Origin: Nitrospirota bacterium | Lineage (GTDB): Bacteria > Nitrospirota > Nitrospiria > Nitrospirales > Nitrospiraceae | NCBI GenBank assembly: GCA_028876065.1 | Contig: JAGWTI010000004.1 | Location: forward strand, 3,547 to 67,546 | Direction of reading: 5' to 3' | DNA length: 64,000 nt | In this document: positions 1 through 64,000 of the stretch, piece by piece | How the letters are laid out: every line of letters starts with the position of its first letter | How positions within the stretch are numbered: the stretch's first letter is position 1 | Translations under genes and position numbers: made by a program | The notes under the pieces: model-generated | The model's database searches: none | Told to the model about the DNA's origin: nothing | What the model saw: only the letters and a program-made list of their open reading frames with translations

Positions 1-36
1 TTCTTTGATCGCTTGCTCGCTGGTGGGGCGGTTCAT
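1..36 (-). CDS. 5' end (12 codons, MNRPTSEQAIKE...) of a gene running off the left edge; product unknown
   Basis: ATG at 36..34 with a GGGAG Shine-Dalgarno (complement of 43..47). An ArsR-type inverted repeat lies just upstream at 60..75. Only 12 codons are visible. Confidence 0.35.
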   Translation of the reverse strand, partial: MNRPTSEQAIKE

Positions 37-59
37 GGTCTTCTCCCTTCTATGCATCT

Positions 60-75
60 ATCAATAAATGTTGAT
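60..75. promoter_or_regulatory. Imperfect inverted repeat ATCAATAAATGTTGAT, candidate ArsR/SmtB-type operator for the gene starting at 36
   Basis: Near-identical to the perfect repeat ATCAAT-AAAA-ATTGAT at 436..451 upstream of the ArsR-family gene. It lies between the arsR-like stop (97) and the next gene's start (36). Confidence 0.35.
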
Positions 76-96
76 GGCTTTGGGTAAAAAAATAGC

Positions 97-423
97 TCAG
101 TCGCAGCAGGGAGCGGCCGGCCTGACTTTCAGCCGTTTGTCCTTGAATGAATCGAGCCATCGCCCGATTTCGCTTATCGCATCATCGTCCAACGAATAGT
201 AAATCCAGCGCCCTTCCCGACGGTCTTTAAGCAGGCCTGCGTCTTTGAGTGTCTTGAGATGAAACGAGAGCCGGGATTGACCGGTTTGGAGAAACTCGGT
301 CAGGTCGCACACACACTGTTCGCCCTCCAGCAGCCGTTCGATGATCTTGAGCCTGGTCTCGTCGGCCAAGGCATGGAACCAGAGGGCTGCCTGCCCCAAG
401 TCTTTGGTGCGCGTCGCAATCAT
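97..423 (-). CDS. ArsR/SmtB-family metalloregulatory transcriptional repressor (108 aa)
   Basis: ATG verified at 423..421. Typical family core 'LADETRLKIIERLLEGEQCVCDL...GQSRLSFHLKTLKDAGLL..RREGRWIYYSL', with a C-terminal Cys pair (..APCCD). Confidence 0.9.
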   Translation of the reverse strand: MIATRTKDLGQAALWFHALADETRLKIIERLLEGEQCVCDLTEFLQTGQSRLSFHLKTLKDAGLLKDRREGRWIYYSLDDDAISEIGRWLDSFKDKRLKVRPAAPCCD

Positions 424-435
424 GCATCACAATGT

Positions 436-451
436 ATCAATAAAAATTGAT
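436..451. promoter_or_regulatory. Perfect 6-4-6 inverted repeat ATCAAT-AAAA-ATTGAT, candidate autoregulatory ArsR operator
   Basis: Located 13-28 nt upstream of the ArsR-family ATG (423). ATCAAT and ATTGAT are exact reverse complements. A second copy lies at 60..75. Confidence 0.4.
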
Positions 452-491
452 TAGTCAAGGGGGTGCGCAGGTGCCTGTCTGGGTTAGGGCT

Positions 492-1295
492 TTAACGGGT
501 GCGCAGCAGTCGTAAATGCCTTCCCGTCAAAGTTCCAATCCGTTCGTGCAGATGGGCCGGCATGGCACGGGCTCGGTCGCGCGCCCGGCGCCAGTCTTGT
601 GCGATGAGGGCCTGCGACTTCAGTCTGAGCTTGGCGGCCAGCTTCCGGAACTGGGCCAGCTCTTCATACTCACCCAGGACGGTTTGGGCTTGTTTGAGCC
701 AGGCCACAAGATCAGGCCTGGCATAGGGCGCGTCGAGCGCCCATTCTTCTTGATAGCGAATGGATTTGATCATGAGCCGGAGACGATGGAGTGTCTTGCG
801 TCGGGGATCGGCTGAGGCCTGGGCGATCAGCTTGCGCAGGCGGTCGGCATGCCGATGCCGCAAGGCGATGAGGTGCCGGCCCATCCAATCGGAAGGGGCC
901 GGGGTGGGGGGGAGGGCATGGCGCTCAACCATGCACTCGACCTTCCTGTAGGTCCGTTTCTTCTTCAGCTTGCCCTCCACGGCCCGGATCCGCTGCGTGA
1001 CGAGCCGACGATCCCGTCCCGGGGCATCGAAGCGGTCCAGATACTGGTCGAACACGTGCAACGTGCGGAGCCGGCTGAAACGGGAGACGCTACGGGCGAT
1101 GATCGCGGCACTGTCTTCTTCCCCCACCAGTTCCAGATACGCTTGCAGGCGCCGCAGATGGGTGCGCAGCCGGTGCAAGGTCTTGGGCCGGCGGTCCCCT
1201 GCCGCCAGGGCTGCCAGCGCGTGCAACGCCGTGGTCCGATACCGAGAGACCCGATCCTGGCCCGCCAGGTGTGTCTGTAGAGTGTGTCCGGCCAT
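492..1295 (-). CDS. CHAD domain-containing protein (267 aa)
   Basis: ATG verified at 1295..1293. Helical, Arg/His-rich, with the repeated CHAD signature 'KTLHRLRTHLRRLQAYLE' and 'KTLHRLRLMIKSIRYQEE'. Confidence 0.8.
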   Translation of the reverse strand: MAGHTLQTHLAGQDRVSRYRTTALHALAALAAGDRRPKTLHRLRTHLRRLQAYLELVGEEDSAAIIARSVSRFSRLRTLHVFDQYLDRFDAPGRDRRLVTQRIRAVEGKLKKKRTYRKVECMVERHALPPTPAPSDWMGRHLIALRHRHADRLRKLIAQASADPRRKTLHRLRLMIKSIRYQEEWALDAPYARPDLVAWLKQAQTVLGEYEELAQFRKLAAKLRLKSQALIAQDWRRARDRARAMPAHLHERIGTLTGRHLRLLRTR

Positions 1296-1382
1296 GGTTC
1301 TTGTCCTGCTATGCCTGCTTCACGCGGGGAATGCGGTTATGGTAGAGTCGTTCCGCCCGCTGAGACGATGAAGGAGAGGCCT

Positions 1383-1886
1383 ATGGACTGTATCCTGTTT
1401 CGACATGGCATCGCCCTGGAGCCGGAGGAGTGGAAGGGGGCCGAGGTCCAGCGGCCGCTGACGCCCAAGGGGGCCGAGCGAGTGCGCGAGGGGGCCGCAG
1501 GGCTCGTGCAACTCGGCGTGGAGCCGACCCATATCCTGTCCAGTCCGCTGCTGCGCGCCTTCGACACCGCGAAAATCATCCGGGACAAGCTGCGGACCCG
1601 CCTGGAAATACTGATCTGCGAAGAGTTGGTGCCGGATGCGTCGCCGGATAAATTGCTGCCCTTGCTGGCCGGCCTTCCCGATGACGCCTGCGTGATCTGT
1701 GTGGGCCATGAACCCCATCTCGGTGAAGCGGCCGGCGTCCTGCTGTTCGGCCGTCCGGCGGCCGGGCTCTCGCTCAAGAAAGCCGGCGCGTGTTGCATCC
1801 GGTTCGAAGGACCGCCGAAAGCCGGGCAGGGCATGTTGCGTTGGTGGTTGGCTCCCTCTCAACTCAGGAGTTTGGGGACCACGTAG
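1383..1886 (+). CDS. sixA: Phosphohistidine phosphatase SixA (histidine phosphatase superfamily)
   Basis: 'ILFRHGIA' (RHG motif), 'LTPKG', 'CVGHEPHLG'. ATG at 1383 follows GAAGGAGAGG; alternative ATG at 1368. The maximal ORF starts at 1284. Confidence 0.8.
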   Translation: MDCILFRHGIALEPEEWKGAEVQRPLTPKGAERVREGAAGLVQLGVEPTHILSSPLLRAFDTAKIIRDKLRTRLEILICEELVPDASPDKLLPLLAGLPDDACVICVGHEPHLGEAAGVLLFGRPAAGLSLKKAGACCIRFEGPPKAGQGMLRWWLAPSQLRSLGTT

Positions 1887-2625
1887 CCGACTCCTCCGCC
1901 GCGGCGGCCGCCCCGGTCGACGCCAATTGGGTCCGGCCGTTCTTGAGCAGGGGCTCGATCTTGACCCGCAGCGCCTCTTGGATTTCCTCCGGCGGCTTGC
2001 GGGCGTCCACCACTTCGAATGTGAACTCCTCGGCCATCTTGTCGAATTCCTCGATCAGCAACCCCTGGTATTTTTTGAAGCTGTCGTAGAGATCGCCCCC
2101 CAGCCGCAAGTCCATCCCGGATTCCCAGAAGTTCATCCCCTTGGTTTCGATGACCCGCAGGGCCAGCGTGTCCACGTCGATCCGCAGGTAGCAGACCAGG
2201 TCGGGAATGACCGCAAAGCCGAAGACATCCCTGATCCAGGACCGGTCCCCGCTGCGGACGAAGTCCCGGGCGAAGGCCGTGTAAATGTACCGGTCGGCCA
2301 ACACGATGAAGCCGGAGCGGAGCGCCGGGATGATCTGATGCTCCAGGCGGTCGGCAAAGTCGGTGGCGTAGAGCAGGCTGAACGACCAACGGTCCAGGAT
2401 GTTGCCCTGCTTGGCCATCTCGATGGTCTTGGACATGAGGTTGGACCGGGTCCAGCCGGTGGTGACCACGCCGTACCCCTGCACCTCGAGCCACTCCTGG
2501 AGCATCTCGATGTGCGTGGAGCGGCCCACGCCGTCGGTGCCCTCGATGGCGATCAGCTTGCCTTTGAGTTCATTCAGATTTTGGTACGGCAAACCGTCGC
2601 CAAAATACTGTCTCGCGTTTTCCAT
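1864..2625 (-). CDS. Thymidylate-kinase-like P-loop kinase, paralog B (253 aa), with Walker A Lys replaced by Arg
   Basis: 'KLIAIEGTDGVGRSTHIEML' (GxxGxGRST), 'LADRYIYTAFARD' (DRY motif). ATG verified at 2625..2623. It overlaps the upstream paralog by 56 nt; a TTG at 2592 would give a 23 nt overlap. Confidence 0.75.
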   Translation of the reverse strand: MENARQYFGDGLPYQNLNELKGKLIAIEGTDGVGRSTHIEMLQEWLEVQGYGVVTTGWTRSNLMSKTIEMAKQGNILDRWSFSLLYATDFADRLEHQIIPALRSGFIVLADRYIYTAFARDFVRSGDRSWIRDVFGFAVIPDLVCYLRIDVDTLALRVIETKGMNFWESGMDLRLGGDLYDSFKKYQGLLIEEFDKMAEEFTFEVVDARKPPEEIQEALRVKIEPLLKNGRTQLASTGAAAAAEESATWSPNS

Positions 2626-3325
2626 GGGTACCCCGTTTCGGCTTGTAATGCTCCAGGGCCTTGAACACCAGCTGGCGCATATCGTTCTGCTGCTCTTCGA
2701 TCTCCTTGGTGGCGTCCATCGTGATCAGCCCGTATTCGCTCACGATCTTGTCGTATTCCAGCAGGATGCGGGACTGGAAGACGCGGAAGCTCTCCGTCAT
2801 GTCCTGGCTCAGGCCCATGTCCATGCCGGCTTCGTAATACTTGAGCTGGGCGCGCATCCCCCCCAGCAACCGGCTGATGGCCACCTCGATCGGCACCTTG
2901 AAGTAAAAGGCCATGTCCGGCCGGACGGCGAACCCGTAGAGCTTGCGCACCCAGGCCGGCGACACGCCGCGCACGGCGTCGCGCGCGAACGCCGTGTAGG
3001 CGTAGCGGTCGGCCAGCACCACCATGCCGGCTTTGAGCGGCGGCAGGATGTCGTAGTAGAGCCGGTTCGCAAAGTCGGTGGCATGGAGCAGGCTGAACGT
3101 CGTGGGGGTGAGGGACTTGTTCTTCTTCCCGCGGCGGGTCGTCTCGCGGACCAGTTCGGACGAATTCCACTCGGTGAAGAAGACGTTGTACCCCTTGGAG
3201 GTCAGCCATTTCTGCAGCAGCAGCAACTGGGTGCTTTTGCCGGAGCCGTCGATGCCTTCCACGATGATCAGCTTGCCGGGGTAGGGATGCGGTTGATTGA
3301 ACGTGATCGGCGGAGGGGGCGTCAT
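2570..3325 (-). CDS. Thymidylate-kinase-like P-loop kinase, paralog A (251 aa), canonical Walker A
   Basis: 'KLIIVEGIDGSGKSTQLLLL', 'LADRYAYTAFARD'. The ATG at 3325..3323 overlaps the ppx stop as ATGA. Confidence 0.8.
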   Translation of the reverse strand: MTPPPPITFNQPHPYPGKLIIVEGIDGSGKSTQLLLLQKWLTSKGYNVFFTEWNSSELVRETTRRGKKNKSLTPTTFSLLHATDFANRLYYDILPPLKAGMVVLADRYAYTAFARDAVRGVSPAWVRKLYGFAVRPDMAFYFKVPIEVAISRLLGGMRAQLKYYEAGMDMGLSQDMTESFRVFQSRILLEYDKIVSEYGLITMDATKEIEEQQNDMRQLVFKALEHYKPKRGTHGKRETVFWRRFAVPKSE

Positions 3326-4884
3326 GCGGAGACTCCTTCACGGGTGAGCGAGCCGACCGCCTCGAACTGGACCGGCCGCTTGAAGACTTTTTCGAAGAGG
3401 TCGGCGCGGTTGCGGGCCGACCAGATTTCCAGCTCGGGGTCGCCGCCGGTTTTGAGCATGATGCGCAAGGGCGTGCCCACCGAGACGCGGAGGTCCTGAA
3501 TCACCGAGAACTGGCTGCGGTCCAAGGCGTCGGCGATGCGGAGCAGCGCGCTGAGGACCTGCACGGCCTTCCGGCTTTTGGGCGGCAGCTCGGCCAAGCC
3601 GGCATGGGTGTCGCGGGGGAGCGCCCGGCGATGGTAGCGCGCGACGTTGGCGATGATGTCCACCTCGTCCGCGGTCAATCCGTAGAGGTCGCTGTGCTTG
3701 ATCAGATAGTAGGCGTGCTTGTGGTGCTGGCGCGAATTGATCAGGTACCCGACGTCGTGGAGGATGGCCGCATACTCCAGCCATTCCCGCTCCCGCTCGC
3801 CCAGCCCGTGCAGGGGCGCGGTTTGATCGAACAGCCGCGTCGCCAGGAACGCGACGTGGTCCGCATGCACCTGGGGATAGTGGCAGCGCCGCGCCAGGTA
3901 GACGACGTTGCGGCGGCGGACGTTGGGGATCTCCTGCTCGGTGCGGAGACGGTCCCGGTGGCGCGCAATGAAGTCGTAGATGAGCCCTTCCCGGATCGCC
4001 TTGTCGCTGACCGTCATCTGTTCGTGCCCGGTCCGGTCCATGAGACTGCGGAACACCATGGCGGCCGGCAACAGGGTGTCGGCTCGCTTCGGGTCCAGGC
4101 CGGGGATCGCCAGCCGGTCCTTGAAGCTGGCATGGGTCAGCAGGCTTTCCACCGCCTGGATTTCCTTGCGGGTGATGCGGGTCAGGTTGATCTGGGTCAG
4201 GGGGCGGCCGGTGCGGCGCAGATAGATGACTTCGGTGAGGTTCGCGGCCATGCCGGAGGTGGCCACCAGGCGCTCGAACGACTTGGTCTTGAACTGTCGC
4301 AGCGCCTCCTTGAGTTGCTGATCGACGGCTTCTTGCAGTTTCTTGAGCATGGCCTTGGTGGGCGGGTCCTGCCGGAGATAGAGGTCTTTCAGCCGGATCG
4401 CGCCGAGCTTGAGGCTTTGGGCCTGAGCCATGGCCTCGCGGTTGCCGACGATCAGTTCCACCGACCCGCCGCCCACGTCCACGACCAGCGTCGGCTCCTC
4501 GGACAGGTCCATGCTGTGGCGAACGCCCAGGTAGATCAGGCGGGCTTCTTCCTGCCCCGTCACCACGCGCACCCGGAGCTTGGTCTGCCGGGCGATCTCT
4601 TCGATGAACTCGCCCCCGTTCTTGGCCTCGCGCACGGCGCTGGTGGCGACGGCCTTGATCCGGTCGTAGCCCTTGTTGCGGGCCAGGGTGGTGAGCGTCC
4701 GGATGACTTCCAGCGCGCGGGTCATGGCGGCTTCCGAGAGGCGGCGGGTCTTGAAGGCCCCGTCGCCCAGGCGGGTCATGTCTTTGAACCGATCCAGGAC
4801 CTTGTAGGAAAAGTCCGGCTCGACCTCCGCCAAGACCATGTGGATCGAGTTGGTGCCGATGTCGAGGACCGCAAGCTTGGCCAT
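3322..4884 (-). CDS. ppx: Ppx/GppA-family exopolyphosphatase / guanosine pentaphosphate phosphohydrolase with C-terminal HD domain (520 aa)
   Basis: 'LAVLDIGTNSIHMVLAEV', 'VDVGGGSVELI' (ASKHA fold), and the HD region 'AAILHDVGYLI..HHKH..YLI'. ATG verified at 4884..4882. Confidence 0.9.
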   Translation of the reverse strand: MAKLAVLDIGTNSIHMVLAEVEPDFSYKVLDRFKDMTRLGDGAFKTRRLSEAAMTRALEVIRTLTTLARNKGYDRIKAVATSAVREAKNGGEFIEEIARQTKLRVRVVTGQEEARLIYLGVRHSMDLSEEPTLVVDVGGGSVELIVGNREAMAQAQSLKLGAIRLKDLYLRQDPPTKAMLKKLQEAVDQQLKEALRQFKTKSFERLVATSGMAANLTEVIYLRRTGRPLTQINLTRITRKEIQAVESLLTHASFKDRLAIPGLDPKRADTLLPAAMVFRSLMDRTGHEQMTVSDKAIREGLIYDFIARHRDRLRTEQEIPNVRRRNVVYLARRCHYPQVHADHVAFLATRLFDQTAPLHGLGEREREWLEYAAILHDVGYLINSRQHHKHAYYLIKHSDLYGLTADEVDIIANVARYHRRALPRDTHAGLAELPPKSRKAVQVLSALLRIADALDRSQFSVIQDLRVSVGTPLRIMLKTGGDPELEIWSARNRADLFEKVFKRPVQFEAVGSLTREGVSA

Positions 4885-4890
4885 AGAAGC

Positions 4891-4919
4891 AGCTTAGAAG
4901 GGGCGAGGCGGCAAGTCAA
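4891..4919 (-). promoter_or_regulatory. Sigma-70-like promoter TTGACT-N17-TAAGCT placed so that transcription would start at or next to the ppx ATG (leaderless)
   Basis: The minus strand reads TTGACT (4919..4914), a 17 nt spacer, TAAGCT (4896..4891), 6 nt, then ATG (4884). No Shine-Dalgarno lies in front of the ppx ATG. Confidence 0.35.
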
Positions 4920-5078
4920 TCAGCTGTTTTTTCAGTGAAATCATATATCTCCGAATGTCGCCTGGATGCCGGGCGGAGCGAACGGGCAAATTCCTTCTGT
5001 CGGAGCAGGCCCACGTTGAGCGGCCTTTTCACATCCAAGCGGCACAGGTGATGGTCTCCCGACGTGCAACGGCTCAGT

Positions 5079-5747
5079 TTATGACGGAACCGGAGGGGCG
5101 GTGTGCCGGATGATCTTGCCTTCCACCATGTAGACCACCAGTTCCGCCATGTTGGTGGCGTGGTCGGCGATGCGCTCGATGTACTTGCCGATGAACGTCA
5201 GCCGGATGGCCCGCGTGATCGTTTTGGGATCCTCGATCATGAACGAGAGCAGCTCGCGGAACAACTGCTCCGTCAGATCGTCCACGAAGTCGTCGTCGGC
5301 GCAGACTTTTCTGGCCAAGGCCGCGTCGTGGCGCACGAAGGCATCCAGCGTTTCTTTGACCATGCGCATGGTCCAGTTCGCCATGCGCGGCAAGTCGATG
5401 TAGGGCTTGAGCTGGGGTTCCTCGTTGAGTTCGAGGGCCCGCTCGGCGATGTTCTCGGCCAGATCGCTCATCCGTTCCAGCTCGGTGGAGAGTTTCATGG
5501 CGGTGGTCACGAACCGCAGATCTCCCGCCGTCGGCTGTTGCAGGGCCAGGACCCGGACGCAGTTCTCGTCGATCTCGACATCCATGGCGTTGACGGTCCG
5601 GTCGTTGGCGATGATCCGGCGGGCCAACTCCGAGTCCCGGTCGACCAGGGCTTTCATGGCGTCTCGGATCTGTTGTTCGACGAGACCGCCCATGCGGAGG
5701 ATCTGCTCGTTGATGCGGGCCAGCTCTTCGTCCAAATGACGTTGCAT
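5079..5747 (-). CDS. phoU: Phosphate signalling complex protein PhoU (222 aa)
   Basis: Two PhoU repeats ('D..VN..D.EIDE', 'ERI.DHA.N'). ATG at 5747..5745 with a GGGGAG SD. Confidence 0.95.
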   Translation of the reverse strand: MQRHLDEELARINEQILRMGGLVEQQIRDAMKALVDRDSELARRIIANDRTVNAMDVEIDENCVRVLALQQPTAGDLRFVTTAMKLSTELERMSDLAENIAERALELNEEPQLKPYIDLPRMANWTMRMVKETLDAFVRHDAALARKVCADDDFVDDLTEQLFRELLSFMIEDPKTITRAIRLTFIGKYIERIADHATNMAELVVYMVEGKIIRHTAPPVPS

Positions 5748-5760
5748 AACTCCCCCGTGC

Positions 5761-5951
5761 GCAGGATGTTGAAAAAGTCCGCCAGCGTTGTTCTCGCGGC
5801 GCTCAGAGGCTCACCATACGGAAAGACAGGAGGCAAAGTACTTCTCCGCTCGCATGTGATCGAAGCGAGCGGTTCAAGCAAAGCTTGGTATGTACCGCGT
5901 CGCCTCTTCGCTGGCTGCGGCCTCGCTGGACGGCCTTTTTGACCGTCCTGC
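5761..5951. other. About 190 nt long imperfect palindrome (nested hairpin) in the pstB-phoU spacer; structured RNA or MITE-like element
   Basis: The outer arms 5761..5787 (gcaggatgttgaaaaagtccgccagcg) and 5924..5951 (cgctggacggcctttttgaccgtcctgc) are largely complementary. A concentric perfect 8 bp stem CCGCTCGC/GCGAGCGG sits at 5846..5853 and 5865..5872. Confidence 0.4.
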
Positions 5952-6011
5952 TGGGCGTGAGGCGTGAACCGTGACGCGACAATAGGCCCTGATGCGACTG
6001 CCGTCACGGTT

Positions 6012-6925
<914 letters not shown>

Positions 6926-6929
<4 letters not shown>

Positions 6930-8596
6930 ACGGCGGAGGCGGCGTAGCGTTTGCGCAAGTGGTTGCGAATCATCACCGCCACCAGGTTCAGCAAGACCAC
7001 GACCGCGATCAGCGTCAGCGTGGTCATGTAGACCATCGGCTTGGCCGCTTCCACGTTCGGAGATTGGAAGCCGACGTCGTAGATGTGAAACCCCAGGTGC
7101 ATGAACTTGCGGTCCAGGTGCAGGAAGGGAAACTGTCCGTCCACCGGAAGGTCCGGGGCGAGCTTGACCACGCCGGTCAGCATCAGCGGCGCCACTTCGC
7201 CGGCCGCGCGGGCCATGGCCAGGATCAAGCCGGTCAGAATGCCGGGGAGGGCGCAGGGCAGCACCACATGCCGGATGGTTTCCAGCTTCGTCGCCCCCAG
7301 GGCGATGGACCCTTCCCGGAAATCCCGCGGCACGGACGAGAGCCCTTCTTCCGTGGCGACGATCACGACCGGCACGGTCAGCAGGGCCAGCGTGAGCGAC
7401 GCCCAGAGGATGCCGCCGGTTCCATAGGTGGGGTTGGGAAGCGCTTCGGGAAAGAAGAGCGCATCGACGGTCCCGCCGACGGTGTAGACGAAGAAGCCCA
7501 AGCCGAACACGCCGAACACGATCGAGGGCACGCCGGCAAGGTTGTTGACCGCGATGCGGACAAGCTGGACCAAGGGCCCCTGGCGGGCATATTCCCGCAA
7601 ATACAGGGCCGCCATGACGCCGAAGGGCATGACGGCGACCGTCATGATCAGGACCATCATGACCGTGCCGAAGATCGTGGGGAAGATGCCGCCCTCGGTG
7701 TTGGCTTCCCGCGGTTCGCCGGAGAGGAACTCCCAGAGGTTGCCCAAGTACGTCAAAGTTTTCAGGGACCAATCCATCTCGTTCGGGCGCAGCGCGGTGA
7801 TGACCTTTGACAGGGGAAGCCGGACTTCCTGCCCCGTGGACAGACTCACGGCGACTTCGTAGGCGCCGGCCTGGCGACGCAGGCTGTCCAGGGTAGCCGC
7901 CTGGCGTTGGTACTCCTCTTCCAGGCCGGCCATGGTTTGCTGAAGACCCAGGTCGGTCGTGGTCTCGTCGTCGGTCAGGCGGTTGTCGAGCCGTAAGGCT
8001 TGCCGCTGGAGGCGCAGGGACTCCAGCCGGCGGTTGATCTCGCCGATCTCGTCATGCTCGATCCGGTGAATGCGCTCGTGCAGCCGGTTGGCCTGTTCGA
8101 TCAGCGGCAACAAGGCCGGCCAGGCGGCGGGGCCTTCCGCGACCGGCGCCGCCTCGCGATAGAGGGCGCGCACGCGCCCATAGAGCGGCCCCCATTCCCG
8201 TCGGTTGAAGACCGTCAGGTCGAACGGCTTGGCTTGTGCGACGACGGCGTCCGCGTCCACCCACTTGAAGTCGTAGCCGAAGGCGTCCTGGTTGCCGACG
8301 CGGAATCGCGTGCGCCGTTTGCCGTCCGGATGGGCCTGGCTCGTCGAATGGGGAATCGTCTCGCTGTTGATCGGCTGGCCGATCAGGGTCCGGCCGTCGG
8401 CGAGCCGGATTTCCAGGATGTCCGCCGGCCAGAACTGTCCCAGCCCCTTGACCATGATCAGGCCCAGCAACGCGCCGATCATCAGGAGGCTGAGCGCGAC
8501 GCCGGAGGCGGTCAGCCAGACGAAGAGTTCGCCGCTCTTCCAGAACGCCTTGAGGGGGGCGCGTGTCATGGCGTGGCCGCCTCTCGCGTCATGCAT
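6926..8596 (-). CDS. pstA: Phosphate ABC transporter permease PstA, long form with a large N-terminal periplasmic/coiled-coil insert (about 556 aa)
   Basis: C-terminal permease core '[25 protein letters not shown]'. ATG at 8596 (8 nt overlap with pstC) or at 8569. Confidence 0.9.
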
Positions 8597-10919
8597 GGCC
8601 GTGTCTGCTCTTCAGCCGCTGCCGCACGACCTCGGCGACGGTGTTGACGGCGAACGTGACGACGAACAACAGCAGGGCGGCCAGGAACAAGACGCGGTAG
8701 AGGGTGCCGCCGTGCGGCGCTTCCGGGATCTCCACGGCGATGTTGGCCGAGAGGGTGCGAAACCCGTTGAACCAATTCCACTCCATGATCGGCGTGTTCC
8801 CGGTCGCCATCAACACGATCATGGTCTCGCCGATCGCCCGACCGAACCCGATCATGACGGCGGAGAAGATGCCGGGGCTGGCCGCGAGCAGCACCATGTG
8901 GACGACGGTTTGCCAGCGGGTCGCGCCGAGCGCCAGCGAGCCGGCGACGAGGTTGCGCGGCACGTTGGACAGGGCTTCTTCGGAGATGCTGTAGATGATG
9001 GGGATGATGGCCATGCCCATGACGATGCCCACCACCACCGCGTTGCGTTGGTCGTACCGCAGGCCGAACGCCTGCGCCAGCCACACCTTAAAGTTGCCCT
9101 GGAAGAGGATCTGTTCGATCGCGTCGTTGCCGAGCAGGCACAAGAGGATGCCGCCTGCCAGCAGCGGAATCAGCCAAAACGCTTCGGCGCCGTGGTGAAA
9201 ACGATGACGGAACGACCGGGGGCAGAGGCGCCAGAGAAAGGCCGCGAGCAGGACCAGGGTCGGCAGCACGACGGCCATGCCGACGAGCGCCGGGAAGAGC
9301 CGCTCCAGCAAGGGGGCCAGCCAGAGCCCGGCCAGGAAACCCAGGACGACGGTGGGCAGGGCCGCCATCATTTCGATGGCGGGCTTGATCGCGGCGCGCA
9401 GGGAGGGATGCATGAACTGCGAGGTGAACAGCGCCGCCAGGATGGCGAGCGGAATGGCCAGCAGGAGCGCATAGCAGGTACCTTTGAGCGTGCCGAAGGC
9501 CAGCGGAGCCAAGCCCAGCTTGGGTTCGAAATCGTCCGAGCCGGACGAGGACTGCCACACCTGCGCCGGCCCGTCGTAGCCTTCGTACCAGACCGGCCTG
9601 AACAGCGTTCCCCAGGTCACTTCCGGGTGGGGATTGTGAAGGTCGTACAAGGTCAGCCGGCCTCCGGCATCGTAGGTCAGCAGGCCGTCGGCTTTGGGCG
9701 CGAGGGCCACCGAGACCAGGGGAGCCCCCGTCCCGGGCAACTGCAGCAGCGTCCGTTCGGACGTGGCGTGACGGAGGTAGGCAGCACCGAGCGCGTCTCC
9801 GGTCACGAACCCCTTGTCACGTTGCGAGGAGGAAAACGTCGTGACGGAAGCCCGTTGAGGGCCGAAGCGGTGATTTTGCCGGAGCGCCCAGCCGCCCGGC
9901 TGGCTGGGATCGCGGACTTGTACCCAGGTGGACACGGATCCGTTCCTGGTCATGACGACGAGCGAGCGGTCGCCGATCAGGAATCCCAATTGGGTGACGG
10001 CATCGTCCGTTCCTTCGGCCGGATAGGCGCCGGCCCACTCGGCGCGGTCCGGCGTCGTGAGCCGAACATGGTGGACCTGGCCTTGATCTGTGCCGACATA
10101 GAGATTCAGCAGGGGGGCATCCAGGGCGACGGCGGAAAGCCGGCCTTGCACCTGCGGGAGTGGAACCCTGGAGAGCCCCGCTTCGGAGCCGTGTTCGTCC
10201 GACTCCGATCCCAAGCGGATCAGGGCCAATTCGCCGGACTCTGTGACGGCCGCGATGCCGCTTCCGTGGTCGCCCGCGCGGTAGGCCAGGGCGGTGATCG
10301 GGACGTCGGCCAGCTTGATCGGCGTTGCGGCGGCGATGGAGGGTTGTTTGGCTCTGGCGCCGGATTCGAGCCGAACAGTGGTGATGGCGATCTTGATCGG
10401 AATGACGAGCCCGTCGGCGGTTCCGACCATGTGGCCGGAGAGGGGATTGCCGGATTGCGCCATGGCCGTGATGCGTTTGCCTTGTAACGCAGGCGGCAGC
10501 TCGACGGGCATCACCCGCCCGCTCTCGAGCTCCAGAAAGACGATCCCGTCTTGCTTGATCACGTAGGCCAGATTCCGATGTTCGTCCAGTCCGATCAAGG
10601 CCGGCTCGTCGGCGGCGGGAGGCTTGGCCAGGGAGGTCTGGGCGATCGGTCGGGCGGTCGCCGGCAGGAAGAGGGGAGCCACTTCCATGACGAGAAATGC
10701 CAGCATCGCCAAGATGCTCGCGATCACCGCGATGCCGCCTAAACTGATGATCCGTTTGGCCAACCGATCGAGGAAGGGGCGGAGCCAAATGGTATGGATG
10801 GAGACAGGCAGGGGCGCGCGACGTCTCGGTGCCGGTTGGCGGGCTGTCGTTTCAGGGCGGCGCGACGGCTGGGGAAGGAGGAGCAACCGGGCTTCTTGAT
10901 CTTTCACCACATCCGCCAT
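8589..10919 (-). CDS. pstC: Phosphate ABC transporter permease PstC, long form with an N-terminal periplasmic domain of about 430 aa
   Basis: C-terminal permease core 'EALSNVPRNLVAGSLALGATRWQT...GRAIGETMIVLMATGN'. ATG at 10919. The ORF-track start at 10937 is a TTG. Neither start has a clear SD. Confidence 0.9.
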   Translation of the reverse strand: MADVVKDQEARLLLLPQPSRRPETTARQPAPRRRAPLPVSIHTIWLRPFLDRLAKRIISLGGIAVIASILAMLAFLVMEVAPLFLPATARPIAQTSLAKPPAADEPALIGLDEHRNLAYVIKQDGIVFLELESGRVMPVELPPALQGKRITAMAQSGNPLSGHMVGTADGLVIPIKIAITTVRLESGARAKQPSIAAATPIKLADVPITALAYRAGDHGSGIAAVTESGELALIRLGSESDEHGSEAGLSRVPLPQVQGRLSAVALDAPLLNLYVGTDQGQVHHVRLTTPDRAEWAGAYPAEGTDDAVTQLGFLIGDRSLVVMTRNGSVSTWVQVRDPSQPGGWALRQNHRFGPQRASVTTFSSSQRDKGFVTGDALGAAYLRHATSERTLLQLPGTGAPLVSVALAPKADGLLTYDAGGRLTLYDLHNPHPEVTWGTLFRPVWYEGYDGPAQVWQSSSGSDDFEPKLGLAPLAFGTLKGTCYALLLAIPLAILAALFTSQFMHPSLRAAIKPAIEMMAALPTVVLGFLAGLWLAPLLERLFPALVGMAVVLPTLVLLAAFLWRLCPRSFRHRFHHGAEAFWLIPLLAGGILLCLLGNDAIEQILFQGNFKVWLAQAFGLRYDQRNAVVVGIVMGMAIIPIIYSISEEALSNVPRNLVAGSLALGATRWQTVVHMVLLAASPGIFSAVMIGFGRAIGETMIVLMATGNTPIMEWNWFNGFRTLSANIAVEIPEAPHGGTLYRVLFLAALLLFVVTFAVNTVAEVVRQRLKSRHGHA

Positions 10920-10963
10920 GGGTGTAATCGCAACCAACGGTTTTTGGTTTCGAATAGATGGCG

Positions 10964-11017
10964 AGCATAGGCGGCCGCCGTTTCCGGCTCGTTTCCCGGT
11001 CGTTAATAGCGTGTTAA
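10964..11017 (-). promoter_or_regulatory. Candidate Pho-box promoter: four direct repeats phased at exactly 11 bp, followed by a -10-like TATGCT
   Basis: The minus strand reads TTAACAC-GCTA-TTAACGA-CCGG-GAAACG-AGCCG-GAAACG-GCGGCCGCC-TATGCT. The AAC cores fall at positions 3, 14, 25 and 36. The last repeat ends 9 nt before the -10 hexamer. The site is 27-98 nt upstream of the pstC starts. Confidence 0.4.
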
Positions 11018-11018
11018 A

Positions 11019-11243
11019 TCAATGAACGGGAACCGGACGCCGGCGGGCGAGAGAGACTTCGTACTCAAAGCCGCGGCGGCGGAGGAGAATGGCTCCGCGT
11101 CTGCTGAGGCCGTCGATAAGATGGAACAATTCACACCAGGTCAGCTCGGGCAGGGCGGCCGCGACTTGTTCGATGGTCAGGCACCCGGCGCGATCCAGCA
11201 GTTGAAGCACCAAGGACTCGTTGCGAGAAACGGTGCAGGGCAT
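11019..11243 (-). CDS. Small (74 aa) winged-helix-like protein, function unknown
   Basis: ATG at 11243..11241 with an AGGGGG SD at 6 nt spacing. 'LVLQLLDRAGCLTIEQVAAALPELTWCELFHLIDGLSRRGAILL' has an HTH-like pattern. A paralog lies at 37206..37499. Confidence 0.55.
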   Translation of the reverse strand: MPCTVSRNESLVLQLLDRAGCLTIEQVAAALPELTWCELFHLIDGLSRRGAILLRRRGFEYEVSLARRRPVPVH

Positions 11244-11281
11244 GAGCGCCCCCTTTGTTGTAACCGGTCGATGACGAGAGG

Positions 11282-11485
11282 TTACCCGATGGCTCGGGCA
11301 ACCTCTCGATGGATGGCGAGCGACAGATCCTTGCTCGCGCATCGATAGACGGGACAGGGCTGATGGAGTCCCGTTTCGCAGTACTGCATCCGCTCGCTCA
11401 AGCTCGGCTTGAACGGCACGATGATCGCATAGCACAGGGCCGTCGTTCCGCTCGTCTCCTGGTCCACAAAATGCGGACAGCTCAT
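11282..11485 (-). CDS. Small (67 aa) Cys-rich protein, function unknown
   Basis: ATG at 11485..11483 preceded by a strong AAGGAGGTGA SD. Five Cys residues (C3, C18, C36, C43, C48). The ORF-track extension to 12013 is unlikely. Confidence 0.55.
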   Translation of the reverse strand: MSCPHFVDQETSGTTALCYAIIVPFKPSLSERMQYCETGLHQPCPVYRCASKDLSLAIHREVARAIG

Positions 11486-11831
11486 GTCATTCACCTCCTT
11501 TCTTTGCGGTTTCCTCGCCCCGGGTGCCCTTCCCAGGGGGCACACCCTGGAAAGGACCCGAGGCTCACAGGGGAACGTGACGATCGCCAGTCTAGATGTT
11601 CGGCGTCTCATTCTGATTAAGCGCAGATTGCCGGCAGGTAAATTTTGGAGGCCGAATGCCGATTGAGCCGTCTTGGCTGGACCGGGGAACGGAGCGCCGG
11701 GCCAGCGAGGCGGGTGCACAATTAACGGGAAGTTAACTTGAGGGGATTGCCGCCGTTCCGATATAGCCTCCAGCGGGACCGTCCGAGATCGTCCACGGCA
11801 GGCCGCGGAAACGGCACAAGGAGAATCCACT

Positions 11832-13688
11832 ATGGCGCAGCCGGACGAGGGGGCAGGAACAGAATCAGCCTGTGCAGGCCGGAGCGTGGAACGATGGGTC
11901 CATGCGGGCGGCCTCGTGGAAACGGCGGAGACGGTCAGGAAATACTTGATGGCCGTGTCGCCGGTTTCACCGGACGTGCCCGGCCGGGACGTCCATGCGA
12001 TGTTCGTCGCCAATCATCGGCTGCACATGCTGCCGGTCGTGCAAGCGGGGGTGCCCCAGGGGGTGGTCTCCCGCTACAAGTTCATCGAGCGCATGTCGAA
12101 GCCCTATGCCCTCGATTTGTTCGGACGGCAGCCGGTGTCTCAATTGATGGATCCGTCCCCTTTTCTCGTGGATCATCGCATGACGCTCGACGAGTTGAGC
12201 CAAGCCATCGTCGATGCGGATGGGGAATTGCTCGTCGAGAGCTTCGTCATCACCGAAAACGGGCGATATGCCGGCATCGGAACGGCGCACAGCCTCATCC
12301 GAGAATTACGGGGCCGCCGGCAAGCTCATCTGAATTATCTGGCCCACTATGACCATCTCACAGGCTTGCCCAATCCGCGGCTCTTTCATGACCGTCTCAG
12401 GCAAAGTTTGGCTCACGCCCAGCGAAGCGGGAAGATGGTGGCCGCCCTGTTCGTCGATCTGGACAAGTTCAAAACCGTCAACGACACGATGGGGCATGAA
12501 GCGGGCGACCGGTTGCTCAGGGCCGCCGCCGAACGGATTGCCGACCGCTTGCGCAAGGGGGATACCGTCGCTCGCCTGGGGGGCGACGAATTTGGGATCA
12601 TTCTTCCTGACATCGAAAGGCGGCAGGACGCCGCGATCGTCGCGGAGAAGTTGCTCGAGGCCTTTTCCCCTGCCTATTCGATAGGAGGCTCGGACCTCTA
12701 TGTTTCGTGCAGTATCGGGATTGGTTGCTATCCCGGCGACGCCGACGAGGCGATGCGTTTGGTCCGGTGTGCGGATCGAGCCATGTATCAGGCGAAGGAG
12801 TGCCGGAACACGTATCAATTCTATTCTCCGGAAATGAGGGCTACGACAGAAGGGCGCCTGTTCTCCTACGAACACCTCCGGCAGGCCTTGAAGCAACGCC
12901 AGTTCTCGGTCCACTACCAGCCACAAGTCGATTTCCGAACCGGCCGCATGTATGGGGTGGAAGCGCTGTTGCGCTGGCAACACCCGGATCTGGGGTGGGT
13001 GTCTCCCGCGGACTTCATCCCATTGGCGGAAGACACGGGCCTCATGATGCCGATCGGGGAGTGGGTGCTCCGAACAGCCTGCGCGCAACTGCGCGCCTGG
13101 CAAGCGGCCGGGGGGCCTTGCGTGCGCATGGCCGTCAATATCTCCGCCGTACAGTTCAAGCACGAGGGTTTCCTCGATTTGGTCCGACGGATAGTCGAAG
13201 AAACGGGTGTGGAGCCCTGCCATCTGGAGCTGGAGATCACCGAAAGCGGGCTCATGCGTCAAGCGCCTGCGACCGTTGCGACGTTGCAACGGATCAAGTC
13301 CATGGGCCTGCGTCTCTCCGTGGACGACTTCGGCACAGGCTACAGTTCGTTGAGTTATCTGCACGCCTTTCCGCTCGACGCGTTGAAAATCGATCGAGTC
13401 TTCGTGCGCGACATCGCGGCGGACGGCAATGGCGGTGCGATCGCCAGGGCGATCGTTTCCCTGGCGCACAGCCTGAACTTGCACGTGGTTGCGGAAGGGG
13501 TTGAAACCGAGGAACAGCTTCGGTTTCTTCGGCGAGAAGGCTGCGATGCGGGGCAGGGATTTTTCTTCGGACGTCCTGTTCCCGGCGAGGAACTGGTCGC
13601 ACGGTCCGGCGATATCATGGGTCAGCGGGCGCCAGATTGCGCCGACGGGTCGCTCCGTCGACGGACCCGCCGAGAAGGCGCGGACTAA
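11832..13688 (+). CDS. CBS-pair / GGDEF / EAL c-di-GMP turnover protein (618 aa)
   Basis: ATG at 11832 with an AAGGAGA SD. 'RKGDTVARLGGDEFGIIL' carries RxxD five residues before an intact GGDEF. EAL motifs present: 'VEALLRW', 'DDFGTGYSSL', 'EGVET', 'QGFFFGRP'. Confidence 0.9.
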   Translation: MAQPDEGAGTESACAGRSVERWVHAGGLVETAETVRKYLMAVSPVSPDVPGRDVHAMFVANHRLHMLPVVQAGVPQGVVSRYKFIERMSKPYALDLFGRQPVSQLMDPSPFLVDHRMTLDELSQAIVDADGELLVESFVITENGRYAGIGTAHSLIRELRGRRQAHLNYLAHYDHLTGLPNPRLFHDRLRQSLAHAQRSGKMVAALFVDLDKFKTVNDTMGHEAGDRLLRAAAERIADRLRKGDTVARLGGDEFGIILPDIERRQDAAIVAEKLLEAFSPAYSIGGSDLYVSCSIGIGCYPGDADEAMRLVRCADRAMYQAKECRNTYQFYSPEMRATTEGRLFSYEHLRQALKQRQFSVHYQPQVDFRTGRMYGVEALLRWQHPDLGWVSPADFIPLAEDTGLMMPIGEWVLRTACAQLRAWQAAGGPCVRMAVNISAVQFKHEGFLDLVRRIVEETGVEPCHLELEITESGLMRQAPATVATLQRIKSMGLRLSVDDFGTGYSSLSYLHAFPLDALKIDRVFVRDIAADGNGGAIARAIVSLAHSLNLHVVAEGVETEEQLRFLRREGCDAGQGFFFGRPVPGEELVARSGDIMGQRAPDCADGSLRRRTRREGAD

Positions 13689-15493
13689 TCGGTGAGAACC
13701 TTGCGCACTTTGCGTGTTAATGCGTCCGGGGTGAAGGGTTTTTGCAGAAAAGCCAGGCCTGAGTCCAGGACGCCGTGGTGAACGATTGTACTGTCCGTGT
13801 ACCCCGACATATACAGGACCTTCAGGTCCGGCCGTTGCCGGGTGAGCTGTTCGGCCACGTGTTTGCCGCTGCCCCCCGGCATGACCACGTCGGTCACCAA
13901 CAGATGGATCTGACTCCGGTAGCTGGCGCCGATCGTGAGCGCCTCTTCCGGAGAGGCGGCTTCCAGCACGAGATAGCCGCGCTCCGCCAAAACGGACCGG
14001 ATGAGCGACCGGACGGCCGCCTCGTCTTCGACCAGCAGGATGGCTTCGGTTCCGAAGTGGCTGTGCTCGATCGACGCCGCCTCGACGCGATCCGGCACGC
14101 AGGGGGCGACCCGCGGGAGATACACTTTGAACGTCGTGCCGAGTCCCGGTTCGCTGTAGACCCAGATCGACCCTCCGCTTTGCTTGACGATTCCGTAAAC
14201 GGTGGACAGCCCGAGGCCCGTGCCCTTTCCCGGTTCTTTCGTCGTGAAGAAGGGCTCGTAGATATGCGCCAGCGTCTCGGAATCCATCCCGCAGCCCGTG
14301 TCGCTCGCGGCCAACATGACGTGCGGGCCGGCTTGCGCGCCGGGGTGCCGGCTTGCGTAGTTCTCGTCCAGCTCGACTGGGGCGGTTTCGATGGTCAACG
14401 TTCCTCCCTGCGGCATGGCATCCCGGGCGTTGGCCGCGAGATTCAACAACACCTGGTCGATCTGTCCCGGGTCTGCTGTGACGGCGCCTATTTGTCCGAG
14501 AGCCAACGTGAGCCGGATATCTTCGCCGATGAGGCGCTGGAGCATGGCGCTGATCGCCGTGATGGATTCGTTGAGATCCAGGACTTTGGGTTGCAGCACC
14601 TGCCGCCGGCTGAACGCCAGCAATTGGCTGGTGAGGGCGGCAGCCCGGTTGCCGGCTTGCTTGATCTGCTCGACATACTTCCGCTGGCGATCACTCATGT
14701 CCGGTTTCTTGAGCAGCACCTCGCTGTACCCCGTGATCACCGTCAGTAAGTTGTTGAAGTCGTGGGCGATGCCTCCGGCCAGCCGTCCGACGGCTTCCAT
14801 TTTTTGTGATTGACGAAGGTTCGCTTCGCTGACCCGCAGCGCCTCCTCCGCATGATCGCGCGCCTGGATGTATCGGTGGAGGCGGCGGTAGATGAACCAG
14901 AGCAGGGTAAAGGCGATCAGCGCCGTGGCAGCGAAGGTGACGGCGGTCTGACGGGTGTTGGCCTGCGCTTCCTGGACTTCTTCTTGGAGTCGCGTGCGGT
15001 TGGCCCGTTCCATGGTCGCGATCAGGCGTTCGATGTCTTCGATCTTGTATTTGGCGGGACCGTAGACGACGCTCCGCAAGGCGGCGTCAAACCCCTTCAC
15101 CCGCCGCAAGTCGGTCGTTCGTCTGAATTCCGTCAGGGTATAGGCGATGAGCGGTTCCAAGCTGTCCAGTTGCCGTTGTTGGAGTGGGTTGTCCGTCGTC
15201 AGTGTTCGGAGCCGGAGCAAATGATCTCTGACCGATGGGCCCGCCAAATCGAATGCGGCCAGGTACGGCTCTTCGCCGGTCAGGAGGTAGGCCCGCTGGC
15301 CTGCCTCGGCGTCCTTCAGGATCGAGAGCACCGTCTGCAATTCCGAGAGAATTTCATACGTTCGAATGTGGGAATCTCTGATGTGGAACAGCCGGTCGGT
15401 GTTGTAACTCAGCACGAGGATGTTCAGCACGAGCACCAGCGCCACAAAGATGAACCCGATCGTCAGTCTTCTGTTGATGGGCGTTTGTCGCAT
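13685..15493 (-). CDS. Hybrid sensor histidine kinase/response regulator with a CHASE3-type periplasmic sensor (602 aa)
   Basis: ATG at 15493..15491. TM, CHASE3-like region, TM, then 'GGIAHDFNNLL' (HisKA), 'GTGLGLS' (HATPase) and a C-terminal REC ('ILLVEDE...LVTDVVMPG'). The upstream ORF extension to 15991 is rejected. Confidence 0.9.
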   Translation of the reverse strand: MRQTPINRRLTIGFIFVALVLVLNILVLSYNTDRLFHIRDSHIRTYEILSELQTVLSILKDAEAGQRAYLLTGEEPYLAAFDLAGPSVRDHLLRLRTLTTDNPLQQRQLDSLEPLIAYTLTEFRRTTDLRRVKGFDAALRSVVYGPAKYKIEDIERLIATMERANRTRLQEEVQEAQANTRQTAVTFAATALIAFTLLWFIYRRLHRYIQARDHAEEALRVSEANLRQSQKMEAVGRLAGGIAHDFNNLLTVITGYSEVLLKKPDMSDRQRKYVEQIKQAGNRAAALTSQLLAFSRRQVLQPKVLDLNESITAISAMLQRLIGEDIRLTLALGQIGAVTADPGQIDQVLLNLAANARDAMPQGGTLTIETAPVELDENYASRHPGAQAGPHVMLAASDTGCGMDSETLAHIYEPFFTTKEPGKGTGLGLSTVYGIVKQSGGSIWVYSEPGLGTTFKVYLPRVAPCVPDRVEAASIEHSHFGTEAILLVEDEAAVRSLIRSVLAERGYLVLEAASPEEALTIGASYRSQIHLLVTDVVMPGGSGKHVAEQLTRQRPDLKVLYMSGYTDSTIVHHGVLDSGLAFLQKPFTPDALTRKVRKVLTD

Positions 15494-15534
15494 GAGACCG
15501 TCCGAAATAGCCGCCTGAAGTGAGCTGCAATCGC

Positions 15535-15957
15535 TCAGACGACTTCTCGATCTATGTCCCCGTGGACGGGGGAGAAGCGCACGGCCAGGACTCGCATGAC
15601 GCCCAGCGTGAGAATCGTCGCGCCGAGAATGGCCAGATGGATGACCTCGCCCCCCTTGAACCATTGGGCGATCACCTCGGTCAGCATGACGACGAGGATC
15701 GTGTCTACGATGAAGGTGACTTTGACCCGCCCCTCGGAGAAATAGGTGAGCGTGGTCTTGAACAGTTCCACGACGGCGAGAATGATCAAGGTGTCGATGA
15801 TGACCTGGCGCAAGGCCACCTCGACGGGGCTGCGCAAGAGCAGCCCCAGGTCCAGAAAGGTCTTGGCCACGCCGCCGGTCAGCGCCGCGAGGATCGTGAC
15901 GATGAGCAAGCTGAGGACCAGCTTGATGCCTTTCGTCCAGAGTGTGGTCAAGTCCAT
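15535..15957 (-). CDS. PsiE-like (phosphate-starvation-inducible E family) small integral membrane protein
   Basis: Four predicted TM helices. 'VELFKTTLTYFSEGRVKVTFIVDTILVVMLTEVI' resembles the PsiE-family core; this rests on recollection, not a search. ATG at 15957; alternative ATG at 16050. Confidence 0.45.
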   Translation of the reverse strand: MDLTTLWTKGIKLVLSLLIVTILAALTGGVAKTFLDLGLLLRSPVEVALRQVIIDTLIILAVVELFKTTLTYFSEGRVKVTFIVDTILVVMLTEVIAQWFKGGEVIHLAILGATILTLGVMRVLAVRFSPVHGDIDREVV

Positions 15958-16039
15958 CGCGAAGACGCGTCCCATCGCTCCCCCGAAGCACGCGCAGCCG
16001 TGCGAGAGCCTCGGCCAGACCGGCAGCGTGGCGGTTTTC

Positions 16040-16423
16040 TCAGAACTCATCGACCGACACCGGGTGCAACAGGTCCCGCACCGAGAGCACGCCGACGATC
16101 TGGTTGGCCTTGAACACGGCCAAGTGCCGGGTGCCGTTGCGCTCCATCAGGTCGGCGGCCTCGGTGATCGGGCTTCGCTCGTCGACGCCGATGACCGGGC
16201 TGCTCATGATGTCCTTGACGCGAATGTGATTGGCCGCGAGGCTCATGCCGACGACGTCGCGCACGAGGTCCGATTCGGTCACGATCCCGACGATCGCGCT
16301 GTCCTGCTCCACGAACACGCTGCCGATGCGCCGTTCCCGCATGAGCTTGGCCGCGTCCAGGGCGGTCGCCGAGTGCGGCACCTTGGCCAGGTTGCGTTTC
16401 ATCAGGTGTAAGGCCGTGAGCAT
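16040..16423 (-). CDS. CBS-pair domain protein (127 aa)
   Basis: ATG at 16423..16421 with a GAAGGAGG SD. Two CBS motifs ('IGSVFVEQDSAIVGIVTESDL', 'HLAVFKANQIVGVLSVRDL'). Confidence 0.85.
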   Translation of the reverse strand: MLTALHLMKRNLAKVPHSATALDAAKLMRERRIGSVFVEQDSAIVGIVTESDLVRDVVGMSLAANHIRVKDIMSSPVIGVDERSPITEAADLMERNGTRHLAVFKANQIVGVLSVRDLLHPVSVDEF

Positions 16424-16455
16424 AGGGTCCTCCTTCTTGAGCGATGGCGGTTGCG

Positions 16456-16659
16456 TCAGGGGTGGCACTGGCACCATGTCGTTGGGCGGCGGGCGGTGCG
16501 CCGGAGGCTCATGCCGATCACCAGCGGCGTGAGCCGGCCGTCCGCCTGTTTAATGCGCAGCAGGGGATAGAGCCGCTTAGGGGTCATGCCGGACAAGGTC
16601 GCGAGCGCATAGACGAACAAGGCCAGCAGCCCCACGGTGATGACGAACAATGTGATCAT
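16456..16659 (-). CDS. Small (67 aa) membrane protein, hypothetical
   Basis: ATG at 16659..16657 with a GAGGAGGG SD. N-terminal TM helix 'ITLFVITVGLLALFVYALATL'. Confidence 0.45.
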   Translation of the reverse strand: MITLFVITVGLLALFVYALATLSGMTPKRLYPLLRIKQADGRLTPLVIGMSLRRTARRPTTWCQCHP

Positions 16660-16887
16660 CGCTCAACCCTCCTCAATCTGCGTATTTCATCTCGTGCCGA
16701 CGTGATCATGCCTTCTATTCGTTCCTGTTGAGTCAACGGCGCGTAAAATCTCGGTTAAATCGTGAAAGGGAAAGGATGGGTATGACCCAGAGTCAAAAGG
16801 GTCGAGCGAGCGATTGCGAGGAGGGCCGCCGGTGGAATGAAGCCGCCGGGATGTCTCGCAGGTCCATTTTCGAGGGCACCAGCCCGC

Positions 16888-19800
16888 TTACGGCTTGCCC
16901 GCAAACCGTCTATAGAGCGTCGGTATGACGAAGAGCGTGAGTAAGGTGGATGTCATGAGCCCTCCGATCACCACCGTCGCCAACGGGCGTTGCACTTCCG
17001 CGCCCATGCTGTTGGCCAGCGCCATGGGAAGAAAGCCCAGGCTGGCGACCATCGCCGTCATGAGAACCGGGCGCAGACGGTCCATCGTGCCTTGTGTCAC
17101 GGCCTGTTCGATGGGCAGCCCGTCGGCCTCGAGCCGGCGGATGTGGCTGACCAGGACCACGCCGTTGAGGACCGCGATCCCGAACAAGGCGATGAATCCG
17201 ATGGCGGCGGAGATACTGAGCGGGAGCCCGCGGAGCCAGAGAGCCAGGACTCCACCAGACAGGGCCAGCGGCACGTTCAGGAAAATCAGCAGCGCGGGCC
17301 GCAGGGAGCCGAAGGTGACCGACAAGATCCCCACAATCATCAGGAGCGTAGCCGGGACCACGACGGCCAGTCGGCGCGACGCGTCCTGCAAGTGCGCGAA
17401 TTGACCGCCCCACTTGAGTTCGTACCCGATCGGCATCGAGACCGATTCGGCCACCGTTCGCTGCGCCTCCGCCATGAAGCTGCCCAGATCGCGTCCCCGG
17501 ATGTTGCATTCCACGATCGTGCGGCGCTGGACATCTTGCCGGCTCACTTGGGCCGGCCCGGAGGTCACCAGGATCGTCGCCACGCGCGACAGGGGCACCA
17601 GTTCGCCATGCACGGTCGGGATCAGGAGGTTGCCCAAGGCGCCTGGGTCGGCCGACGCCTCTTCGGCTAAGCGGACGACCAGCTCGAACCGTCGGTGCTC
17701 CTGCACCACCGTGCCCACGACGCGGCCCACGCGGGTCACCTGGACCAGATCGAGGACTTCCCCCGCCGTCAAACCATACCGGGCGATCTGATCCCGGTCC
17801 ACGATGACGCGGATCAGGGGCAGGCCGGCGATCTGCTCGACCTTGATGTCCGCCGCGCCTGGGACCCGCTCCAGCGCGCGAGCCACCGCCTCGGCCTTCT
17901 GCTTGAGCACCGCGAAGTCCGGCCCGAAGATCTTGATGGCCAGGTCCGAGCGCGTGCCCGCGATCAATTCGTTGAACCGCATCTCGATCGGTTGCGTAAA
18001 GCCGAGCCCCACACCGGGGACTTCGTTCATGACCGCCGACTGCATGGCGATAATGAGCCCTTCCCGCGTCCGCGCGGTCGTCCAATCCCGGCGGGGCTTC
18101 AGGGTCACGAAGGTATCCGACATCTCCACGCCCATCACATCCGTCGCGACTTCGGGACTGCCGGTTCTCGTGACGATCTGGGTCACCTCCGGGAAGCGAC
18201 GAAGGACCCGCTCCACCTGAAGGGCCGTCGAGACGGATTCGCTGAGCGAGACGCTGGGGAGACGCCATATCTGGATGGCCAGGTCCCCTTCATCCAGCCG
18301 GGGCACAAACTCGATGCCGAGCGTCGTGCCGATGCCGAGACTGGTCAGGAACAGCCCGATGGCCAAGCCGGAGACCCGGTTGGGACGTGTCATCGCCCAG
18401 TGGAGGCATGGGACATAGGCCCGCCGAAGAAGGGCGGTGACCCGTGTTTCCTCCTCGGCCTTCGTGGGGCGGGCGAACCAGAAGGCGAGGACCGGCGTGA
18501 CGGTGACCGCAAGCAGGAGGGAACCGACCAAGGCGAAGATCACGGTCACGGCCATCGGGCGAAACATCTTCCCCTCGATCCCCGTGAGCGTCAGAATCGG
18601 GAGGTACACGAGGACGATGATCCCGACCGCAAAGCCGACCGGGCGCAACACCTCACGGCCCGCCGCGTGAATCGTCGCCAGCTTCTCCTCGGGCGACGCA
18701 GGCCCTTGCCGGGACAGGCGTCGCAGGATGTTGTCGATCATCACGACCGATCCATCCACCAACAGTCCGAAGTCGATGGCGCCGAGACTCATCAGATTCC
18801 CGGAAAGTCCGACCTGGACCATCCCGGTGAAGGCGATGAGCATCGACAGCGGGATGGCCGACGCGACGATCAAGCCGGCGCGGAGATCCCCCAGGAACAA
18901 GAAGAGGACCGCGACGACCAGCAGCCCTCCTTCGAAGAGATTGTTCCGAACGGTTCGAATCACGTTCGAGACGAGCAGGGTCCGGTCATAGTAGGGGACG
19001 ATGACCACGCCGGGCGGGAGCGTGGTCTGGATTTCCCGGACTCTGGCCTTGACGCGCTCGACCACCTGCTGCGCATTCTCCCCGGCGAGCATCTGCACCA
19101 TGCCGATAATCGTCTCGCCCTGTCCCATGGCCGTCGCCGCGCCGATCCGAAGGGCGGGGGCCTCGGTGACTTCGGCCACATCCTTGACGAAGATCGGCAC
19201 CCCGCCGGGCCCATGGTCCACCACGATCCGGACCAAGTCCGCCGTCCGCGTCGCCAACGCTTCCCCCCTGATGAGCAATTGCTCGCGCTGATGTTCGATG
19301 TACCCGCCGCCCACCATCGCGTTGTTCCGTTCCAACGCCTCGAAGACCTGTCGCAGCGACAACCGGTAGGCCAGGAGTTTGGCGGGATCGACGAGGACCT
19401 GGTACTGCTGCGTCTCGCCTCCCCAGATGTTGACCTCGACGACACCGGGAACCGCCCGCAGTCGCATCCCGATGTCCCACTCGAGGAGGGTCCGCAAGGC
19501 CATGGCGCTGTACCCTTCGCCTCGGAGGGTGAACTGGTAGACCTCGCCCAATCCGGTCGTCAGCGGTCCCATGATCGGGCGGCCGTATTCCGGCGGAATG
19601 CGTTCAACGGCTCGGCCGAGGCGTTCGCTCACCAGTTGCCTGGCCCGATAGATGTCCATGTCGTCGCCGAAGATCGCGGTCACCGCCGACAGGCCGTAGC
19701 GCGAAACCGAGCGCGTCTCCCGGAGACCGGGGAGCCCGCTCAGCGAGGCTTCGATCGGGAACGTCACGAACTGTTCGACTTCGACCGGGCCCAGAGCCGG

Positions 19801-19956
19801 CGCGCGGGTGAGAATCTGGACCTGCACCGGCGTCAAGTCCGGCATGGCATCGATGGCGAGATGGGTCATCGACCACAGCCCGATCGTGACGGCCATGAGC
19901 ATCGCGACGAGCGTGAAGAAGCGGTAGCGGAGCGAGAGGGTCAGCACGCGATCCAT
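16888..19956 (-). CDS. czcA: Heavy-metal efflux RND transporter, CusA/CzcA family (1022 aa)
   Basis: Full-length 12-TM RND protein. The TM4 signature 'GAIDFGLLVDGSVVMIDN' is the DFG..DG..(V/I)(E/D)N type of divalent-cation HME pumps. ATG verified at 19956. Confidence 0.9.
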   Translation of the reverse strand: MDRVLTLSLRYRFFTLVAMLMAVTIGLWSMTHLAIDAMPDLTPVQVQILTRAPALGPVEVEQFVTFPIEASLSGLPGLRETRSVSRYGLSAVTAIFGDDMDIYRARQLVSERLGRAVERIPPEYGRPIMGPLTTGLGEVYQFTLRGEGYSAMALRTLLEWDIGMRLRAVPGVVEVNIWGGETQQYQVLVDPAKLLAYRLSLRQVFEALERNNAMVGGGYIEHQREQLLIRGEALATRTADLVRIVVDHGPGGVPIFVKDVAEVTEAPALRIGAATAMGQGETIIGMVQMLAGENAQQVVERVKARVREIQTTLPPGVVIVPYYDRTLLVSNVIRTVRNNLFEGGLLVVAVLFLFLGDLRAGLIVASAIPLSMLIAFTGMVQVGLSGNLMSLGAIDFGLLVDGSVVMIDNILRRLSRQGPASPEEKLATIHAAGREVLRPVGFAVGIIVLVYLPILTLTGIEGKMFRPMAVTVIFALVGSLLLAVTVTPVLAFWFARPTKAEEETRVTALLRRAYVPCLHWAMTRPNRVSGLAIGLFLTSLGIGTTLGIEFVPRLDEGDLAIQIWRLPSVSLSESVSTALQVERVLRRFPEVTQIVTRTGSPEVATDVMGVEMSDTFVTLKPRRDWTTARTREGLIIAMQSAVMNEVPGVGLGFTQPIEMRFNELIAGTRSDLAIKIFGPDFAVLKQKAEAVARALERVPGAADIKVEQIAGLPLIRVIVDRDQIARYGLTAGEVLDLVQVTRVGRVVGTVVQEHRRFELVVRLAEEASADPGALGNLLIPTVHGELVPLSRVATILVTSGPAQVSRQDVQRRTIVECNIRGRDLGSFMAEAQRTVAESVSMPIGYELKWGGQFAHLQDASRRLAVVVPATLLMIVGILSVTFGSLRPALLIFLNVPLALSGGVLALWLRGLPLSISAAIGFIALFGIAVLNGVVLVSHIRRLEADGLPIEQAVTQGTMDRLRPVLMTAMVASLGFLPMALANSMGAEVQRPLATVVIGGLMTSTLLTLFVIPTLYRRFAGKP

Positions 19957-19957
19957 C

Positions 19958-21163
19958 TCACCCTCCCTCGCCCGACTGGATGCGCTCTTTCAGCAGCACG
20001 TTCTTGAGGTCGAAGACGCCGTCGGTGACGACCCGGTCCCCGGCGGTCAGGCCGCTTCTGATTTCGACCCATCCCTCTCCTTCACGACCCACCTCGACCG
20101 GCGCGAAGAGGTAGCCGGCGTCACGCTGGGTGAAGACCCCGCGGGTCTGATCGAGCAACGTCACGGCCGCCGCCGGCACGGCCAGCGTGGGGGAGGCGGT
20201 CACGGCCAGCCGGACCTCCACATATTCCTGCGGCTTGAGACGTCCGTCCTGGTTGGCCACTTCGAACCGCACACGGACCGTCCGTGTCTTCTCGTCGGCG
20301 AGGGGCGAGATGTAGGTGAGGGGCGCGGTGAGCGGCGCGGCGCCTTTGGGCACGATCATGGCGTTGTCGCCCGCGTTGAACCGGCGCGCCTGTTCGATCG
20401 TCAGGCTGGCGAAGATCCACACGTGGCTCGTATCGACGATCTCGAACAGTTCGATGCCCGACGACACCCCTTGCCCGAGCACGATGTGTTGCGCCACCAC
20501 GGTGCCGGCGATCGGCGACTTAATGGTATAGCGATGTCCTTCGACATGCTGGTCCCGCTCCAACTGCTGCAGCTCTCCCGCGGTCATCCCCATGTTCAGC
20601 AGCTTTTCACGGGCATGTTGATAGCGGGCCTTGGTTTCGAGATGACGGCCGCGCTCTTCCACCAGCCGCCGTTCCGTGATGATCTGCTCGGTCCACAATT
20701 TCTGTGCCCGCTGGAAACTGTTTGCGGCCACGTCGGCTTGCGCTTTGGACACGAGATACTCTTGGACCAGTTCGTCCAGCTTCGGCCCTCCGATCGCGAC
20801 GAGCGGCTGCCCGCTGCGGACGTGGTCGCCCAGTTGCACGTGGACCTGCTCCACTTGGCCTTCGATTCGGGAGGTGACTTTTGCGACTTGCTTGAGGTCG
20901 AGGGCCACCTCGCCCGGTGCGGCGACCATCTCGGGAATCGGGCGCATGGCGGCAGCCTCCGTCCGTATCCGGCCGTGAATCGCCGGAGGAGCCTGGATCA
21001 GATGCGGACCCGAATGTCCCGGTCGGGCCGCATGGGGGGGAGCCGTCGCCGGCTCGCCGCTCTGGTTCCCGCAGCCGATCAGCAAGAGGGCCGCCGCCAA
21101 GGCGATCCATCCTCTCCGTGCAATCCGACCGTCGTTCGCGGCGCTCCTGTTGGGCGGGTTCAT
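19958..21163 (-). CDS. czcB: Efflux RND periplasmic adaptor (MFP), CzcB-like lipoprotein (401 aa)
   Basis: The ATG at 21163..21161 overlaps the czcC stop as ATGA. Lipobox 'LLIGC'. Typical barrel-sandwich/hairpin motifs ('V.SRIEG.V..V.V..GD.V..GQPL'). The ORF-track extension to 22102 is rejected. Confidence 0.9.
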   Translation of the reverse strand: MNPPNRSAANDGRIARRGWIALAAALLLIGCGNQSGEPATAPPHAARPGHSGPHLIQAPPAIHGRIRTEAAAMRPIPEMVAAPGEVALDLKQVAKVTSRIEGQVEQVHVQLGDHVRSGQPLVAIGGPKLDELVQEYLVSKAQADVAANSFQRAQKLWTEQIITERRLVEERGRHLETKARYQHAREKLLNMGMTAGELQQLERDQHVEGHRYTIKSPIAGTVVAQHIVLGQGVSSGIELFEIVDTSHVWIFASLTIEQARRFNAGDNAMIVPKGAAPLTAPLTYISPLADEKTRTVRVRFEVANQDGRLKPQEYVEVRLAVTASPTLAVPAAAVTLLDQTRGVFTQRDAGYLFAPVEVGREGEGWVEIRSGLTAGDRVVTDGVFDLKNVLLKERIQSGEGG

Positions 21164-22449
21164 AGGCGTCCCCCCGTGGCGCGTTCCAGCCGGGCCAGCG
21201 CGACCGAGAGTTCGTAGCGCGCCTGCGCATAGTCGAGCTGGATCTGTCGGTAGACCCGCTGCGCGTCCAGCAGGTCCAGCAAATTGGCCGCTCCTTGTTG
21301 AAAACTGAACTGGGCGATCCGAAGGGTCTCCTGCGCCTGTTTGAGGAGCTCCTTCTCGAAGAGATCGATCTGCTCGGCCGCCGTCTGTGCGTCCTGGAAG
21401 TCCTGTTGGATCGCGCGGCCCAGCTCGTTTCGGGTACGGAGCAACTCGGCCTCCACTCGATGCTTCGCCCCCATGGCGGTCGCCACTTCTCCTTGCCGCT
21501 GATACCAGAAGGGGATCGGGAGGCTCACGCCGCCCCCGAAGGCTTCCCGTCCGATCTCCCGCCAGTAGCCGCCATTCACCGTGAGGTCCGGCACCCTGGA
21601 CTGCCGTTCCCGTTCGACGGTGTGGTCGGCTTGCTCCACCGATGACCGTTGGCGTCTGAGGGTCGGATGCCGTTCGAAAGCCAGCGTCGTCAATGCGCCT
21701 GCGTCCATACCCTGCCGGAAGGTCTCGAAGTCCCCTCTGACGGCGAAAGTCCGGCCGAGTGCGCCGGCTGTGACCGTATCCAGCCCGACCCGCGCCACGC
21801 GTATCGCGTTGCGGGAGCGACTCAGGGCCTGATTGGCTTTCATCGCCTCCACATTGGCTTTCATCGCTTCGAACGGCGTGGCGTCTCCGGCGGCCACCCG
21901 GCTCTTGACGATCCGCAAGACGTCCTTCGCCATGGCGAGGTTCTGCTCCGCGGTCTCGGACTGCCGCTGCGCCAGGAGCAACTGGTAGAAGGCCAATTTG
22001 ACGTCGGCGATCAGGGTGAGGCGCGCTTCCTCCACGCCGGCGCCGGCGCCGGCCACCCCGGCCTCCGCGGCGCGCTGCCGGGCGGCGCGCTTGGCCGGCC
22101 ATTCGATCGGCTGGCCGACCGTAACGTTGTATTCGGTGATCGACCGGATCGTGTCGGGATCGTTGCCGATCCCCGCGCGCCCTGTATCCCGCAACAACCC
22201 GCGCCCGCTATAGCCGCCCACGTTGGGGTTGGGGTAGGCACCCGCAGCCATCTGTTGCCCATGGCTCTGCTCCATGACGCTCATGGCCCCCGCGATGGCA
22301 GGGTGGCGTTCCAGGGCCAGGTCGATCACGGCGTCGAGGGTGTAGGAAGGAGGGCCGGGCTCGCCCGCATACGCTTCCGCCATGAGTCCGAAGGCGGTGG
22401 CGGCTGACACGCCAAGCCACACGAGAGGTTTCAACCGTTGGTATGACAT
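21160..22449 (-). CDS. czcC: TolC-family outer membrane efflux protein, CzcC-like (429 aa)
   Basis: ATG at 22449 with a GAGGA SD. Signal peptide '..AATAFGLMAEAYA'. OEP repeats are present. Confidence 0.85.
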   Translation of the reverse strand: MSYQRLKPLVWLGVSAATAFGLMAEAYAGEPGPPSYTLDAVIDLALERHPAIAGAMSVMEQSHGQQMAAGAYPNPNVGGYSGRGLLRDTGRAGIGNDPDTIRSITEYNVTVGQPIEWPAKRAARQRAAEAGVAGAGAGVEEARLTLIADVKLAFYQLLLAQRQSETAEQNLAMAKDVLRIVKSRVAAGDATPFEAMKANVEAMKANQALSRSRNAIRVARVGLDTVTAGALGRTFAVRGDFETFRQGMDAGALTTLAFERHPTLRRQRSSVEQADHTVERERQSRVPDLTVNGGYWREIGREAFGGGVSLPIPFWYQRQGEVATAMGAKHRVEAELLRTRNELGRAIQQDFQDAQTAAEQIDLFEKELLKQAQETLRIAQFSFQQGAANLLDLLDAQRVYRQIQLDYAQARYELSVALARLERATGGRL

Positions 22450-22566
22450 TGCGTTCCTCACGTAGAGAGCCGCCGCGCGGGAGCGGACGGACGACGCCGT
22501 CCTGCTCGCGGGCCGCCTGCGATCCACAAGAAAGGCTTGTGCTAATTCAGGAAGCGTGAAGTTGTG

Positions 22567-23013
22567 CTAGGCGAGCAAGCAGGGCGGTGCACGCGACGAA
22601 CGGTTGGCCAGCAAGAGAACCGATTGAGGAGAGTCCCGGAACGGATCGGAGCGGGCTGAGCCGCTCGGTCGCGGCAACGGGGGCGGTGTGGCCGAGGCCA
22701 AGGTGTCCGCGAACGCCGCTTTCCCGAGATAACGATCCCCGGAGACAGCCAGGGAAAATCCGATCTCAGGGTGGCCCAGGTCATGTGCCACGTGGCTGAT
22801 GGCGGCGATGGTCGCAGCCGAGGCATGGTGCGTTGCGTATTCACAGGGGAGGTCGGAGGAAAACACCGTATGGGCGACGCCGCCGTGGGTGTGCCCTGCG
22901 TCACCGTGACGGTGATCCGTTTCGGGATGAACGTGGACGAGCGGGACGACAACCATCCACAGCATCGCCCACAAGAGGACTGCTTTTCGCAAGATGAGCG
23001 CTCTGTTCAGCAT
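22567..23013 (-). CDS. His-rich membrane-anchored hypothetical protein (148 aa), possible metal-binding accessory of the czc operon
   Basis: ATG at 23013. An N-terminal TM helix is followed by 'HVHPETDHRHGDAGHTHGGVAH...HHAS...HVAHDLGH'. The perfect palindrome GGCAATATTGCC (23026..23037) lies 13 nt upstream. Confidence 0.5.
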   Translation of the reverse strand: MLNRALILRKAVLLWAMLWMVVVPLVHVHPETDHRHGDAGHTHGGVAHTVFSSDLPCEYATHHASAATIAAISHVAHDLGHPEIGFSLAVSGDRYLGKAAFADTLASATPPPLPRPSGSARSDPFRDSPQSVLLLANRSSRAPPCLLA

Positions 23014-23110
23014 CAACGACGCGAGGGCAATATTGCCTTGAATCAAAAGTAGACTAACACAGCGCTTCCCATGGGGCAACCGCGTCGGGAGTTTCTCCCT
23101 GCAACGGCCG

Positions 23111-24550
23111 TCAAAACTCCCGGAAGCCGCTTCCCGTCGAATAGGAAACGGCCACAGTGCTGGCTTTGTAAGCATAGTTGGAGTCGGCGAGCCGGACTTC
23201 CGCGACGACGAGATCGGTGGTAGCCGTCGTCACGTCGACGATCGAGGAGAGTCCTGCACGGTAACGTTCCCTGGCCAGTGTGAGCGCTTCCCGCGCAGCG
23301 GTCACTTCCTGCTCAGCCACCGTGATCTGCTGCTTGGCGGTCTGAAGGGTCAGATAGGATTCCGTTACCTCCAGCACCACCCGGTTGGCCAGATCAGTCT
23401 TCTTTTGTTCTTCCTTGTATTTTTGCTGTCGAGCCTCTGCTACGCGGTTCTCGATCAGGAAGCCGGTGAAGAGGGGGACGGAGAGCGTGGCGGCCGCTCC
23501 CCACCAGGCCTGGGAAAAACCGGGCGTTGCGCCGGGGTCTTGGTTGGTCGGCGCGTCGCTGAAATGGATGACGCCGCCCATGCCGGCCGCGGAGATGGTC
23601 GGCAGGTAGAGGGCTTGGGCCGATTTGAGCTGCGCTTCAGCCGAGCGGATGCGATCTGCGCTGCCCAGCAGCTCGGGTCGTTGTGAGAGCCCTAGCTGGG
23701 TCAGGGACTCCAGTGTGTCGATCGAGGAGAGAAGGACCGGGACATCTTCGAGCGTGTAGTCCGCGGGTCCACGTACGCCCATGGCGTTGTTCAGGGCGGC
23801 GAAGGAGGCGTGGAGATTGCTTTTCACCTGGACCAGCAAGACCTCAGCGTTCCGTAACTCCACGGAAATCAAATCCAGATCCAGTTTGGATTTTAACTGG
23901 TGTGCGTAGAGGGTGGCCACTTGGTCGCGGATCTTGCCGCGTTCCCGCACGGTCTCTTGCGCGATTTGCAATAGACGCTTGTGTTTGAGGCAACTCAGGT
24001 AAGCCTGCTGCACGGTCAGGATCACGAGGGCCTTGTGGGTGAGGATGTTTTTCTCGGCCGCCGCCGTGGTGGCCATCTCAGCCAGGACCTTGTTGGCGGT
24101 CTGACCGAAATCGTAGATCAACTGATTCGCAATCACACCTGCGTTCTGGATGTAGGATGTCGGGTGGTTCTGGGCGCCGGCAATGTTGAATGCGCTGAGC
24201 GGACGGATGTTGCCGCCGGTCTGAATCGCATAGGCGTCGATTTGCGGATAGTACTTGGCCTTGGCTTGTTGCGTCACCGCGTCGGCCGCCATGGCAGTTT
24301 CCTGGGATTTTTTTAAGATGGGGTGCTGCTCGATGCCGATCTGGATCGCGGTCTTATAGCCGAGGAAGGCGCCGGCTGCCTTTGGCGGCGTTGATGGTGC
24401 TTGCCCTGTTGCCCGGCTTTCCGAGGCAATGGTCTTTGTCGGTGGACCGGGGGCTTGCCCAGCCGACTCGCCCGTTGTTCCGACCGTGAGACAGACAACG
24501 AGCAGGCATCGCCACAGCGTTTGAGGCAGACGGAAGAAGGCCGGCATCAT
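23111..24550 (-). CDS. TolC-family outer membrane factor, paralog 3 of 3 (about 479 aa)
   Basis: ATG at 24550 or 24547, 4 nt after the stop of paralog 2. It has a signal peptide and shares blocks with the other two paralogs ('KALVILTVQQAYLSCL', 'HQLKSKLDLDL', 'FAALNNAMG'). Confidence 0.9.
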   Translation of the reverse strand: MMPAFFRLPQTLWRCLLVVCLTVGTTGESAGQAPGPPTKTIASESRATGQAPSTPPKAAGAFLGYKTAIQIGIEQHPILKKSQETAMAADAVTQQAKAKYYPQIDAYAIQTGGNIRPLSAFNIAGAQNHPTSYIQNAGVIANQLIYDFGQTANKVLAEMATTAAAEKNILTHKALVILTVQQAYLSCLKHKRLLQIAQETVRERGKIRDQVATLYAHQLKSKLDLDLISVELRNAEVLLVQVKSNLHASFAALNNAMGVRGPADYTLEDVPVLLSSIDTLESLTQLGLSQRPELLGSADRIRSAEAQLKSAQALYLPTISAAGMGGVIHFSDAPTNQDPGATPGFSQAWWGAAATLSVPLFTGFLIENRVAEARQQKYKEEQKKTDLANRVVLEVTESYLTLQTAKQQITVAEQEVTAAREALTLARERYRAGLSSIVDVTTATTDLVVAEVRLADSNYAYKASTVAVSYSTGSGFREF

Positions 24551-24554
24551 TGAG

Positions 24555-25937
24555 TCAGTAGCGACCATATTCGGCTCCCGTGGCGTAGGCGAGAGCGGAA
24601 TTGCCGGCCAGGTACCCGTACTGAGCCTCGGCCAGGCCGGTCTCCGCATTCAACAGGTCGACGGTTGCCGTGGTCACATCCAGGATGGTAGACAGGCTTG
24701 CCTTATACCGTTCGCGTGCCAGCAGCAGCGCTTCACGTGCATGCGCGACCCGCTCTTGCGCCACTTTAATTTGTTGCTCGGCGGTGAGCCGGTTCAGATA
24801 GGCTTTAGCCACCTCCAAGACTACGTCGTTGGCAATGACCCGCGTCGTGGCCTGGGCGACTCCCTTATTTGCTTCGGCCTGCTCGACCTCAGCCTCAATG
24901 CGGAAGCCGGTAAACAGCGGGGTTGTGGAGGAGAAACCCGCGCCCCACCAGCCAAGCTGTGAGCCAGGGTTGTTCGGGTTGCCGTTTGCGCTGACGACTT
25001 CCTGGCGGGCCCACCACCCGTATCCGGACGCGCCGACTCCGGTGATACTGCCGTAATTCAATGCACGGGCTGCCTTCAGCGCTTCCTCCGCTGCCTGGGT
25101 GCGGTCCTTGCTGCCGAGCAGCTCCGGCCGCCGGTCGAGGGCGTCCCGGAACAGCGGCTCGATCGGCGGCGCAGAAGATACCGTTGGCTGGATTTCATCC
25201 AGGATGTACTGTATCGGCCCTTGCCGGCCCATCGCCGCGTTCAGGGCGGCAAAGGCGGCTACTAGGTCGTTCTTGGCCTTGATGAAATCCAGTTCGGCCT
25301 TGGCTGTCTCGACGGTGGCCAAGTCCAAATCCAGTTTGGAGCGGAGCTTGTGCCGGTACATGGATTCGGCCTGTTCCCGGATCAGCCGACGCTCCGCCAG
25401 AGTCTCCTTTGTAATCGCCAAAATTCTCTGTTGTTTGAGGCAGGCAAGGTAGGCCTGCTCCACGTTTAAAATCACCAAGGCTTTGCTCGTGAGCACTAGT
25501 TTCTCGGCTGAGGCGGTGCGCGATTTATTCGCGAGAAGTTTGTGGGCTGTCTGCCCAAAGTCGGTGATCAGGAGCTCTACACGTACTCCTGGATCGGTCA
25601 AATAGTTCGTGGGCTTGGGCAACGATCCGGAGATGCCCAGATTGGAGAGCACCCGTGTATTGCCGAGCGAGTTGGCTACAATGCCGCTGACTTGGGGATA
25701 ATCCACGGCGGCAATCTGTTTGCCCACGGCCTCTGTTTCGAATACGCCGTGCTGAGCCGCCTGGATCAAAGGGTGCTGCTTGACGCCGTTCTTGATCGCA
25801 TCCTCCCAGGTGAGCTTGGCCGCAGTTGGTCCTGTCGGTTCTGCGCCAGCCGTTGCCGGTGCCTGAGCATGAGCGACGGGTGCTTCGTTCCACAGCAGGA
25901 GAGCCAGCCACAAGGCTATCATAATGGGTTGTCGCAT
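24555..25937 (-). CDS. TolC-family outer membrane factor, paralog 2 of 3 (460 aa)
   Basis: ATG at 25937, 40 nt after the stop of paralog 1. Signal peptide '..WNEAPVAHA'. Shared blocks 'KALVILNVEQAYLACL', 'HKLRSKLDLDL', 'FAALNAAMG'. Confidence 0.9.
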   Translation of the reverse strand: MRQPIMIALWLALLLWNEAPVAHAQAPATAGAEPTGPTAAKLTWEDAIKNGVKQHPLIQAAQHGVFETEAVGKQIAAVDYPQVSGIVANSLGNTRVLSNLGISGSLPKPTNYLTDPGVRVELLITDFGQTAHKLLANKSRTASAEKLVLTSKALVILNVEQAYLACLKQQRILAITKETLAERRLIREQAESMYRHKLRSKLDLDLATVETAKAELDFIKAKNDLVAAFAALNAAMGRQGPIQYILDEIQPTVSSAPPIEPLFRDALDRRPELLGSKDRTQAAEEALKAARALNYGSITGVGASGYGWWARQEVVSANGNPNNPGSQLGWWGAGFSSTTPLFTGFRIEAEVEQAEANKGVAQATTRVIANDVVLEVAKAYLNRLTAEQQIKVAQERVAHAREALLLARERYKASLSTILDVTTATVDLLNAETGLAEAQYGYLAGNSALAYATGAEYGRY

Positions 25938-25977
25938 GAAGGGCCTGCTCCTCTCAATGGGGCGATGGAGATCGGGG

Positions 25978-27471
25978 CTAGAACTTCTGGTAGTCCTGTC
26001 CCGCCGCATAGGCCACGAGAGCCTGGCTTTTCTTGTAAACGTACTGGGCCTCCGCGAGGCGGGACTCCGCGTCGAAGAGCGCGGTGGCGGCCCTGACCAC
26101 TTCTACGATCGCACTGAGCCCGAGGCGATACCGTTCCTGGGCTAGGTTCACGGCTTCCCTCGCGAAAGCCACGCGCTCTTGCTCCAATACAATCTGTTCG
26201 GCGGCCGTCGTCTGGTTGAGGGATGCACGGATGACTTGCAGAATCACTTCGTTGGCGAGGTTCTGAATCTCCTGCTCGGTCTCGCCTTTACGGTGGCCCG
26301 CTTCGACGATCTGGTTTTGAATCTTGAACCCGGTGAATAACGGGAGCCGGGCTGAGACCCCGAAGCCCCAGAGTGGAGCCACTCCGTCCTGGGGAATGCC
26401 ACCGTCATGTACATCGCCGTATTTCGTGATGCCGATGGTGCCTACTGTCGAGATCTCTCCTAAATTGAACGCTCTGACCTCCTGAAGCAGTTCCTGCGTG
26501 GCCACCAAACGGTGTTGTTCTCCCAACAATTCAGGCCGGTTCTTCAGCCCTTCCTCAACCAACTGGTCCATCGCGGGCGGAGGCGCGGTTGCCATCGAGA
26601 CTTTTTCCAGTTCGTACCGATTAGGTCCTTCAACCCCCATCGCGTTGTTCAGGGCAGCGAAAGCCTGCGACAGGTCGTTCTGCGCCTTGATCAAGGCCAA
26701 CTCGGCGTTCTTGACCTGAACCGTCACGAGGTCCAGGTCCAGCTTCGACTTGAGCTGGTGTTTGGTCAAGGCCTGTAGCTGTTTCTGGATAAGCGCGCGC
26801 TTCTCCAGATTTTCTGCGGCGATTTCGACGAGACGCTGCTGCATGAGGCAGGTGAGGTAGGCCTGTTGGACGTTCAGGATGACTAGGGCCTTGTTCGTGA
26901 GAATGTCCTTCTCCGTCGCGGTTTCCGTCGCCTGGCTGGCCAGGATGTGATGGGCGGTCGCGCCGAAGTCCGTGATCAGCTGGTTCAGGAGCAACCCTCC
27001 CGTCATCATGTTCTGGTTGTGTTTGGGCAACGCGCCAGCTAGGGCATAGCCCCGGCCGCCGCCGTATTGATGTAACTCGGCTCGGTTGCGGAGGCCGCGG
27101 AGGAAGCTGGATCCCAAGTCGCCGGTGGCATGGATGTTGGCGCCATCGCTGCTCAAGACTCTGATCGAGCCGGTTCCTCCGGCGACAGAGGCTTCGAGCC
27201 AGGGATATTGCCTGCCCTGGTCCTGCTTGGTTTCGGCCGCTGCACTCTTTAAGGTGGCCCGTGCTCGTTCAATCAGTGGATGTTTTTCCAAACCGGTCCC
27301 AATCGCCTCCCGCAGGCTGAGGAAGGGTGCCGGAGATGTGGCTGGCTGGGGTGCCGGATTCTTGCCGGAGGACGATGCGGCGTTGGGGGCCGAGTCGTTC
27401 GGCTGTGCCAGTGCGGAAACAGGATGCCAGGTCGCGAGGAACAGCAGGCATATGTAGAAGACGACCGGCAT
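25978..27471 (-). CDS. TolC-family outer membrane factor, paralog 1 of 3 (497 aa)
   Basis: ATG at 27471 with a strong AAGGAGG SD. Signal peptide '..ATWHPVSALA'. Shared blocks 'KALVILNVQQAYLTCL', 'HQLKSKLDLDL', 'FAALNNAMG'. Confidence 0.9.
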   Translation of the reverse strand: MPVVFYICLLFLATWHPVSALAQPNDSAPNAASSSGKNPAPQPATSPAPFLSLREAIGTGLEKHPLIERARATLKSAAAETKQDQGRQYPWLEASVAGGTGSIRVLSSDGANIHATGDLGSSFLRGLRNRAELHQYGGGRGYALAGALPKHNQNMMTGGLLLNQLITDFGATAHHILASQATETATEKDILTNKALVILNVQQAYLTCLMQQRLVEIAAENLEKRALIQKQLQALTKHQLKSKLDLDLVTVQVKNAELALIKAQNDLSQAFAALNNAMGVEGPNRYELEKVSMATAPPPAMDQLVEEGLKNRPELLGEQHRLVATQELLQEVRAFNLGEISTVGTIGITKYGDVHDGGIPQDGVAPLWGFGVSARLPLFTGFKIQNQIVEAGHRKGETEQEIQNLANEVILQVIRASLNQTTAAEQIVLEQERVAFAREAVNLAQERYRLGLSAIVEVVRAATALFDAESRLAEAQYVYKKSQALVAYAAGQDYQKF

Positions 27472-27557
27472 GGTGCCTCCTTATTCTTTAGCTCAAGACC
27501 CTCGGAACACGCGCACCAGCCGGTTCGCGACAGGTCTGTCAAGAGGGGAGAGGCCTG

Positions 27558-28775
27558 TCAATACTTCTGGCTGGCCGACTTGCCGGCCGGAAGGTCGTAC
27601 GCGGATGCGGTCACGGCTTGTCCGTCTTGAAGGTTGCTTTTGCCAACGATGACGACATCTTCGCTGCCGGTGAGTCCTTCGATAACCTCGACCCAGAGCC
27701 CGTCATCGATACCGGTCTTGATCGGGACGCGGCGGACCTTCCCGTTTTCGACCACAAAGACCGATTTGGTATTCCCATTGCTCCCCGGCGTGATCGCGGC
27801 TGGCGGAAGGATCAAGGCATTTTGGTGCCGCTCCAGATAAAGTGTCGCATTGATAAACATGCCGGGCTGGAGCCGGTGGCTCTTGTTGGGCAGGTCGATC
27901 TCCACAAGAAGCGTACGGGTGGATGGGTCCAACGCTCCGGTCGTACGGGTAATGGAGCCTTTGATCTCCTGGCCTGGCAGTTCCTTGACTGACAGGGTCG
28001 CTGGGATGCCCGGCATGGCCAGTGCTGAAGATTCCTGGGGAACACTCACGTATATTCGAACCGTGTCTATATCCATCATGGTAAACAGGGGATTCGCCTG
28101 CGTCGATGATCCAGTGGCGGCTTGGATCAGCGTTCCCGGGTCGGCAAAGCGGGCCGTGATGGTGCCGGCGAAAGGCGCGGTGACCCTTGTATACTCCAGG
28201 AACGTGCGCCGCCGTTCCATTAACTGCTTGGCTCCTTCGGCTTCTGCCTCCGCCACGTCCACGTCCTGTTTCGCGATCACGTCAGGATTTTCCTTCCAAA
28301 CGCCGAAGAGCCGCTCGTAGGTCAATTTCTTAATGGCATACTCCGCCTCGGCTTGTTGGGCTTGATCCAGGATTTCCGGTGCGTCGATCAGGGCCAGGAG
28401 CTGCCCTTTCTTGACCGTGTCGCCCTTGTCGAACCCGATCCATTTTAAGAAGCCGGACACTTTGCCATAGAGAGTAGCCTGGTACCAGGGCGAGATATTA
28501 GCGGGTAAGGTGAGGGTGCGCGACACATCCCGGCGCTGGGGTTTAGTGACCTGGACCAGATGGGTTGCCGGCTGAGCGCCGGACGGGGCGGTGGCTTTGG
28601 CCACCTCAGGCGCAGAGCCGGTCTCATGCTGGCCTTGGAAGAAGACAAAGGCTGCCACTACGAGAAAGAGCCCCGCTGCAGCAATTAGGATGGCCTTGAG
28701 CCGGTTTGGCTGGGGACTGTGGCCCAGCTCCGATGAATCAAGCGGTGATACCTCGTGCCGGTCCTGCTCAGTCAA
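27558..28775 (-). CDS. Efflux RND periplasmic adaptor subunit (MFP), membrane-anchored (405 aa)
   Basis: The start codon is TTG (28775..28773), preceded by AAGGAGG at 6 nt spacing. There is no in-frame ATG before the TM helix. 'GFDKGDTVKKGQLLALIDAPE' is a typical lipoyl-like motif. Confidence 0.9.
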   Translation of the reverse strand: MTEQDRHEVSPLDSSELGHSPQPNRLKAILIAAAGLFLVVAAFVFFQGQHETGSAPEVAKATAPSGAQPATHLVQVTKPQRRDVSRTLTLPANISPWYQATLYGKVSGFLKWIGFDKGDTVKKGQLLALIDAPEILDQAQQAEAEYAIKKLTYERLFGVWKENPDVIAKQDVDVAEAEAEGAKQLMERRRTFLEYTRVTAPFAGTITARFADPGTLIQAATGSSTQANPLFTMMDIDTVRIYVSVPQESSALAMPGIPATLSVKELPGQEIKGSITRTTGALDPSTRTLLVEIDLPNKSHRLQPGMFINATLYLERHQNALILPPAAITPGSNGNTKSVFVVENGKVRRVPIKTGIDDGLWVEVIEGLTGSEDVVIVGKSNLQDGQAVTASAYDLPAGKSASQKY

Positions 28776-28822
28776 GCCTGGCCTCCTTCTATTCGCGCCA
28801 TGAAGTGCATGATGGCTTCAAC

Positions 28823-31800
28823 TCACTGCCCCTCGCGAGCGGCAGTGTCCTCCGCCTGAATGGCCGAGCCTCGTCGAGCGAGGGAGTGCAGGACAGGGAT
28901 AAACAGCAAAGTCATCACGGTGGATACGGACAGTCCCCCGATGACCGCTCGTGCCAGCGGCATGTTGGCTTCACTGCCTTCTCCGATACCCAAGGCCATC
29001 GGCGCCAGGCCGAAGATCGTGGCGAGCGATGTCATCAGGATTGGACGGATGCGAAGCCGCCCTGCGTCCACCACGGCCTCCTCCAAAGAGGCCCCCTCCC
29101 TCAGTCGCTGGTTCGCGAAGTCCACCAGCAAAACGCTGTTGGAGACGACGATCCCGATCATCATCAGTGTCCCGATGAGCGACTCGACGTTAAGCGAGGT
29201 ATTAGTGAGGAGGAGCATCCAGATGACCCCGATGAGCCCCAGCGGGACCGCAAACATGATGACGAAGGGGTCTAGGTAGGAGCGGAAGAGGCCGACCATG
29301 ACCAGATAAATGAGGACAATTGCCAAAGGGAGTCCTCCGCCGAATCCGATCAACGCCTGTCTCATGCTGTCGACTTCCCCCTTGAAAGAAACCACCACGT
29401 CCTTGGGCAAATCCAACGTGGCCAACGCTTCCTCGATCTTGCCAGCTACCCGCCCCAAATCATTACCCGGTACGTCTACCAAGACGTCCATGGTCCGTTG
29501 GAGATTGTAATGATCTATCGTTTCAGGTCCGTTCTTCCTGGTCACGTCGATGATATCGCGGAGCACGACAGGTGAACGGGCTGCGCCATTGGTGTGAGGA
29601 AGGATGGGACTTTCAGGGAAAGGGGTCTGTTGCAGGGCCAGGGAGCTGCCATGGGCCGTAGAGGAACTGACGGTCGAGGCTTCCTTCACATTCGCGCCGA
29701 CGAGCGGGATATTGAGAAAATCCTCGAACTGGACCAGCATTTGTTCCGGATACTGGGTCACCACGAAGTAGGCGTTGTTGGTCTTGGAGTCGATCCAGTA
29801 ACCTGGGTTGAGCTGGATATTGGAACTCAAGCCGGTGATCACATCCGTGACGACGTTTTGTGCATTGAGGCCCAGATATGCGGATTTAGCACGGTCCACG
29901 GTCATGTGTAGTTCCGGATAGGACATGCCTTGGCGGACCTGTGCATCCACCGTCCCCGGGATCCTGACCGCCAATTCCTTGATACGTGCTGCCACATCGG
30001 CCACTTCATGCAGATGAGGTCCGCTGACCTTGATGTCAATCGGCGCAGGCAGACCGAAATTCAGCACGTCGCTAACGATTCCGCCGGTCTGGAAGGAGTA
30101 CTTCAGGCCGGGCATCTCCTTGTGTAGCCGTTCCCGAAGCTGGTCCACTACATCGTCGGTCCCTACCTTATGGTCTTGCTTGAGGCTGACTAGGATAAAC
30201 GCCTGATGAGGGCCCACCACCGGTGTATAGAGCACCATCCATCCTTGCGGAACGCCGATGTTGGCGACGATCTGGTTCAGATCATCCGGAGGGATCACTT
30301 GGCGGATGAGCTCTTCGATCCGCGCCACGATCGCCTCGGTCTTCTCCACTCTCATCCCCTCCGGCGCCGACACGTTTAGAATGAACTGGCCTGCGTCGAC
30401 CTTGGGAAAAAACTCGGTGGCCAGGCGCGGCGCCATCATGACTGAGACGGCAAAAATGGCCGCGACCGTCACAATCACGATGGCTTTGTGATGCAGGCAC
30501 CAGCGCAAAACCTGCACATAGCGCGTAACGAATGGATCGAAGAGGTTCAGCTTGTGCCATAGGGCTGTCAGCCCCGAAGTCTTTTCTTTGGCGTGCCCCG
30601 CATGCCCGCCGTGTTTACCTTTGAGCAGATAGGCCAGGCAGACCGGCGCTACGCTCAGGGCGCCCGCATAGGAGGCCATCATGGCGTAGCCCACGGAGAG
30701 GGCCAGGGGTACAAAGAGAAACTTGATGATGCCCGTAAAAAAGGCGATGGGCAGAAAGACGAGGAAGACGGTGATCGTGATCACCAGCATCGGAAGCGCG
30801 ACTTCGGTGGTTGCGTCACCAGCCGCCTCGTAGGAAGATTTGCCCATGTCCAGGTGCCGGTGGGTGTTCTCGACCACCACGATCGCGTCGTCCACCAGAC
30901 GACCGACCGCCAGCGCCAGACCGCCTAGTGTCATGATGTTGATCGTGTGGCCGGTGAAGTAAAGCCCGATGAAGGCGGCCGTGACCGAGAGGGGGATCGC
31001 CAGCGCGATGATGACTGTGTAGCGGAGGCTACCCAAGAACAGTAAGACCATCAAGCAGGCGAGGCCACCACCTAGGAGGCCTTCATGCTCCAGGGTTTGG
31101 ATCGATTGACGAATGTAGAGTGACTGGTCGAACACCAGCTTGACATCCAATCCGGCCGGCAATCCGATCAACTTCGGGATCGCCGCTTTGACTCCGTCGA
31201 TGACTTCCAACGTGTTGGCGCCGGCTTGCTTCATCACCGGAATGTAGACGGCTCGGTGGCCATCGATGCGCACCACATTCGTCTGGATCATGGCTGAATC
31301 GACGGCCTTGCCGACTTCCTTCAATGTGACCGGCGTTCCGTTGACGATCTTGATCGGGATCTGGTTCATGTTGTCTACGACTCGGATCATGCTGTTGGTG
31401 TAGACATTGTAGTCGAAGTCGCCGATCTTCACGTCACCGGCAGGGAGTAGGAGACTCTGGGTATTGACGGCATTGACGATGTCGCCGGCCGAGATACCGC
31501 GGGCCAGCATCCGCTCCCGGTCCAGGAAGACCGTGATCTGACGGACCGTGCCGCCGAAAGTCGGGGGCAATGAAATGCCGGGTACGCCTCCGAACTGAGG
31601 CCGCACGGTGAAATAGGCCAGGTCCCGCACCTCTTTCTCGGTCATGGTCTCGCTGCTGACGGTGAGGTCCGCAATGGGGAGACTGGTGGCGCCGAACTTG
31701 ATGATGATCGGCGGGAAGACGCCTTGCGGCAGATAGCGAAGTGTGCTGTAGGTCAGGCTGGTGATCTCGGCGACGGCCGCATTTACGTCATAGGACGGTT

Positions 31801-32080
31801 GAAAGTAAATCTTGACGAGGCTAACGCCGGGCAGGGAGCGGGATTCGATGTGTTCGATATATGACGCCTGCAAGTAGAGTTGTTCTAGGCGTAGGGTGAT
31901 GGCCCCTTCGACTTCGGACGGCCCCATGCCTTTGTAGAAAGTGACGACGGCCACGACGGGCAGGTTGATTTCCGGGAAGATGTCCACGACCATCTTTTGA
32001 TAGGACACCACGCCCAGGATAATGACGATCAGGCTGATTGCCACCACTGCGAAGGGATTTTTGAGCGATGCACGGACCAT
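28823..32080 (-). CDS. RND efflux permease, HAE1-type TM4 signature, paralog 1 (1085 aa)
   Basis: ATG at 32080; the ORF-track start at 32083 is a TTG one codon upstream. 'LALAVGRLVDDAIVVVEN'. His-rich central loop 'GKHGGHAGHAKEK' (coded near 30592..30621). Confidence 0.95.
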   Translation of the reverse strand: MVRASLKNPFAVVAISLIVIILGVVSYQKMVVDIFPEINLPVVAVVTFYKGMGPSEVEGAITLRLEQLYLQASYIEHIESRSLPGVSLVKIYFQPSYDVNAAVAEITSLTYSTLRYLPQGVFPPIIIKFGATSLPIADLTVSSETMTEKEVRDLAYFTVRPQFGGVPGISLPPTFGGTVRQITVFLDRERMLARGISAGDIVNAVNTQSLLLPAGDVKIGDFDYNVYTNSMIRVVDNMNQIPIKIVNGTPVTLKEVGKAVDSAMIQTNVVRIDGHRAVYIPVMKQAGANTLEVIDGVKAAIPKLIGLPAGLDVKLVFDQSLYIRQSIQTLEHEGLLGGGLACLMVLLFLGSLRYTVIIALAIPLSVTAAFIGLYFTGHTINIMTLGGLALAVGRLVDDAIVVVENTHRHLDMGKSSYEAAGDATTEVALPMLVITITVFLVFLPIAFFTGIIKFLFVPLALSVGYAMMASYAGALSVAPVCLAYLLKGKHGGHAGHAKEKTSGLTALWHKLNLFDPFVTRYVQVLRWCLHHKAIVIVTVAAIFAVSVMMAPRLATEFFPKVDAGQFILNVSAPEGMRVEKTEAIVARIEELIRQVIPPDDLNQIVANIGVPQGWMVLYTPVVGPHQAFILVSLKQDHKVGTDDVVDQLRERLHKEMPGLKYSFQTGGIVSDVLNFGLPAPIDIKVSGPHLHEVADVAARIKELAVRIPGTVDAQVRQGMSYPELHMTVDRAKSAYLGLNAQNVVTDVITGLSSNIQLNPGYWIDSKTNNAYFVVTQYPEQMLVQFEDFLNIPLVGANVKEASTVSSSTAHGSSLALQQTPFPESPILPHTNGAARSPVVLRDIIDVTRKNGPETIDHYNLQRTMDVLVDVPGNDLGRVAGKIEEALATLDLPKDVVVSFKGEVDSMRQALIGFGGGLPLAIVLIYLVMVGLFRSYLDPFVIMFAVPLGLIGVIWMLLLTNTSLNVESLIGTLMMIGIVVSNSVLLVDFANQRLREGASLEEAVVDAGRLRIRPILMTSLATIFGLAPMALGIGEGSEANMPLARAVIGGLSVSTVMTLLFIPVLHSLARRGSAIQAEDTAAREGQ

Positions 32081-32230
32081 CAACGTTTCCGATCAGCTAT
32101 GAACCGATCGCCTCTTGTGTTGGCGTCGGGCGTAAGAAGGTGTAAGCCATGCGTGCCGCATTATCAGGCATTCTTTCATCTCCGAATGAACGTTACGGCA
32201 GGGATAGTCATTAGAGGCGGGGATGGCCCT

Positions 32231-32563
32231 TTAGATGAGTAATTCGCATGGGATGGCGAAGAGTTTTATGGGGACCTTGCCCCATTGCGTAGACGGTTTC
32301 AACGTACTCATATGCTGCTGCTGGGCTAAGTGGTCGTGGAACTTTTTCAATCTTTGCACAACCCGTTCAGCCTGCTCTTCCCCCATGGCGGCAAGGACCA
32401 TGGCATTGTATCCCGGCCAACCGAATGACTGGCCTGCTGCTCCGGTTTCGCCCATGCCGAAGACTTTGGGGACTTCGGTAAAGGCTTTGACGTCAAGTTC
32501 TTCTAGTAACTGCAAGAGGTCGTGTTCCAGCGGCTGGCGGAAGATGAGGAGCAGCATCTTCAT
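32231..32563 (-). CDS. PII-like fold small protein (110 aa), possibly DUF3240-like, between the two RND genes
   Basis: The beta-alpha-beta-beta-alpha-beta pattern is read by eye: 'KMLLLIF', 'LEHDLLQLLEEL', 'FTEVPKVFGMG', the loop 'ETGAAGQSFGWPG', 'YNAMVLAAM', 'EEQAERVVQRLKKF', 'IKLFAIPCELL'. ATG at 32563; alternative ATG at 32602. Confidence 0.5.
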   Translation of the reverse strand: MKMLLLIFRQPLEHDLLQLLEELDVKAFTEVPKVFGMGETGAAGQSFGWPGYNAMVLAAMGEEQAERVVQRLKKFHDHLAQQQHMSTLKPSTQWGKVPIKLFAIPCELLI

Positions 32564-32643
32564 GGCCGCTGTCTCACATCTACGTCGCAGGGGGCGTCGC
32601 ATTCCGACTTCTGTCCGAATTTTCGAATCACTACGATCGCCAT
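32560..32643 (-). CDS. 27-codon micro-ORF (MAIVVIRKFGQKSECDAPCDVDVRQRP) translationally coupled to the PII-like gene
   Basis: Translated by hand. The ATG at 32643..32641 is immediately preceded by TAGGAGG, with only 2 nt of spacing. Its stop TGA (32562..32560) overlaps the PII-like ATG as ATGA. It falls below the ORF-track length cutoff. Confidence 0.25.
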   Translation of the reverse strand: MAIVVIRKFGQKSECDAPCDVDVRQRP

Positions 32644-33381
32644 GGCCTCCTAATCAGGGCGGGAAATTTTTCACCGGATAAAGCCTCAAGCAATTTATAT
32701 ACCATAGTTTCAGGCTCCTCGTTCTCAATTTTTTGTTATCCCGAGATTTTGAAGTCTGGATTAGAGCATTGTCACATGAAACATGGAAGCTACATTCCAG
32801 TTTTTCCCAATTCATCAACAAGGGTCTGAGCTTGACTGCCCCTTCGTGAATAAGTAGAAAACGGTTGACAGCAAAGGGGTATCGGGCAGTCAAGGCCATA
32901 TGTCGTTGAGGTTGAACCAGGGCGGTGCCCATGCTGTTATTAGAACCACTCCCATGTTTCGCACCTCCATAGAGTACCAGCCCACAGTGACATAACGGCA
33001 TCGTATATTAGAAGATTGCCCAGTCCCTTCGGCAGCCCATGTGGCAAGGGAGCTAAGCCAAATAGCAAACCGGGTGAGCGGTTCCGCACTAGCCGCACTG
33101 TGCAAGGAGAACCCGGCCGATGAGTCTTGTGCTATCGATTCTAATCAGTGGGACTCAACGGAACCTTGTACTGTTTATCAGTTGCCTCGATCACCACGCA
33201 AGTGGCAATCACGCAACGTTGAGAAAAGAATCCTTTCTCATCGAGTAGAGTTGGAAGCAGGCGTCACCTTGTCAAAAGCGGTACTTTACCGTTCCCCAAT
33301 AGGCTGCATGTCCGCTCCTGTCGAGATCGCTGCGCTCGCTCGTCCGGTTGATGCGCCTGCCACTGGATTGCGGAAGCAGCG

Positions 33382-36300
33382 TCATGGCTGCTCCTCCTGC
33401 TTGTGAGATGGAGAAGCCGTTGCCAGGCTGGCCGCTGATCGGCGGTGGAAGGTTATGTAAAGGACCGGAGTGAAGAGCAATGCCATGGTCACCGAGACGA
33501 GAAGCCCGCCAATGACCGCCCGCGCCAGCGGCACGTTCATCTCGCTCCCTTCGCCGATGCCGAGGGCCATTGGTGCCAAGCCGATGATGGTGGCCAGCGA
33601 GGTCATCAGGATCGGGCGGATCCGAAGGCGCCCGGCCTCCACGACCGCCTCTAACGGTGACATGCCCTTCCGCAGGCGATTGTTGGCGAACTCTATGATG
33701 AGAACGCTATTGGCTACGTCGATCCCGATCCCCATCAAGGTGCCGATGAGGGACTCTACGTTAAGGGAGGTGTCCGTGAGCAACAACATCCAGATCACTC
33801 CCATAAACCCAAGGGGGACCACAAACATCATGATGAACGGATCGAGCCAGGAGCGGAAGAGGCCGACCATGACCAAATAAATCAGGAGCATGGCGAGGGG
33901 AAGGGCTCCTGCAAACCCGATCAACGCGGCCCGCATGGCTTCTGCCTCGCCCTTGATGGCCAGGAGAACATCCTGGGGAAGTTGAAGCGTGGCTAATTGC
34001 TGCTCGATCTGCCTGGCCACCCGGCCGAGGTCGTTTCCCGGCACGCTGACCAGAACATCGATGGTGCGTTGCAGATTGTAATGGTCCACCGTCTCCGGAC
34101 CGGTTTTCCTGACGACATCGGTGATGTCCCGCAGGAGAATCGGAATCGAAGGAGGGCCGGCTCCAACTTCCGGCAGAAGTGGGGTTTCCGGAAAAGGCGT
34201 CTGTTGCAGGGCCAAGGCGCTGCCGCGCTGCAGGATTCCCCCTCCGCTGGCCGATGGCGGCAGCTTTGCCCGTTCCCCAACAATGAGAGGCATGTTGAGG
34301 AAGTCCTCAAATTTCACCAGCGTTTGTTCCGGGTACTGGGCAACGACGAAGTAGGCGTTGTTGGACTGCGGATCGATCCAGTACCCCGGGTTCCATTGCA
34401 CATTCGAGCTCAGCCCGGTGATGAGATCGACGACAATTTGCTGCTCGTTGAGGCCCATGTAGATCGATTTGGCCCTGTTCACGTTGAGGTGGATTTCCGG
34501 GTACGCCATCCCCTGATGCACCTGCACGTCTGCAGCGCCGGGCACGGAGGCAATCATATCTCGGATCTTCTCGGCAGTCTCGGCCAGGTCGGCCAGGTTG
34601 GGCCCGCTGACTTTGATGTCGATGGGGGCCGACAGGCCGAAGTCGATCACATCGCTGACGATTCCGCCTGTCTGAAACGAAAATTTCAGCCCGGGCAGAT
34701 CACGGGCAAGCGCCGGGCGCAGGCGGGCGATGATGTCATCGGCGCGGAGCCTGTGCCCGCGCTTGAGACTCACGAGCATGAACGCCTGGTGAGGGCCGTT
34801 GACCGGGGTGTAGAGCATCATCCACCCCTGCGGCATGCCGATGTTCACGACGATCTGATCAAGCTCGGCCGGTGGGATTTCCTTGCGGATCAGGGCTTCG
34901 ATCTGCGCGGTAATCGCCTCGGTTTTTTCCACCCGTGTGCCTTGCGGCGCCGAGACGTTCAGAATGAACTGGCCTGCGTCCACTTTAGGGAAAAATTCCG
35001 TAGCCAGACGGGGTGCCAGCAGCAGCAATGAGCCGCCGAAGCTTGCTGCGACGGCCACAATCACGAGCGCTTTATGCGCCAGGCACCAACGGAGCACCCG
35101 GACGTACCCCGCCACAAACGGGTCAAAGAGATTCAGCCGCTTCCAGAGCGCAACGAGACCCCGTGCGGGCGGCGGGCTCTGACCATGCCCGGCGTGCCCG
35201 TATCCACGGAACAGGCGCTCCATTGTAACCGGGGCAACGGTCAGCGCGTCGAGATAAGATGCCATCATGGCGAGGGCGACGGCCAGCCCGAGCGGCACAA
35301 ACAGGAACCTGATGACGCCGGTGAAGAAGGCAATGGGCAGAAAGACGAGAAAGACCGTGATGGTGATCACCAGCATGGGGAGCGCCACTTCGGTGACCGC
35401 ATCCCCGGCAGCCTGCATGGAGGGTTTCCCCATCTCCAAGTGCCGATGAAAATTTTCCACGACGATGACCGCATCGTCTACCAGCCGGCCGACCGCCAAC
35501 GCCAGGCCTCCCAAGGTCATGATGTTGACCGTGTGGCCCGCGGAGTACAGACCGATAAAGGCGGCGGTCACCGACAGAGGGATGGCCAGGACGATCACGA
35601 GGGTGGAACGCAGGCTGCCGAGAAATAGGAGCACCATCAGGCAGGCGAGGCCGCCGCCCATGAGGCCCTCATGGGCCAAGGTCCGGATCGCCTGTCGGAC
35701 ATACAGCGACTGGTCGAAAATGAGCTTGACGGTCAGGTCCTTCGGAATCCCGATGAGCTTGGGAACCACTTCCTTGACCCCATCGATGACCCGGATCGTG
35801 TTGGCCCCGGCCTGTTTCATGATCGGAAGATAGACCGCCCGATGGCCGTTGATTTGCACGATGTTCGTTTGGATCATAGAAGAATCGGCCGCCCGCCCCA
35901 CATCTTTCAGAAAGACCGGTACGCCGTCGACGACTTTGATCGGAATCTCGTTCATGTGCTCGACAAACCGGATCATGCTGTTGGTATAGACGTTGTAGTC
36001 GATGTCGCCGATCTTGACGTCGCCGGCAGGGAGCAGGACGCTCTGGGTGTTCACCGCGTTGACGATGTCACCGGTCGAGACGCCGCGGGCCAACATCCGC
36101 TCCCGATCCAGAAACACGGTGACCTGACGAATTGTCCCACCGAAGGTTGGGGGCAGTGAAATGCCGGGCACCCCGCCAAACTGAGGGCGCACGTTGAAAT
36201 AGGCGAGGTCACGGACTTCTTTTTCCCCCAGCTTCTCGCTGCTGACGGTCAAATCGGCAATGGGCAGACTGGCGGCGCCGAACTTGATGATGATCGGGGG

Positions 36301-36666
36301 AAATATCCCCTGTGGGAGGTACTTAAGCGCGGAGTACGTCAGGCTGGTGATCTCCGCCATACCGGCGTTGACGTCATAGGACGGCTGAAAATAGACCTTG
36401 ATGAGACTGACGCCGGGCAGCGAACGCGATTCGATATGTTCGATGTAGGAGGCTTGCAGATAGAGCTGCTCGAGGCGCAGCGTGATGGCTCCCTCGACTT
36501 CCGAAGGACCCATCCCTTTGTAGAAGGTGGCGACGGCGACGACCGGCAGGTTGATCTCCGGGAAAATGTCCACGACCATGTTCCGGTAGGACACGACGCC
36601 CAGGACCACCACGATCAGGCTGATTGCTGCTACCGCATAGGGATTCTTCAGGGATGCCCGAACCAT
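33382..36666 (-). CDS. RND efflux permease, HAE1-type TM4 signature, paralog 2 (1094 aa)
   Basis: ATG verified at 36666. Very similar to paralog 1 along its whole length. 'LALAVGRLVDDAVIVVEN'. His-containing central loop 'GYGHAGHGQSPPP' (coded near 35180..35210). Confidence 0.95.
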   Translation of the reverse strand: MVRASLKNPYAVAAISLIVVVLGVVSYRNMVVDIFPEINLPVVAVATFYKGMGPSEVEGAITLRLEQLYLQASYIEHIESRSLPGVSLIKVYFQPSYDVNAGMAEITSLTYSALKYLPQGIFPPIIIKFGAASLPIADLTVSSEKLGEKEVRDLAYFNVRPQFGGVPGISLPPTFGGTIRQVTVFLDRERMLARGVSTGDIVNAVNTQSVLLPAGDVKIGDIDYNVYTNSMIRFVEHMNEIPIKVVDGVPVFLKDVGRAADSSMIQTNIVQINGHRAVYLPIMKQAGANTIRVIDGVKEVVPKLIGIPKDLTVKLIFDQSLYVRQAIRTLAHEGLMGGGLACLMVLLFLGSLRSTLVIVLAIPLSVTAAFIGLYSAGHTVNIMTLGGLALAVGRLVDDAVIVVENFHRHLEMGKPSMQAAGDAVTEVALPMLVITITVFLVFLPIAFFTGVIRFLFVPLGLAVALAMMASYLDALTVAPVTMERLFRGYGHAGHGQSPPPARGLVALWKRLNLFDPFVAGYVRVLRWCLAHKALVIVAVAASFGGSLLLLAPRLATEFFPKVDAGQFILNVSAPQGTRVEKTEAITAQIEALIRKEIPPAELDQIVVNIGMPQGWMMLYTPVNGPHQAFMLVSLKRGHRLRADDIIARLRPALARDLPGLKFSFQTGGIVSDVIDFGLSAPIDIKVSGPNLADLAETAEKIRDMIASVPGAADVQVHQGMAYPEIHLNVNRAKSIYMGLNEQQIVVDLITGLSSNVQWNPGYWIDPQSNNAYFVVAQYPEQTLVKFEDFLNMPLIVGERAKLPPSASGGGILQRGSALALQQTPFPETPLLPEVGAGPPSIPILLRDITDVVRKTGPETVDHYNLQRTIDVLVSVPGNDLGRVARQIEQQLATLQLPQDVLLAIKGEAEAMRAALIGFAGALPLAMLLIYLVMVGLFRSWLDPFIMMFVVPLGFMGVIWMLLLTDTSLNVESLIGTLMGIGIDVANSVLIIEFANNRLRKGMSPLEAVVEAGRLRIRPILMTSLATIIGLAPMALGIGEGSEMNVPLARAVIGGLLVSVTMALLFTPVLYITFHRRSAASLATASPSHKQEEQP

Positions 36667-37066
36667 GGAAAATGCTTTACGAGCCTCATTGTGAAGGGGA
36701 GGTAAATGGAGTCATGTGAGAGGGTAAATAATATATTTCAACATTTCAAGTTTTGGGTCCCTTGAATATTTTGTTCGTCCCGGTGGAGCACCGCATCTTG
36801 CACGGAATCATAACGAATTTGTCCGGTAAATACCATGAAGGGCTGCAAAAGGAGGAGAGATCAGCAAGCGTGGCTAAATAAGATGCGACAAGAGACGAGT
36901 CACGTCCGTGCGTCGGTTGGGAGGGAACTGCACACTCAGGTATTCTTTCTCAGTCGGCCGGCCATCGTTTGGGCATAGGTGAAACGCGGGCGAGCAGAAT
37001 CCAGTTGAGCGATATTGCACGGTTCGCACAGTACGGAGTTGCCAGTTTAACCAGTGGGTGTGTTGC

Positions 37067-37082
37067 TGGCATGCTGAAAGCA
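37067..37082 (+). promoter_or_regulatory. Weak sigma-54-type -24/-12 candidate TGGCAT-GCTGA-AAGCA
   Basis: The GG-N10-GC spacing is correct, but the -12 flank is AAGC instead of TTGC. It lies about 125 nt upstream of the wHTH-like ORF. Confidence 0.2.
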
Positions 37083-37205
37083 ATGCCTGTTGTGGATTTT
37101 ATCGAGGAGGAGGGTGGGAATAAAATTTGCATCGGATTCCCCAAGCCAACGCGTCACGTGAGCCTAGGTCAAGGGAGAGCGTATCACCCTGCGCCTCTAA
37201 TTACG

Positions 37206-37499
37206 ATGCCAATGGTCCCTCACGTCGAAGATCAAATTCTGGACTTCCTTCGCCAGCATCCTCGTGTGATGTTTCTTGACCTTGCCGATATCCTCAACGG
37301 ATTTTCCTGGCAGGTGCTTCTGTCGGCATTGAGCCGGCTGCATGGGCGCGGATATGTCGACCTCCACCCTCATCGATTGGGCCAAGAGATTGTGTTGCGT
37401 CAAGATCACCCGGTAGAACTGTCCCGGCCTCACAAGCAGGGAACTGGATCGGCGGGCAGCCCCGGTCGGCGGGTCGGCCGCACGTCTCATGGAACATGA
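37206..37499 (+). CDS. Small winged-helix-like protein, paralog of 11019..11243 (about 97 aa)
   Basis: 'VEDQILDFLRQHPRVMFLDLADILNGFSWQVLLSALSRLHGRGYVDL' aligns position for position with the L..L, W..L and RG pattern of the 74 aa protein. The start is uncertain (ATG 37206 or 37212, no SD). The maximal ORF starts at a TTG at 36969. Confidence 0.4.
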   Translation: MPMVPHVEDQILDFLRQHPRVMFLDLADILNGFSWQVLLSALSRLHGRGYVDLHPHRLGQEIVLRQDHPVELSRPHKQGTGSAGSPGRRVGRTSHGT

Positions 37500-37515
37500 A
37501 AGGAGCGATGGCCGG

Positions 37516-37788
37516 ATGTGCAAGCGATGCGGCGGATTGGCGATCGGGGAAATTGCCGATGATGGGAGCGGCGGAATGGTCGGAGATGCGTCCCTTCGGC
37601 TGCGATGTCTGAACTGCGGCGATATCGAAGATGCCGTCATCCTGGCCAATCGCAATAGTCCTCCGCCGATGAATCCTCTCGCGGGGCCCCGCTTGAGGAA
37701 TTGGACGAAGCCGGGCCTGGCGGTGAAGTTGAAGGAAGGCACGGCCGGCCATTCCGGCAAAGCCGGGTCATCCCGTCACAGGGCCTGA
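37516..37788 (+). CDS. Small zinc-ribbon protein (CxxC-N25-CxxC), hypothetical (90 aa)
   Basis: 'MCKRCGG...LRCLNCGD'. AAGGAG lies 12 nt upstream of ATG 37516. An alternative ATG at 37489 overlaps the preceding ORF. Confidence 0.4.
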   Translation: MCKRCGGLAIGEIADDGSGGMVGDASLRLRCLNCGDIEDAVILANRNSPPPMNPLAGPRLRNWTKPGLAVKLKEGTAGHSGKAGSSRHRA

Positions 37789-37975
37789 ACGTCGCGATTT
37801 CGGAGGACAATGCGGCGGTGTGCCCCGCCGTATGGATGCCCTTTTCCTCCTGTGAGGGGCATCCCCTCCCTTCTCCCGTCCGTTGTGACCGTCGAGCACC
37901 AGAGGGAACGAGAGACGCGCTCGGATCGTCCGGTCGTTCCATCACGGGCGGGGCGCATGCGATGAGAGAGGGGCC

Positions 37976-38926
37976 ATGCGAGACGAAGTGCCGTCGCTCT
38001 GGGGTGTCGTCTTGGCAGGGGGGGAGGGGAAACGGCTGCGCGGGTTCGTGCGGGACTATCTGGGGACGGATGCGCCCAAGCAGTTCTGTGCGTTCCTCGG
38101 ACGGCGGTCGATGGTCGAGCATACGCTCCGCCGGGTGACGTGGCTCGTTCCTTGGGAGCGTCTCTTCCTCGTGGCCACCGAGCGCCATCGCCCCTATGTC
38201 GTCTCGTCCCTCGGCGCTCGCCAGGCCGGGACCGTTCTGTTTCAGCCGGTCGGCCGTGACACGGGACCCGGCATCCTGCTGTCGCTGCTCCACGTGTTGC
38301 GCCGAGATCCCAACGCCGTTGTGGCAATCTTCCCTTCCGATCACTTCATCATGCCCGGGCGCTCGTTCATGAAGGCCGTCGAAGAGGCCGCGAAGTTTTT
38401 GGCGTGGAATCATCTGAACATGACGATCACGCTGGCGGTGCAGCCTACCGATGCGAATGTGGAATATGGGTGGATCGAACCGGGTCCCCCGGTCGCGGTT
38501 TGTGGCGATGGCACACTCAAACGTATGGCGGCCTTCGTCGAAAAGCCGCCGGTCCGGCGCGCGCGCAAGCTCCTGGAAGCCGGGTGGTTATGGAATACGA
38601 TGGTCATCGTGGGGCGGGTACGAGCGCTCATCCAGCTGATCCGGAGGGCCTGTCCGGAACTGGCCGCGTATTTTTCCTTGGTGCAGCGGGCTTTGGGAAC
38701 GACGCGGGAAGCCGAGGTGGTCCGTATGGCCTACCGCATGATCCCGTCCGTGAATTTTTCCGCCGCCGTGCTGGCCCCACACGCCGAACAACTGTTGATT
38801 CTGCCCATCGACAACGTGCTGTGGGGCGATTGGGGAAAGAAAGAACACATCCTGGAAACCCTGCAGCGCTTGGGCAAGCCCCTATCCGCTCCTCTCAATG
38901 CCCGCCACGCCGCCATGCGCGCGTGA
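37976..38926 (+). CDS. Nucleotidyltransferase, mannose-1-phosphate guanylyltransferase-like (316 aa)
   Basis: 'GVVLAGGEGKRLRGF', 'PKQF', 'FPSDH', 'GYGWIE'. ATG at 37976 with a GAGAGG SD. Confidence 0.8.
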   Translation: MRDEVPSLWGVVLAGGEGKRLRGFVRDYLGTDAPKQFCAFLGRRSMVEHTLRRVTWLVPWERLFLVATERHRPYVVSSLGARQAGTVLFQPVGRDTGPGILLSLLHVLRRDPNAVVAIFPSDHFIMPGRSFMKAVEEAAKFLAWNHLNMTITLAVQPTDANVEYGWIEPGPPVAVCGDGTLKRMAAFVEKPPVRRARKLLEAGWLWNTMVIVGRVRALIQLIRRACPELAAYFSLVQRALGTTREAEVVRMAYRMIPSVNFSAAVLAPHAEQLLILPIDNVLWGDWGKKEHILETLQRLGKPLSAPLNARHAAMRA

Positions 38927-38941
38927 GCGGAGGGGCACCTA

Positions 38942-39379
38942 ATGTCAGAGGTATCTATGCCGCTCCCGTCCGACATCGATGGCAACAACCCTCCTCGTGT
39001 CTTGGTCGTCGAAGACAACGATTTGCTCCGTGCGTTGCTCCGCACGGTACTCAAGGAGGCTGGGTACGAGGTGGATGACGCGCGGGGGGGCCAGGAGGCG
39101 CTGCTCCGAATGGGGGAGCATACATACGACGTGGTGCTGACCGACTATCACATGCCCGGCATGGATGGGATACAACTGCTGAAGGTCATCAAGGCCTGGT
39201 GGCCGCGCATCCCCGTGGTGTTTATCTCCGGCGAGCCAGCCCCCCTGAGGCGGCGCGCGATTGAGCAGGGGGCTCATGCGTGGCTCAGCAAGCCTTGCGA
39301 TACGTCCCTGCTCCGGCTCACGGTTCACGCGGCGCTTTGTAATGCCGCCATCTCTCCAATGCGAGGCCTTCTGCCGTAG
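38942..39379 (+). CDS. Stand-alone response-regulator receiver (CheY-like) protein (145 aa)
   Basis: 'RVLVVEDNDLLR', 'DVVLTDYHMPGMDG', 'PVVFISG', 'AWLSKP'. Confidence 0.9.
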   Translation: MSEVSMPLPSDIDGNNPPRVLVVEDNDLLRALLRTVLKEAGYEVDDARGGQEALLRMGEHTYDVVLTDYHMPGMDGIQLLKVIKAWWPRIPVVFISGEPAPLRRRAIEQGAHAWLSKPCDTSLLRLTVHAALCNAAISPMRGLLP

Positions 39380-39503
39380 CGCCTACGATCGGCTGCACGT
39401 TCCGAGAGAACCACGCTGACCGGATGGCCATCTAGCTGTGCCTTGTGATCTGGGAACGGGGCATGGGTTTTGATCCAATCCACAGGATCGAGCGACCACT
39501 GTT

Positions 39504-39514
39504 CGCACAGTGCG
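39504..39514. promoter_or_regulatory. Palindrome CGCAC-A-GTGCG with adjacent GTGCGC repeats; candidate enhancer (UAS) for the downstream sigma-54 promoter
   Basis: It lies about 75 nt upstream of the -24 element, roughly -100 relative to the predicted start. An AT-rich tract lies between the two. Confidence 0.3.
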
Positions 39515-39581
39515 CTTCGTGCGCATTCGCTCAAAATGCCGATAAACACCGAGAATATACAGGTTATTTTTGAATTTTATG

Positions 39582-39597
39582 TGGCACGTTGCTTGCT
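39582..39597 (+). promoter_or_regulatory. Sigma-54 (RpoN) promoter, exact match to TGGCAC-N5-TTGCT
   Basis: The sequence TGGCACGTTGCTTGCT has GG and GC at the canonical spacing. The predicted start is near 39608, 37 nt upstream of the ATG at 39645. Confidence 0.7.
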
Positions 39598-39644
39598 TGG
39601 ATATATATGACATCGGATCTCAGTCACAGGAGAAGGCTTGGGCT

Positions 39645-40193
39645 ATGAACAGCAGCGTTCAAAGGACAGCGGGGTACGTGGTGCTTATGTTGGTGTTGGC
39701 CGTCAGCGGCCGGGTGGAGGCTGCCGAACGGGAAGGCGGCCCGACCGACAGGGGTATCGCGACGGTGCAGGTCGGGACCGACGGAGCCCCGGACGTCGAA
39801 CGGAAGCTGGGCGCCTCTCCCTGTATGGTTCCGTCTGTCACGGGCGATACGGTTTCCTATCTCTATAATGCCAAAGATGCCAAAGGCCATTATTTTTTAC
39901 GGCTGGAAGTGAACGGCCGCGTGGATTCCATCACGGTGTCCAAAGATCCTCCGCTTGCCGGCGTATGTTATGCCCCGCTGGCCCACACGATGTCCTTGCG
40001 TACCGAGGAAGGGCTTGAGTTGGGGGCGACGATGGAGGAGGTGCTACGAGTCTATGGCAAGCCGATGGAGCGGTTTGCCGTGGGCTCCATGGCCCGTTTC
40101 CGGTACGTAGCCATGCTGGATCGAACCTACGAGTGGGACCTCGTCTTTCGAGACGGCCGTCTCGTTGAATGGACCGTGGTCTCCGAGGAGTAG
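39645..40193 (+). CDS. Secreted hypothetical protein (182 aa)
   Basis: ATG at 39645 with an AGGAGAAGG SD. Signal peptide 'VVLMLVLAVSGRVEAA'. A 'GLELGATMEEVLRVYGKP' motif is typical of small periplasmic beta-sandwich domains. Confidence 0.6.
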   Translation: MNSSVQRTAGYVVLMLVLAVSGRVEAAEREGGPTDRGIATVQVGTDGAPDVERKLGASPCMVPSVTGDTVSYLYNAKDAKGHYFLRLEVNGRVDSITVSKDPPLAGVCYAPLAHTMSLRTEEGLELGATMEEVLRVYGKPMERFAVGSMARFRYVAMLDRTYEWDLVFRDGRLVEWTVVSEE

Positions 40194-40196
40194 GCC

Positions 40197-40703
40197 TCAG
40201 TAGTCCTGCCGGTATCGGTACCGCATGAGCACGGCTTCGGCGCGCCGTTGGGCCGGGGCGAGCACCGGCAGATCCGAGTAGTCGTGCACCACATCCGCCG
40301 CGATCCCTTCTCCCATTGCCAGACTGCCGAGCTTGATGTACTCCTCCGCCGCATCCATGAGCCAGGCCGTACGCTGCTCCAGCGAGGGGATGAGATCGGG
40401 CGGAGGGTCCAAGTGGGCCGCCCGATAGGCCCGGTAGAGGGCGAATCCGTGATCGAGAAACGTACGGACTGACTTTTCGTAGCTCTGCAAGGCGTCGAGC
40501 GAACCGGCGCGCCCGTATTGGTCGGCGGCTGCGCGCACGTCTCCGCGCAGGCTCAATTCTTGCTGATTCCATTCCGCGAGGCCTGCCGGTGTACGTAATC
40601 GTTCGGCATGGGGGCCTCCCGTCGGCCCGGTTGAGCAGGCCACGAATCCCCATAGGACACCGGCCAGGATCATTCCGGATCGGCTCCTCAAGCGCCTTGG
40701 CAT
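40197..40703 (-). CDS. Hypothetical lipoprotein (168 aa)
   Basis: ATG at 40703 with a GAGGAGG SD. Signal/lipobox 'MPRRLRSRSGMILAGVLWGFVAC'. Confidence 0.6.
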   Translation of the reverse strand: MPRRLRSRSGMILAGVLWGFVACSTGPTGGPHAERLRTPAGLAEWNQQELSLRGDVRAAADQYGRAGSLDALQSYEKSVRTFLDHGFALYRAYRAAHLDPPPDLIPSLEQRTAWLMDAAEEYIKLGSLAMGEGIAADVVHDYSDLPVLAPAQRRAEAVLMRYRYRQDY

Positions 40704-40733
40704 GGCGTCCTCCTCACGAAAGGTTATCGCGCG

Positions 40734-42473
40734 ATGGCTGTTTTACAACGTACCCCATGCTGCCATAGGACGACAGGACTATTCAACGGGTGGTGTCCGC
40801 TGATTGTGGGGGTGCTGTGCATGAACTGGGCCCAGCCGGCCTGGGCGGTTGAGCCCTATTTCGGCTACTACGACGAAGTGCCCCCCATCGACGAAACCGA
40901 GTTGAATGCGGCGCGGGAACGGTTGCAGGAAGCGCGCGCGCGGCTGCCGCATATCGGCGGGGCCACGGAGCCGGGCGTCTCCGCCCAGCCTGAGCCGCTG
41001 CCTCCGCCGATCGTGGATGAACGCGACGGAGCTCCGGCGATCGATTTTCAAGAAGTGGACGAGCTTCGGAAGACGTTCCAGAGCTTGCAGGCGCAACGTC
41101 TCCGAGAAAGCGCCGCTTCTCAAGCCCAACCCACTCCGGCTCCCAAGGAGAGCCTCAGCCCCGAACTTGAACAGCAAGTGCAAAAACTTTCCCAGCGCGT
41201 CGGCGACCTTGAGCGGGTACTCGTAGGAACGGAGGAACACCAGGGGTTGGCCGGGATGATCGGCGGCTACACTAGGCACAACGGGTTTTTTCTCATGTCC
41301 GGCGACGGGGATTTTTTCCTGCGCTTGCCGGTGTTGCTGCAGACCGACCTGCGGACCTTTCCGGGCGGCCAGAACGGCACGAATCCCGGCGTGATGCCAA
41401 GTACCTTTATTCTGCAGCGGGTAAGGCCTATGTTGCACTTCCGCCTCTGGCGGTATTTCCGCGGCTACATGACGCCGGATTTCGGCAATGGATTTTCCAA
41501 TAATCCGAACGTCCAAGGACGGGTGCAAGTTCCGGATGCGTTCGGCGAATGGGATTATTTTTCGCTGTTCCGGATCCGCATGGGCAAGTTCAAGAGCCCG
41601 ATCGGCCTGGAGATGCTGCAGGCGCCGCAGAACTTCAGCTTCATGGAGCGATCGCTGGCGCGCAATTTGCTGCCGAACCGCGACTTGGGAGCCATGGTCT
41701 GGGGAATCTATGAACGGGGCCTCTTTGAATACCAGTTGGGCGTGTTCAACGGTGTGCCCAACGCGAATTTTTATGAGGAAAGCGCCGCCACCGGATCGGC
41801 CAAGACGCTGGAAGCGCGGGTCTTTTCGCGACCGTTCGTCGCCTCCACGACCAGTATGTTCCGAGGCCTGGGGTATGGTATCGGGATGAGCGTCGGGTCG
41901 GTCAAGCAGGGGACCAGCGGGCAGGATCCGATGCAGACGGAGACCTTCAGCTACACCTTCTTCCAATACAACAGCAACGTCACCGGCGACGGCCAACGTA
42001 TCCGCATCTCGCCGCAGGTGGCCTGGTATGTGGGGCGGCTGGGATTGCTCGGTCAGTATGTGCGCAGCACGCAGCAACTGCGTTTGGTCACCGGGGGCCA
42101 ATCGGTCCGCACGACGCACGAGTCCTGGTCGGCCCAAGCCTCCTGGTTCCTGACGGACGACACCGCCACCTTCGGTCACGTGCAGCCCCGTTATCCGGTC
42201 GAGCCGTCGAAAGGCCACTGGGGGGCCTGGGAAATCGCGGCCCGGTACGCCCAGCTCAACATCGATCCGGAAACCTTCGCCTATAACTTGGCCGATCCCG
42301 GCATCAACGCCTTGCGGGCCAAGAGTTCCACGGTCGGGCTGAATTGGTATCTCAACACCAACGTGCGACTGACGACCAATTTTGTCCATACCGACTTTAC
42401 GGGGGCGACGCGCGCCTATCACGCCGCGAGTCATGAAGACGGCCTGATGTTCCGCATGCAGTTGACGTTTTAA
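40734..42473 (+). CDS. Phosphate-selective porin O/P (OprO/OprP) family protein with a long N-terminal coiled-coil/Pro-rich extension (579 aa)
   Basis: 'FFLRLPVLLQTDLR', 'RVRPMLHFRLWRYFRGYMTPDFG', 'FRIRMGKFKSPIGLE', C-terminal '..LMFRMQLTF'. The family call is from recollection of the PF07396 pattern. Confidence 0.75.
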   Translation: MAVLQRTPCCHRTTGLFNGWCPLIVGVLCMNWAQPAWAVEPYFGYYDEVPPIDETELNAARERLQEARARLPHIGGATEPGVSAQPEPLPPPIVDERDGAPAIDFQEVDELRKTFQSLQAQRLRESAASQAQPTPAPKESLSPELEQQVQKLSQRVGDLERVLVGTEEHQGLAGMIGGYTRHNGFFLMSGDGDFFLRLPVLLQTDLRTFPGGQNGTNPGVMPSTFILQRVRPMLHFRLWRYFRGYMTPDFGNGFSNNPNVQGRVQVPDAFGEWDYFSLFRIRMGKFKSPIGLEMLQAPQNFSFMERSLARNLLPNRDLGAMVWGIYERGLFEYQLGVFNGVPNANFYEESAATGSAKTLEARVFSRPFVASTTSMFRGLGYGIGMSVGSVKQGTSGQDPMQTETFSYTFFQYNSNVTGDGQRIRISPQVAWYVGRLGLLGQYVRSTQQLRLVTGGQSVRTTHESWSAQASWFLTDDTATFGHVQPRYPVEPSKGHWGAWEIAARYAQLNIDPETFAYNLADPGINALRAKSSTVGLNWYLNTNVRLTTNFVHTDFTGATRAYHAASHEDGLMFRMQLTF

Positions 42474-42476
42474 GCC

Positions 42477-43922
42477 GTGGCTATCATCGGACTGCTTCTC
42501 CTTGTGCTGGTTCTAGATGGGACGGCCTTGGCTGCCGAGCCTGATATGCGCCAACCGGAACGCACGGACCAGCCCGCTCCTGTACAGGGTCCTCCTGCAC
42601 CCGCTGCGCCGCGCACGCCGTCGGCTAAGCAGCAGCTCCGCGAGTTGGATCGTCGCCTCAGCGTGCTGGAGTCACTGGCCGTCGGGAGCGGACATAAGCG
42701 GGGCGTCATGGAGCGGGGATTGGGCTGGTCCCCGGAAATTAATGAGCGGGGCTTTTCCCTCTATTCCACGGACGGCAACAACCGGCTGCACCTCAACGGA
42801 GGCATCCAGGCCGATTACCATGGCTACCCAGACGGCCAAACAGGACACGCTCCGGGGGCCGAGCCAGACGGGTTTGTCCTGCGTCGGCTTCGCCCGATTC
42901 TGGACTTCCGGATCGCCAACTACTTCCGCGGCCAGATCATGCCGGACTTGGCTCCGCGTCGCCGCAGCGAGTTGTTCAATGCCTTCATCGACTGGGATTA
43001 CTACGACTGGGCACGTGTGCGCATCGGCCAGTACAAGCCGGTGCTGAACGTCGAGAATCAACAGGGGGAATTCGATCTCGTGTTCGCCGAGCGCTCCCTC
43101 GTCCAAAACTTTGCTTTGCGGCGAGACTTCGGCGCGACCGTCACCGGCCGGATCATCGATCGCCATGTCCGCTACGATCTCGGTGTTTTCAACAGCGGCA
43201 ATGGCGCAATCGGGCCGGCCAGCGTGCCGGAGCCCTCGGTTGACAACAATAAACTGGGGATGGCTCGTGTCATGGTCACGCCCTTTCTTCTCAAGGGGCC
43301 GGAGGCATTTCGAAAGCTCGACATCGGCGTGGGGGTCTTGTACGGGAACTGCACCAATTCTCCCTGCCAGCAGCCAATGATGTCGATGGGCCAGGACCGC
43401 ACCATTTTCCAGTATCAACCCACCGTGGTGGGCAACGGGTTCTCGACCAGGGTGTTGCCGCAAATGACTTGGTTCTGGCGCCGCCTGGGAGTCATGTCCG
43501 CTTTCGTCCACACTTGGGAACCGAAAATCGATAAGTCTATGGGAAAAGCGGCACTCCTCCAAAACGAAGCCTGGATGGCGCAGGCCGAAGTGAGCCTCAC
43601 CGATGATGAGCCGGCCTTCAATCGTGTGACGCCCAGGCGACCGTTCGACTTGGCCAAAAAGGGCCATTGGGGAGCCTGGACGGTGGCGGCTCGCTATTCT
43701 GAACAACGTATCGACCCACAAGCATTCGGATTGAACTTTGCCGATGCGACTCAGTATGTGCAAACGACGAAGGGCACCAGCTTTGCTGTAAACTGGTATG
43801 CCAGCCGAGAGTTTCGTTACCAGTGGATCTGGGAGCACTCCGAGTTTCAAGGCGCGAATCAGACGTACGCCGCCCCTCGGACCTCGGACATGCTGATTTT
43901 CCGGTTCACGTTGATTTATTGA
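42477..43922 (+). CDS. Phosphate-selective porin O/P family protein, second tandem copy (481 aa)
   Basis: GTG start 3 nt after the previous stop. 'RLRPILDFRIANYFRGQIMPDL', 'VRIGQYKPVLNVE', C-terminal '..LIFRFTLIY'. Confidence 0.75.
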   Translation: MAIIGLLLLVLVLDGTALAAEPDMRQPERTDQPAPVQGPPAPAAPRTPSAKQQLRELDRRLSVLESLAVGSGHKRGVMERGLGWSPEINERGFSLYSTDGNNRLHLNGGIQADYHGYPDGQTGHAPGAEPDGFVLRRLRPILDFRIANYFRGQIMPDLAPRRRSELFNAFIDWDYYDWARVRIGQYKPVLNVENQQGEFDLVFAERSLVQNFALRRDFGATVTGRIIDRHVRYDLGVFNSGNGAIGPASVPEPSVDNNKLGMARVMVTPFLLKGPEAFRKLDIGVGVLYGNCTNSPCQQPMMSMGQDRTIFQYQPTVVGNGFSTRVLPQMTWFWRRLGVMSAFVHTWEPKIDKSMGKAALLQNEAWMAQAEVSLTDDEPAFNRVTPRRPFDLAKKGHWGAWTVAARYSEQRIDPQAFGLNFADATQYVQTTKGTSFAVNWYASREFRYQWIWEHSEFQGANQTYAAPRTSDMLIFRFTLIY

Positions 43923-43977
43923 ACACGGAGCGCAGATGCGGCTTGGCATGGGGCGCAATTCGCGTGGAGGAGGTGTC

Positions 43978-44544
43978 ATGGGCAAGCGGACGAGAGTCAT
44001 GGCAGGAGCCATCGCCACGCTTCTGTTCATGGGGGTGCTGATTCCGGCGAGCCGGGCCGGCCGGCTGGACGTGGAGTCCAAAGAGCAAGTGGTCCGATAT
44101 CTGCTGGCGACGGTCAGGGCCTTTCGCACGGTGTACGTGAAGGATATCGAGGAGCACGTCAGGAAGGGGGGCGTCTACCCCAAGGAACAGTGGGCGCAGG
44201 ATGCGCATGCCATCATGTTGCCCTTTCAGTTCGTGAAGCTGGCGGCGGCCGAACTCAAGGGCGCGGCCAAAGATGTGGAGGTGGGGGTGATCTCGCTGAC
44301 GCCGATCTATGCGTCCAACTTCCCTCAAACCGAGGCCGAAGTCGCGGCGCTCAAAGCCATGATGGAGCACCCTGCGCAGACGCTGGTGACGTTTACGGAC
44401 GGCGCGCAATTCAAGGGGCTCGCCGCGGACTTTGCCATCGAGCAGGCGTGCGCCGATTGCCATAATCGGCATCCCACCAGCACGAAGCGGGACTTTAAAC
44501 AGGGGGATTTGATGGGGGCGGTCGTCGTGCGGCTCAAAAAATGA
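43978..44544 (+). CDS. Tll0287-like (DUF3365) periplasmic c-type heme sensor-domain protein (188 aa)
   Basis: ATG at 43978 with a GGAGGAGG SD. It has a signal peptide and a single CxxCH motif ('QACADCHNRHP') near the C-terminus, as in the Tll0287-like family. Confidence 0.7.
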   Translation: MGKRTRVMAGAIATLLFMGVLIPASRAGRLDVESKEQVVRYLLATVRAFRTVYVKDIEEHVRKGGVYPKEQWAQDAHAIMLPFQFVKLAAAELKGAAKDVEVGVISLTPIYASNFPQTEAEVAALKAMMEHPAQTLVTFTDGAQFKGLAADFAIEQACADCHNRHPTSTKRDFKQGDLMGAVVVRLKK

Positions 44545-44566
44545 ACCGGCGGCGACGGGCGCGACG

Positions 44567-45955
44567 CTACTCCTCGTGAATCTTTTTCAGGCGGCGGTCC
44601 AAGGCGAATCGGGTCAGGCCGAGATGCTTGGCGGCCAGGCTCTTGTTGTGGCCGGCCAGGCGCAAGACCTCTTGGATGATGGCGTCGTCCACATCGGCGA
44701 GGGACAGCTTGCCCAAGGGCATATCGATTCTGACCACTTGCTCGTCGCCTTTGGTCACCATGACCGTCACCGGCGCGGCCGTCTCGCGCAGTTCATGGGG
44801 CAGGCATCCGGCCGTCAGGGTGGCGCCGTGGCAGAAGATCGTCGCGCGTTCGATGATGTTCTGCAACTCCCGGATGTTGCCGGGGTAGGCATACCGTTCG
44901 AGCATGGCCCTGGCATCCGGCTCGATGTCCAAGACCTCTTTGCCGAATTCTTTGCCGTATAGGACAAGCGCGCGCAGGCAGAGGGGAATGATATCCTCGG
45001 GGCGCTTGCGCAAGGGGGGAAGCTCGAACAGCACGACGTTGAGGCGGAAGAAAAGATCTTCGCGGAACGTGCCGCGGGCGACTTCCTTCTTGAGGTCTCG
45101 GTTGGTGGCGGCGATCAGCCGGAAGTCCACCGCAATGTCGTCCGTGCCGCCCAGCCGCCTGAACGAACGTTCCTGCAGGACCCGCAGCAGTTTGGCCTGC
45201 ATGGCTTGGTCCAGGTCTCCGATCTCGTCCAGAAACATGGTGCCGCCTTCGGCCCGTTCCAGGAGCCCGAGCTTTCGCTGCCCGGCTCCGGTGAAGGCGC
45301 CCCGCTCGTAGCCGAACAGTTCGCTTTCGAACAGGTCCCGTGGAATGGCCGTGCAATTGACCCCGATGAACGGGCCGGCCGCGCGGCTGCCGTTGTGATG
45401 CAGGACCCGGGCGATGAATTCTTTGCCCGTGCCGGTCTCGCCCTGCAGCAGAACCGAGGCTTTCGAATTTTGCACCACGTCGCGCAGTTGCGCCACGAGT
45501 TGCTGCATGGCCGGGCTCTCGGCCACCAGATTATCCAGGGTGTACCGGCTGCCTTCATGCTCCATCTCGTACAGGACGCGATGGCGCAAGGTGAGCAATT
45601 CCAGCGCGCGCCCGGCCACTTGGTCCACCCCTTCCAGGTCCACCGTCTTGATCAGAAAGTCGTAGGCGCCGAGCTTCATGGCTTCCACCGCATCCTGCAC
45701 GGTCCCAAAGGCCGTCAGGATGACGACCAGGGCATGCGGAACTTTCTGGCGGAGCGCCTTGAGGGTTTCAATGCCGCTCAGGCCCGGCATCTTCAGGTCG
45801 AGCAGGACCAGATCGGGCGTGCCGGTGTCGAGCGAGTTCAGGAGCGCCTCGCCCGACTCGAACGTGCGGACCTGGTGCTGCTGGCGGCTCAGCCGTTTGC
45901 CGATGGCCGTGCGAATGGCGGGCTCGTCGTCGGTCACGTAAATGGTCGCGCGCAT
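44567..45955 (-). CDS. Sigma-54-dependent response regulator, NtrC/Fis family (REC-AAA+-HTH, 462 aa)
   Basis: 'LVLLDLKMPG', 'GETGTGKE', 'GAFTGA' (GAFTGA loop), 'ELFGYERGAFTGA', and a C-terminal Fis-type HTH 'NKSLAAKHLGLTRFAL'. Confidence 0.95.
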   Translation of the reverse strand: MRATIYVTDDEPAIRTAIGKRLSRQQHQVRTFESGEALLNSLDTGTPDLVLLDLKMPGLSGIETLKALRQKVPHALVVILTAFGTVQDAVEAMKLGAYDFLIKTVDLEGVDQVAGRALELLTLRHRVLYEMEHEGSRYTLDNLVAESPAMQQLVAQLRDVVQNSKASVLLQGETGTGKEFIARVLHHNGSRAAGPFIGVNCTAIPRDLFESELFGYERGAFTGAGQRKLGLLERAEGGTMFLDEIGDLDQAMQAKLLRVLQERSFRRLGGTDDIAVDFRLIAATNRDLKKEVARGTFREDLFFRLNVVLFELPPLRKRPEDIIPLCLRALVLYGKEFGKEVLDIEPDARAMLERYAYPGNIRELQNIIERATIFCHGATLTAGCLPHELRETAAPVTVMVTKGDEQVVRIDMPLGKLSLADVDDAIIQEVLRLAGHNKSLAAKHLGLTRFALDRRLKKIHEE

Positions 45956-45958
45956 GAT

Positions 45959-47881
45959 TTAGCCTCCGAGCATGATCGATGGCTGCCGTAACGGGAGCCA
46001 CAGCGTGGCGGTGGTGCCCCGTCCTGGCTCGCTTTCGAGCCGGATCTCGCCTTGATGGGCGTCCACGATATTGCGACAGATGGCCAGGCCGAGTCCCGTG
46101 CCGTGATGTTTGCCGATCGTGAAAAAGGGTTCGAACACATGCAACAAATCGGCCTGCGTGATGCCGGCTCCGTTGTCGCTGAACGTCAACGTGAGGCCGG
46201 GTTCGTGGGCCCGCGTGGCCTCGAAGGCCGAAATATGCAGTCTGCCGCCCTCGTTCAGGGCCTCGATGGCGTTCTGGATCACGTTGAGCAGGACCTGTTT
46301 GAGCTGATCCCGGTCTGCCTGGATCGGGGGGAGATGCGGGGGGAGGCGCTGCTCGACGTCGACCTGTTTCTTGGACAGAGGGGCCTCCAGCAGGGTCAGC
46401 GTCTCGTGGATCAATTCCTCCATCGAAAACAGGAGGGGTGCCAGGGGCCGGGGGCGGGCATAGTCGATGATCTGGTTGACGATCCGGTCGAGCCGCCGGG
46501 TTTCCTTGAGAATGGTCTCGAACTCGGGGCGGCGGGGATCCGACGGATCGGCTTCCTCCAGCAGCAGGGAGGCCGTCGATCCGATGCCCACCAAAGGATT
46601 GCGGATCTCGTGGGCGATGCCGGCCGCCATCTGGCCCAAGGTCGCCAGGCGCTCGGCGCGGCTGAGCCGCGCCTGCATCTGGTCCAACGCGGTGATATCG
46701 ATATTGAATCCCTGGTACATGATGGTCCGGCCTGCGTCGTCCTTGATCGGGATTCTCCGGCTCAGGACTTTTTTCACCGTCCCATCTTTGTGCAGGAACC
46801 GAAAGACCGTCTCGTACGGGCGGTCGTCCTTGACCGCCTGGGCGTATTCGGACAGGACGCGCTCCCGATCTTCCGGGTGAAAGGATTGCCGGATGGCTTC
46901 CGGGTCGCCTTCCTCGTCCGGATTCAAGCCCGCGAGCAGGCGATTGTAGCGGTTGGAATAGACCATCGCCATGCCTTCCGTTCTGAAAATCCCGAACGGA
47001 GCGTGATCCACGATACTCCGGTACTTGGCTTCCGAATCCGCCAGGTCCCGGTTGACCGTCCGGAGTTCGGCTTCCGATCGTTCCACGCGCGCGATGTGGT
47101 CGCGGACTTGCGCGCCCATCGCGCTCATCACGTCGGTCAGCGCGCCGATTTCATCGCGGCGCTCCAGGATCGGCACGTCCGGGACGTCCCCTCCGGTCGC
47201 CGCCCCCATGGTCTTGGCCAGGCTGACGAGGGGAGCCGTGATCGATTGGGCGATGAGATGGAGCGTGACCATCATGAGCGCCAGCGCGAGGATGCCGCCG
47301 CCGAGGATCACGGACACCATGAGCGACCGGTCCCGTGAGAGTTTGGCGAGCGCGTCGTTCAGCGCCTGGGCTTCAAGGCGGTCGAAGCGGGCCATGTGTT
47401 CCCGGATCATGTCCATCCGGCCGCGGCCTTCCTCGACGTAGCGCAGCGCCTTGGGGAGATTGCCCGATTTAATGGCCTCGATCAGCTGATTTTTCTCGGC
47501 GATATGCCGCTTGAGCAGCTGCTGGACTTGCAGGATCGCATGATGCTGGGCTTCCCGTCCGCTGACCATCATGGCCAGGGAATCCCCGATGAGCAGGACG
47601 TGAATCTCGGCTTGCCGAAAAGGGTCCAGGAAGCGTTCCTGCTGCGTCAACACATAGCCCCGGAATCCGACTTGCAAATCCAAGGCGAGTTGCATGTATT
47701 CGGCCGCCTGGCGTTGCGCGAGATAGATGTTGTTGAGCTGCTCCTCGTCTTCCGAAAAGGTTTGCACGCTTCGGTAGGTCACCAGGCTCAGCACAATCAC
47801 CGCCAGCATCGGAACGACCGAAGCCAGGAACAGCTTGCGTTCGATGGGCAGATTGCTGAGCCACTTCACCGTATGGGGCAT
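45959..47881 (-). CDS. Sensor histidine kinase, CHASE3-HAMP-PAS-HisKA-HATPase (640 aa)
   Basis: ATG at 47881..47879. 'AGIAHEIRNPL', 'GTGLGLAICR'. It sits 3 nt upstream of the NtrC-type regulator. The ORF-track extension to 49123 is rejected. Confidence 0.9.
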   Translation of the reverse strand: MPHTVKWLSNLPIERKLFLASVVPMLAVIVLSLVTYRSVQTFSEDEEQLNNIYLAQRQAAEYMQLALDLQVGFRGYVLTQQERFLDPFRQAEIHVLLIGDSLAMMVSGREAQHHAILQVQQLLKRHIAEKNQLIEAIKSGNLPKALRYVEEGRGRMDMIREHMARFDRLEAQALNDALAKLSRDRSLMVSVILGGGILALALMMVTLHLIAQSITAPLVSLAKTMGAATGGDVPDVPILERRDEIGALTDVMSAMGAQVRDHIARVERSEAELRTVNRDLADSEAKYRSIVDHAPFGIFRTEGMAMVYSNRYNRLLAGLNPDEEGDPEAIRQSFHPEDRERVLSEYAQAVKDDRPYETVFRFLHKDGTVKKVLSRRIPIKDDAGRTIMYQGFNIDITALDQMQARLSRAERLATLGQMAAGIAHEIRNPLVGIGSTASLLLEEADPSDPRRPEFETILKETRRLDRIVNQIIDYARPRPLAPLLFSMEELIHETLTLLEAPLSKKQVDVEQRLPPHLPPIQADRDQLKQVLLNVIQNAIEALNEGGRLHISAFEATRAHEPGLTLTFSDNGAGITQADLLHVFEPFFTIGKHHGTGLGLAICRNIVDAHQGEIRLESEPGRGTTATLWLPLRQPSIMLGG

Positions 47882-47976
47882 GACGGCCTCTGGGTACGTG
47901 CCGGGAGCCTGTCGGTCCGGCGTCGTGGCGTCGAGGCTCCCGTGCTGGAAATCATAGCGGAATATACATGCAAAGA

Positions 47977-50900
47977 CTATGCGCGGATGGAGGAGGTGGG
48001 GAGAGATTTCTGCAGGGCCTCGAACACCCGGCTCGGGTTCGGGAGCGAGTCCCATGCGAGGACAGCGGTGGAATCTGCCACGTAGGACGGAGTTCTCATC
48101 CCATTCAACACGGTGGTGACGCCCGGAGTGGAGGCCAGCACCCAGAGGGCTTTCCGCGAGAGGGATTCGTTCCGCCTGGCTTCCGGCAGCAAGGGATCGA
48201 TGGCGGCGGCAACGGCCTCGGTCTTCTCCCGGCTCTTGGCGGTCGCCTCCCGCCGCAAGGTCTGCAAGAGCGTGAGGAATTCCGGAACATAGCGGTCCCG
48301 CCACGCCTGCCAGCGGTCCCCCGGCTCGCCGCGTAAATGTTGCGTGAGGGCGCGCAGCACTTGATTGATGTGCGGAGCGATCATCTGCTGTTCGATCTGT
48401 TCCCAATGTTCCAGGTTCTGGACGTGCGGCCGCAGTGTGGCCAGCTCTTCCGCCCAGTTGAAATAGTCGGCCGGGCTCATGCCCTGACCCGCATGGGTGA
48501 CGGACGGGGCGATCGTGCGCCGGTATTCCTCTTCCAGCTGGGCCAGGGCCTCCCGTTGCGCTTCGAAGGCCACCGTCGAGGGCTCGATCGGGAGCAAGGC
48601 CAGCCTGGTCATGCCGCCCCGCTTCGGCTGCATGGCGTTGAGCGGCCGGTTCAGCAAGACGGCGAGGCCTTCGGCCTTGGTCAGGTCGAGGACCGTCTGC
48701 CGGTTTTCCGGGCCGGTATTGGGCGTGAGCAGCGCGCCCGATTCGAACAGGTTCATCGGGCATTGCACGACGCGCAGATGGTGGTGAGGCAGCCCCAACT
48801 CCTTCGCCGCTGCCCGGGCCGCTTCCAGTATGCGGCTCAGCGAAGTGGCCTCGGGATCGTTGGGGTCCGCCGTGCAGGTATTGGAGGAGACCCCGTAGTA
48901 TTGAATGCGTCCTGTCCGGACTTGGCGTTCCAGATAGGCGAAGGCCGTCCGGAGCCGGCGGTACAACTCGTCCCGCAGCCGATCCAGGTCCTTGTCCATC
49001 CGGTGGGCCGCGTCGGAGAGGAAATATTCCACGTTGTGCAACAGCAGAACATCCAGGGTCTGCAGGCCCAGACGATCCAGCGACAGATCCAGTTGATCGG
49101 CCAAAAATTCCGGATGCAGACAATGCCAGATCCCGTCGCCGTACTTGACCATCTCCGGGTAGGGTTTGCCGGCCTGTTCGCGCGCCTCCGCCAGCTTCAG
49201 GTTCTGCCCCTGGACATAGCCGATCTTGGACACGACGATGACGTCTTCGCGGGCGAGCTCGCCCTGCGCGATCAGGTCCGCCAGCACGAGGCCGACCAGA
49301 CGCTCGCTGTCTCCGTCGGCATAGTTGGTGGAGGTGTCGATGACGTTGACCCCTTCGCGCAGGGCTTTGACGAGCGCGGCGCGATGTTCCGGTTCTTCCG
49401 TATGGGTGCGGTAGCCTCCGAAGCCGAGCTTGCTGGCGGTGAGGCCGGTGGAGCCGAAGGCGGTGTAGCCGTGCGAGAGCCCCTTGGGCGCTCCTGGTCG
49501 ATTGACCGTCCGGACGGCATAGGCGCCGGTGCCGCCCGCTGTGGCATGGCCTGGGAGACGACTGCCGGCGAGCGTGTGCTGCCCGGAGCCGGAGGGGTGT
49601 TTCGCGGCGTTGCCCCGGTCGGCCAAGGCCGTTGCCACCGCCCGTGGATCGGTGATCGGAGCTTGGCAGGCGAAATTGCGGCAGACATAAAGAGCCGCAT
49701 GGCCGCCGACCGGTTGTTTGCCCGTCAACAGCGGATGGTGGCTGGCCGGCTCTTTGGGATCGTGATGCGCGATGATGCGATTGGGCAGATAGGCACGGCT
49801 GACGGCGGTTCGGAGGGCTTCGTAGTCCGGCTCTCCGGGAGTCCCGACCAGGGCCAACTCGACCGGTCCCGCCAGCAACAGGTCCACGACGGCCAGACTT
49901 TTCGCAAATGCCCTGGGATAGCGAGCGGTCTGGCGACCATAGGCCCGGATGGCCAGGGTCGCCGCCTCGCGAAAGTCATCGCGTCCGTAGTGGAAGGAGA
50001 GGCGGGCCAGGACCGAGGCGGCCACGGCGTTGCCGCTGGGGATGGCGCCGTCCGGTCCCTCGCGGCTGCGCACGAGCAACGTTTCGTGGTTTTTGGCGGT
50101 CGTGAAAAAACCGCCTCGCTCCGAATCGGCAAAGTCGGCCAGGATCCGCCCGGCCAGGCGCACGGCTTCGTGGAGATAGCGTTCCGCCCCGCCTGCTTCG
50201 TAGAGGTCGATCAGCCCTTCCGCCAGGTATGCGTAGTCCTCAAGGTAGGCGGGCAGGTGCGCCTTCCCGGCCCGGTAGGTCCGGTAGAGGCCTCCGTCGG
50301 GGCGGGACAGGGCGGCCAGCAGAAAATCGGCGGCTCGCTCGGCGGCCGACCGGTAGCGGGGTTCTTCCAGAACCCGGGCGCCTTCCGCCATGGCGCTGAT
50401 CATCATGCCGTTCCAGGCGGTGAGGATCTTGTCGTCCAGGGCAGGGGGTACGCGCGTGCGCCTGGCCTCGTAGACGAGCGGCTTCACCCGCTCGATCGTG
50501 CGGCGCAGTTCGTCCGGCTCGACGGCCAACGCGTTCGTCACCTCGTCCAGCGGCTGCAGGCGGTTGGGGATGCTGACATGCTCCCAGTTGCCGCCGGCCG
50601 TGATGTCGTAATAGGCGCAGAAGCGCCGGGCTTCTTCCTCATCGGGGACGACGTCGCGGATCTGCTCCGGCGTCCACACGAAGAACTTGCCCTCGATCCC
50701 CTCCGAATCCGCATCGGTAGCCGAGTAGAAGCCTCCTTCCGGCGCCGTCATCTCGCGCAAGATGTAGTCCAGCGTTTCGGTCGCGATGCGGCGATATTCA
50801 GGGTCTTGCGTGATTTGCGAGGCTTCGACATAGGTGCGGGCCAGCAGGGCGTTGTCGTAGAGCATCTTCTCGAAGTGGGGCACCAGCCAGCGCTCGTCGG

Positions 50901-51681
50901 TGGAGTAGCGGGCGAAGCCGCCTCCGATCTGGTCGTACATCCCGCCGGCCGCCATGGCGTCGAGCGTTTTGCGTGCCATCTGCAACGTCTGCGGGTCGCC
51001 GGTCCGATGATGGCCGCGAAGCAACAGAGAAAGCCCGGTGGCCGGCGGAAATTTCGGCGCGCTGCCGAATCCGCCGTAGCGGGCGTCGAACTCCTCGGCG
51101 AACTGCGCGACGGCCGCCTCCAGCTCCGCCCGGCCCACGGCCATGGGGACGCCGCCCTGGAGGCTCTGTTTCAGCCGTTCGGTCAACTGGGCCGCTTGTT
51201 GCCGAAGGGCCTCCGGATCCTTTTGCCAGAACTCCGCCACCTTGTTCAGCACGGCCGGAAAGCCTGGACGGCCCCATTTGTCGGTCGGGGGAAAGTACGT
51301 GCCCGCGAAGAAGGGCTCCTGTTGAGGAGTCAGGAAGACGGTCATGGGCCAGCCGCCTTGGCCCTGGTTGAGCTGGAGGGTGGCCTGCATGTAGATCTCG
51401 TCCAGATCGGGCCGTTCCTCCCGGTCCACCTTGATGCAGATAAAGTGCGTGTTCATGAGCGTCGCGATCCGCTCGTCCTCGAAGGACTCCCGCTCCATCA
51501 CGTGGCACCAGTGACAGGCGGAATAGCCGATGGAGAGGAGGATGGGCCGGTTCAACTCGCGCGCCAGGCGCAGGGCTTCTTCGCCCCAGGGGTGCCAGTC
51601 GACGGGGTTGTGCGCATGCTGGAGGAGATAGGGGCTGGTCTCTTGGGCCAAACGATTGGCCGGTCGTGGCGCGTGCGGCAT
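47977..51681 (-). CDS. Fusion protein: thioredoxin-fold DUF255/YyaL-like module (about aa 1-685) + aldo/keto reductase module (about aa 740-1234)
   Basis: N-terminus '[22 protein letters not shown]...[14 protein letters not shown]'. The YyaL-type end is '..[15 protein letters not shown]'. It is followed by 'LGFGGYR...[20 protein letters not shown]...LLHNVE..YYGVSSN'. A single uninterrupted 1234 aa frame. Confidence 0.85.
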
Positions 51682-51732
51682 AGACGCTCACCGTACCATC
51701 CGCCAACGAGGCCGGTCAACCGCCGGTCCGGG

Positions 51733-51781
51733 CTCAAAATGAAACGGCCCGTAGCCTCGGGTGAACCAGGCACGGGCCGTT
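51733..51781 (-). terminator. Rho-independent terminator downstream of the Lys/Glu-repeat peptide gene
   Basis: Perfect 10 bp stem AACGGCCCGT/ACGGGCCGTT (51743..51752 and 51772..51781), extendable by 4 bp with one bulge. On the minus strand it is followed by TTTCATTTTG. Confidence 0.6.
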
Positions 51782-51810
51782 CGATCGGCAAAGGATGGAG
51801 AGCAGAAGAA

Positions 51811-51975
51811 TTAGTGACCCTTCTTCTCTTCCTTCTTCTCAGCCTTCTTCTCTTCCTTCTTCTCGGCTTTCTTCTCAGCCTTGGCATCGGTCTTCGGGGC
51901 GTCGGCTGCGAAGGACATGCCGCTGAAGCCGGCGAGGAACATCACTGCGAGCATGGCAATCATAATCCGCTTCAT
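51811..51975 (-). CDS. Small secreted Lys/Glu-repeat peptide (54 aa precursor; mature about 31 aa)
   Basis: ATG at 51975 with an AAGGAGGTGA SD. Signal peptide 'MKRIMIAMLAVMFLAGFSGMSFA', then 'ADAPKTDAKAEKKAEKKEEKKAEKKEEKKGH'. A terminator follows. Confidence 0.55.
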   Translation of the reverse strand: MKRIMIAMLAVMFLAGFSGMSFAADAPKTDAKAEKKAEKKEEKKAEKKEEKKGH

Positions 51976-52086
51976 AGAGAGCTCACCTCCTTCCCTCTGT
52001 GAATTGCTGACTCGGATGTCGATCAAAACGGAGAATGAACCTAGACCAAAGTATCTAACATTGTCAACTACGATTTCCGAGCCCGG

Positions 52087-52581
52087 TTACCGGCTTCCGC
52101 CGAGGCTCCGTTCGTACAGCAGGACCTTCCACCCATCCTCTACGCTCAGGAACTGTCCGACGATAGGCAGCATCCCGGTGCCCGGAACTTTGCCCGACTG
52201 GCCCAGGCTGCCGTTCTTCAGCACCCACATCATTTCGCCGGGCGTCCGGACCTTGTTGAATTTGGGGTTCGTAAAATCGCGCGGCTGGATGGGGAGGACC
52301 TTGGCGGCGCCTCCGTCGCCTTTGCCTTCCGGACCATGGCATTGAAAGCAGGTACCGCGGCCCAAAAAGATGGCCTTGCCCTCGGCGAGGATCTCCGGGG
52401 TGGGGGCAAACGGCGGTTTCTCGGCCTTGGCGGCCGACAATTCCGCGGCCGGAACCCGCGGGATTTTAATGTCGAATTCGCCGCCCGCCTGTCCATAGCC
52501 GGACGGGTCGGCGGCTTGTGCGGCGGTGGAACAAACGAGCAGGCCCATACCGATGACCAGAGACCAGGACCGACGCTTCAT
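52087..52581 (-). CDS. Periplasmic mono-heme c-type cytochrome (164 aa)
   Basis: ATG at 52581 with a GGGAGGA SD. It has a signal peptide, the heme motif 'CFQCH', and a distal 'PGTGMLP' candidate Met ligand. Confidence 0.85.
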   Translation of the reverse strand: MKRRSWSLVIGMGLLVCSTAAQAADPSGYGQAGGEFDIKIPRVPAAELSAAKAEKPPFAPTPEILAEGKAIFLGRGTCFQCHGPEGKGDGGAAKVLPIQPRDFTNPKFNKVRTPGEMMWVLKNGSLGQSGKVPGTGMLPIVGQFLSVEDGWKVLLYERSLGGSR

Positions 52582-52607
52582 GATTCCTCCCTCACGGCAT
52601 GATGGTG

Positions 52608-52638
52608 CACGTGCCAGCGCATGGGTTCATGGCACGTG
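52608..52638. promoter_or_regulatory. Perfect 9 bp inverted repeat CACGTGCCA-N13-TGGCACGTG between the divergent cytochrome c and J-protein genes
   Basis: The arms at 52608..52616 and 52630..52638 are exact reverse complements, and each contains the CACGTG palindrome. The site is 27-57 nt upstream of the cytochrome c ATG. Confidence 0.35.
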
Positions 52639-52727
52639 TGGCATGTAATGGGGCGGGAGTCTAGCATAGGGGGAAATGTCGAGGCAATCGGGCGGCGGCG
52701 CGCGCCGCTTGGGGGGGCATCGGATTG

Positions 52728-52736
52728 TGCTAGAAT
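52728..52736 (+). promoter_or_regulatory. Extended -10 promoter element TGcTAGAAT for the J-domain gene
   Basis: TG at 52728..52729 and TAGAAT at 52731..52736, 33 nt upstream of the ATG at 52769. Confidence 0.3.
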
Positions 52737-52768
52737 GCGCCACGTCGGTTCAAACAGGCAGAGGCTCC

Positions 52769-53374
52769 ATGGCATTCGACGCGGCCAAGCACGCCAGGTT
52801 TCGGGCCCAAATGGCCAAGCGCATCGCGGAACTCAAAGGCAAGACGGAGGACAGCCTCGACTTTGCCATGGACCATATGATGCAGGACCGGGTGGACAGC
52901 TATTTCAAGGTCGAAGAGGGACTGGAAGAGATCGACCGGACCCTTGCGCTGATCGAGGAGGAGCTGGTCGCGATCCAGGATCAGAGCGGGGCGTTCCGCC
53001 TCCAGTCCCGGTTGGAGTTCGTCGAAGACCGGTTTGAAGAGTTCGACAGCGAGATCCGGCAACGGCCGAAGCGCCGCCGCCGGCGGATCAATTTCGCCGA
53101 CTTCTTCAAGACGGCCGGCGGGGGCGGGGAGATACCGGCTGCTCGCGGCGAAATCGGGAGCGTGTCCGAAGCCTATGCCGTGTTGGGGTTGGAGCTCGGC
53201 ACGGCCATGGCGCAAGTCACCGCGGCGTTCCGCCAGCGGGCCAAGAAGCTGCATCCCGATGCGCGCAAGGGGGATCGCAGCGCGGAACCGGAGCTCCGCC
53301 GCATCATCGAAGCCTATCAATACCTGAAGGAACAGCTGAGCGTATCCATGACGGAGCCGCCCCGTGAGGTGTGA
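52769..53374 (+). CDS. J-domain protein with the J-domain at the C-terminus (201 aa)
   Basis: 'EAYAVLGLELGTAMAQVTAAFRQRAKKLHPDARKGD...IIEAYQYLKE' (HPD motif). The N-terminal half is helical, with a 'RQRPKRRRRR' tract. The maximal ORF starts at 52676. Confidence 0.75.
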   Translation: MAFDAAKHARFRAQMAKRIAELKGKTEDSLDFAMDHMMQDRVDSYFKVEEGLEEIDRTLALIEEELVAIQDQSGAFRLQSRLEFVEDRFEEFDSEIRQRPKRRRRRINFADFFKTAGGGGEIPAARGEIGSVSEAYAVLGLELGTAMAQVTAAFRQRAKKLHPDARKGDRSAEPELRRIIEAYQYLKEQLSVSMTEPPREV

Positions 53375-53407
53375 CCGGTTGCCACATCCCAAGGTGAATG
53401 CCATCGC

Positions 53408-54601
53408 ATGACCCAGCCCACGCCCCACTATATTGCCGATCATGCCGCCTTGCAGGCGCTCTGCGTCCGTCTGCGGGCACATCCGCGGTTCGCCCTGGAT
53501 ACGGAATTTGTGGGGGAGGACAGTTTCGTGCCCCGGCTGGAACTCATCCAGGTGGCGGCGGGCGACGTCAGCGCGGTGATCGATTTTCCCGCCATCGGGT
53601 CGCTCGGCGACTTTGCGGCGTTGCTCCACGATCCGGGCATCGAGAAAGTGGTGCACGCAGGACGGCAGGATTTGGAACTGTTCTATGCGCATACGGGGCG
53701 GCTTCCGGCGTCGGTATTCGATACCCAAGTGGCGGCCGCCATGGTCGGCTACGGGACGCAGGTGGCCTATGCGCAACTCGTTCAGCGCATCGTCGGAGCC
53801 AAACTGGACAAGTCTCACACGCTCTCGAACTGGAGCCAGCGGCCGTTGGCTCCCGAGCAGATCGCCTATGCGCTCGACGACGTTCTGTACTTGCTGGAGG
53901 TGCACGAGCATCTCCAGCAACGCCTCCGGTCCTTGGGGCGTTTGGACTGGGTGCAGGAAGAATTCCGGCGCATGGAGAGCAAGTTGGTGGAGGCCTCGTC
54001 GGACGCCGGTCTCCGGTATCAACGGGTCCGGGGGTGGGACGGGCTGAAACCCAAATCGGCGGCGGTCCTCCGGGAGTTGGTGAATTGGCGGGAAGGGGAG
54101 GCCAAACGGCGGAACGTGCCGCGGGGGCGGATCGTGCGGGACGAGGTGTTGCTGGAGCTGGCGCGCCGCGCGCCTGCGACCCCTTCAGCCCTGCGCGCGA
54201 CGCGCGGGTTGCATGCCTCGGAAGCGGAACGCAACGGCGCGGCCATCCTGGCGGCGATCAAGGCCGGCCTGGCTCTGCCTCCGTCGGAATGGCCGGAGAT
54301 CCCGCGCGAGCGCAAGCCTGAACCGGAGGCTGCCGGGCTGGTCGAGCTGCTGCAAGCCGTGTTGAAGGCCTGCGCGCTGGAAGCCGAAATCTCGCCCAGC
54401 TTGCTGGCCAGTGCGTCGGATCTGCAACAGCTGGTCGAGGCCAAGGAGAATCGAGAGGCCGTCGATGTGCCGGTGCTTCGGGGCTGGCGAAGGGCGTTGG
54501 CCGGCGACGTCTTGCTCAAGGTTCTGGGTGGGAGCATGACCGTCTCGGTCGATCGGCGGAGCGGCCATATTCGGATCACACCGCGGACGGCGGAGGAATA
54601 A
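53408..54601 (+). CDS. rnd: Ribonuclease D (397 aa)
   Basis: DEDD exonuclease motifs 'FALDTEF', 'KVVHAGRQDLE', 'YALDDVLYL', followed by an HRDC-like region. Confidence 0.9.
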   Translation: MTQPTPHYIADHAALQALCVRLRAHPRFALDTEFVGEDSFVPRLELIQVAAGDVSAVIDFPAIGSLGDFAALLHDPGIEKVVHAGRQDLELFYAHTGRLPASVFDTQVAAAMVGYGTQVAYAQLVQRIVGAKLDKSHTLSNWSQRPLAPEQIAYALDDVLYLLEVHEHLQQRLRSLGRLDWVQEEFRRMESKLVEASSDAGLRYQRVRGWDGLKPKSAAVLRELVNWREGEAKRRNVPRGRIVRDEVLLELARRAPATPSALRATRGLHASEAERNGAAILAAIKAGLALPPSEWPEIPRERKPEPEAAGLVELLQAVLKACALEAEISPSLLASASDLQQLVEAKENREAVDVPVLRGWRRALAGDVLLKVLGGSMTVSVDRRSGHIRITPRTAEE

Positions 54602-54700
54602 GGATCCCTTCTTCTTGCCGTTGATCATGCTGTGCCTGGCGCAGGCCGTCAACGGGTGGCGGTGTCGATGACCGGGCCGTGGTTTCTGCAGAACAGCCGA

Positions 54701-56371
54701 ATGAATCCCTCCATGAAAGTCCTCCTTGCGGCGGCAATCGTCGTCGCTCTGATCCCTTCCGCCCTCGTGTATCACGGTGTCGAACTGGACGGAGACGATG
54801 TGCTCTATGCGCGGCTGGCGTCGGCCTTGGCCGACGGTCAGCCCATGTTTGTCAGTAACAGTCCCCACTCGTATCGCTTGGGCTTTATCATTCCGGTGGC
54901 CCTGTTCTATCGACTCTTTGGACTACATGACTGGACGACGGTCGCGTATACGGTTCTGACGGCCGGCGGGACGGTGCTGGTCGTCGCCTATGCGGCGCTG
55001 CGATTGTACGGCGGCTGGGTGGCTGTCTCGGCCGTCCTGTTGTGCGGCTTCCATCCGGTTCTCTATTCTACAGGCTCCAGTGGCATGCCCGATCTTCCCG
55101 CCGGCTTCCTCTATGGGGTCTTTGTCGTGGGGTGGGTGTTGGCCGCGACGGGACGGGCCGGCAACCGGGGCATCTGGGCCTGGCTGTCCGGTATCGCCAG
55201 CGCATGGGCGGTGGTGACGAAGGAGAGCACGGCCCCGATGATTCTCCTCACGCTCGCGGGATTCTTGTTCGTGGGCCGGAGGCACGCTGCACAGGGAGGG
55301 TTTCCCTTGGGGGCATGGCTGCTGGGGAATTGCCTCGTGGGGATGCCCTACGTGCTCTATCTCTGGAGAGAAACCGGGGATCCGCTGATTGTCCTCCATG
55401 CGATGCAGCGTGGGTACAACATGCCCGGCGCTCCGTGGCTGCACCCCCTCGAGGGGATGCACTTCGTTGCCAGGCTCACAGGGCTGTCGATTCTTCGGGC
55501 CTGCATGGAAGGCTACGTGTTGGCGGTATTGCCCGTCCTGATCGCGTTTGCCTTGAGCAAAACGGTCGTGGCCGATGCCGAAGCGGATCAGGCCAGTCCA
55601 TACTTCATGGTGGCCACGATTGCGCCCGTGGCGATTTTAAGCCATTTCTCGACCAGCTTCAGCCAGTGGTCGCCGGTCCATCTGGATATGCGCTTCGGAA
55701 GTCCGCTGATCATCCCCGGGAGCATCCTCGCCGCGGTTGCCTGCGTTCATATCCGGAATGTGGAGCTTCAGACTCTTGCGCGAGTCGGGGTCTGGGCAAC
55801 GCTCCTCTTTGCCTGCGGCTTGTCGGGGTTGGGGCTGTTTCAGGGCAATGTGTGGCTCGCCAAGGGAGCCGTCGCGACGTTCGGAGGGGGGCTGGCGGTG
55901 CTGGCTGCGCGCAACAGGCCGCAATGGTTCTTGCCGACTATGCTGGTGCTGCTGTTGGCGGGGAATCTGGCTGTGTATCGAGTCGTGAAGTATGCGCCAT
56001 TGATGGCCCACAATGACGCCATCCGCGATGCCGTCGATGCCGTGCCGAGGGATCCCGCCTGGCCGATTCTGACCGATCATGAAATGGCGAGAGCGGTGCA
56101 ATACGTTCACCGGTTCGATGCGCGATCGGTTGTCGAGATCTGGACCTTGTCGGGGCTCGCGGGGCATCCGTTTTATTGGGCGGCGGAGCGAGCCGAGCCA
56201 TGGAGCAAGCCCTATCTTTTAGTGTGGCGGCCGGCAGCAGCCAAGGCTCTGGCTGCTGCATGGGGCACACAGGTGCCTCCCTGGGTCGTTGATGAAGTGA
56301 CCCGGGGCACGCTCGTGAAAGGATTTCCAAACGAACCGGGAGCGGGGGTGTATCGAGTGGGCGCCGACTGA
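54701..56371 (+). CDS. GT-C fold membrane glycosyltransferase (family 39 / ArnT-PMT-like)
   Basis: More than 10 predicted TM helices. The first-loop acidic motif 'ELDGDDVLYARLA' is typical of GT-C enzymes. ATG at 54701 or 54713. The maximal ORF starts at 54632. Confidence 0.65.
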   Translation: MNPSMKVLLAAAIVVALIPSALVYHGVELDGDDVLYARLASALADGQPMFVSNSPHSYRLGFIIPVALFYRLFGLHDWTTVAYTVLTAGGTVLVVAYAALRLYGGWVAVSAVLLCGFHPVLYSTGSSGMPDLPAGFLYGVFVVGWVLAATGRAGNRGIWAWLSGIASAWAVVTKESTAPMILLTLAGFLFVGRRHAAQGGFPLGAWLLGNCLVGMPYVLYLWRETGDPLIVLHAMQRGYNMPGAPWLHPLEGMHFVARLTGLSILRACMEGYVLAVLPVLIAFALSKTVVADAEADQASPYFMVATIAPVAILSHFSTSFSQWSPVHLDMRFGSPLIIPGSILAAVACVHIRNVELQTLARVGVWATLLFACGLSGLGLFQGNVWLAKGAVATFGGGLAVLAARNRPQWFLPTMLVLLLAGNLAVYRVVKYAPLMAHNDAIRDAVDAVPRDPAWPILTDHEMARAVQYVHRFDARSVVEIWTLSGLAGHPFYWAAERAEPWSKPYLLVWRPAAAKALAAAWGTQVPPWVVDEVTRGTLVKGFPNEPGAGVYRVGAD

Positions 56372-56449
56372 GGGAAGGGCCCGGAGGCTCAGCGGAGGGC
56401 CTTGGCAGACGGCATCAGGCTGTTGGCCCAGTGTGTTTTCGATGCTCGG

Positions 56450-56800
56450 CTAAAGCAATTGTTTCACGGCCTCGGCCGGTCTCGCCAGGATGACCCGCGA
56501 GCCCTTTTCGACGAGTGGGCGCTGAATCAGGTCCGGGTGGGCGACCATCAGGCCGATCAGCTCATCTTCCGTGAGCGACTTCTTGGCCAGCCCCAGTTCC
56601 TTGTAGATGTCTTCCTTGGTGCGGAGCACATCTCTGGCCGAGAGGCCGGCTTTGGTCAGCAACTGTTTCAGCGCCTCCTTCGTGAACGGCGTCTCGTAAT
56701 AATTCACGGCTTCGTACGGCTGGCCGCTCGCCGCCACGAGCTTGATGGCTTCCCGGCAGGTGCTGCAAGTCGGCTTCTGATAAATCGTCAGTTTGTCCAT
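56450..56800 (-). CDS. ArsC/Spx/YffB-family thioredoxin-fold protein with an N-terminal CxxC (116 aa)
   Basis: ATG at 56800 with an AAGGAGAAG SD. 'LTIYQKPTCSTCREAIKL', 'LIQRPLV'. Confidence 0.85.
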   Translation of the reverse strand: MDKLTIYQKPTCSTCREAIKLVAASGQPYEAVNYYETPFTKEALKQLLTKAGLSARDVLRTKEDIYKELGLAKKSLTEDELIGLMVAHPDLIQRPLVEKGSRVILARPAEAVKQLL

Positions 56801-56918
56801 GCGGAGGCTTCTCCTTCTCTCATCGGTCTCGTCTTGACCTCGTTTCTCAGCCCGTGTTACAAGCGGAGTCTCTCGCCATGAACGACCACAGCTGAACGAG
56901 GATGAGGTCCCGGAACCC

Positions 56919-57287
56919 ATGCCGACCGCTGGAACCAGCTCAAGCGGAAACTTTGCCGTCGCTCAGCCAGGGCAACGGACCCTCAAGGACTTGCGAACGA
57001 AACGCAAGGGGCAACCGGTGTTCGTGGTCGGGCATGTCCCCGATCGCAAAGGTCAAGAGGCGGTGTTTGAACTGTTCAATGTCCGCCTGGCGGTGGTGAA
57101 GTTTCCCGACGGGGCCCTTCTGGGGTTCGATCCCGCCGAGCTGTTGTTGCCCACAGAGATTGACGACGCCGGCGTGGCCTACTTTGAAATTCGGCAGTGT
57201 CGGCAGTGCGAGCAACCGTTTCCCCTCACGCATGAAGAGGCGGAGGCTGAACAAGAGCCGACGGTCTGTCCCGCCTGCTCCCCGTAG
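56919..57287 (+). CDS. Hypothetical protein with a C-terminal CxxC...CxxC zinc-ribbon (122 aa)
   Basis: ATG at 56919. 'RQCRQCEQPF...TVCPACSP'. Confidence 0.5.
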   Translation: MPTAGTSSSGNFAVAQPGQRTLKDLRTKRKGQPVFVVGHVPDRKGQEAVFELFNVRLAVVKFPDGALLGFDPAELLLPTEIDDAGVAYFEIRQCRQCEQPFPLTHEEAEAEQEPTVCPACSP

Positions 57288-57306
57288 GCCCCAAGCCGGG
57301 CCTTGC

Positions 57307-57699
57307 TCAATCGACGAGCGGACCGAACTCCAGCGCTTTCTTGATCAGGCAATCTCCGGCAATGCCCTGCAGGGACATCGGCAACATGCCGGCGTCCAGG
57401 ACGCGCACGGAAACGATCCGATAGCCCTCCTGGTTTTTCCAGGCTTCGGCTTTCAAGGCGTGACATATTTCCAGTTTTCGCCAAATCAGGTTGTCGAGGA
57501 TCGGGTCGGTGGGGATCAAGGTCGCTTCCGATGCAGGTCCGCCTTCAGATACTTGAGCGACCACGTGCCGCCTGTCTTTCGAGACTTTGGTGACGACGGC
57601 AAAAATCACCGGCGGGTCCTGTTGCGGCAGGGCTGTGGTGGCGGAGAAGACGAAGATCGTAGCCGCCACGAGTCCAACCTTCCATCCACGCATACTCAT
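57307..57699 (-). CDS. Secreted hypothetical protein (130 aa)
   Basis: ATG at 57699; the ORF-track start at 57702 is a GTG. Signal peptide 'GLVAATIFVFSATTA'. Confidence 0.55.
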   Translation of the reverse strand: MSMRGWKVGLVAATIFVFSATTALPQQDPPVIFAVVTKVSKDRRHVVAQVSEGGPASEATLIPTDPILDNLIWRKLEICHALKAEAWKNQEGYRIVSVRVLDAGMLPMSLQGIAGDCLIKKALEFGPLVD

Positions 57700-57712
57700 C
57701 ACTCGTGCCCTT

Positions 57713-57955
57713 TCACGGCGTTGGTGACGGTGCCGTCATCGTGTCCGTCGGGCGGGCTGGCGGCGGTACGGACGGTCCGCCATGGCTGATCGCGCTGGTG
57801 CCGACCAGCTTGGAGGGTGTGCCGGGAGGAGGCGCAATCAACGAGTCCTGCCGATTCGTACGCGCAGGCTCTATCCCGTTTTGCATCCACAGGGTCAGCC
57901 CCGTGAGCAACGCGAGCCCTCCTGCCAGCAACACGATGAGTCTTGAACGGGTCAT
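57713..57955 (-). CDS. Hypothetical membrane-anchored Pro-rich protein (80 aa)
   Basis: ATG at 57955 with an AGGA-type SD. 'LIVLLAGGLALLTGLTLW' is followed by a Pro-rich tail. It lies immediately upstream of the 57307..57699 gene. Confidence 0.3.
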   Translation of the reverse strand: MTRSRLIVLLAGGLALLTGLTLWMQNGIEPARTNRQDSLIAPPPGTPSKLVGTSAISHGGPSVPPPARPTDTMTAPSPTP

Positions 57956-58113
57956 GAATCCTGGCCTTGCGGTGGGAGGCACGGCGGCGCTCCCACGAGC
58001 CTTCGCATTTCAGTATGCCAAGCCACGTCTTCCAATGCAAGGCGGCAAGACGGATGGGTTCTTGACGGGCCCGATTCCGGGCCTCTATGATTTCCGGAGA
58101 GGAGAGGGGAGAT

Positions 58114-59247
58114 ATGCCGCACGACTTCATGCCCGGCCTGGCAGGGGTGCCCGCTGCCAAGTCCGCCGTCAGCGATGTGGACGGCGGGCGGGGAGTTTTG
58201 GAATATCGGGGGATCGGCATCGAAGAGCTCTGCGCCAAGTCCTCTTTTCTGGAAACCGCCTGGCTGCTGCTCTTCGGAGGCCTCCCAACGCGGTCGGATT
58301 TCGACCGGTTTGCCCGCGATGTGACGCGGCACCGCCGGATCAAATACCGCATTGTGGAGCTGATCAAGTGCTTGCCGGATCAGGGGCACCCGATGGATGC
58401 CCTGCAGGCGGCTGTGGCGGCGCTGGGCATGTTTTATCCGGGCCGCAATGTCGCGGACGCGGACAACAATTACTGGTCGGCGGTGCGGCTGATCGCCAAG
58501 CTGCCCACGATTGTCGCGGCCTATGCCAGGCTGCGGCGCGGCGACGACTGCCTGCCGCCGCGCGATGATTTAGGCTTTGCCGACAATTTCCTCTACATGT
58601 TGACGGGGCAGGCCCCCGACGACGTACTGAGCCGGACGCTGGACGCGTGTCTCATCCTGCACGCCGAGCACACGATGAACGCCTCGACGTTTGCCGGGAT
58701 TGTGACGGCTTCGACCCTGGCCGACCCCTATACGGTCGTGGCCTCGTCCATCGGTGCGCTGAAGGGGCCCTTGCACGGAGGTGCGAACGAAGAAGTCGTG
58801 CAGATGCTCCGTGACATCGGCGAGCCAGGGAATGCCAGGCCCTACGTGGCAGGGCTGCTGGCCGAGAAGCGGAAGCTCATGGGGTTTGGGCATCGGGTGT
58901 ATAAAGTCAAAGATCCGCGCGCCACGGTCTTGCAGGGCCTGTGCGAGCAGGTCTTCCGGAAATGTGGGGCGTCGCCGCTCTACGAGGTGGCGGTGGAAGT
59001 CGAACGGATTTCGACAGAGCTCCTGGCCGGGAAACCGATCTACCCCAACGTGGACTTCTATTCCGGGATCCTCTACGACAAGATGGGGATCGAGGCGGAT
59101 TGCTTTACGCCGGTCTTTGCGATGGCCCGTGTGGCCGGCTGGCTGGCTCACTGGTTTGAGCAGCTCCGTGAAAACAAATTGTACCGCCCGGACCAGATCT
59201 ATGAAGGCGAGCACAACCGCCCCTACGTCCCCTTGAGTCAACGATAG
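58114..59247 (+). CDS. gltA: Citrate synthase (small, about 377 aa type; citrate versus 2-methylcitrate specificity unresolved)
   Basis: 'GALKGPLHGGANE', 'MGFGHRVYK..DPRA', 'NVDFYSG'. ATG at 58114 with a GGAGAGGGGAG SD. Confidence 0.9.
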   Translation: MPHDFMPGLAGVPAAKSAVSDVDGGRGVLEYRGIGIEELCAKSSFLETAWLLLFGGLPTRSDFDRFARDVTRHRRIKYRIVELIKCLPDQGHPMDALQAAVAALGMFYPGRNVADADNNYWSAVRLIAKLPTIVAAYARLRRGDDCLPPRDDLGFADNFLYMLTGQAPDDVLSRTLDACLILHAEHTMNASTFAGIVTASTLADPYTVVASSIGALKGPLHGGANEEVVQMLRDIGEPGNARPYVAGLLAEKRKLMGFGHRVYKVKDPRATVLQGLCEQVFRKCGASPLYEVAVEVERISTELLAGKPIYPNVDFYSGILYDKMGIEADCFTPVFAMARVAGWLAHWFEQLRENKLYRPDQIYEGEHNRPYVPLSQR

Positions 59248-59632
59248 CCGTCCCTCCAATTCGGTCAACCGTGCGCCCCGCTGCTGTCTCGCCGTGCGGA
59301 CTGTCTCTCCCTGTTGCGAGTGTGCGGGTAATCTTTGTGCCGCACGATTCTGATCGCGTGGATGTATAGGATAATTTCATGCGGGATCGGTTGCGGCCCG
59401 TGGCTTGATTGCATGCCGGAGATCTGCTGGAGGAAGGACGCAAGATGGCGTCAAAGGTCTTCTGGTGGAGAGTCGCAACGGGGGAGCGCATCGGTTGGGT
59501 ATCAACGAGCAGGGCCAAGATGGAGCCCATGAAGTGTAATTCAGCCGCTGGTTGGCGATCAATGGGGCATGATGGCGGCCACGAAGCCGCCGGTGCCTTC
59601 GCGATGACTATCGGAAGAATGGCGATAAAATC

Positions 59633-59661
59633 TTGACAAATCATGAAGTTGTGTGCACAAT
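59633..59661 (+). promoter_or_regulatory. Sigma-70-like promoter TTGACA-N17-CACAAT in front of the EPS-export gene block
   Basis: TTGACA at 59633..59638, a 17 nt spacer, and CACAAT at 59656..59661. The first ATG of the downstream maximal ORF (59643) lies inside the spacer. Confidence 0.35.
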
Positions 59662-59723
59662 CACTTAAATCTTCAGGCTGGCGAGCATGGCAAGGTAACC
59701 TGCCGGTAGAGGGCCAAGGTCAC

Positions 59724-60551
59724 GTGCATTACGAAGACTATTGGGGGCTGAAGCTCTCGCCGTTCGAAAACGTCCCTGATCCCAAGTTCTATTTCCCTTC
59801 GCCGAAACATGAAGAGGGGCTGCACCGGCTGCTCTACGGCGTAGAAGCTCGGAAGGGCGCGCTGTTGCTCACGGGCGAGATCGGCTGCGGCAAGACCACC
59901 CTCAGTCGTCAGTTCATCCAGCATCTGGCGCATGAAAAGTATGATACGGCGTTGATTGCCAACCCGGCCATTGATGCGCAGGAGTTTATCGGCGAGGTGT
60001 TGTATCAATTTGGACTCACCGGGGGAGGGAGCAAACTCGACCGGTTGCATCAGCTCAACGAGCATCTGCTGGAGAATCTGAAAAAAGGCAAAGACACCGT
60101 CGTCATCGTGGATGAAGCGCAGGCGATCAAGGACGACAGCGTCTTCGAAGAACTTCGGCTGCTCTTGAATTTCCAGCTCAATGATCGGTTCTTGCTCACG
60201 TTGATTCTGCTGGGCCAGCCGGAGTTGAACGCCAGGATCAACGCCATTAAGCAATTTTCGCAAAGGATTGCCATACGGTTCCACCTGCCGGCCTTCGATC
60301 TCGAAGAGACGGCGAAGTATATGGAATTTCGTCTGCAGACCGCCGGGGCAGACCGGCGGCCGATTTTTTCCCAAGATGCGATCGAGTTGGTCTTCCGGAG
60401 TTCCGGCGGGATTCCGCGAAACATCAACACGATGGCGGACCTGGCGTTATTGAGCGGATTCCTCGAGCGAAAGGCGCAAGTCGATGGTCCGGTCGTCAGC
60501 CGTGTCATCGCGGACTTTAACTTAGGAGAGGTCCATGGCTCGGCTCACTGA
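59724..60551 (+). CDS. ExeA/GspA-like AAA ATPase of the type found in PEP-CTERM/EPS loci
   Basis: 'YWGLKLSPFENVPDP' is an ExeA-type N-terminus. 'LTGEIGCGKTTL', 'VVIVDEAQ'. A GTG at 59724 (AAGG/GAGGG upstream) is proposed. The maximal ORF starts at ATG 59643. Confidence 0.75.
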   Translation: MHYEDYWGLKLSPFENVPDPKFYFPSPKHEEGLHRLLYGVEARKGALLLTGEIGCGKTTLSRQFIQHLAHEKYDTALIANPAIDAQEFIGEVLYQFGLTGGGSKLDRLHQLNEHLLENLKKGKDTVVIVDEAQAIKDDSVFEELRLLLNFQLNDRFLLTLILLGQPELNARINAIKQFSQRIAIRFHLPAFDLEETAKYMEFRLQTAGADRRPIFSQDAIELVFRSSGGIPRNINTMADLALLSGFLERKAQVDGPVVSRVIADFNLGEVHGSAH

Positions 60552-61812
60552 TCTGATCAGGGGAGCAAAGGCTCCGGCGAGCGCCCAGCCGCCGGATGAG
60601 GCAGGAAAGCCGAAGGCCGACACAGACGCCTCAGCCAAGGCGGCGGCTGAGCCGGCGAAGCCAGCGCAGCCGCCGCTGAGCCTGAGCACGTTGAAGGAGT
60701 TAGTCGGACGCAACGCGGCCAAAACGCCGGCGGCGGCTGTGAGCGTGCCACCTGCCGCCTCCGTGCCTCAGCCGACGGATGCAACCCAACAAACGCAAGG
60801 CGCAACTCAGGCGGCCATTCTGAAGGCGCCGCCGATCGAGCCGGTTGTGCCGCTCACGCAGGCCCGGACTGCCGTGTTGGAATTGCCGCCGGAGTTGACG
60901 GGCTTCACCACCCAGGCAACCGTCTCTCCGGCGGTGCACGTGGATTGGTATGGCAAAGCTGAAGCCGCCCTTGAGGGCATCGGCGCGGCGATCGGCAAGC
61001 AGCGTGCGGTGTCGCTCGGCGAGCTTCCGCAAATTGCCGAAGGCATGGCGGAGTCCCTTTCCGCAGACGACCGTCTTCTGGTGCGTGCCATCTCCCATCA
61101 AAGCGGTCCCTCCTTGATCGGCAACATGGTGCATGTCGCGATTTTCGGCGTGAAGATCGGCATGGGGCTGGGCTATCGGCCGGATGAACTGGCTAAGCTG
61201 GCATTGGCGGCGCTGGTCCACGACTTGGGGATGTTTCAATTGCCGTCCGAGATGCTGGAGCAGCATGGCCGCTGGTCTGAGGAGCAGATCGCGCTGTTAC
61301 AGCGGCATCCTCAACACGGCGCCGAGCTGCTCAAGCAGGTGGCCAAAGCGCATGCGTGGCTGCCCGAGATCGTACTGCAAGAACACGAGCGTGTGAACGG
61401 ATCGGGGTACCCCAAAGGCTTGCAAGGGCCGCAGATCCATGAATTCGCGCTGGTGATCGGGTTGGCGGACGTCCTGGACGCCATGCTGCGATCGAGAGCG
61501 ACCCGCAAGGCTCTGCTCCCGCATGAGGCCGTGCGTTTGCTCCTGACACGAGAGAAAGCCAGTTTTCCCACGCGCATTTTCAAAAGCCTCCTCCAGCAGT
61601 TTTCACTGTTTCCCGTCGGCACCTGGGTGAAGTTGACTTCGGGAGAGATCGGCGAGGTCTTCCGTTCGAACCCGCGTTTTCCGTTGCGTCCCGCGGTCAA
61701 GATTATCATCGATCAGAGCGGGCAACGGCTGCGCGAACCGAAAGATCTGGACTTGAGCGGGTCGCCCCTGGTCCATGTGGCGGAAATTGTGGACGCGCTT
61801 CAGCTGACATGA
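60535..61812 (+). CDS. HD-GYP domain protein (c-di-GMP phosphodiesterase family) with an Ala/Pro-rich N-terminus (425 aa)
   Basis: ATG at 60535 with an AGGAGAGG SD, overlapping the previous gene by 17 nt. 'LVHDLGM', 'HPQHG', 'HERVNGSGYPKGL'. Confidence 0.85.
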   Translation: MARLTDLIRGAKAPASAQPPDEAGKPKADTDASAKAAAEPAKPAQPPLSLSTLKELVGRNAAKTPAAAVSVPPAASVPQPTDATQQTQGATQAAILKAPPIEPVVPLTQARTAVLELPPELTGFTTQATVSPAVHVDWYGKAEAALEGIGAAIGKQRAVSLGELPQIAEGMAESLSADDRLLVRAISHQSGPSLIGNMVHVAIFGVKIGMGLGYRPDELAKLALAALVHDLGMFQLPSEMLEQHGRWSEEQIALLQRHPQHGAELLKQVAKAHAWLPEIVLQEHERVNGSGYPKGLQGPQIHEFALVIGLADVLDAMLRSRATRKALLPHEAVRLLLTREKASFPTRIFKSLLQQFSLFPVGTWVKLTSGEIGEVFRSNPRFPLRPAVKIIIDQSGQRLREPKDLDLSGSPLVHVAEIVDALQLT

Positions 61813-61857
61813 TGAGCGCCCTCCCTTGGGGATGGGCATGATGTGTCGCTGCCGACC

Positions 61858-63015
61858 ATGACAATAATTCAGATGCAGCAATCGCAAACCTGGCGCTGGG
61901 CGGTGCTGGTCCTCCTCGTGGCCTTGCCCGGTTGCAGCGGCTCATTGAGCGGGGTGATCCGTCCCTTGAGCCCCGAGACCGACGAGCAACCGGCGGTCTA
62001 TGTGCTGTCCGGTGAAGTGCAACCGAAGAAGGTAGAGGCGATCGATCCCAAAGCAGGCCAAGCGACGAAGAAATCCGTTGAACCGGAAGATTTTATCGAG
62101 CCTGGCGATCAGTTGGAAGTCGTGGTTCGGCGCGGCGCGGGCGAAGAAAAGTACCTGGCCGTCGTGCGCGCCAACGGAGAAATCAATGTGTCGTTCACGG
62201 TCGTCAATGTCCGGGGCTTGAGCGAGTTTGAAGCCGAAGAGCGGATCAACGAGAAACTGGCCAAGGTCATCCGCAACCCCTACACGCAGGTGCGCGTAGC
62301 GCAGAAGGGGTCGAGCCGGAGGAAATACTACTACATCATCGGCGAGCTCAAGAAGCCCGGGCGTCACGAGTGGCTCCGCGGAGTCACGTTGCTCACGGCA
62401 ATATCCGCGGGCGAGAGCTTTACCGATGTCGCGGCGCTTGACCGGGTGGTGTTAATTTCAAAACGGCCTGGGCAGGAACAACCGCTTGTCCGGGTTGCCA
62501 ATCTCCAGAGAACTTTGATCACGGGCGACATGAGCGCCGATCTCCCGGTTCAGGAAAACGACATCGTGTTTGTCCCGCGAAGCGGAGCCGGCGACTTTTA
62601 TAACTATTACTCAAAGGTTGCCGCTCCCATTATCAACAGCGTGCTGGGCGCCGTCAACGGCGTGTTTATCGGCAAGGCCCTGGATGCGGCCTGGAGAGTT
62701 CCGCCGGACACCCAGCCAGCGGTGCCTGTGTGTTGGGTGGCCGGAGTCCTGTATGGGGACCATGCCTGGCAGACCCATCTGCTCCGCTGGTATATCGTGG
62801 GGCCCCTGTCAGATCATTGGGCCGGCAGGGCCTTTGCCGATCTCTACCGGGCCTACGGGCGGCAGGTGGCGCGGGTGTTGGAGCGGCATCCACGCTTGCA
62901 GGCGTTGGTGCGGCCGCTGTTCGACCAACTCCTCAAGCAAGCCCTGGTCGCCGCCGAAACGGGGATGCCGAAAGCATCTCTCCCGTCCGGGCCGGCGGCC
63001 CGGCAGGGTCTCTAA
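61858..63015 (+). CDS. Polysaccharide export protein (Wza/Poly_export + SLBB type lipoprotein) with an extra C-terminal module of about 110 aa
   Basis: Lipobox 'LLVALPGC'. 'IEPGDQLEVVV', 'YYIIGELKKPG', 'NDIVFVP'. It is followed by 'CWVAGVLYGDHAW..LLRWYI...FADLYRAYGRQVARVL'. The ORF-track start at 61843 is a GTG. Confidence 0.8.
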   Translation: MTIIQMQQSQTWRWAVLVLLVALPGCSGSLSGVIRPLSPETDEQPAVYVLSGEVQPKKVEAIDPKAGQATKKSVEPEDFIEPGDQLEVVVRRGAGEEKYLAVVRANGEINVSFTVVNVRGLSEFEAEERINEKLAKVIRNPYTQVRVAQKGSSRRKYYYIIGELKKPGRHEWLRGVTLLTAISAGESFTDVAALDRVVLISKRPGQEQPLVRVANLQRTLITGDMSADLPVQENDIVFVPRSGAGDFYNYYSKVAAPIINSVLGAVNGVFIGKALDAAWRVPPDTQPAVPVCWVAGVLYGDHAWQTHLLRWYIVGPLSDHWAGRAFADLYRAYGRQVARVLERHPRLQALVRPLFDQLLKQALVAAETGMPKASLPSGPAARQGL

Positions 63016-63024
63016 CGCGGAGCC

Positions 63025-64000
63025 ATGGCACAATACGACCTCAACCTGGTTGACTTCTGGCTGATCGTCCGGCGCCGGAAGTTTATCATCCTCTTCACGG
63101 TCATCCTCGTCGGTGTCTTGACCTCGACCATGCCCTATCTCGTCGGTCCGCCTCCGATTTTTAAAGCCTCGGCCAGAGTCAAATACGAACGATCCACGAC
63201 GGCGTCCGGACTGTTGCAGGAATCGATCAGCGGAGTGGGAGGGGAGAGTGACATCGCTACGCAGGCCGAGGTGATCAAAAGCTTCAACGTGATGGAACGG
63301 GTTGCGAAGGCGATGAACCTGATCGACAAAGACCTGGAATCCAAGGACATCCGCGCCAATCATGAATTGCTGGGCATCATTTACGATATTCAGGGACATG
63401 TCGAAGCGTTGCAGGAGGGGGCGACCAACATCATCAAGATCACCGCGATGGCGGGAGATCCGATGACGGCTGAACGATACGCCACCTTGTCCGCCGACGC
63501 CTACCGTGAGGAGAACATCTACAACCGAAACCGGCAGGTGATCGAGGCGAAGCGCTTCGTCGAGGGGCAACTGAAAAACTTGGCGGCCAGCTTGCACGAG
63601 TCCGAGCAGGCGCTCCGTGAGTTCAAGGAACAGGAAGGGCAGGTGTTCGTCACGGAGGAAGCCAAGCAGGCTCTCGAACAATACAACCGGCTGGAAGGGG
63701 AGCAAGAACGGCTGGCGCGGGTCAAGCGCGAGGTGGCGGCTCAGTTGCAGGCGCTGAAGGAAAGCAAGTCGGTGGTGCAGGAGGTGCAGAGCCGCGTCTA
63801 TTCCGACGAAGTGGAGGCGTTGATCAGCAAACTGAACCAACGCATGTCGGATCTTACGCAGGAGCGGGATCTCTTGTTGATCAATTATACGCCGGACCAT
63901 GCGCTCGTGCGCGAGTTGGACCGCCGGATCTTGAACGTCAAAGGCGAGATGATCAGGGAGTTGGAAGCCAAGCTTCGGACGTTCGATGAGCGGGAACGGG
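63025..64000 (+). CDS. Wzz/GumC-family polysaccharide chain-length determinant, N-terminal 325 codons (runs off the right edge)
   Basis: Translated by hand from ATG 63025: 'MAQYDLNLVDFWLIVRRRKFIILFTVILVGVL...', followed by a long coiled-coil region ('EAKRFVEGQLKNL...EQALREFKEQEG'). It is absent from the ORF track because the frame is not closed. Confidence 0.8.
   Translation, partial: MAQYDLNLVDFWLIVRRRKFIILFTVILVGVLTSTMPYLVGPPPIFKASARVKYERSTTASGLLQESISGVGGESDIATQAEVIKSFNVMERVAKAMNLIDKDLESKDIRANHELLGIIYDIQGHVEALQEGATNIIKITAMAGDPMTAERYATLSADAYREENIYNRNRQVIEAKRFVEGQLKNLAASLHESEQALREFKEQEGQVFVTEEAKQALEQYNRLEGEQERLARVKREVAAQLQALKESKSVVQEVQSRVYSDEVEALISKLNQRMSDLTQERDLLLINYTPDHALVRELDRRILNVKGEMIRELEAKLRTFDERER

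Follow-up and report, generated by a model that had tools for sequence, protein, structure and literature searches.

Results

Genes of the locus

The window (the whole 64-kb stretch of DNA analysed here) carries on its minus strand two genes, named A and B in the following, immediately downstream of a ppx/gppA gene (Table 1). A preliminary description of this DNA had presented them as a pair of paralogous reading frames of about 250 residues; its coordinates are exact, and the 41% identity between the two proteins (E 6e-59) identifies them as true paralogs. The motifs quoted there were all found (GIDGSGKST, GTDGVGRST, LADRY(A/I)YTAFARD, FSLL(H/Y)ATDFA(N/D)RL and (Y/W)E(A/S)GMD(M/L)), and the ATGA said to couple A to ppx was located at 3322-3325, where ppx ends and A begins within the same four letters. 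Both proteins do exceed the canonical Tmk length by about 40 residues, the surplus lying in an extension at the N-terminus, about 11 residues inserted in the lid, and a tail at the C-terminus that is modelled with low confidence.

Table 1. Features of the A/B locus (positions are those of the window)
Feature	Position	Strand	Remarks
ArsR-family regulator adjoining CHAD	97..423	-	HTH_5 7e-15
CHAD-domain protein	492..1295	-	PF05235 8e-09
sixA, SixA-type phosphohistidine phosphatase	1383..1886	+	TIGR00249 72.6 bits, cut-off 74.5; His_Phos_1
B, predicted rPPK3-like regulatory subunit	1864..2625	-	253 aa; MDE3034512.1, NCBI name 'thymidylate kinase'
Retained DRY of B, D111-R112-Y113	2287..2295	-	Read from sequence
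Degenerate Walker A of B, G29-T-D-G-V-G-R35-S-T37	2515..2541	-	Arg35 codon CGC 2521-2523
r-specific N-terminal motif of B, Y7-F-G-D-G-L-P-Y14	2584..2607	-	Contains rejected TTG start
56-nt dual-coding overlap, A C-terminal tail and B N-terminus	2570..2625	-	Stop included
A, predicted cPPK3-like catalytic subunit	2570..3325	-	251 aa; MDE3034511.1, NCBI name 'dTMP kinase'
DRY of A, D106-R107-Y108	3002..3010	-	Read from sequence
Walker A of A, G24-I-D-G-S-G-K30-S-T32	3230..3256	-	Lys30 codon 3236-3238; read from sequence
ppx/gppA, exopolyphosphatase with C-terminal HD	3322..4884	-	PF02541 3e-65, PF21447 4e-30, HD
phoU	5079..5747	-	PF01895 2e-48
pstB	6012..6929	-	ABC_tran 1.5e-30
pstA, long form	6926..8596	-	556 aa; BPD_transp_1
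pstC, long form	8589..10937	-	782 aa; BPD_transp_1

The neighbourhood had been described as entirely related to phosphate and polyP, in agreement with the profile matches that identify pstC, pstA, pstB, phoU, ppx with an HD domain, sixA and a CHAD gene; the ppx, sixA, CHAD and pst genes all lie at 97-10937. The start of pstB is either at 6929, ATGA-coupled to pstA, or at 6896, with GGGAGAG ahead of it. The start of sixA at 1383 is preceded by AAGGAG, and the gene is convergent with B, their 3' ends overlapping by 23 nt. The CHAD gene is found in an equal position in the Sulfolobus operon described below and at the Nitrospira loci L003 and L004, which also share the position of the ArsR gene, a neighbour conserved in Nitrospirota. 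CHAD proteins bind polyP granules. Since the pair is coupled to ppx and lies behind pstCAB-phoU with SixA and CHAD adjoining, the locus can be regarded as a module for phosphate uptake and polyP turnover.

The reported lack of a ppk gene in the window was borne out by a Pfam search of 51 of its larger open reading frames (mostly at least 100 aa), in which neither ppk1 nor ppk2 nor a third tmk-like gene was detected, and the flanking DNA of all 87 loci in the survey below likewise yielded no third tmk. No further relatives of A or B were retrieved by tblastn of both proteins against the six frames of the 64-kb window. The scan for promoters and terminators at positions 1-11500 gave none above the shuffled expectation, so operon boundaries are not assignable in this region.

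Sequence, fold and phylogeny of A and B

PPK3 is a heteromeric polyphosphate kinase of Sulfolobus acidocaldarius formed by a catalytic subunit, Saci_2019 (cPPK3), and a regulatory subunit, Saci_2020 (rPPK3) (Hofmann et al., JBC 2026, PMC12995831; bioRxiv 10.1101/2024.08.28.610084). These proteins show no dTMP kinase activity, which resides in a separate protein, Saci_0893; they synthesise polyP from ATP and strongly prefer the reaction ADP + polyP -> ATP, with ADP, and weakly GDP, as acceptor and no use of any NMP (PMC12995831). Saci_2020 is inactive alone, which was explained by the loss of the DRX arginine, and activates Saci_2019 about 10-fold in an alpha2-beta2 tetramer encoded by the operon sixA-ppx-cPPK3-rPPK3-CHAD (PMC12995831). 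Archaea were given as the main carriers of the family, next to "a few" bacteria; homologues from bacteria in which PPX, SixA, CHAD and Pst are neighbours were predicted to be PPK3, and all hosts were said to carry a canonical dTMPK elsewhere (PMC12995831).

The best solved-structure match of both window proteins is STK_15430 (ST1543) of Sulfurisphaera tokodaii, deposited as 'dTMP kinase' (2plr/4nzy/4rzx/5h70) and since recognised as a cPPK3 homologue (PMC12995831). The E values are 4e-54 for A and 2e-48 for B (PDB 2plr/5h70), canonical Tmks being far weaker (1e-10 to 1e-13; best for A 3e-13). STK_15430 is the best fold match as well: the AF2 model of A (pLDDT 86) superposes on 5h70 with a TM of 0.95 and an rmsd of 1.3 Å, and that of B (pLDDT 84) with a TM of 0.93. 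STK_15430 shares with A the motifs TEWNSS, KK(K/N) and HATDF; however, it is of the c type only, was crystallised without a partner and, with 213 aa, has no terminal extensions. A is 50% identical to Saci_2019, and B about 31% identical to the archaeal r subunit. Canonical Tmk (E. coli 4tmk, Aquifex 2pbr) has in common with the pair the P-loop kinase fold, Walker A, DRX, the lid and a conserved ATP side, but it is only 20-27% identical, lies in another genomic context and is a homodimer, whereas A/B, which carry the lid insertion, would by homology form a heteromeric pair.

Membership of A and B in the PPK2 family was considered and rejected, given that neither matches PF03976 at E <= 0.01 and that the 50 best fold matches of each model include no PPK2 structure. 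The superfamily of the pair is that of the dTMPKs. The two-domain class II PPK2 (P. aeruginosa PA3455) is also a P-loop kinase, in which an active module is joined by a homologous inactive one that serves oligomerisation and activation, and its equilibrium also favours polyP-driven nucleotide phosphorylation (PMC12995831). It is nevertheless a different family, in which the modules are fused in one chain, the acceptor is AMP/GMP instead of ADP, and the ADP and polyP sites are swapped with respect to PPK3 (PMC12995831).

A phylogeny against Tmk had been proposed as a check, and a neighbour-joining tree was built from HMM-envelope domains with capped distances and 200 bootstraps. Without an outgroup, the c and r subunits were split in 194/200 bootstraps, with B and Saci_2020 on the r side. 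When the canonical Tmks of E. coli, Vibrio and Pseudomonas were added as outgroup, the c clade including A appeared in 189/200 bootstraps and r monophyly in 56/200, the root being uncertain. A is thus placed in the c clade with Saci_2019 and STK_15430, apart from canonical Tmk, and B on the r side. Synteny, phylogeny and residue signatures together show A and B to be orthologues of Saci_2019 and Saci_2020.

Occurrence of the c-r pair across genomes

Genome contigs were scanned for the pair with c-type sequences only, and 87 loci were fetched (L001-L086 and the window). At least 568 species representatives and 365 clusters (50% identity), the majority of them from bacteria, carry the pair; the groups concerned include Acidobacteriota, Chloroflexota, Planctomycetota, Bacteroidota, Thermodesulfobacteriota, Binatia and Nitrospirota. 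The suggested survey of gene neighbourhoods revealed a conserved linkage: in 80/81 loci, which span about a dozen phyla, c is followed directly by r, and ppx accompanies the pair in 64/83 (at most 2.5 kb from the c gene in 60/83), sixA in 47/83 and pstB/phoU in 16-19/83. CHAD was detected in 3/83 loci, an underestimate since tblastn with divergent CHAD queries is insensitive.

The order ppx-A-B is that of ppx-Saci_2019-Saci_2020, with adjacent dTMPK-fold paralogs, c then r, following ppx with the same 4-nt ppx/c overlap, and SixA and CHAD are present at both loci. In contrast to the Sulfolobus system, the window host is bacterial (Nitrospirota), the genes stand behind pstCAB-phoU, SixA is encoded on the opposite strand, ppx has an HD domain and 520 aa (411 aa in Sulfolobus), A and B are about 40 aa longer, and c and r overlap by 56 nt instead of 22 nt.

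The overlap of 56 nt is as previously reported. The TTG start offered as an alternative, which would leave an overlap of 26 nt with the stop and of 23 nt without it, was rejected, its Leu being situated inside the motif [FY][FY]GxG[LI]P[YG] that is found ~20 aa ahead of the P-loop in nearly all r subunits outside the Sulfolobales and is missing from those of the Sulfolobales. We therefore take the ATG at 2625 as the real start of B and the 56-nt overlap as real. Overlaps of 53-56 nt recur at the Nitrospirota loci L003-L015, and within the overlap the frame of B is the one conserved in lineages without it.

Active-site residues and charge of the two subunits

A carries every residue invariant across the 84 c subunits, in all of which the Walker Lys and the DRY Arg are found (84/84 each), and retains the Walker Lys, the DRX Arg and the lid Arg; its invariant residues are shared with Saci_2019. 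K30, E52-W-N-S-S56, K67, K68, K69, R158, K162 and R217 are invariant or almost invariant among c subunits and not among r subunits, while B bears the r signature, namely R at the Walker Lys position, G52, R55, Y81 and an acidic residue at lid position 162. The net charge of the domain is +6 in A and -6 in B, with survey means of +4.6 for c and -2.9 for r and a higher charge in c than in r in 69/78 pairs; the charge of the polyP cleft was thereby tested by proxy, through c-specific basic residues and net charge instead of the residue list of the PPK3 paper. As in SaPPK3, c is basic and r is not, and the dTMP site is gone from both subunits. The replacements in A/B (E. coli numbering) are R39 -> E/G, F74 -> H/Y, R78 -> F, T105 -> A and Q109 -> R, by which the TREP Arg, the stacking Phe, the thymine-O4 Arg, Thr105 and Gln109 of canonical Tmk are lost, and they extend to all, or almost all, 84 c subunits and to at least 75 of 78 aligned r subunits, T105 being variable in r.

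These replacements bear directly on the possibility that the database annotation is right and that A, perhaps also B, is a housekeeping dTMP kinase situated beside phosphate genes. Both proteins match PF02223 (Thymidylate_kin; A at 1e-22, B at 2e-18), both bear the corresponding NCBI names, STK_15430 was deposited under the same label, and A scores 86.9 bits with the dTMP-kinase equivalog TIGR00041, marginally above its cut-off of 83.25, with B below it at 69.0. However, the residues that recognise the base and phosphate of dTMP are replaced in nearly all members of the family, the orthologue Saci_2019 is devoid of dTMPK activity, for which Saci_0893 and a canonical enzyme in the other PPK3 hosts are available (PMC12995831), and both the c-r pairing and the linkage to ppx and sixA are conserved across phyla. 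We consequently regard a housekeeping role as highly improbable, as the preliminary description had proposed, and the TIGR00041 model evidently also captures cPPK3.

A similarly slight chance is given to an ATP-dependent kinase acting on a different NMP or on (p)ppGpp-related substrates, tied to a GppA-like activity encoded upstream. The upstream gene is indeed of the Ppx/GppA family with an HD domain, and the Tmk fold is an NMP-kinase fold, but that gene is best described as an exopolyphosphatase (TIGR03706, 282 bits, vs 204 for the GppA model), the CHAD and pst neighbours point to polyP, and invariant basic residues that would suit a polyanion stand in place of the NMP site. Furthermore, SaPPK3 took no NMP, only ADP and GDP with polyP (PMC12995831). 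Nothing was found to support the (p)ppGpp-related substrates suggested earlier.

The r subunits differ from the published picture of rPPK3. Arg stands at the Walker Lys position in 80/81 aligned r subunits from bacteria and Nitrososphaerales and in 3/4 of those from Sulfolobales (83/84 in total, the 80/81 aligned plus three further Sulfolobales), and the DRY Arg is kept in 80/84 (80/81 aligned). Loss of the DRX Arg, giving DGY, is confined to the Sulfolobales, in which all four r subunits inspected show it. The loss of this arginine, the r-subunit feature of the PPK3 paper, is thus absent from B (D111-R112-Y113), and Saci_2020 shows the opposite combination, with the Lys kept in a degenerate P-loop (GIMSSGKT) and DRX changed to DGY. 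We read the loss as specific to Sulfolobales and not as family-defining, since 80/81 aligned r subunits keep the Arg; judging from the alignments, the family-wide hallmark of r is instead Walker Lys -> Arg with DRY kept, which may be new.

With its DRY retained, B may still bind nucleotide and behave unlike Saci_2020. We weighed a PPK3-type complex in which r would be more than a dead scaffold in bacteria, B, with DRY intact and a P-loop complete but for its Arg, binding nucleotide or a polyP end as an allosteric sensor of energy charge or phosphate, or as a second active site of different specificity, so that the Sulfolobus model would transfer only in part. The Walker Arg, in view of its near-universal presence in r, would be a specific, selected substitution and not random decay, and Walker Lys-to-Arg mutants of P-loop NTPases usually still bind nucleotide. 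In the same direction point the conservation in r of E23, G24, D26, G29, S/T31, T32, D84, D106, R107, Y108, R115 and R152, the loss of the DRX Arg in Sulfolobales alone, and the N-terminal motif that r has of its own. On the other hand, r is acidic overall and misses the K68/K69 patch and the basic residues of the lid (R158 not conserved, K162 = D/N), and Saci_2020 is inactive alone (PMC12995831). A ligand-binding pseudokinase that could sense ATP/ADP or polyP and gate c, in Nitrospira and nearly all PPK3 carriers outside the Sulfolobales, is consequently a tentative proposal and rather unlikely on the present balance.

Discussion

In their homology, orthology, residue signatures, fold and gene context, A and B are of the PPK3 type, and we consider with considerable confidence that they represent its catalytic and regulatory subunits and are very probably not dTMP kinases. 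They thus very probably add a wrongly annotated bacterial member to a known family, the Sulfolobus enzyme type having been demonstrated experimentally in 2024-2026. The idea put forward in the preliminary description was essentially right and already published, since it had been shown for the homologous Saci_2019/Saci_2020. Its division into a catalytic and a degenerate or regulatory subunit fits the orthology to the Saci pair, although the proposed heterodimer does not agree with the characterised alpha2-beta2 complex; in the same way, the link between nucleotides and polyP stands through PPK3 orthology, but the acceptor of SaPPK3 is ADP (GDP weakly) and not dTMP or other NMPs. The term 'Nitrospir*' is absent from the main text of both versions of the PPK3 paper, and no literature combining PPK3 with Nitrospira was found.

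The activity, stoichiometry and reaction direction that we propose follow those of the characterised homologue. A, in which the Lys of the P-loop and the Arg residues of DRY and lid are normal, would bind ATP/ADP, and the polyP chain would be held in its basic cleft, where thymidylate kinase binds dTMP. B, with a Walker-A Arg for Lys, no basic residues in the lid, no basic patch and an acidic character overall, would be non-catalytic, and may assemble with A and activate it, probably in an A2B2 tetramer as in Sulfolobus. The complex would move phosphate reversibly between polyP and ADP/ATP and, by analogy with SaPPK3, would form ATP from polyP at low ATP/ADP and make polyP only at high ATP/ADP. 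Counted against the PPK3 assignment is the extrapolation of the activity of a bacterial member from an archaeal enzyme, at identities of 50% for A and about 31% for B; the DRY kept by B, the weak support for r monophyly once an outgroup is included and the narrow pass of A with TIGR00041 also speak against it.

PPK1/PPK2 have been reported from Nitrospira genomes (PMC7078480), so PPK3 is not necessarily the chief polyP synthase of this host, which, unlike that of SaPPK3, probably also has PPK1/PPK2. A predicted polyP:ADP phosphotransferase beside Pst, PhoU and Ppx would constitute a starvation route from stored polyP to ATP, besides the reported PPK1/PPK2.

Nitrospira are the main nitrite oxidisers and the comammox organisms of soils and wastewater plants. 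Thousands of database entries that resemble A or B bear the name dTMP kinase or thymidylate kinase; a PPK3 model is missing from NCBIfam 20.0, whose dTMP-kinase equivalog admits cPPK3, so that recognising pairs of the A/B type corrects reconstructions of both the pyrimidine and the polyP pathways. With at least 568 species representatives, mostly bacterial, against the published "a few" bacteria, PPK3 is wider in bacteria than described, and the hallmark of its r subunit, Walker Lys -> Arg alongside a retained DRY, is not the one given in the published explanation. If a ligand-binding r were true, SaPPK3, which alone has been characterised, would represent a derived outlier and would not stand for the general regulatory mechanism of PPK3.

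Results

Downstream of ppx, on the same strand, two paralogous thymidylate-kinase-like ORFs, A (MDE3034511.1) and B (MDE3034512.1), are found with 41% identity to each other (E 6e-59). The start codon of A overlaps the stop codon of ppx (ATGA), and the 3' end of A overlaps the 5' end of B by 56 nt. This arrangement, described in the preliminary description, and all the motifs quoted there are confirmed from the sequence, as is the lack of a ppk gene, since Pfam found neither ppk1 nor ppk2 in the 64 kb when 51 of its larger ORFs were scanned. These scans and six-frame tblastn with A and B revealed no further tmk-like gene in the window.

Coordinates of the features discussed (window positions unless a relative locus, L, is named)
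Feature	Position	Strand	Remarks
ArsR regulator	97-423	minus	
CHAD protein	492-1295	minus	
SixA-type phosphatase	1383-1886	plus	convergent with B
B, thymidylate-kinase-like ORF	1864-2625	minus	253 aa
A, thymidylate-kinase-like ORF	2570-3325	minus	251 aa
Ppx/GppA exopolyphosphatase + HD domain	3322-4884	minus	
phoU	5079-5747	minus	
pstB	6012-6929	minus	alternative start 6896
pstA	6926-8596	minus	long form, 556 aa
pstC	8589-10937	minus	long form, 782 aa
CHASE3/PAS histidine kinase	45959-49123		
DsbH-thioredoxin/aldo-keto-reductase protein	47977-51681		
Sulfolobales r subunits examined	L084:3626-4243; L085:3624-4256; L086:3627-4262; L001:6621-7253		L001, S. acidocaldarius

Both proteins match Pfam Thymidylate_kin and are named by NCBI 'dTMP kinase' (A) and 'thymidylate kinase' (B) in this Nitrospirota MAG. 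On the NCBIfam dTMP-kinase equivalog (cut-off 83.25 bits), A barely passes with 86.9 bits and B fails with 69. The top solved structure is STK_15430 from Sulfurisphaera tokodaii (2plr/5h70; E 4e-54 for A and 2e-48 for B), the best canonical Tmk structures reaching only E 1e-10 to 1e-13. The AlphaFold models of A (pLDDT 86) and B (pLDDT 84) align to 5h70 with TM values of 0.95 and 0.93, respectively, followed by canonical Tmks at about 0.82-0.88; PPK2 is absent from the first 50 fold matches of both.

STK_15430 is a homologue of Saci_2019 (PMC12995831), which is 50% identical to A. Hofmann et al. (bioRxiv 2024; JBC 2026, PMC12995831) showed that the two 'dTMP kinases' of the Sulfolobus acidocaldarius operon sixA-ppx-saci_2019-saci_2020-CHAD constitute a heteromeric polyphosphate kinase, PPK3. 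The catalytic subunit Saci_2019 (cPPK3, here c) uses ATP to form polyP and lacks dTMP kinase activity, and the regulatory subunit Saci_2020 (rPPK3, here r), inactive alone, increases activity about 10-fold; the assembly is α2β2, and the reaction is reversible with ADP + polyP to ATP strongly favoured. The dTMP kinase proper is encoded by a third gene, Saci_0893, and PPK3 hosts are said to encode canonical dTMPKs elsewhere. The same authors place PPK3 as a separate clade within the dTMPK superfamily and predict as PPK3 the bacterial paralogs located beside PPX, SixA, CHAD, PstC or PstS (PMC12995831). The main text of neither version mentions Nitrospira. In the S. acidocaldarius locus, ppx, c and r follow one another in the same order as in the window, ppx and c overlapping by 4 nt.

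A c-type alignment was used to scan one genome from each GTDB species; at least 568 species have a relative, and the 80 loci returned come from Nitrospirota, Planctomycetia, Acidobacteriota, Bacteroidota, Ignavibacteriota, Thermodesulfobacteriota, Binatia, Chloroflexota, Armatimonadota, Eisenbacteria, Longimicrobiales and Nitrososphaerales. An r-like gene follows c on the same strand in 80 of the 81 loci having room for it. A ppx gene is present in 64 of 83 loci (within 2.5 kb of c in 60), sixA in 47 and pstB/phoU in 16-19 of them. The sole locus without an r gene, within 1.7 kb, belongs to a Thermoproteota MAG (L068:1833-5172), where ppx(HD)-cPPK3 is followed by an opposite-strand CHAD-like gene. 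Nitrospira sp. Kam-Ns4a (OZ224218.1), a closed genome, has this locus too; its ppx, directly upstream of cPPK3, is split into two gene calls (159 + 355 aa; L003:8452-10004), which suggests a frameshift or sequencing error. This genome carries pstS with short pstC and pstA (306 aa each; L003:3939-6821) in the same position before pstB-phoU-ppx-c-r, whereas no pstS adjoins the long-form genes of the window (6926-10937).

In a bootstrapped NJ analysis of 84 c and 78 r domains, c and r separate in 194 of 200 replicates, A and Saci_2019 falling on one side and B and Saci_2020 on the other. When Tmks of E. coli, Vibrio and Pseudomonas are added as outgroup, the c clade is recovered in 189/200 replicates but r is monophyletic in only 56/200, and the root is thus uncertain. 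A whole-library HMMER search (E <= 1e-30) gave 365 clusters at 50% identity, among them a c-r fusion (P0242, 460 aa), a fusion of c, r and Ppx-GppA domain III/HD (P0248, 696 aa), MFS transporter + Tmk-like + DUF2252/APH fusions (P0287, P0278) and giant polyvalent-type proteins with PPK3-like and InPase pyrophosphatase domains (P0272, P0335), one also with ART-PolyVal.

Alignment to E. coli Tmk demonstrates that A, B and essentially all family members carry other residues at the dTMP-recognition positions. Arg39 of the TREP motif is Glu in c and Gly in r, the thymine-stacking Phe74 is His in c and Tyr in r, Arg78 (thymine O4 contact) is Phe in both, Thr105 of the dTMP site is Ala in c and variable in r (Leu, Ala or Ile), and Gln109 (base contact) is Arg in both. 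About 11 residues are inserted in the lid. Lys30, Arg107 (DRY), Arg152, Arg158, Lys162, Lys67, Lys68, Lys69, Arg217 and a TEWNSS motif are invariant or nearly so in c subunits, A included, whereas the basic residues of the lid and patch are missing from r. The domains of c subunits carry a mean net charge of +4.6 and those of r subunits one of -2.9 (A +6, B -6). Together this is consistent with a basic cleft for polyP in c alone, the picture given in the published work (PMC12995831).

Subunit B keeps DRY (Arg112) and has Arg35 in place of the Walker-A lysine. Among 81 aligned r subunits, this position is Arg in 80, and the DRX arginine is likewise retained in 80. The r subunits of S. tokodaii, M. 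sedula and a Thermoprotei MAG, from extra Sulfolobales loci, show both GSGR and DGY; Saci_2020 alone among the Sulfolobales r subunits examined keeps the lysine, in a degenerate P-loop (GIMSSGKT). Nearly all r subunits outside Sulfolobales have the N-terminal motif [FY][FY]GxG[LI]P[YG]; its presence in B shows that B starts at ATG 2625 and that the 56-nt overlap is real. In Nitrospirota (window 2570-2625; L003-L015) the same 53-56 nt encode this motif and the C-terminal tail of A (VFWRRFAVPK...), which has low pLDDT. In lineages whose genes do not overlap, conservation is confined to the motif in the B frame, which makes the tail of A look like an overprinted extension.

Elsewhere in the window, two adjoining phosphate-selective porin O/P genes (PF07396; 40734-43922), roughly 30 kb away from the pst genes, represent a further phosphate-acquisition element. 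The region 16888-36666 is densely packed with efflux genes, namely three AcrB-type RND pumps (16888-19956, 28823-32083 and 33382-36666), outer-membrane efflux protein genes in a tandem array of four (21160-27471) and an adaptor of the HlyD/CusB type (27558-28775). Between 45959 and 51681, two long ORFs on the same strand but in different frames overlap by about 1.1 kb; the first recognised domain of the histidine kinase begins at residue 461, and thus its true start is probably further downstream.

Discussion

A and B are very probably a mis-annotated bacterial PPK3, and hence members of an already known family. The earlier proposal of a catalytic and a regulatory polyP-linked subunit, and not of dTMP kinases, is supported and anticipates this already published result (PMC12995831). 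Translational coupling behind ppx would yield A and B in near-equal amounts, and by analogy the two probably assemble into a PPK3 complex whose transfer of phosphate between polyP and ADP/ATP follows the energy charge; Pst/PhoU would supply and gauge phosphate, Ppx would trim polyP and CHAD would mark the granule. In this host PPK3 is probably one polyP enzyme among others, since PPK1/PPK2 are reported from Nitrospira (PMC7078480).

The inactivity of rPPK3 was explained by the lost DRX arginine (PMC12995831); B instead keeps it, with the Walker lysine changed to Arg. The near-universal Arg and retained DRX, together with the GSGR/DGY combination in Sulfolobales, mark the Walker Lys to Arg change as the ancestral r signature, to which DRX loss was added in Sulfolobales; the one r subunit so far characterised, Saci_2020, is thus the outlier. 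The retained DRY, the Arg rule and the shared N-terminal motif leave some room for ligand binding by r, which we nevertheless regard as rather unlikely. The useful outcome is a correction to what defines the PPK3 regulatory subunit.

Follow-up and report, generated by a model that had tools for sequence, protein, structure and literature searches.

Three tandem TolC-family genes in a Nitrospira efflux operon: a credible candidate for an exit duct of three different subunits

Results

In the 64,000-nucleotide stretch of Nitrospirota DNA that we analysed (the window), three genes for TolC-family outer-membrane factors (OMFs) lie head to tail on the minus strand: OMF-A (25978..27471, 497 aa), OMF-B (24555..25937, 460 aa) and OMF-C (23111..24568). 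ORF calls give all three as complete, and each protein matches the Pfam family OEP (PF02321) in two stretches with E-values of 4e-40 to 5e-53 (4.3e-40 for A, 3.1e-51 for B and 4.7e-53 for C) and scores of 138-180 bits against a cut-off of 22. The preliminary description of this DNA had reported three complete head-to-tail OMF genes on the minus strand, and both the reading frames and the Pfam matches agree with it.

OMF-C has two alternative start codons, ATG 24568 (485 aa) and ATG 24550 (479 aa). A GGGAG Shine-Dalgarno sequence lies 6 nt before ATG 24568 and none precedes ATG 24550; the first is therefore the more likely start, with which gene C would overlap gene B by 14 nt. The same 14-nt overlap recurs in many orthologous loci and in an independent gene call, which places a 32 nt gap and a 14 nt overlap within the array. 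Of the spacings given earlier, the 40 nt between A and B stands, whereas the 4 nt between B and C holds only with the start at 24550, and the 14-nt overlap is likelier. An AGGAGG Shine-Dalgarno sequence precedes the OMF-A ATG at 27471, and GAGAGGAG is found upstream of the OMF-B ATG at 25937. On the coding strand inside the A-B-C array we found no terminator-like site, and the one promoter-like site, within gene C, was not above chance.

Upstream of gene A lies a gene for a single periplasmic adaptor (MFP; 27558..28775, minus strand, 405 aa), which matches Pfam HlyD_D23 and NCBIfam TIGR01730 RND_mfp, the latter at 205 bits against a cut-off of 95. The gene before it, RND1 (28823..32083, minus strand), encodes an inner-membrane transporter of ~1085 aa. 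It matches Pfam ACR_tran (E = 6.5e-207) and falls below all NCBIfam RND cut-offs, for the multidrug and the CusA/CzcA models alike. Its TM4, read from the translation, is VDDAIVVVEN, the DD of which we take to be the AcrB-like D407/D408 pair. The likely first gene of the operon (32231..32602, minus strand) encodes a small P-II-like 'PG0541 family transporter-associated protein' (Pfam P-II; NCBIfam NF045581 at 48.8 bits, cut-off 45). Homologs of this protein precede the RND gene in loci L009, L025, L046, L047 and L050, and also in L130, a relative with one OMF.

A second RND paralog, RND2 (33382..36666, minus strand, 1094 aa), is 75% identical to RND1. The preliminary description had correctly placed an MFP gene and an RND gene directly upstream of the array but had overlooked RND2 further upstream. 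Most orthologous loci have a single RND gene upstream of MFP, and the number of RND genes differs between lineages while the trio stays intact; judged from these loci, RND2 appears to be a lineage-specific extra copy outside the conserved module. We considered an RND1/RND2 heterotrimer that would match a heteromeric duct and rejected it, since RND2 is lineage-specific and not in the conserved system.

A czcCBA-like operon and a His-rich ORF adjacent to the pump operon prompted the idea of a metal pump. Neither the TM4 DD motif nor the profile scores support an HME assignment, and we set this idea aside. The His-rich ORF is not conserved at other loci.

When compared with curated subfamily models, A, B and C scored 105-144 bits on NCBIfam TIGR01844 (TolC subfamily, cut-off 225) and 63-65 bits on NF007002 (TolC equivalog, cut-off 495). 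All three are superfamily members outside the curated TolC subfamilies. The OMF-B sequence is identical to an NCBI entry named 'TolC family protein [Nitrospirota bacterium]'. We found that its AF2 model (pLDDT 80.8) has the canonical TolC topology: four beta-strands, an equatorial domain and two long hairpins, H3/H4 and H7/H8. In Foldseek comparisons the model matched TolC, ST50, OprM, CusC, VceC, OprN and MtrE with query-normalised TM-scores of 0.66-0.72, and E-values against TolC, ST50, OprM and CusC were 1e-18 to 1e-20. The structure model is that of B alone; by alignment with B, OMF-A and OMF-C would be expected to share the TolC protomer fold.

The three proteins are 43% (A/B), 41% (A/C) and 46% (B/C) identical to each other; the czcC-type OMF encoded in the neighbouring operon shares only 22-25% identity with them. 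Long sequence blocks had earlier been quoted as shared among the three, and these blocks were found in our alignment. Judged by eye, the N-terminus of OMF-A shows a hydrophobic core and then ALA before Q, that of OMF-B a hydrophobic core and then AHA before Q, and the putative export signal of OMF-C is less canonical than these two. None of the three has a lipobox, and TolC likewise lacks one.

We then compared the locus with related genomes, using a relatives scan that yielded at least 600 matched stretches and at least 300 encoded relatives, the best 80 of which were kept. The window shares the gene order RND-MFP-A-B-C with 29 other Nitrospira-type loci. Every locus with a full-length triplet (29/29, and the window as well) carries exactly three copies, arranged A-B-C, and two or four copies were found in none. 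Among the 30 complete loci there was no clean loss of A, B or C. In one MAG (L002) the C gene carries a deletion of ~30 aa and a frameshift, with A and B intact; other apparently absent copies stem from contig ends or from frameshifts in nanopore assembly. The RND gene is conserved upstream of MFP-A-B-C, preceding MFP. RND and MFP lie directly upstream wherever the contig extends beyond A, and MFP adjoins A in all complete loci. The exception in both respects is L020, in which the RND-MFP pair is inverted and downstream and A-B-C are still together. The preliminary description had proposed looking for the triplet, in order and with its MFP and RND genes, in related genomes, and it is conserved in the 29 other loci as in the window. 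Gain and loss of A, B and C independently of one another, which had been named as evidence against a joint duct, was not seen in the loci examined. By contrast, in ~95 loci from other phyla with OMFs of this subfamily, only one OMF gene lies beside the pump genes; tandem copies are therefore not the norm.

To place the copies relative to each other we built an OMF tree with our own neighbour-joining code and 200 bootstrap replicates. The ortholog clades of A, B and C were recovered in 199, 198 and 199 of 200 replicates, and the clade uniting them had 81-91% support. Its sister group consists of singleton OMFs, among them that of L130, which has a single OMF in a P-II-RND-MFP-OMF operon; one branch further out lies P0130, likewise the only OMF of its operon (RND-MFP-OMF). 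Because the closest outside relatives have the same operon with one OMF, the tree shows one ancient triplication to be the source of A, B and C, and we infer that the single-OMF operon is the ancestral state.

Each of A, B and C has a dN/dS of 0.07-0.20, indicating purifying selection, and dS between clades is above 1. The three copies evolve at equal rates, with mean ortholog identities of 0.64, 0.64 and 0.67 for A, B and C, and they diverge symmetrically from the singleton sister group (0.38, 0.37 and 0.40). The distance matrices of the three correlate pairwise with r = 0.95-0.97, and no gene conversion among A, B and C was detected. These results bear out the earlier view of an old duplication without decay, as the copies are diverged, intact and each under purifying selection. 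The combination of age, intactness and selection on each copy speaks strongly against decay and simple redundancy, and by these sequence criteria A, B and C are expected to be non-redundant. The earlier alternative of interchangeable ducts fares badly, since the dN/dS values, the co-retention and the absence of detected gene conversion all speak against it.

The same data weigh on the idea that A, B and C are redundant and retained for dosage, or that they are decaying and only one still works. Tandem duplicates often arise for dosage, and the damaged C gene of L002 could be seen as decay. However, dosage copies would tend to stay alike, whereas these are 41-46% identical without gene conversion; dN/dS is 0.07-0.2 in all three; and no copy has been lost in the 30 complete loci. 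The comparative data largely refute this explanation, and we give it hardly any weight.

We next asked where the paralogs differ. The periplasmic tip motifs QLKSKLDLD and RERY..L..I are retained in A, B, C and the singletons. H4 and upper H3 are 41-46% identical between paralogs, and the packing surfaces of the helical barrel therefore probably remain cross-compatible among A, B and C. The beta-strands are just 5-12% identical. Extracellular loop L1 is 30-51 aa long in A orthologs versus 18 aa in B and C, and loop L2 has 12 aa in A, 16 in B and 15 in C.

Conserved paralog-specific residues occupy 15 columns only, mostly in strands and loops, and H7, H4 and H2 are not enriched in them. Their small number and their lack of enrichment on the helices expected to form the interface would count against a duct in which A, B and C are mixed. 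The expected inter-protomer bands, H7(i)-H4(i+1) and S5-S1, presume the helix neighbour order of TolC. Covariation was scored as mutual information with APC over 30 concatenated A-B-C triplets in nine paralog combinations; at the Neff of 15.7, even the intra-chain control hairpins H3/H4 and H7/H8 did not rise above the cross-chain background.

The high conservation of H3, H4 and the tips between paralogs, together with the few paralog-specific interface residues, would also suit promiscuous mixing, in which homo- and heterotrimers form statistically and neither stoichiometry nor order is set, much as the porin paralogs OmpC and OmpF mix. This form of co-assembly gives no obvious reason for retaining three genes under purifying selection in ~30 lineages with dS > 1, and we think it improbable.

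No OMF-OMF fusion was found among the best 150 matches from 1.84 billion representatives, all of which had one matched stretch. One of these 150, a protein of 938 aa, joins the C-terminal half of an RND to an OMF.

Discussion

Tripartite efflux pumps have a central role in resistance and secretion in bacteria, and the duct through which they discharge is regarded as a symmetric homotrimer. The operon described here is a credible candidate for the first exit duct made of three different subunits. Co-assembly of A, B and C, with its stoichiometry and subunit order, is inferred from genome comparison and alignment. That the three assemble into one outer-membrane exit duct we hold to be an even proposition, a case that includes promiscuous mixing; that they form an obligate 1:1:1 ABC heterotrimer with a fixed subunit order is a more tentative proposal.

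Our model is as follows. An ancestral operon of the form (P-II-like)-RND-MFP-OMF would have had one OMF gene, which triplicated once in an ancestor of this Nitrospira clade. A, B and C would be produced together from one mRNA by translational coupling, exported via Sec and assembled as a TolC-type trimer of mixed composition, with 1:1:1 (A:B:C) the likeliest ratio. Through its conserved helix-turn-helix tips this trimer would dock on the one MFP that serves the neighbouring RND pump. Several observations argue for such a mixed duct: copy number and order are fixed, against a background of single-OMF loci, and go back to one event; the trio stays together even where the RND-MFP pair is inverted; the short gaps and the overlap point to coupled expression; all three copies are under purifying selection and evolve alike; the docking tips are conserved with only one MFP to receive them; the helices are probably cross-compatible; and heteromers are known for the other two pump components and for porins.

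The principal alternative is that A, B and C form three specialised homotrimers (A3, B3 and C3) with roles of their own, which share an operon owing to their tandem origin. The preliminary description had stated that OMFs are described as homotrimers, and indeed all solved OMFs and PDB matches that we found are homotrimers of one sequence. Four tandem OMFs of T. pallidum have been interpreted as separate trimers, the strongest paralog-specific features are extracellular (L1, L2 and the strands with 5-12% identity), and purifying selection on each copy would fit separate trimers equally well. On the other hand, overlapping frames without an internal promoter leave no means of using the ducts condition-specifically, and three ducts with like docking tips would compete for one MFP and usually one RND. 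Nor would separate homotrimers lead one to expect exactly three copies in every lineage, never two or four, or a divergence that is symmetric and not that of one conserved and two fast copies. We consider separate homotrimers less likely than a mixed duct, yet a serious alternative.

If the mixed ABC duct is real, it would be the first known case of different subunits making up an outer-membrane factor. Its pore and surface would be asymmetric, with a long loop on A and short loops on the other two subunits. It would offer a natural asymmetric channel in which to study gating, adaptor docking and the BAM-dependent assembly of a shared barrel. It would also show cleanly how tandem duplication can turn a homomer into a heteromer that becomes entrenched, here after one triplication that was fixed and then retained throughout a whole Nitrospira radiation. 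With ~30 orthologous triplets and single-gene sister operons, the system is well defined. Should A, B and C prove to be separate trimers, the array would be of modest interest, as a curiosity in how nitrite oxidisers specialise their ducts.

A, B and C have their family and fold in common with E. coli TolC, ST50, OprM, CusC, VceC and SilC. Sequence identity is only ~18-22%, and each solved OMF is a homotrimer from one gene, whereas the present array has three genes that are conserved together. At the first tip, A, B and C have QLKSKLDLD as opposed to a VGL-type turn. The gate residue R367 of TolC presumably has no equivalent in A, B and C.

The closest relatives outside the three clades are the singletons. 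L130 and L132 have the same unusual order, (P-II-like)-RND-MFP-OMF, as is found here, and L026, P0124, P0125 and P0128 (the OMF of L130) share the tips QLKSKLD and RY.LGLSSIVEV with A, B and C. Unlike the window, L130, L132, L026, P0124 and P0125 have one OMF gene instead of three.

In the literature searched we found no paper on a heteromeric or heterotrimeric OMF or TolC, in keeping with the earlier remark that no characterised heterotrimeric duct was known, and the one relevant case of tandem TolC paralogs in it was the array of T. pallidum. There, four tandem OMF genes, TP0966-TP0969, belong to the tp0959-0972 MacAB operon; the paralogs are 30-40% similar and cotranscribed directly after the pump and adaptor genes (PMC8407342). 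They were modelled as four separate homotrimers said to 'function in parallel', and heteromers were not considered (PMC8407342). The T. pallidum array differs from ours in having four copies and an ABC (MacB) pump, against three copies and an RND pump, and its copy number therefore does not fit 1:1:1. It also qualifies the earlier statement that pump operons normally carry zero or one OMF, which is not absolute.

Mixed trimers are known among porins, where OmpC and OmpF (and PhoE) of E. coli form them when co-expressed (PMC5056734). Each porin subunit is a complete barrel, whereas three OMF subunits share one 12-stranded barrel and one channel, and a mixed OMF would therefore have an asymmetric pore. 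The OmpC and OmpF genes are, moreover, unlinked and differently regulated, unlike the A-B-C array.

The nearest parallels lie in the other pump components. MdtB/MdtC is a heterotrimeric RND and TriA/TriB are two different MFPs (PMC8277102); in both, tandem paralogs of a normally homo-oligomeric component lie in one operon and form a hetero-oligomer. An outer-membrane-factor counterpart is described neither in the review text examined nor in the literature searched. MdtB/C is the inner-membrane component and TriA/B the periplasmic one, whereas A-B-C is the outer-membrane component. The A-B-C array resembles MdtBC and TriAB in that component paralogs occur in one operon and, by co-retention and dN/dS, appear to be non-redundant. 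If A, B and C do form a heteromeric duct, it would complete the set with MdtB/C as the RND and TriA/B as the adaptor.

Three OMF genes follow an RND and a single MFP gene

We found that the minus strand from 32602 to 23111 carries one closely packed gene set. It consists of a small P-II-like 'PG0541 family transporter-associated' gene (32602..32231), an RND inner-membrane transporter gene (32083..28823; ACR_tran, E = 6.5e-207), a single membrane-fusion protein (MFP) gene (28775..27558; TIGR01730, 205 bits against a cut-off of 95) and three TolC-family outer-membrane factor (OMF) genes, named in order of transcription OMF-A (27471..25978; 497 aa), OMF-B (25937..24555; 460 aa) and OMF-C (24550 or 24568..23111; 479 or 485 aa). 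Open reading frames, Pfam matches and coordinates bear out the preliminary description of three complete tandem OMF genes beside an RND and an MFP gene.

Start codons of A, B and C were assessed from ribosome-binding sites, which supported the starts previously set for A and B. The C gene also stood, with its start more likely at 24568 than at the proposed 24550: GGGAG lies 6 nt upstream of 24568, and the ATG at 24550 has no Shine-Dalgarno sequence. Read from there, C has a 14-nt overlap with the end of B, and the two reading frames probably overlap. On the coding strand within the OMF array we found no terminator-like sites and one promoter-like site, inside gene C, which is within chance expectation. 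Apparently overlapping reading frames and the absence of internal promoters sit poorly with condition-specific use of the three genes.

A second RND gene (36666..33382, minus strand) lies further upstream. It shares 75% identity with the RND of the pump and lacks an MFP or OMF gene of its own; the P-II-like gene and a 115-aa ORF lie between the two. Since most orthologous loci have a single RND, the second one is taken as a recent lineage-specific duplicate. By analogy with MdtB/C it might form mixed RND trimers, or it might be an alternative transporter. Immediately downstream of the OMF array is a separate czcCBA-like operon (16888-22527, minus strand) with its own OMF (22527..21160), MFP (inside 22102..19958) and RND (19956..16888). 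Ahead of it lies a His-rich 148-aa ORF (HVHPETDHRHGDAGHTHGG; 22567-23013, minus strand) that has no Pfam match and is not conserved at the other loci. A CHASE3 hybrid kinase (13685-15991, minus strand) lies downstream of the czc-like operon, and at 44567-49123 (minus strand) a sigma-54-dependent response regulator adjoins a large CHASE3/PAS histidine kinase. Upstream of the pump at L130, a homologous locus with a single OMF, there are likewise a histidine kinase and a sigma-54 regulator. These kinases and regulators may control the pumps.

A, B and C are divergent members of the TolC superfamily

Each of the three proteins matches Pfam OEP twice (E = 4e-40 to 5e-53). Pairwise identity is 43% for A/B, 41% for A/C and 46% for B/C, compared with 22-25% to the czcC-type OMF encoded in the neighbouring downstream operon, and the sequence blocks quoted earlier as common to the three are present. 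In an AlphaFold2 model (pLDDT 80.8), B shows the topology of a canonical TolC protomer, with elements in the order H2, S1, loop L1, S2, long H3, tip, H4, equatorial domain, H6, S4, loop L2, S5, long H7, tip and H8. Using Foldseek, this model matched TolC (E. coli), ST50, OprM, CusC, VceC, SilC, OprN and MtrE with TM ~0.7 and 18-22% identity. The best match in a profile search of PDB sequences was TolC (E ~1e-19), and all PDB matches were homo-oligomers of one sequence. Scores of A, B and C fall under the cut-offs of the curated NCBIfam TolC and NodT models, which indicates that they are divergent superfamily members; public annotation reads 'TolC family protein' and nothing more specific.

The triplet is conserved in relatives

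The window comes from an uncultured genome of the Nitrospirota/Nitrospira type. A pattern scan across GTDB species, at one genome each, gave 45 loci and a metagenome scan gave 80 further loci (the best 80 of at least 300 relatives). Gene arrangement was determined by tblastn of the window proteins against all of these loci and then audited. Among them A, B and C were all full length in 29 loci as well as in the window, in the order A-B-C every time, and RND and MFP lay directly upstream of A wherever the contig reaches, except at L020. The proposed check, that relatives keep the triplet in the same order with the same MFP and RND genes, was therefore positive. At L020 (9896-17481) A-B-C is intact, and RND and MFP are found as a pair downstream of the trio, on the other strand and convergent with it; a rearrangement split the trio from the pump genes, with A-B-C staying together. 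On a Nitrospira sp. NS4-type contig, an independent gene caller gave an RND of 1086 aa and an MFP of 383 aa. The OEP genes that it called there encode 473, 462 and 479 aa and overlap by 32 nt and 14 nt.

Seemingly absent copies coincide with contig ends in every case but L022, a frameshift in a nanopore-based MAG, and L002 (3169-4352; a groundwater MAG). At L002 A and B are complete, and the C ortholog has a frame change and lacks ~30 residues equivalent to C 108-137, from strand S1 to loop L1; its other 342 codons are intact, with no further decay. Either the assembly is wrong here or C has suffered a recent lesion or loss, and a recent loss would make L002 the one candidate exception to co-retention among the listed loci. 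That the three are interchangeable ducts is very unlikely given that, this candidate apart, no copy is ever lost. In ~95 loci of other phyla with the same OMF subfamily, a single OMF adjoins the pump genes, and none has a tandem pair.

The three genes probably arose from one ancestral OMF

In neighbour-joining trees (200 bootstraps) the orthologs of A, B and C formed clades with support of 199/200, 198/200 and 199/200. A+B+C was monophyletic in 182/200, or 162/200 with extra outgroups, and its sister group is made up of single-copy OMF genes. One of these singletons, L026, is flanked by unrelated genes; P0128, the OMF of L130, lies within a P-II-RND-MFP-OMF operon, and P0130, one branch further out, within an RND-MFP-OMF operon. 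The singleton operons and ABC monophyly together suggest that the ancestor was the same unusual RND-before-MFP operon with one OMF. This OMF was triplicated once, and the arrangement was frozen thereafter. The P-II-like gene, found upstream of the RND also at L009, L025, L046, L047, L050 and L130, is common to triplet operons and the single-OMF sister operon.

Values of dN/dS were 0.07-0.20 for each gene over all informative pairs. Mean ortholog identity was 0.640 for A, 0.642 for B and 0.668 for C, and the three distance matrices correlate (r = 0.95-0.97). Paralog identity within one genome (0.40-0.41) equals that between genomes, so gene conversion is absent. Measured against the singleton sister group, the copies have diverged symmetrically (A 0.38, B 0.37, C 0.40); none kept the ancestral sequence with the other two drifting. 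Purifying selection, divergence and retention together leave no room for copies that are redundant or in decay.

Extracellular loop lengths are paralog-specific and constant per ortholog group (L1: A 30-51, B 18, C 18 aa; L2: A 12, B 16, C 15 aa). By eye, the L026 singleton has short loops as in B and C, which makes A the probable derived subunit. The share of columns that are both identical and conserved in all three paralogs peaks in H4 (46%), followed by upper H3 (41%) and the surroundings of both periplasmic tips (32-36%), and is smallest in the beta-strands (5-12%). The tip motifs QLKSKLDLD and RERY..L..I also occur in the singletons, which suggests that A, B and C all keep the ancestral docking surface for the single MFP.

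Co-assembly and separate ducts

The 1:1:1 heterotrimeric duct of the preliminary description is partly supported by the comparison across relatives, and we regard it as a well-motivated hypothesis and not a result. Co-expressed paralogs descended from a homomer generally keep their cross-interaction. For this reason, and because every lineage has as many OMF copies as the oligomer has subunits, the trio stays a unit even where the pump genes relocate, the three genes are expressed in a coupled way, the copies have diverged symmetrically, their docking tips and helical packing surfaces are still alike, and heteromeric RND and MFP precedents are established, we favour co-assembly into a mixed trimer, to which we give an even chance. 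Within co-assembly the larger share goes to an obligate 1:1:1 ABC duct, held tentatively, and the smaller to looser mixing of A, B and C, which is improbable.

Covariation analysis by MI-APC over 30 triplets had no power, since its intra-chain positive controls did not exceed background. There are few paralog-specific residues, and they do not cluster on the helices presumed to lie between protomers. No natural OMF-OMF fusions were present among the best 150 matches of 1.84 billion representative proteins. One protein of that library, P0154 (938 aa), joins the C-terminal half of an RND to a full OMF, and may be a gene-calling artefact across neighbouring genes or a true fusion.

Comparison with known systems

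The RND-MFP-A-B-C gene arrangement is a new and well-conserved form of a familiar type of system. Phrase and keyword literature searches turned up neither a heteromeric TolC-family duct nor any account of this Nitrospira OMF triplet. In T. pallidum a MacAB pump is followed by four OMF genes that are cotranscribed; the authors modelled these as four separate trimers (PMC8407342). This precedent speaks for A, B and C as three specialised homotrimers made together by happenstance, which we consider somewhat unlikely. For the mixed trimer there are counterparts in other components: among the operons in the available portion of a 2021 Chem Rev review, some have two periplasmic adaptors or two transporters and none has several OMFs, and MdtB/C is a heteromeric RND and TriA/B a heteromeric MFP (PMC8277102). 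In the outer membrane itself, OmpC/OmpF mixed trimers are an example of paralog co-assembly (PMC5056734).

Follow-up and report, generated by a model that had tools for sequence, protein, structure and literature searches.

Sequence comparison places this locus as an efflux operon of the Nitrospiraceae that comprises genes for a PII-like protein, an RND permease (RND1), a periplasmic adaptor (MFP) and three TolC-like ducts, while a second RND permease (RND2) is encoded on its own 1.3 kb upstream. On the comparative evidence, we see a roughly even chance that RND2 acts as an accessory pump subunit which borrows the adaptor and the ducts of RND1, in the fashion of AcrD. A literature search found no paper on this Nitrospira operon. 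Coordinates refer to the window, the whole analysed stretch of 64,000 nucleotides.

33382..36666, minus strand: RND2, solitary RND permease (1094 aa; PF00873, 671 bits)
32564..33381, minus strand: lower-GC spacer from RND2 to the PII-like gene, its sequence unique in the genome
32690..32704, minus strand: weak sigma-54-like -24/-12 element, TGGTATATAAATTGC, lying 141 nt ahead of the PII-like start
32231..32563, minus strand: PII-like protein, first gene of the RND1 operon (110 aa; Pfam P-II, 3.6e-6)
28823..32080, minus strand: RND1, the operon's resident RND permease (1085 aa from ATG; PF00873, 690 bits)
27558..28775, minus strand: periplasmic adaptor (MFP; TIGR01730, 205 bits)
25978..27471, 24555..26009 and 23111..24649, minus strand: three tandem TolC-family duct genes (span 23111..27471)
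19958..21217: CzcB-type MFP, part of a separate czcCBA module
16888..19956: neighbouring czcA (TIGR00914 score 1151)

Both RND reading frames are intact and lie on the minus strand, separated by a spacer of about 0.78 kb and the PII-like gene. An alternative TTG start at 32083 would give RND1 1086 aa. The three-duct arrangement recurs in the operons of relatives. A true CzcCBA module is located 1 kb past the last duct gene of the RND1 operon.

Adaptor supply and the proposed partnership of RND1 and RND2

Upstream of RND2 there is no MFP gene. In a whole-genome census, the MFP beside RND1 (27558..28775) was the sole adaptor of the cognate type and the only one to exceed 30% identity to the adaptors of RND2's relatives; all other MFPs of the genome are at most 30% identical and nearly all of them adjoin an RND gene of their own. 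The sequence-only reading had counted a single MFP gene for the pair, which is correct for the operon, the second one (CzcB-type) being part of the separate czcCBA module. RND2 is an orphan RND gene in an AcrD-like arrangement, lacking adaptor and duct, with an adaptor of the cognate type encoded together with RND1.

AcrD of E. coli is likewise a solitary RND gene without adjacent adaptor or duct, and it employs AcrA-TolC even though the genes are unlinked (PMC8277102). Each of the two is paralogous to the RND permease of a complete system, whose adaptor AcrD can use and RND2 presumably would. The RND1 model superposes on AcrD with a TM score of 0.86. However, the acrD gene is not linked to acrAB, while RND2 is found 1.3 kb upstream of its putative partner operon, and the RND1/RND2 family differs from AcrD in that it lacks the TM10 lysine and has the RND gene before the adaptor. 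Identity of the family to solved structures amounts to 20-23%.

The spacer downstream of RND2 holds no convincing open reading frame, no remnant of an MFP or OMF gene and no Rfam match. A search of it for a minus-strand terminator after RND2 found none, and consequently transcription of RND2 could read through into the RND1 operon. The weak sigma-54-like element within the spacer shows no statistical enrichment within the window and no conservation ahead of the PII genes of relatives; as a candidate promoter it is a lead only.

Two RND subunits on one adaptor are familiar from MdtABC of E. coli and Salmonella, which forms an MdtB2C heterotrimer, and from MuxABC-OpmB of Pseudomonas, and this locus shares with them the two paralogous permeases and the single adaptor. 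An MdtBC-like pump was the original proposal for the pair. Its shared adaptor stands, with one cognate MFP genome-wide, but an obligate heteromer is not favoured. That RND1 and RND2 form a dedicated heterotrimer on this adaptor, with roles divided between them (e.g., through the altered TM10 relay of RND2), we consider unlikely. MdtBC, a known heterotrimer, provides a precedent (PMC8277102), and among PDB sequences MdtB matches best (304 bits); RND2 comes without an adaptor or duct gene, is encoded on the same strand 1.3 kb upstream, and the sole cognate adaptor adjoins RND1. Tandem RND-RND pairs within one operon and with one adaptor are also found in the related genomes G006, G049, G046 and G144, and the pair, including the TM10 variant of RND2, recurs in G054. 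However, the two genes are not in tandem here, since the spacer of about 0.78 kb and the PII-like gene intervene; the mdtABC RND genes, in contrast, are tandem and follow the adaptor, while those of this locus precede it and stand apart. Scores fall far below the cut-offs of the MdtB and MdtC equivalog models (346 and 338 vs. 1584 for NF007798; 368 and 340 vs. 1774 for NF007905). Furthermore, in same-genus genomes an RND1-type pump is the sole permease accompanying the same adaptor and ducts, relatives of RND2 occur alone in complete operons, and among about 250 family genomes only G000 and G054 contain the pair of RND1 and an RND2-type permease with the TM10 aspartate. Unlike MdtABC, the pair is not conserved across related genomes.

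Age, selection and distribution of the two permeases

RND1 and RND2 are 74-75% identical in protein (BLASTP: 75% over 1080 aa) and 71% identical in DNA, with 47% identity at third positions, a saturated dS of about 1.5 and a dN/dS of 0.12; nothing points to gene conversion between them. Over the first 480 codons identity averages about 83%, in agreement with the initial estimate by eye that the N-terminal halves are about four-fifths identical, and the lower similarity in DNA bears out the conclusion of that reading that the duplication is not recent. Judged by these distances, RND2 is an old copy and not a recent duplicate of RND1. The N-terminal third, which in AcrB contains the hairpin region between protomers, shows 85-90% identity, a point in favour of the heterotrimer. 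Given 75% overall identity and a nearly identical N-terminal third, co-expression of the two genes could easily lead to mixed trimers, and occasional RND1/RND2 trimers are possible. The two proteins diverge most in the C-terminal periplasmic half (50-70% identity). The periplasmic domains determine the specificity of RND pumps (PMC8277102).

In phylogenetic trees, RND2 shares a long stem with its G054 orthologue and branches apart from the clade that RND1 forms with its orthologues of the same genus. The nearest relatives of RND2 are 81-82% identical, and each is the only permease of an operon that supplies its own adaptor along with three ducts. Orthologues of RND1 in related genomes are 86-92% identical; the same-genus genomes G001, G002 and G004 carry RND1 with the corresponding adaptor and ducts, but no RND2. 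G054 encodes both: its RND1 orthologue (92%) is accompanied by an adaptor and three ducts, and its RND2 orthologue (87%) preserves the TM10 motif IGIDVANSV. The RND1/RND2 family is a clade restricted to Nitrospirales, whose genes are arranged as PII-like protein, RND, adaptor, duct. RND2 itself is either an ancient duplicate or an acquisition from another Nitrospira lineage.

Compared between this genome and G054, RND1 has a dN/dS of 0.067 and RND2 one of 0.17-0.19, a constraint on RND2 that is 2.5-2.8 times looser. This looser constraint could alternatively reflect early decay, and RND2 might then be the stranded remnant of a second operon that was left by partial deletion or transfer, has no working partners and is being lost. 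We regard this scenario as very unlikely. It fits the absence of RND2 from the same-genus genomes and a deletion scar beside RND1 in G001, where a fusion joins the N-terminal part of a CHASE3 kinase to the C-terminal part of a receiver. It also fits the elevated dN/dS, and RND2 deviates at conserved columns more often than any other of the 122 homologues: it departs from near-invariant columns 24 times, the median being 1, and these departures cluster in TM10. In addition, frameshifts disrupt a relative with the TM10 aspartate on metagenome contig L128. Nevertheless, the 1094-codon frame of RND2 is intact and its odd TM10 substitutions are not random, as they are conserved in G054 and L128. 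Moreover, a dN/dS of 0.17 against the G054 orthologue at a dS of 0.4 indicates that purifying selection continues. By this measure RND2 is a permease kept by selection, yet faster-evolving than RND1.

Relay residues and classification

30854..30910, minus strand: RND1 TM4 relay motif AVGRLVDDAIVVVEN, followed by HRH, a motif without variation across the family
33688..33729, minus strand: RND2 TM10 segment IGIDVANSVLIIEF, with V983D and with S985A at the position of AcrB K940

Membership in the RND superfamily was defined by a full-length PF00873 (ACR_tran) match above the gathering score together with a fold of 12 transmembrane segments and two periplasmic loops; RND1 and RND2 belong to it with 690 and 671 bits, the cut-off being 28. 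An AlphaFold model of RND1 (pLDDT 86.4) superposes on AcrD, CusA, AcrB, AdeB and others at TM scores of 0.83-0.87 (0.86-0.87 for the first three) and falls below a pLDDT of 50 only at residues 493-498 and 799-833.

The TM4 motifs of the two permeases (AVGRLVDDAIVVVEN and AVGRLVDDAVIVVEN) contain GRLVDDA in both, and thus the Asp-Asp pair of HAE1 pumps (AcrB D407/D408). The TM4 signature that the sequence-only reading had described is hence present in both, and the metal type (DFG..DGA..VEN) is absent. The HAE1 class which had been derived from it is not robust, because the TM10 lysine is lacking, sister clades differ in TM4 and scores reach neither the HAE1 nor the HME cut-off. Lysine at the AcrB K940 position, a mark of HAE1 in TM10 where it pairs with the aspartates of TM4, occurs in none of 123 family and superclade sequences: the KN of MdtB, AdeG and BpeF aligns with SN in RND1 and AN in RND2. 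Orthologous sister clades have D-N in place of D-D in TM4 (GTLLDNNIVVLEN). Bit scores are 369 and 344 for TIGR00915 (HAE1; curated cut-off 940), 431 for RND1 and 389 for RND2 for TIGR00914 (HME; cut-off 701), and 594 and 561 for the best NCBIfam model, RND_permease_2 (cut-off 1250). R971, R973 and T978, on the other hand, have conserved counterparts. The TM10 variant of RND2, IGIDVANSV, is clade-specific and includes an extra aspartate.

CusA and CzcA (HME) have the same overall fold, with a TM score of 0.87 between the RND1 model and CusA, and a similar neighbourhood of PII and metal efflux genes. However, RND1 and RND2 stay under the HME cut-off that the neighbouring czcA exceeds with 1151, and their TM4 reads VDDA, not DFG..DGA..VEN or VDAA.

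The histidine-rich loop, the periplasmic insert and the PII-like protein

30572..30619, minus strand: RND1 His-rich cytoplasmic loop after TM6, residues 488-503, GKHGGHAGHAKEK; GKHGGHAGHAKEKTSG
35158..35205, minus strand: RND2 His-rich cytoplasmic loop after TM6, residues 488-503, GYGHAGHGQSPPP; GYGHAGHGQSPPPARG
29573..29701, minus strand: RND1 periplasmic insert, 43 aa, residues 794-836
34144..34281, minus strand: RND2 periplasmic insert, 46 aa, residues 796-841, core GSALALQQTPFPETPLLP

The first reading of the sequence had pointed out a loop with a HAGH core after TM6 and a common Pro/Ser-rich insert, and both were recovered in RND1 and RND2. Conservation of HAGH in orthologues, the test it had set, fails: the motif is present in 9 of 122 close homologues, and in G054 it is kept in the RND1 orthologue and lost from that of RND2. 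What is conserved instead is a His-rich composition (13.7% His in the loop vs. 1.8% protein-wide, 7.6 times), with at least two histidines in 116 of the 122 homologues, usually two or three. Judging from these homologues, the HAGH match between RND1 and RND2 is a coincidence within a His/Gly/Ala-rich loop. The inserts share the core ALALQQTPFPE(S/T)P(I/L)LP; that of RND1 is positioned at the hairpin turn of the docking domain (DC), aligned just before AcrB residue ~799 and MdtB residue 790. Loop and insert are family traits; they contain the only two stretches modelled with low confidence and are the two flexible segments of a fold that is canonical for RND permeases elsewhere. The loop is a cytoplasmic linker after TM6, and the insert is an extension of the docking-hairpin turn that faces adaptor and duct.

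One might speculate that a cytoplasmic histidine cluster, made up of the loop and HRH, binds a metal cation or proton or docks the PII-like protein, and that the pump exports metal cations. We regard this idea as tentative and rather doubtful. Besides the enrichment of histidine in the loop, H408 and H410 (HRH, end of TM4) are found in 59-60 of 60 Nitrospira-family sequences; among distant relatives, the H410 position is mostly Asn and the H408 position is His in about half only. The operon is headed by a PII-domain gene: all 11 members of the family of the PII-like protein match P-II, its PDB profile matches are PII proteins, and many relatives likewise have a PII-like gene ahead of the RND gene. 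Geobacter sulfurreducens possesses a Co(II)-induced operon in which PII-NG is followed by czcABC (GSU2134-2137), and the PII-like protein was discussed as a possible cytoplasmic metal sensor (PMC7726332). The order is the same here, where RND, adaptor and duct directly follow the PII-domain gene, and the neighbouring module is a true CzcCBA. However, the Geobacter parallel is one of gene order, and this locus stands apart through its three ducts and its additional permease gene. The loop, moreover, is disordered by prediction, ranges in length between 13 and 31 aa among homologues and has no fixed His position; TM4 is not of the metal type, scores lie under the CusA/CzcA cut-off, and the search for a metal riboswitch or known metal regulator found none.

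Taken together, we favour RND2 as an accessory subunit of the RND1 system. RND2 would have lost, or never possessed, an adaptor and ducts of its own and most likely assembles with those encoded beside RND1. With its transmembrane relay altered and an extra aspartate in TM10, it would then serve the cell as a second inner-membrane pump that differs from RND1 in specificity or coupling.

Gene layout and age of the RND pair

Two paralogous RND permease genes, the resident RND1 and its paralogue RND2, lie on the minus strand of the window. They belong to a Nitrospirales family whose conserved operon comprises an optional PII-like or receiver gene, followed by the RND gene, the adaptor and one or three ducts. 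The features of the locus are:

36666..33382, minus strand: RND2, 1094 aa, first in transcription order
33381..32564, minus strand: spacer of lower GC content, ~0.8 kb, between RND2 and the PII-like gene
32563..32231, minus strand: PII-like gene, 110 aa, after the spacer and before RND1
32080..28823, minus strand: RND1, 1085 aa counted from its ATG
28775..27558, minus strand: adaptor (MFP), next after RND1
27471..25978, 26009..24555 and 24649..23111, minus strand: three tandem TolC-family duct genes, after the adaptor
22527..21160, 21217..19958 and 19956..16888: duct, CzcB-type adaptor and CzcA of a separate czcCBA module downstream

Upstream of RND2 only plus-strand genes are found and an adaptor is absent. 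The source genome (3.4 Mb) is 100% complete. The three diverged duct genes (23111-27471) keep their order in several Nitrospiraceae genera, the triplet being present at loci L013, L015-L017, L019, L033, L036, L041, L042, L046 and L049 as well, while other family members have a single duct gene. The PII-like protein carries a 9-residue insertion in its MSTLKPSTQW region if compared to its 101-aa relatives. In G004, a genome of the same genus, the PII-like gene was matched over its first 60 residues only and looks degenerate. A word-based search with the PII-like protein delivered eight close relatives only and did not reach Geobacter.

The sequence-only reading had described two highly similar but not recently duplicated permeases, and this basic observation is correct: the TM4 motifs, both His loops and the Pro/Ser-rich inserts were found as described. 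RND1 and RND2 share 75% identity across 1080 residues, with a mean of ~83% in the first 480 codons and 50-70% in the C-terminal periplasmic half and the C-terminus. Their DNA is 71% identical, third positions 47%, with a dS of ~1.5 and a dN/dS of 0.12. Thus the duplication is old, and a recent origin is ruled out by dS and third-position identity. Gene conversion between both genes was rejected as well, since no segment exceeds in synonymous similarity what is found between RND2 and other orthologues.

No minus-strand terminator was found after RND2. A weak sigma-54-like -24/-12 element is located at 32704..32690, 141 nt upstream of the PII-like gene. As a conserved feature such a promoter was rejected, since matches are not enriched in the window (72 vs 69 expected) and the element is absent upstream of the PII genes of five relatives. 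A shared regulatory region was rejected too, as the upstream sequences of RND2 and the PII-like gene show no similarity to each other, and no known RNA element was detected in 32000-38000. Recurrent neighbours of the efflux operon in relatives are a sigma-54 activator of the NtrC type and a histidine kinase with a CHASE3 domain (window 44567-49123); they lie downstream of the ducts at L019 (G007), while a remnant is found in G001. Both are candidate regulators of the operon. In some operons, a stand-alone receiver of ~145 aa without output domain replaces the PII-like gene directly upstream of the RND gene (L025-L030, L036, L053-L060). Such receivers occur in subfamily B (identity to RND1 of 53-56%) as well as in part of the subfamily A operons.

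Pump class and conserved sequence features

The sequence-only reading described a TM4 signature of HAE1 type in both permeases. A class assignment from this signature is not secure. While Pfam ACR_tran is matched and the TM4 Asp-Asp pair is present in RND1 and RND2, all curated cut-offs were missed (TIGR00915 369 vs 940, TIGR00914 431 vs 701, RND_permease_2 594 vs 1250), including the MdtB and MdtC equivalog cut-offs. At the TM10 position of AcrB K940, RND1 has Ser and RND2 has Ala, and none of 123 sequences has Lys. A coupled change is visible in TM4: the D-D clade carries an Arg three residues ahead of the pair (GRLVDD), whereas sister clades carry Thr together with D-N (GTLLDN; window 30854-30910 and 35440-35496, alignments A1 and A4). 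The missed cut-offs, the missing TM10 lysine and the D-N sister clades argue that the TM4 motif alone does not make RND1 and RND2 HAE1 pumps. Structural superposition of the model was equally good for HAE1 pumps (AcrD, AcrB, AdeB, CmeB) and for the HME pump CusA, with TM values of 0.86-0.87 at 20-23% identity. Above 54% identity, all homologues come from Nitrospirales. Identity drops to 36-42% in the nearest relatives beyond this group, which stem from Acidobacteriota, Gemmatimonadota, Myxococcota, Planctomycetota and Paraburkholderia; most have the RND-then-adaptor order, and all those examined lack the TM10 lysine.

For the substrate, the evidence points in both directions. The PII-like gene, the neighbouring czcCBA module, whose CzcA clears the CusA/CzcA cut-off (1151 vs 701 bits), and the His cluster hint toward a metal, whereas TM4 type and family scores hint against it. 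A comparable association of a PII-like gene with an efflux operon is known from Geobacter, where Co(II) induces the PII-NG-czcABC operon (PMC7726332). Literature searches on this Nitrospira pump found nothing.

A conserved HAGH motif in the loop after TM6 had been proposed for both permeases. Among 122 homologues, 73-89% identical to RND2, this loop varies in sequence and in length (13 to 31 aa), and HAGH occurs in nine. In G054, the other genome with orthologues of both genes, the RND1 orthologue retains HAGH (GKHGGHAGHEEKK) and the RND2 orthologue does not (GRGHTEQGHSLPP). Conservation of the motif is thus refuted, and the shared tetrapeptide is a coincidence within a His/Gly/Ala-rich loop. 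In contrast, the His-rich loop itself is supported as a genuine family trait: His makes up 13.7% of the loop vs 1.8% of whole proteins, and 116 of the 122 loops contain two His or more, in many cases with spacings of two to four residues. Directly after the TM4 Glu-Asn, an HRH follows in 59-60 of 60 Nitrospira-family sequences; distant relatives keep its first His in about half of the cases, with mostly Asn at the second position. For AlphaFold modeling, the shallow alignment A1 gave a pLDDT of 51.7 and was discarded, while a diverse alignment yielded 86.4. In the latter model, loop residues 493-498 form one of two segments below 50 pLDDT, which fits a flexible cytoplasmic linker. The loop may bind a metal, handle protons or dock the PII-like protein, all three roles being hypothetical.

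The second low-confidence segment, residues 799-833, belongs to the Pro/Ser-rich insert. Aligned to solved pumps, these 43-46 residues lie just before the strand matching MdtB residue 790 and AcrB residue ~799. In AcrB, this is where the docking-domain (DC) hairpin turns at the pump top, facing adaptor and duct. Throughout the Nitrospirales family, the inserts measure 42-51 aa and share the core GSxLALQ(Q/N)TPF; distant relatives carry either 5-12 residues at this site or inserts of 38-47 aa that are unrelated. Distant relatives from Bryobacteraceae and Terriglobia (37-40% identical; loci including L063, L065, L067, L070, L073, L074 and L076) have at the same position an insert of 39-47 aa that is unrelated, rich in Ser, Thr, Ala and Gly, and ends in SQAYGNPGA. 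The DC-hairpin turn seems to be an insertion hot spot.

Maintenance, partners and origin of RND2

The reading frame of RND2 is intact. Compared to its G054 orthologue, dN/dS is 0.17-0.19 at an unsaturated dS of 0.37-0.41, while in the same genome pair RND1 stands at 0.067, the adaptor at 0.13 and the ducts at 0.10-0.18. At near-invariant columns of the 122 homologues RND2 deviates 24 times, the maximum of all sequences (median 1). Six of these deviations cluster in TM10 (M979G, V983D, S985A, L990I, V991I, D992E), and the resulting motif IGIDVANSV is kept in G054. Given intact frame, dN/dS and conserved motif, RND2 is kept by selection, under looser constraint than RND1 and with a specific, conserved change in the membrane relay region. 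A metagenome scan for DNA encoding IGIDVANSV gave five matches, of which only L128 (contig Ga0335081_10217713) was relevant. There, the RND2-type gene is split into four frames and followed by a divergent PII-like gene and a convergent lipoprotein gene, and an RND1-type operon is absent.

A whole-genome tblastn census identified a single adaptor related to those of RND2's relatives, namely the one beside RND1. All remaining adaptors are at most 30% identical and nearly all lie beside their own RND gene. Spacer and region upstream of RND2 are both unique in the genome, and a blastx search of both gave no adaptor, duct or PII remnant. Given one cognate adaptor and no pseudogene remnants in the spacer, the simplest solution would be that RND2, if working, shares adaptor and ducts with RND1. 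Sharing of one adaptor, as proposed previously, is thus likely. However, the adaptor count fits separate homotrimers, with RND2 borrowing its paralogue's adaptor like AcrD, and mixed trimers of the MdtBC type alike and does not tell them apart. A heteromer would agree with the nearly identical N-terminal third of RND1 and RND2, and true tandem RND-RND pairs with one adaptor stand behind a PII-like gene elsewhere in the family (L018 in G006, L037 in G049, L038 in G046, L045/L046 in G144). Nevertheless, the obligate MdtBC-like form is not favoured, as RND1 and RND2 are separated, each type occurs alone in other genomes and the pair is rare. We consider the pair an ordinary pattern, an accessory paralogue, within a somewhat unusual and uncharacterised RND family.

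In such tandem pairs, typically one copy has the TM4 D-N (GTLLDNNIVVLEN) and the other the D-D form (GRLVDDAIVVVEN). The DC inserts of both G006 copies are nearly identical, which suggests partial gene conversion. Double-pump operons exist as well: at L043 (G128) and L044 (G108), a receiver, a subfamily B RND, an adaptor, a PII-like gene, a subfamily A RND, an adaptor and a single duct follow each other, so that one duct is common to two RND-adaptor pairs.

The same-genus genomes G001, G002 and G004 have one RND each, 86-87% identical to RND1. In both phylogenetic analyses (IQ-TREE, 23 sequences; FastTree, 140 sequences), RND2 falls outside the clade that RND1 forms with these orthologues. In the FastTree analysis, RND2 pairs with the G054 gene (100% support) on a long stem (0.16), and this pair groups loosely (support 83) with the soil Nitrospira sequences P0005, P0006 and G262. 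The latter are 81-82% identical to RND2, and each is the sole pump of its own operon, with adaptor and three ducts. G054 carries its RND2 orthologue (87%) alone on a contig and its RND1 orthologue (92%) followed by adaptor and three ducts; its contigs break within the similar RND genes, so that adjacency of both copies is not visible. In G002, G001 and G018, the orthologue of window gene 47977..51681 sits immediately upstream of RND1. Directly upstream of RND1 in G001 (L015, ~6157-6790), an open frame joins the N-terminus of a CHASE3 histidine kinase, orthologous to window 45959..49123, to a receiver-domain C-terminus, which looks like a deletion scar. Consequently, relatives have lost by deletion some or all of the 15-kb block in which RND2 lies in the window. 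RND2 is therefore either an ancient paralogue that most lineages have lost or a copy acquired by transfer inside the family.

Implications for the RND family

Accessory RND paralogues sharing the partners of a resident pump are familiar. The family itself is uncharacterised and shows several linked departures from textbook RND pumps: the TM10 lysine is missing from the proton relay, the TM4 switch from D-D to D-N is coupled to Arg, the DC hairpin is extended by 43-51 aa, a His cluster lies on the cytoplasmic side, the first gene is PII-like, and some lineages have three duct genes or tandem RND pairs.

GlnK docks on AmtB. By analogy, one might speculate, though we regard it as very improbable, that the trimeric PII-like protein encoded by the first gene of the operon docks on the RND trimer from its cytoplasmic side, with the His cluster (HRH at the TM4 end and post-TM6 loop) as contact or metal-sensing site, and that RND2 with its extra TM10 carboxylate joins mixed trimers and retunes ion coupling. 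If true, and with three different duct subunits, the pump would combine heteromeric assembly at two levels with gating from the cytoplasmic side.

Members of Nitrospira are key nitrifiers in soil and wastewater treatment. It would be useful to learn what this conserved pump exports and how an RND protein couples to protons without the lysine. With its tandem and solitary RND pairs, the family provides a natural series in which to test at what point RND heterotrimers evolve.
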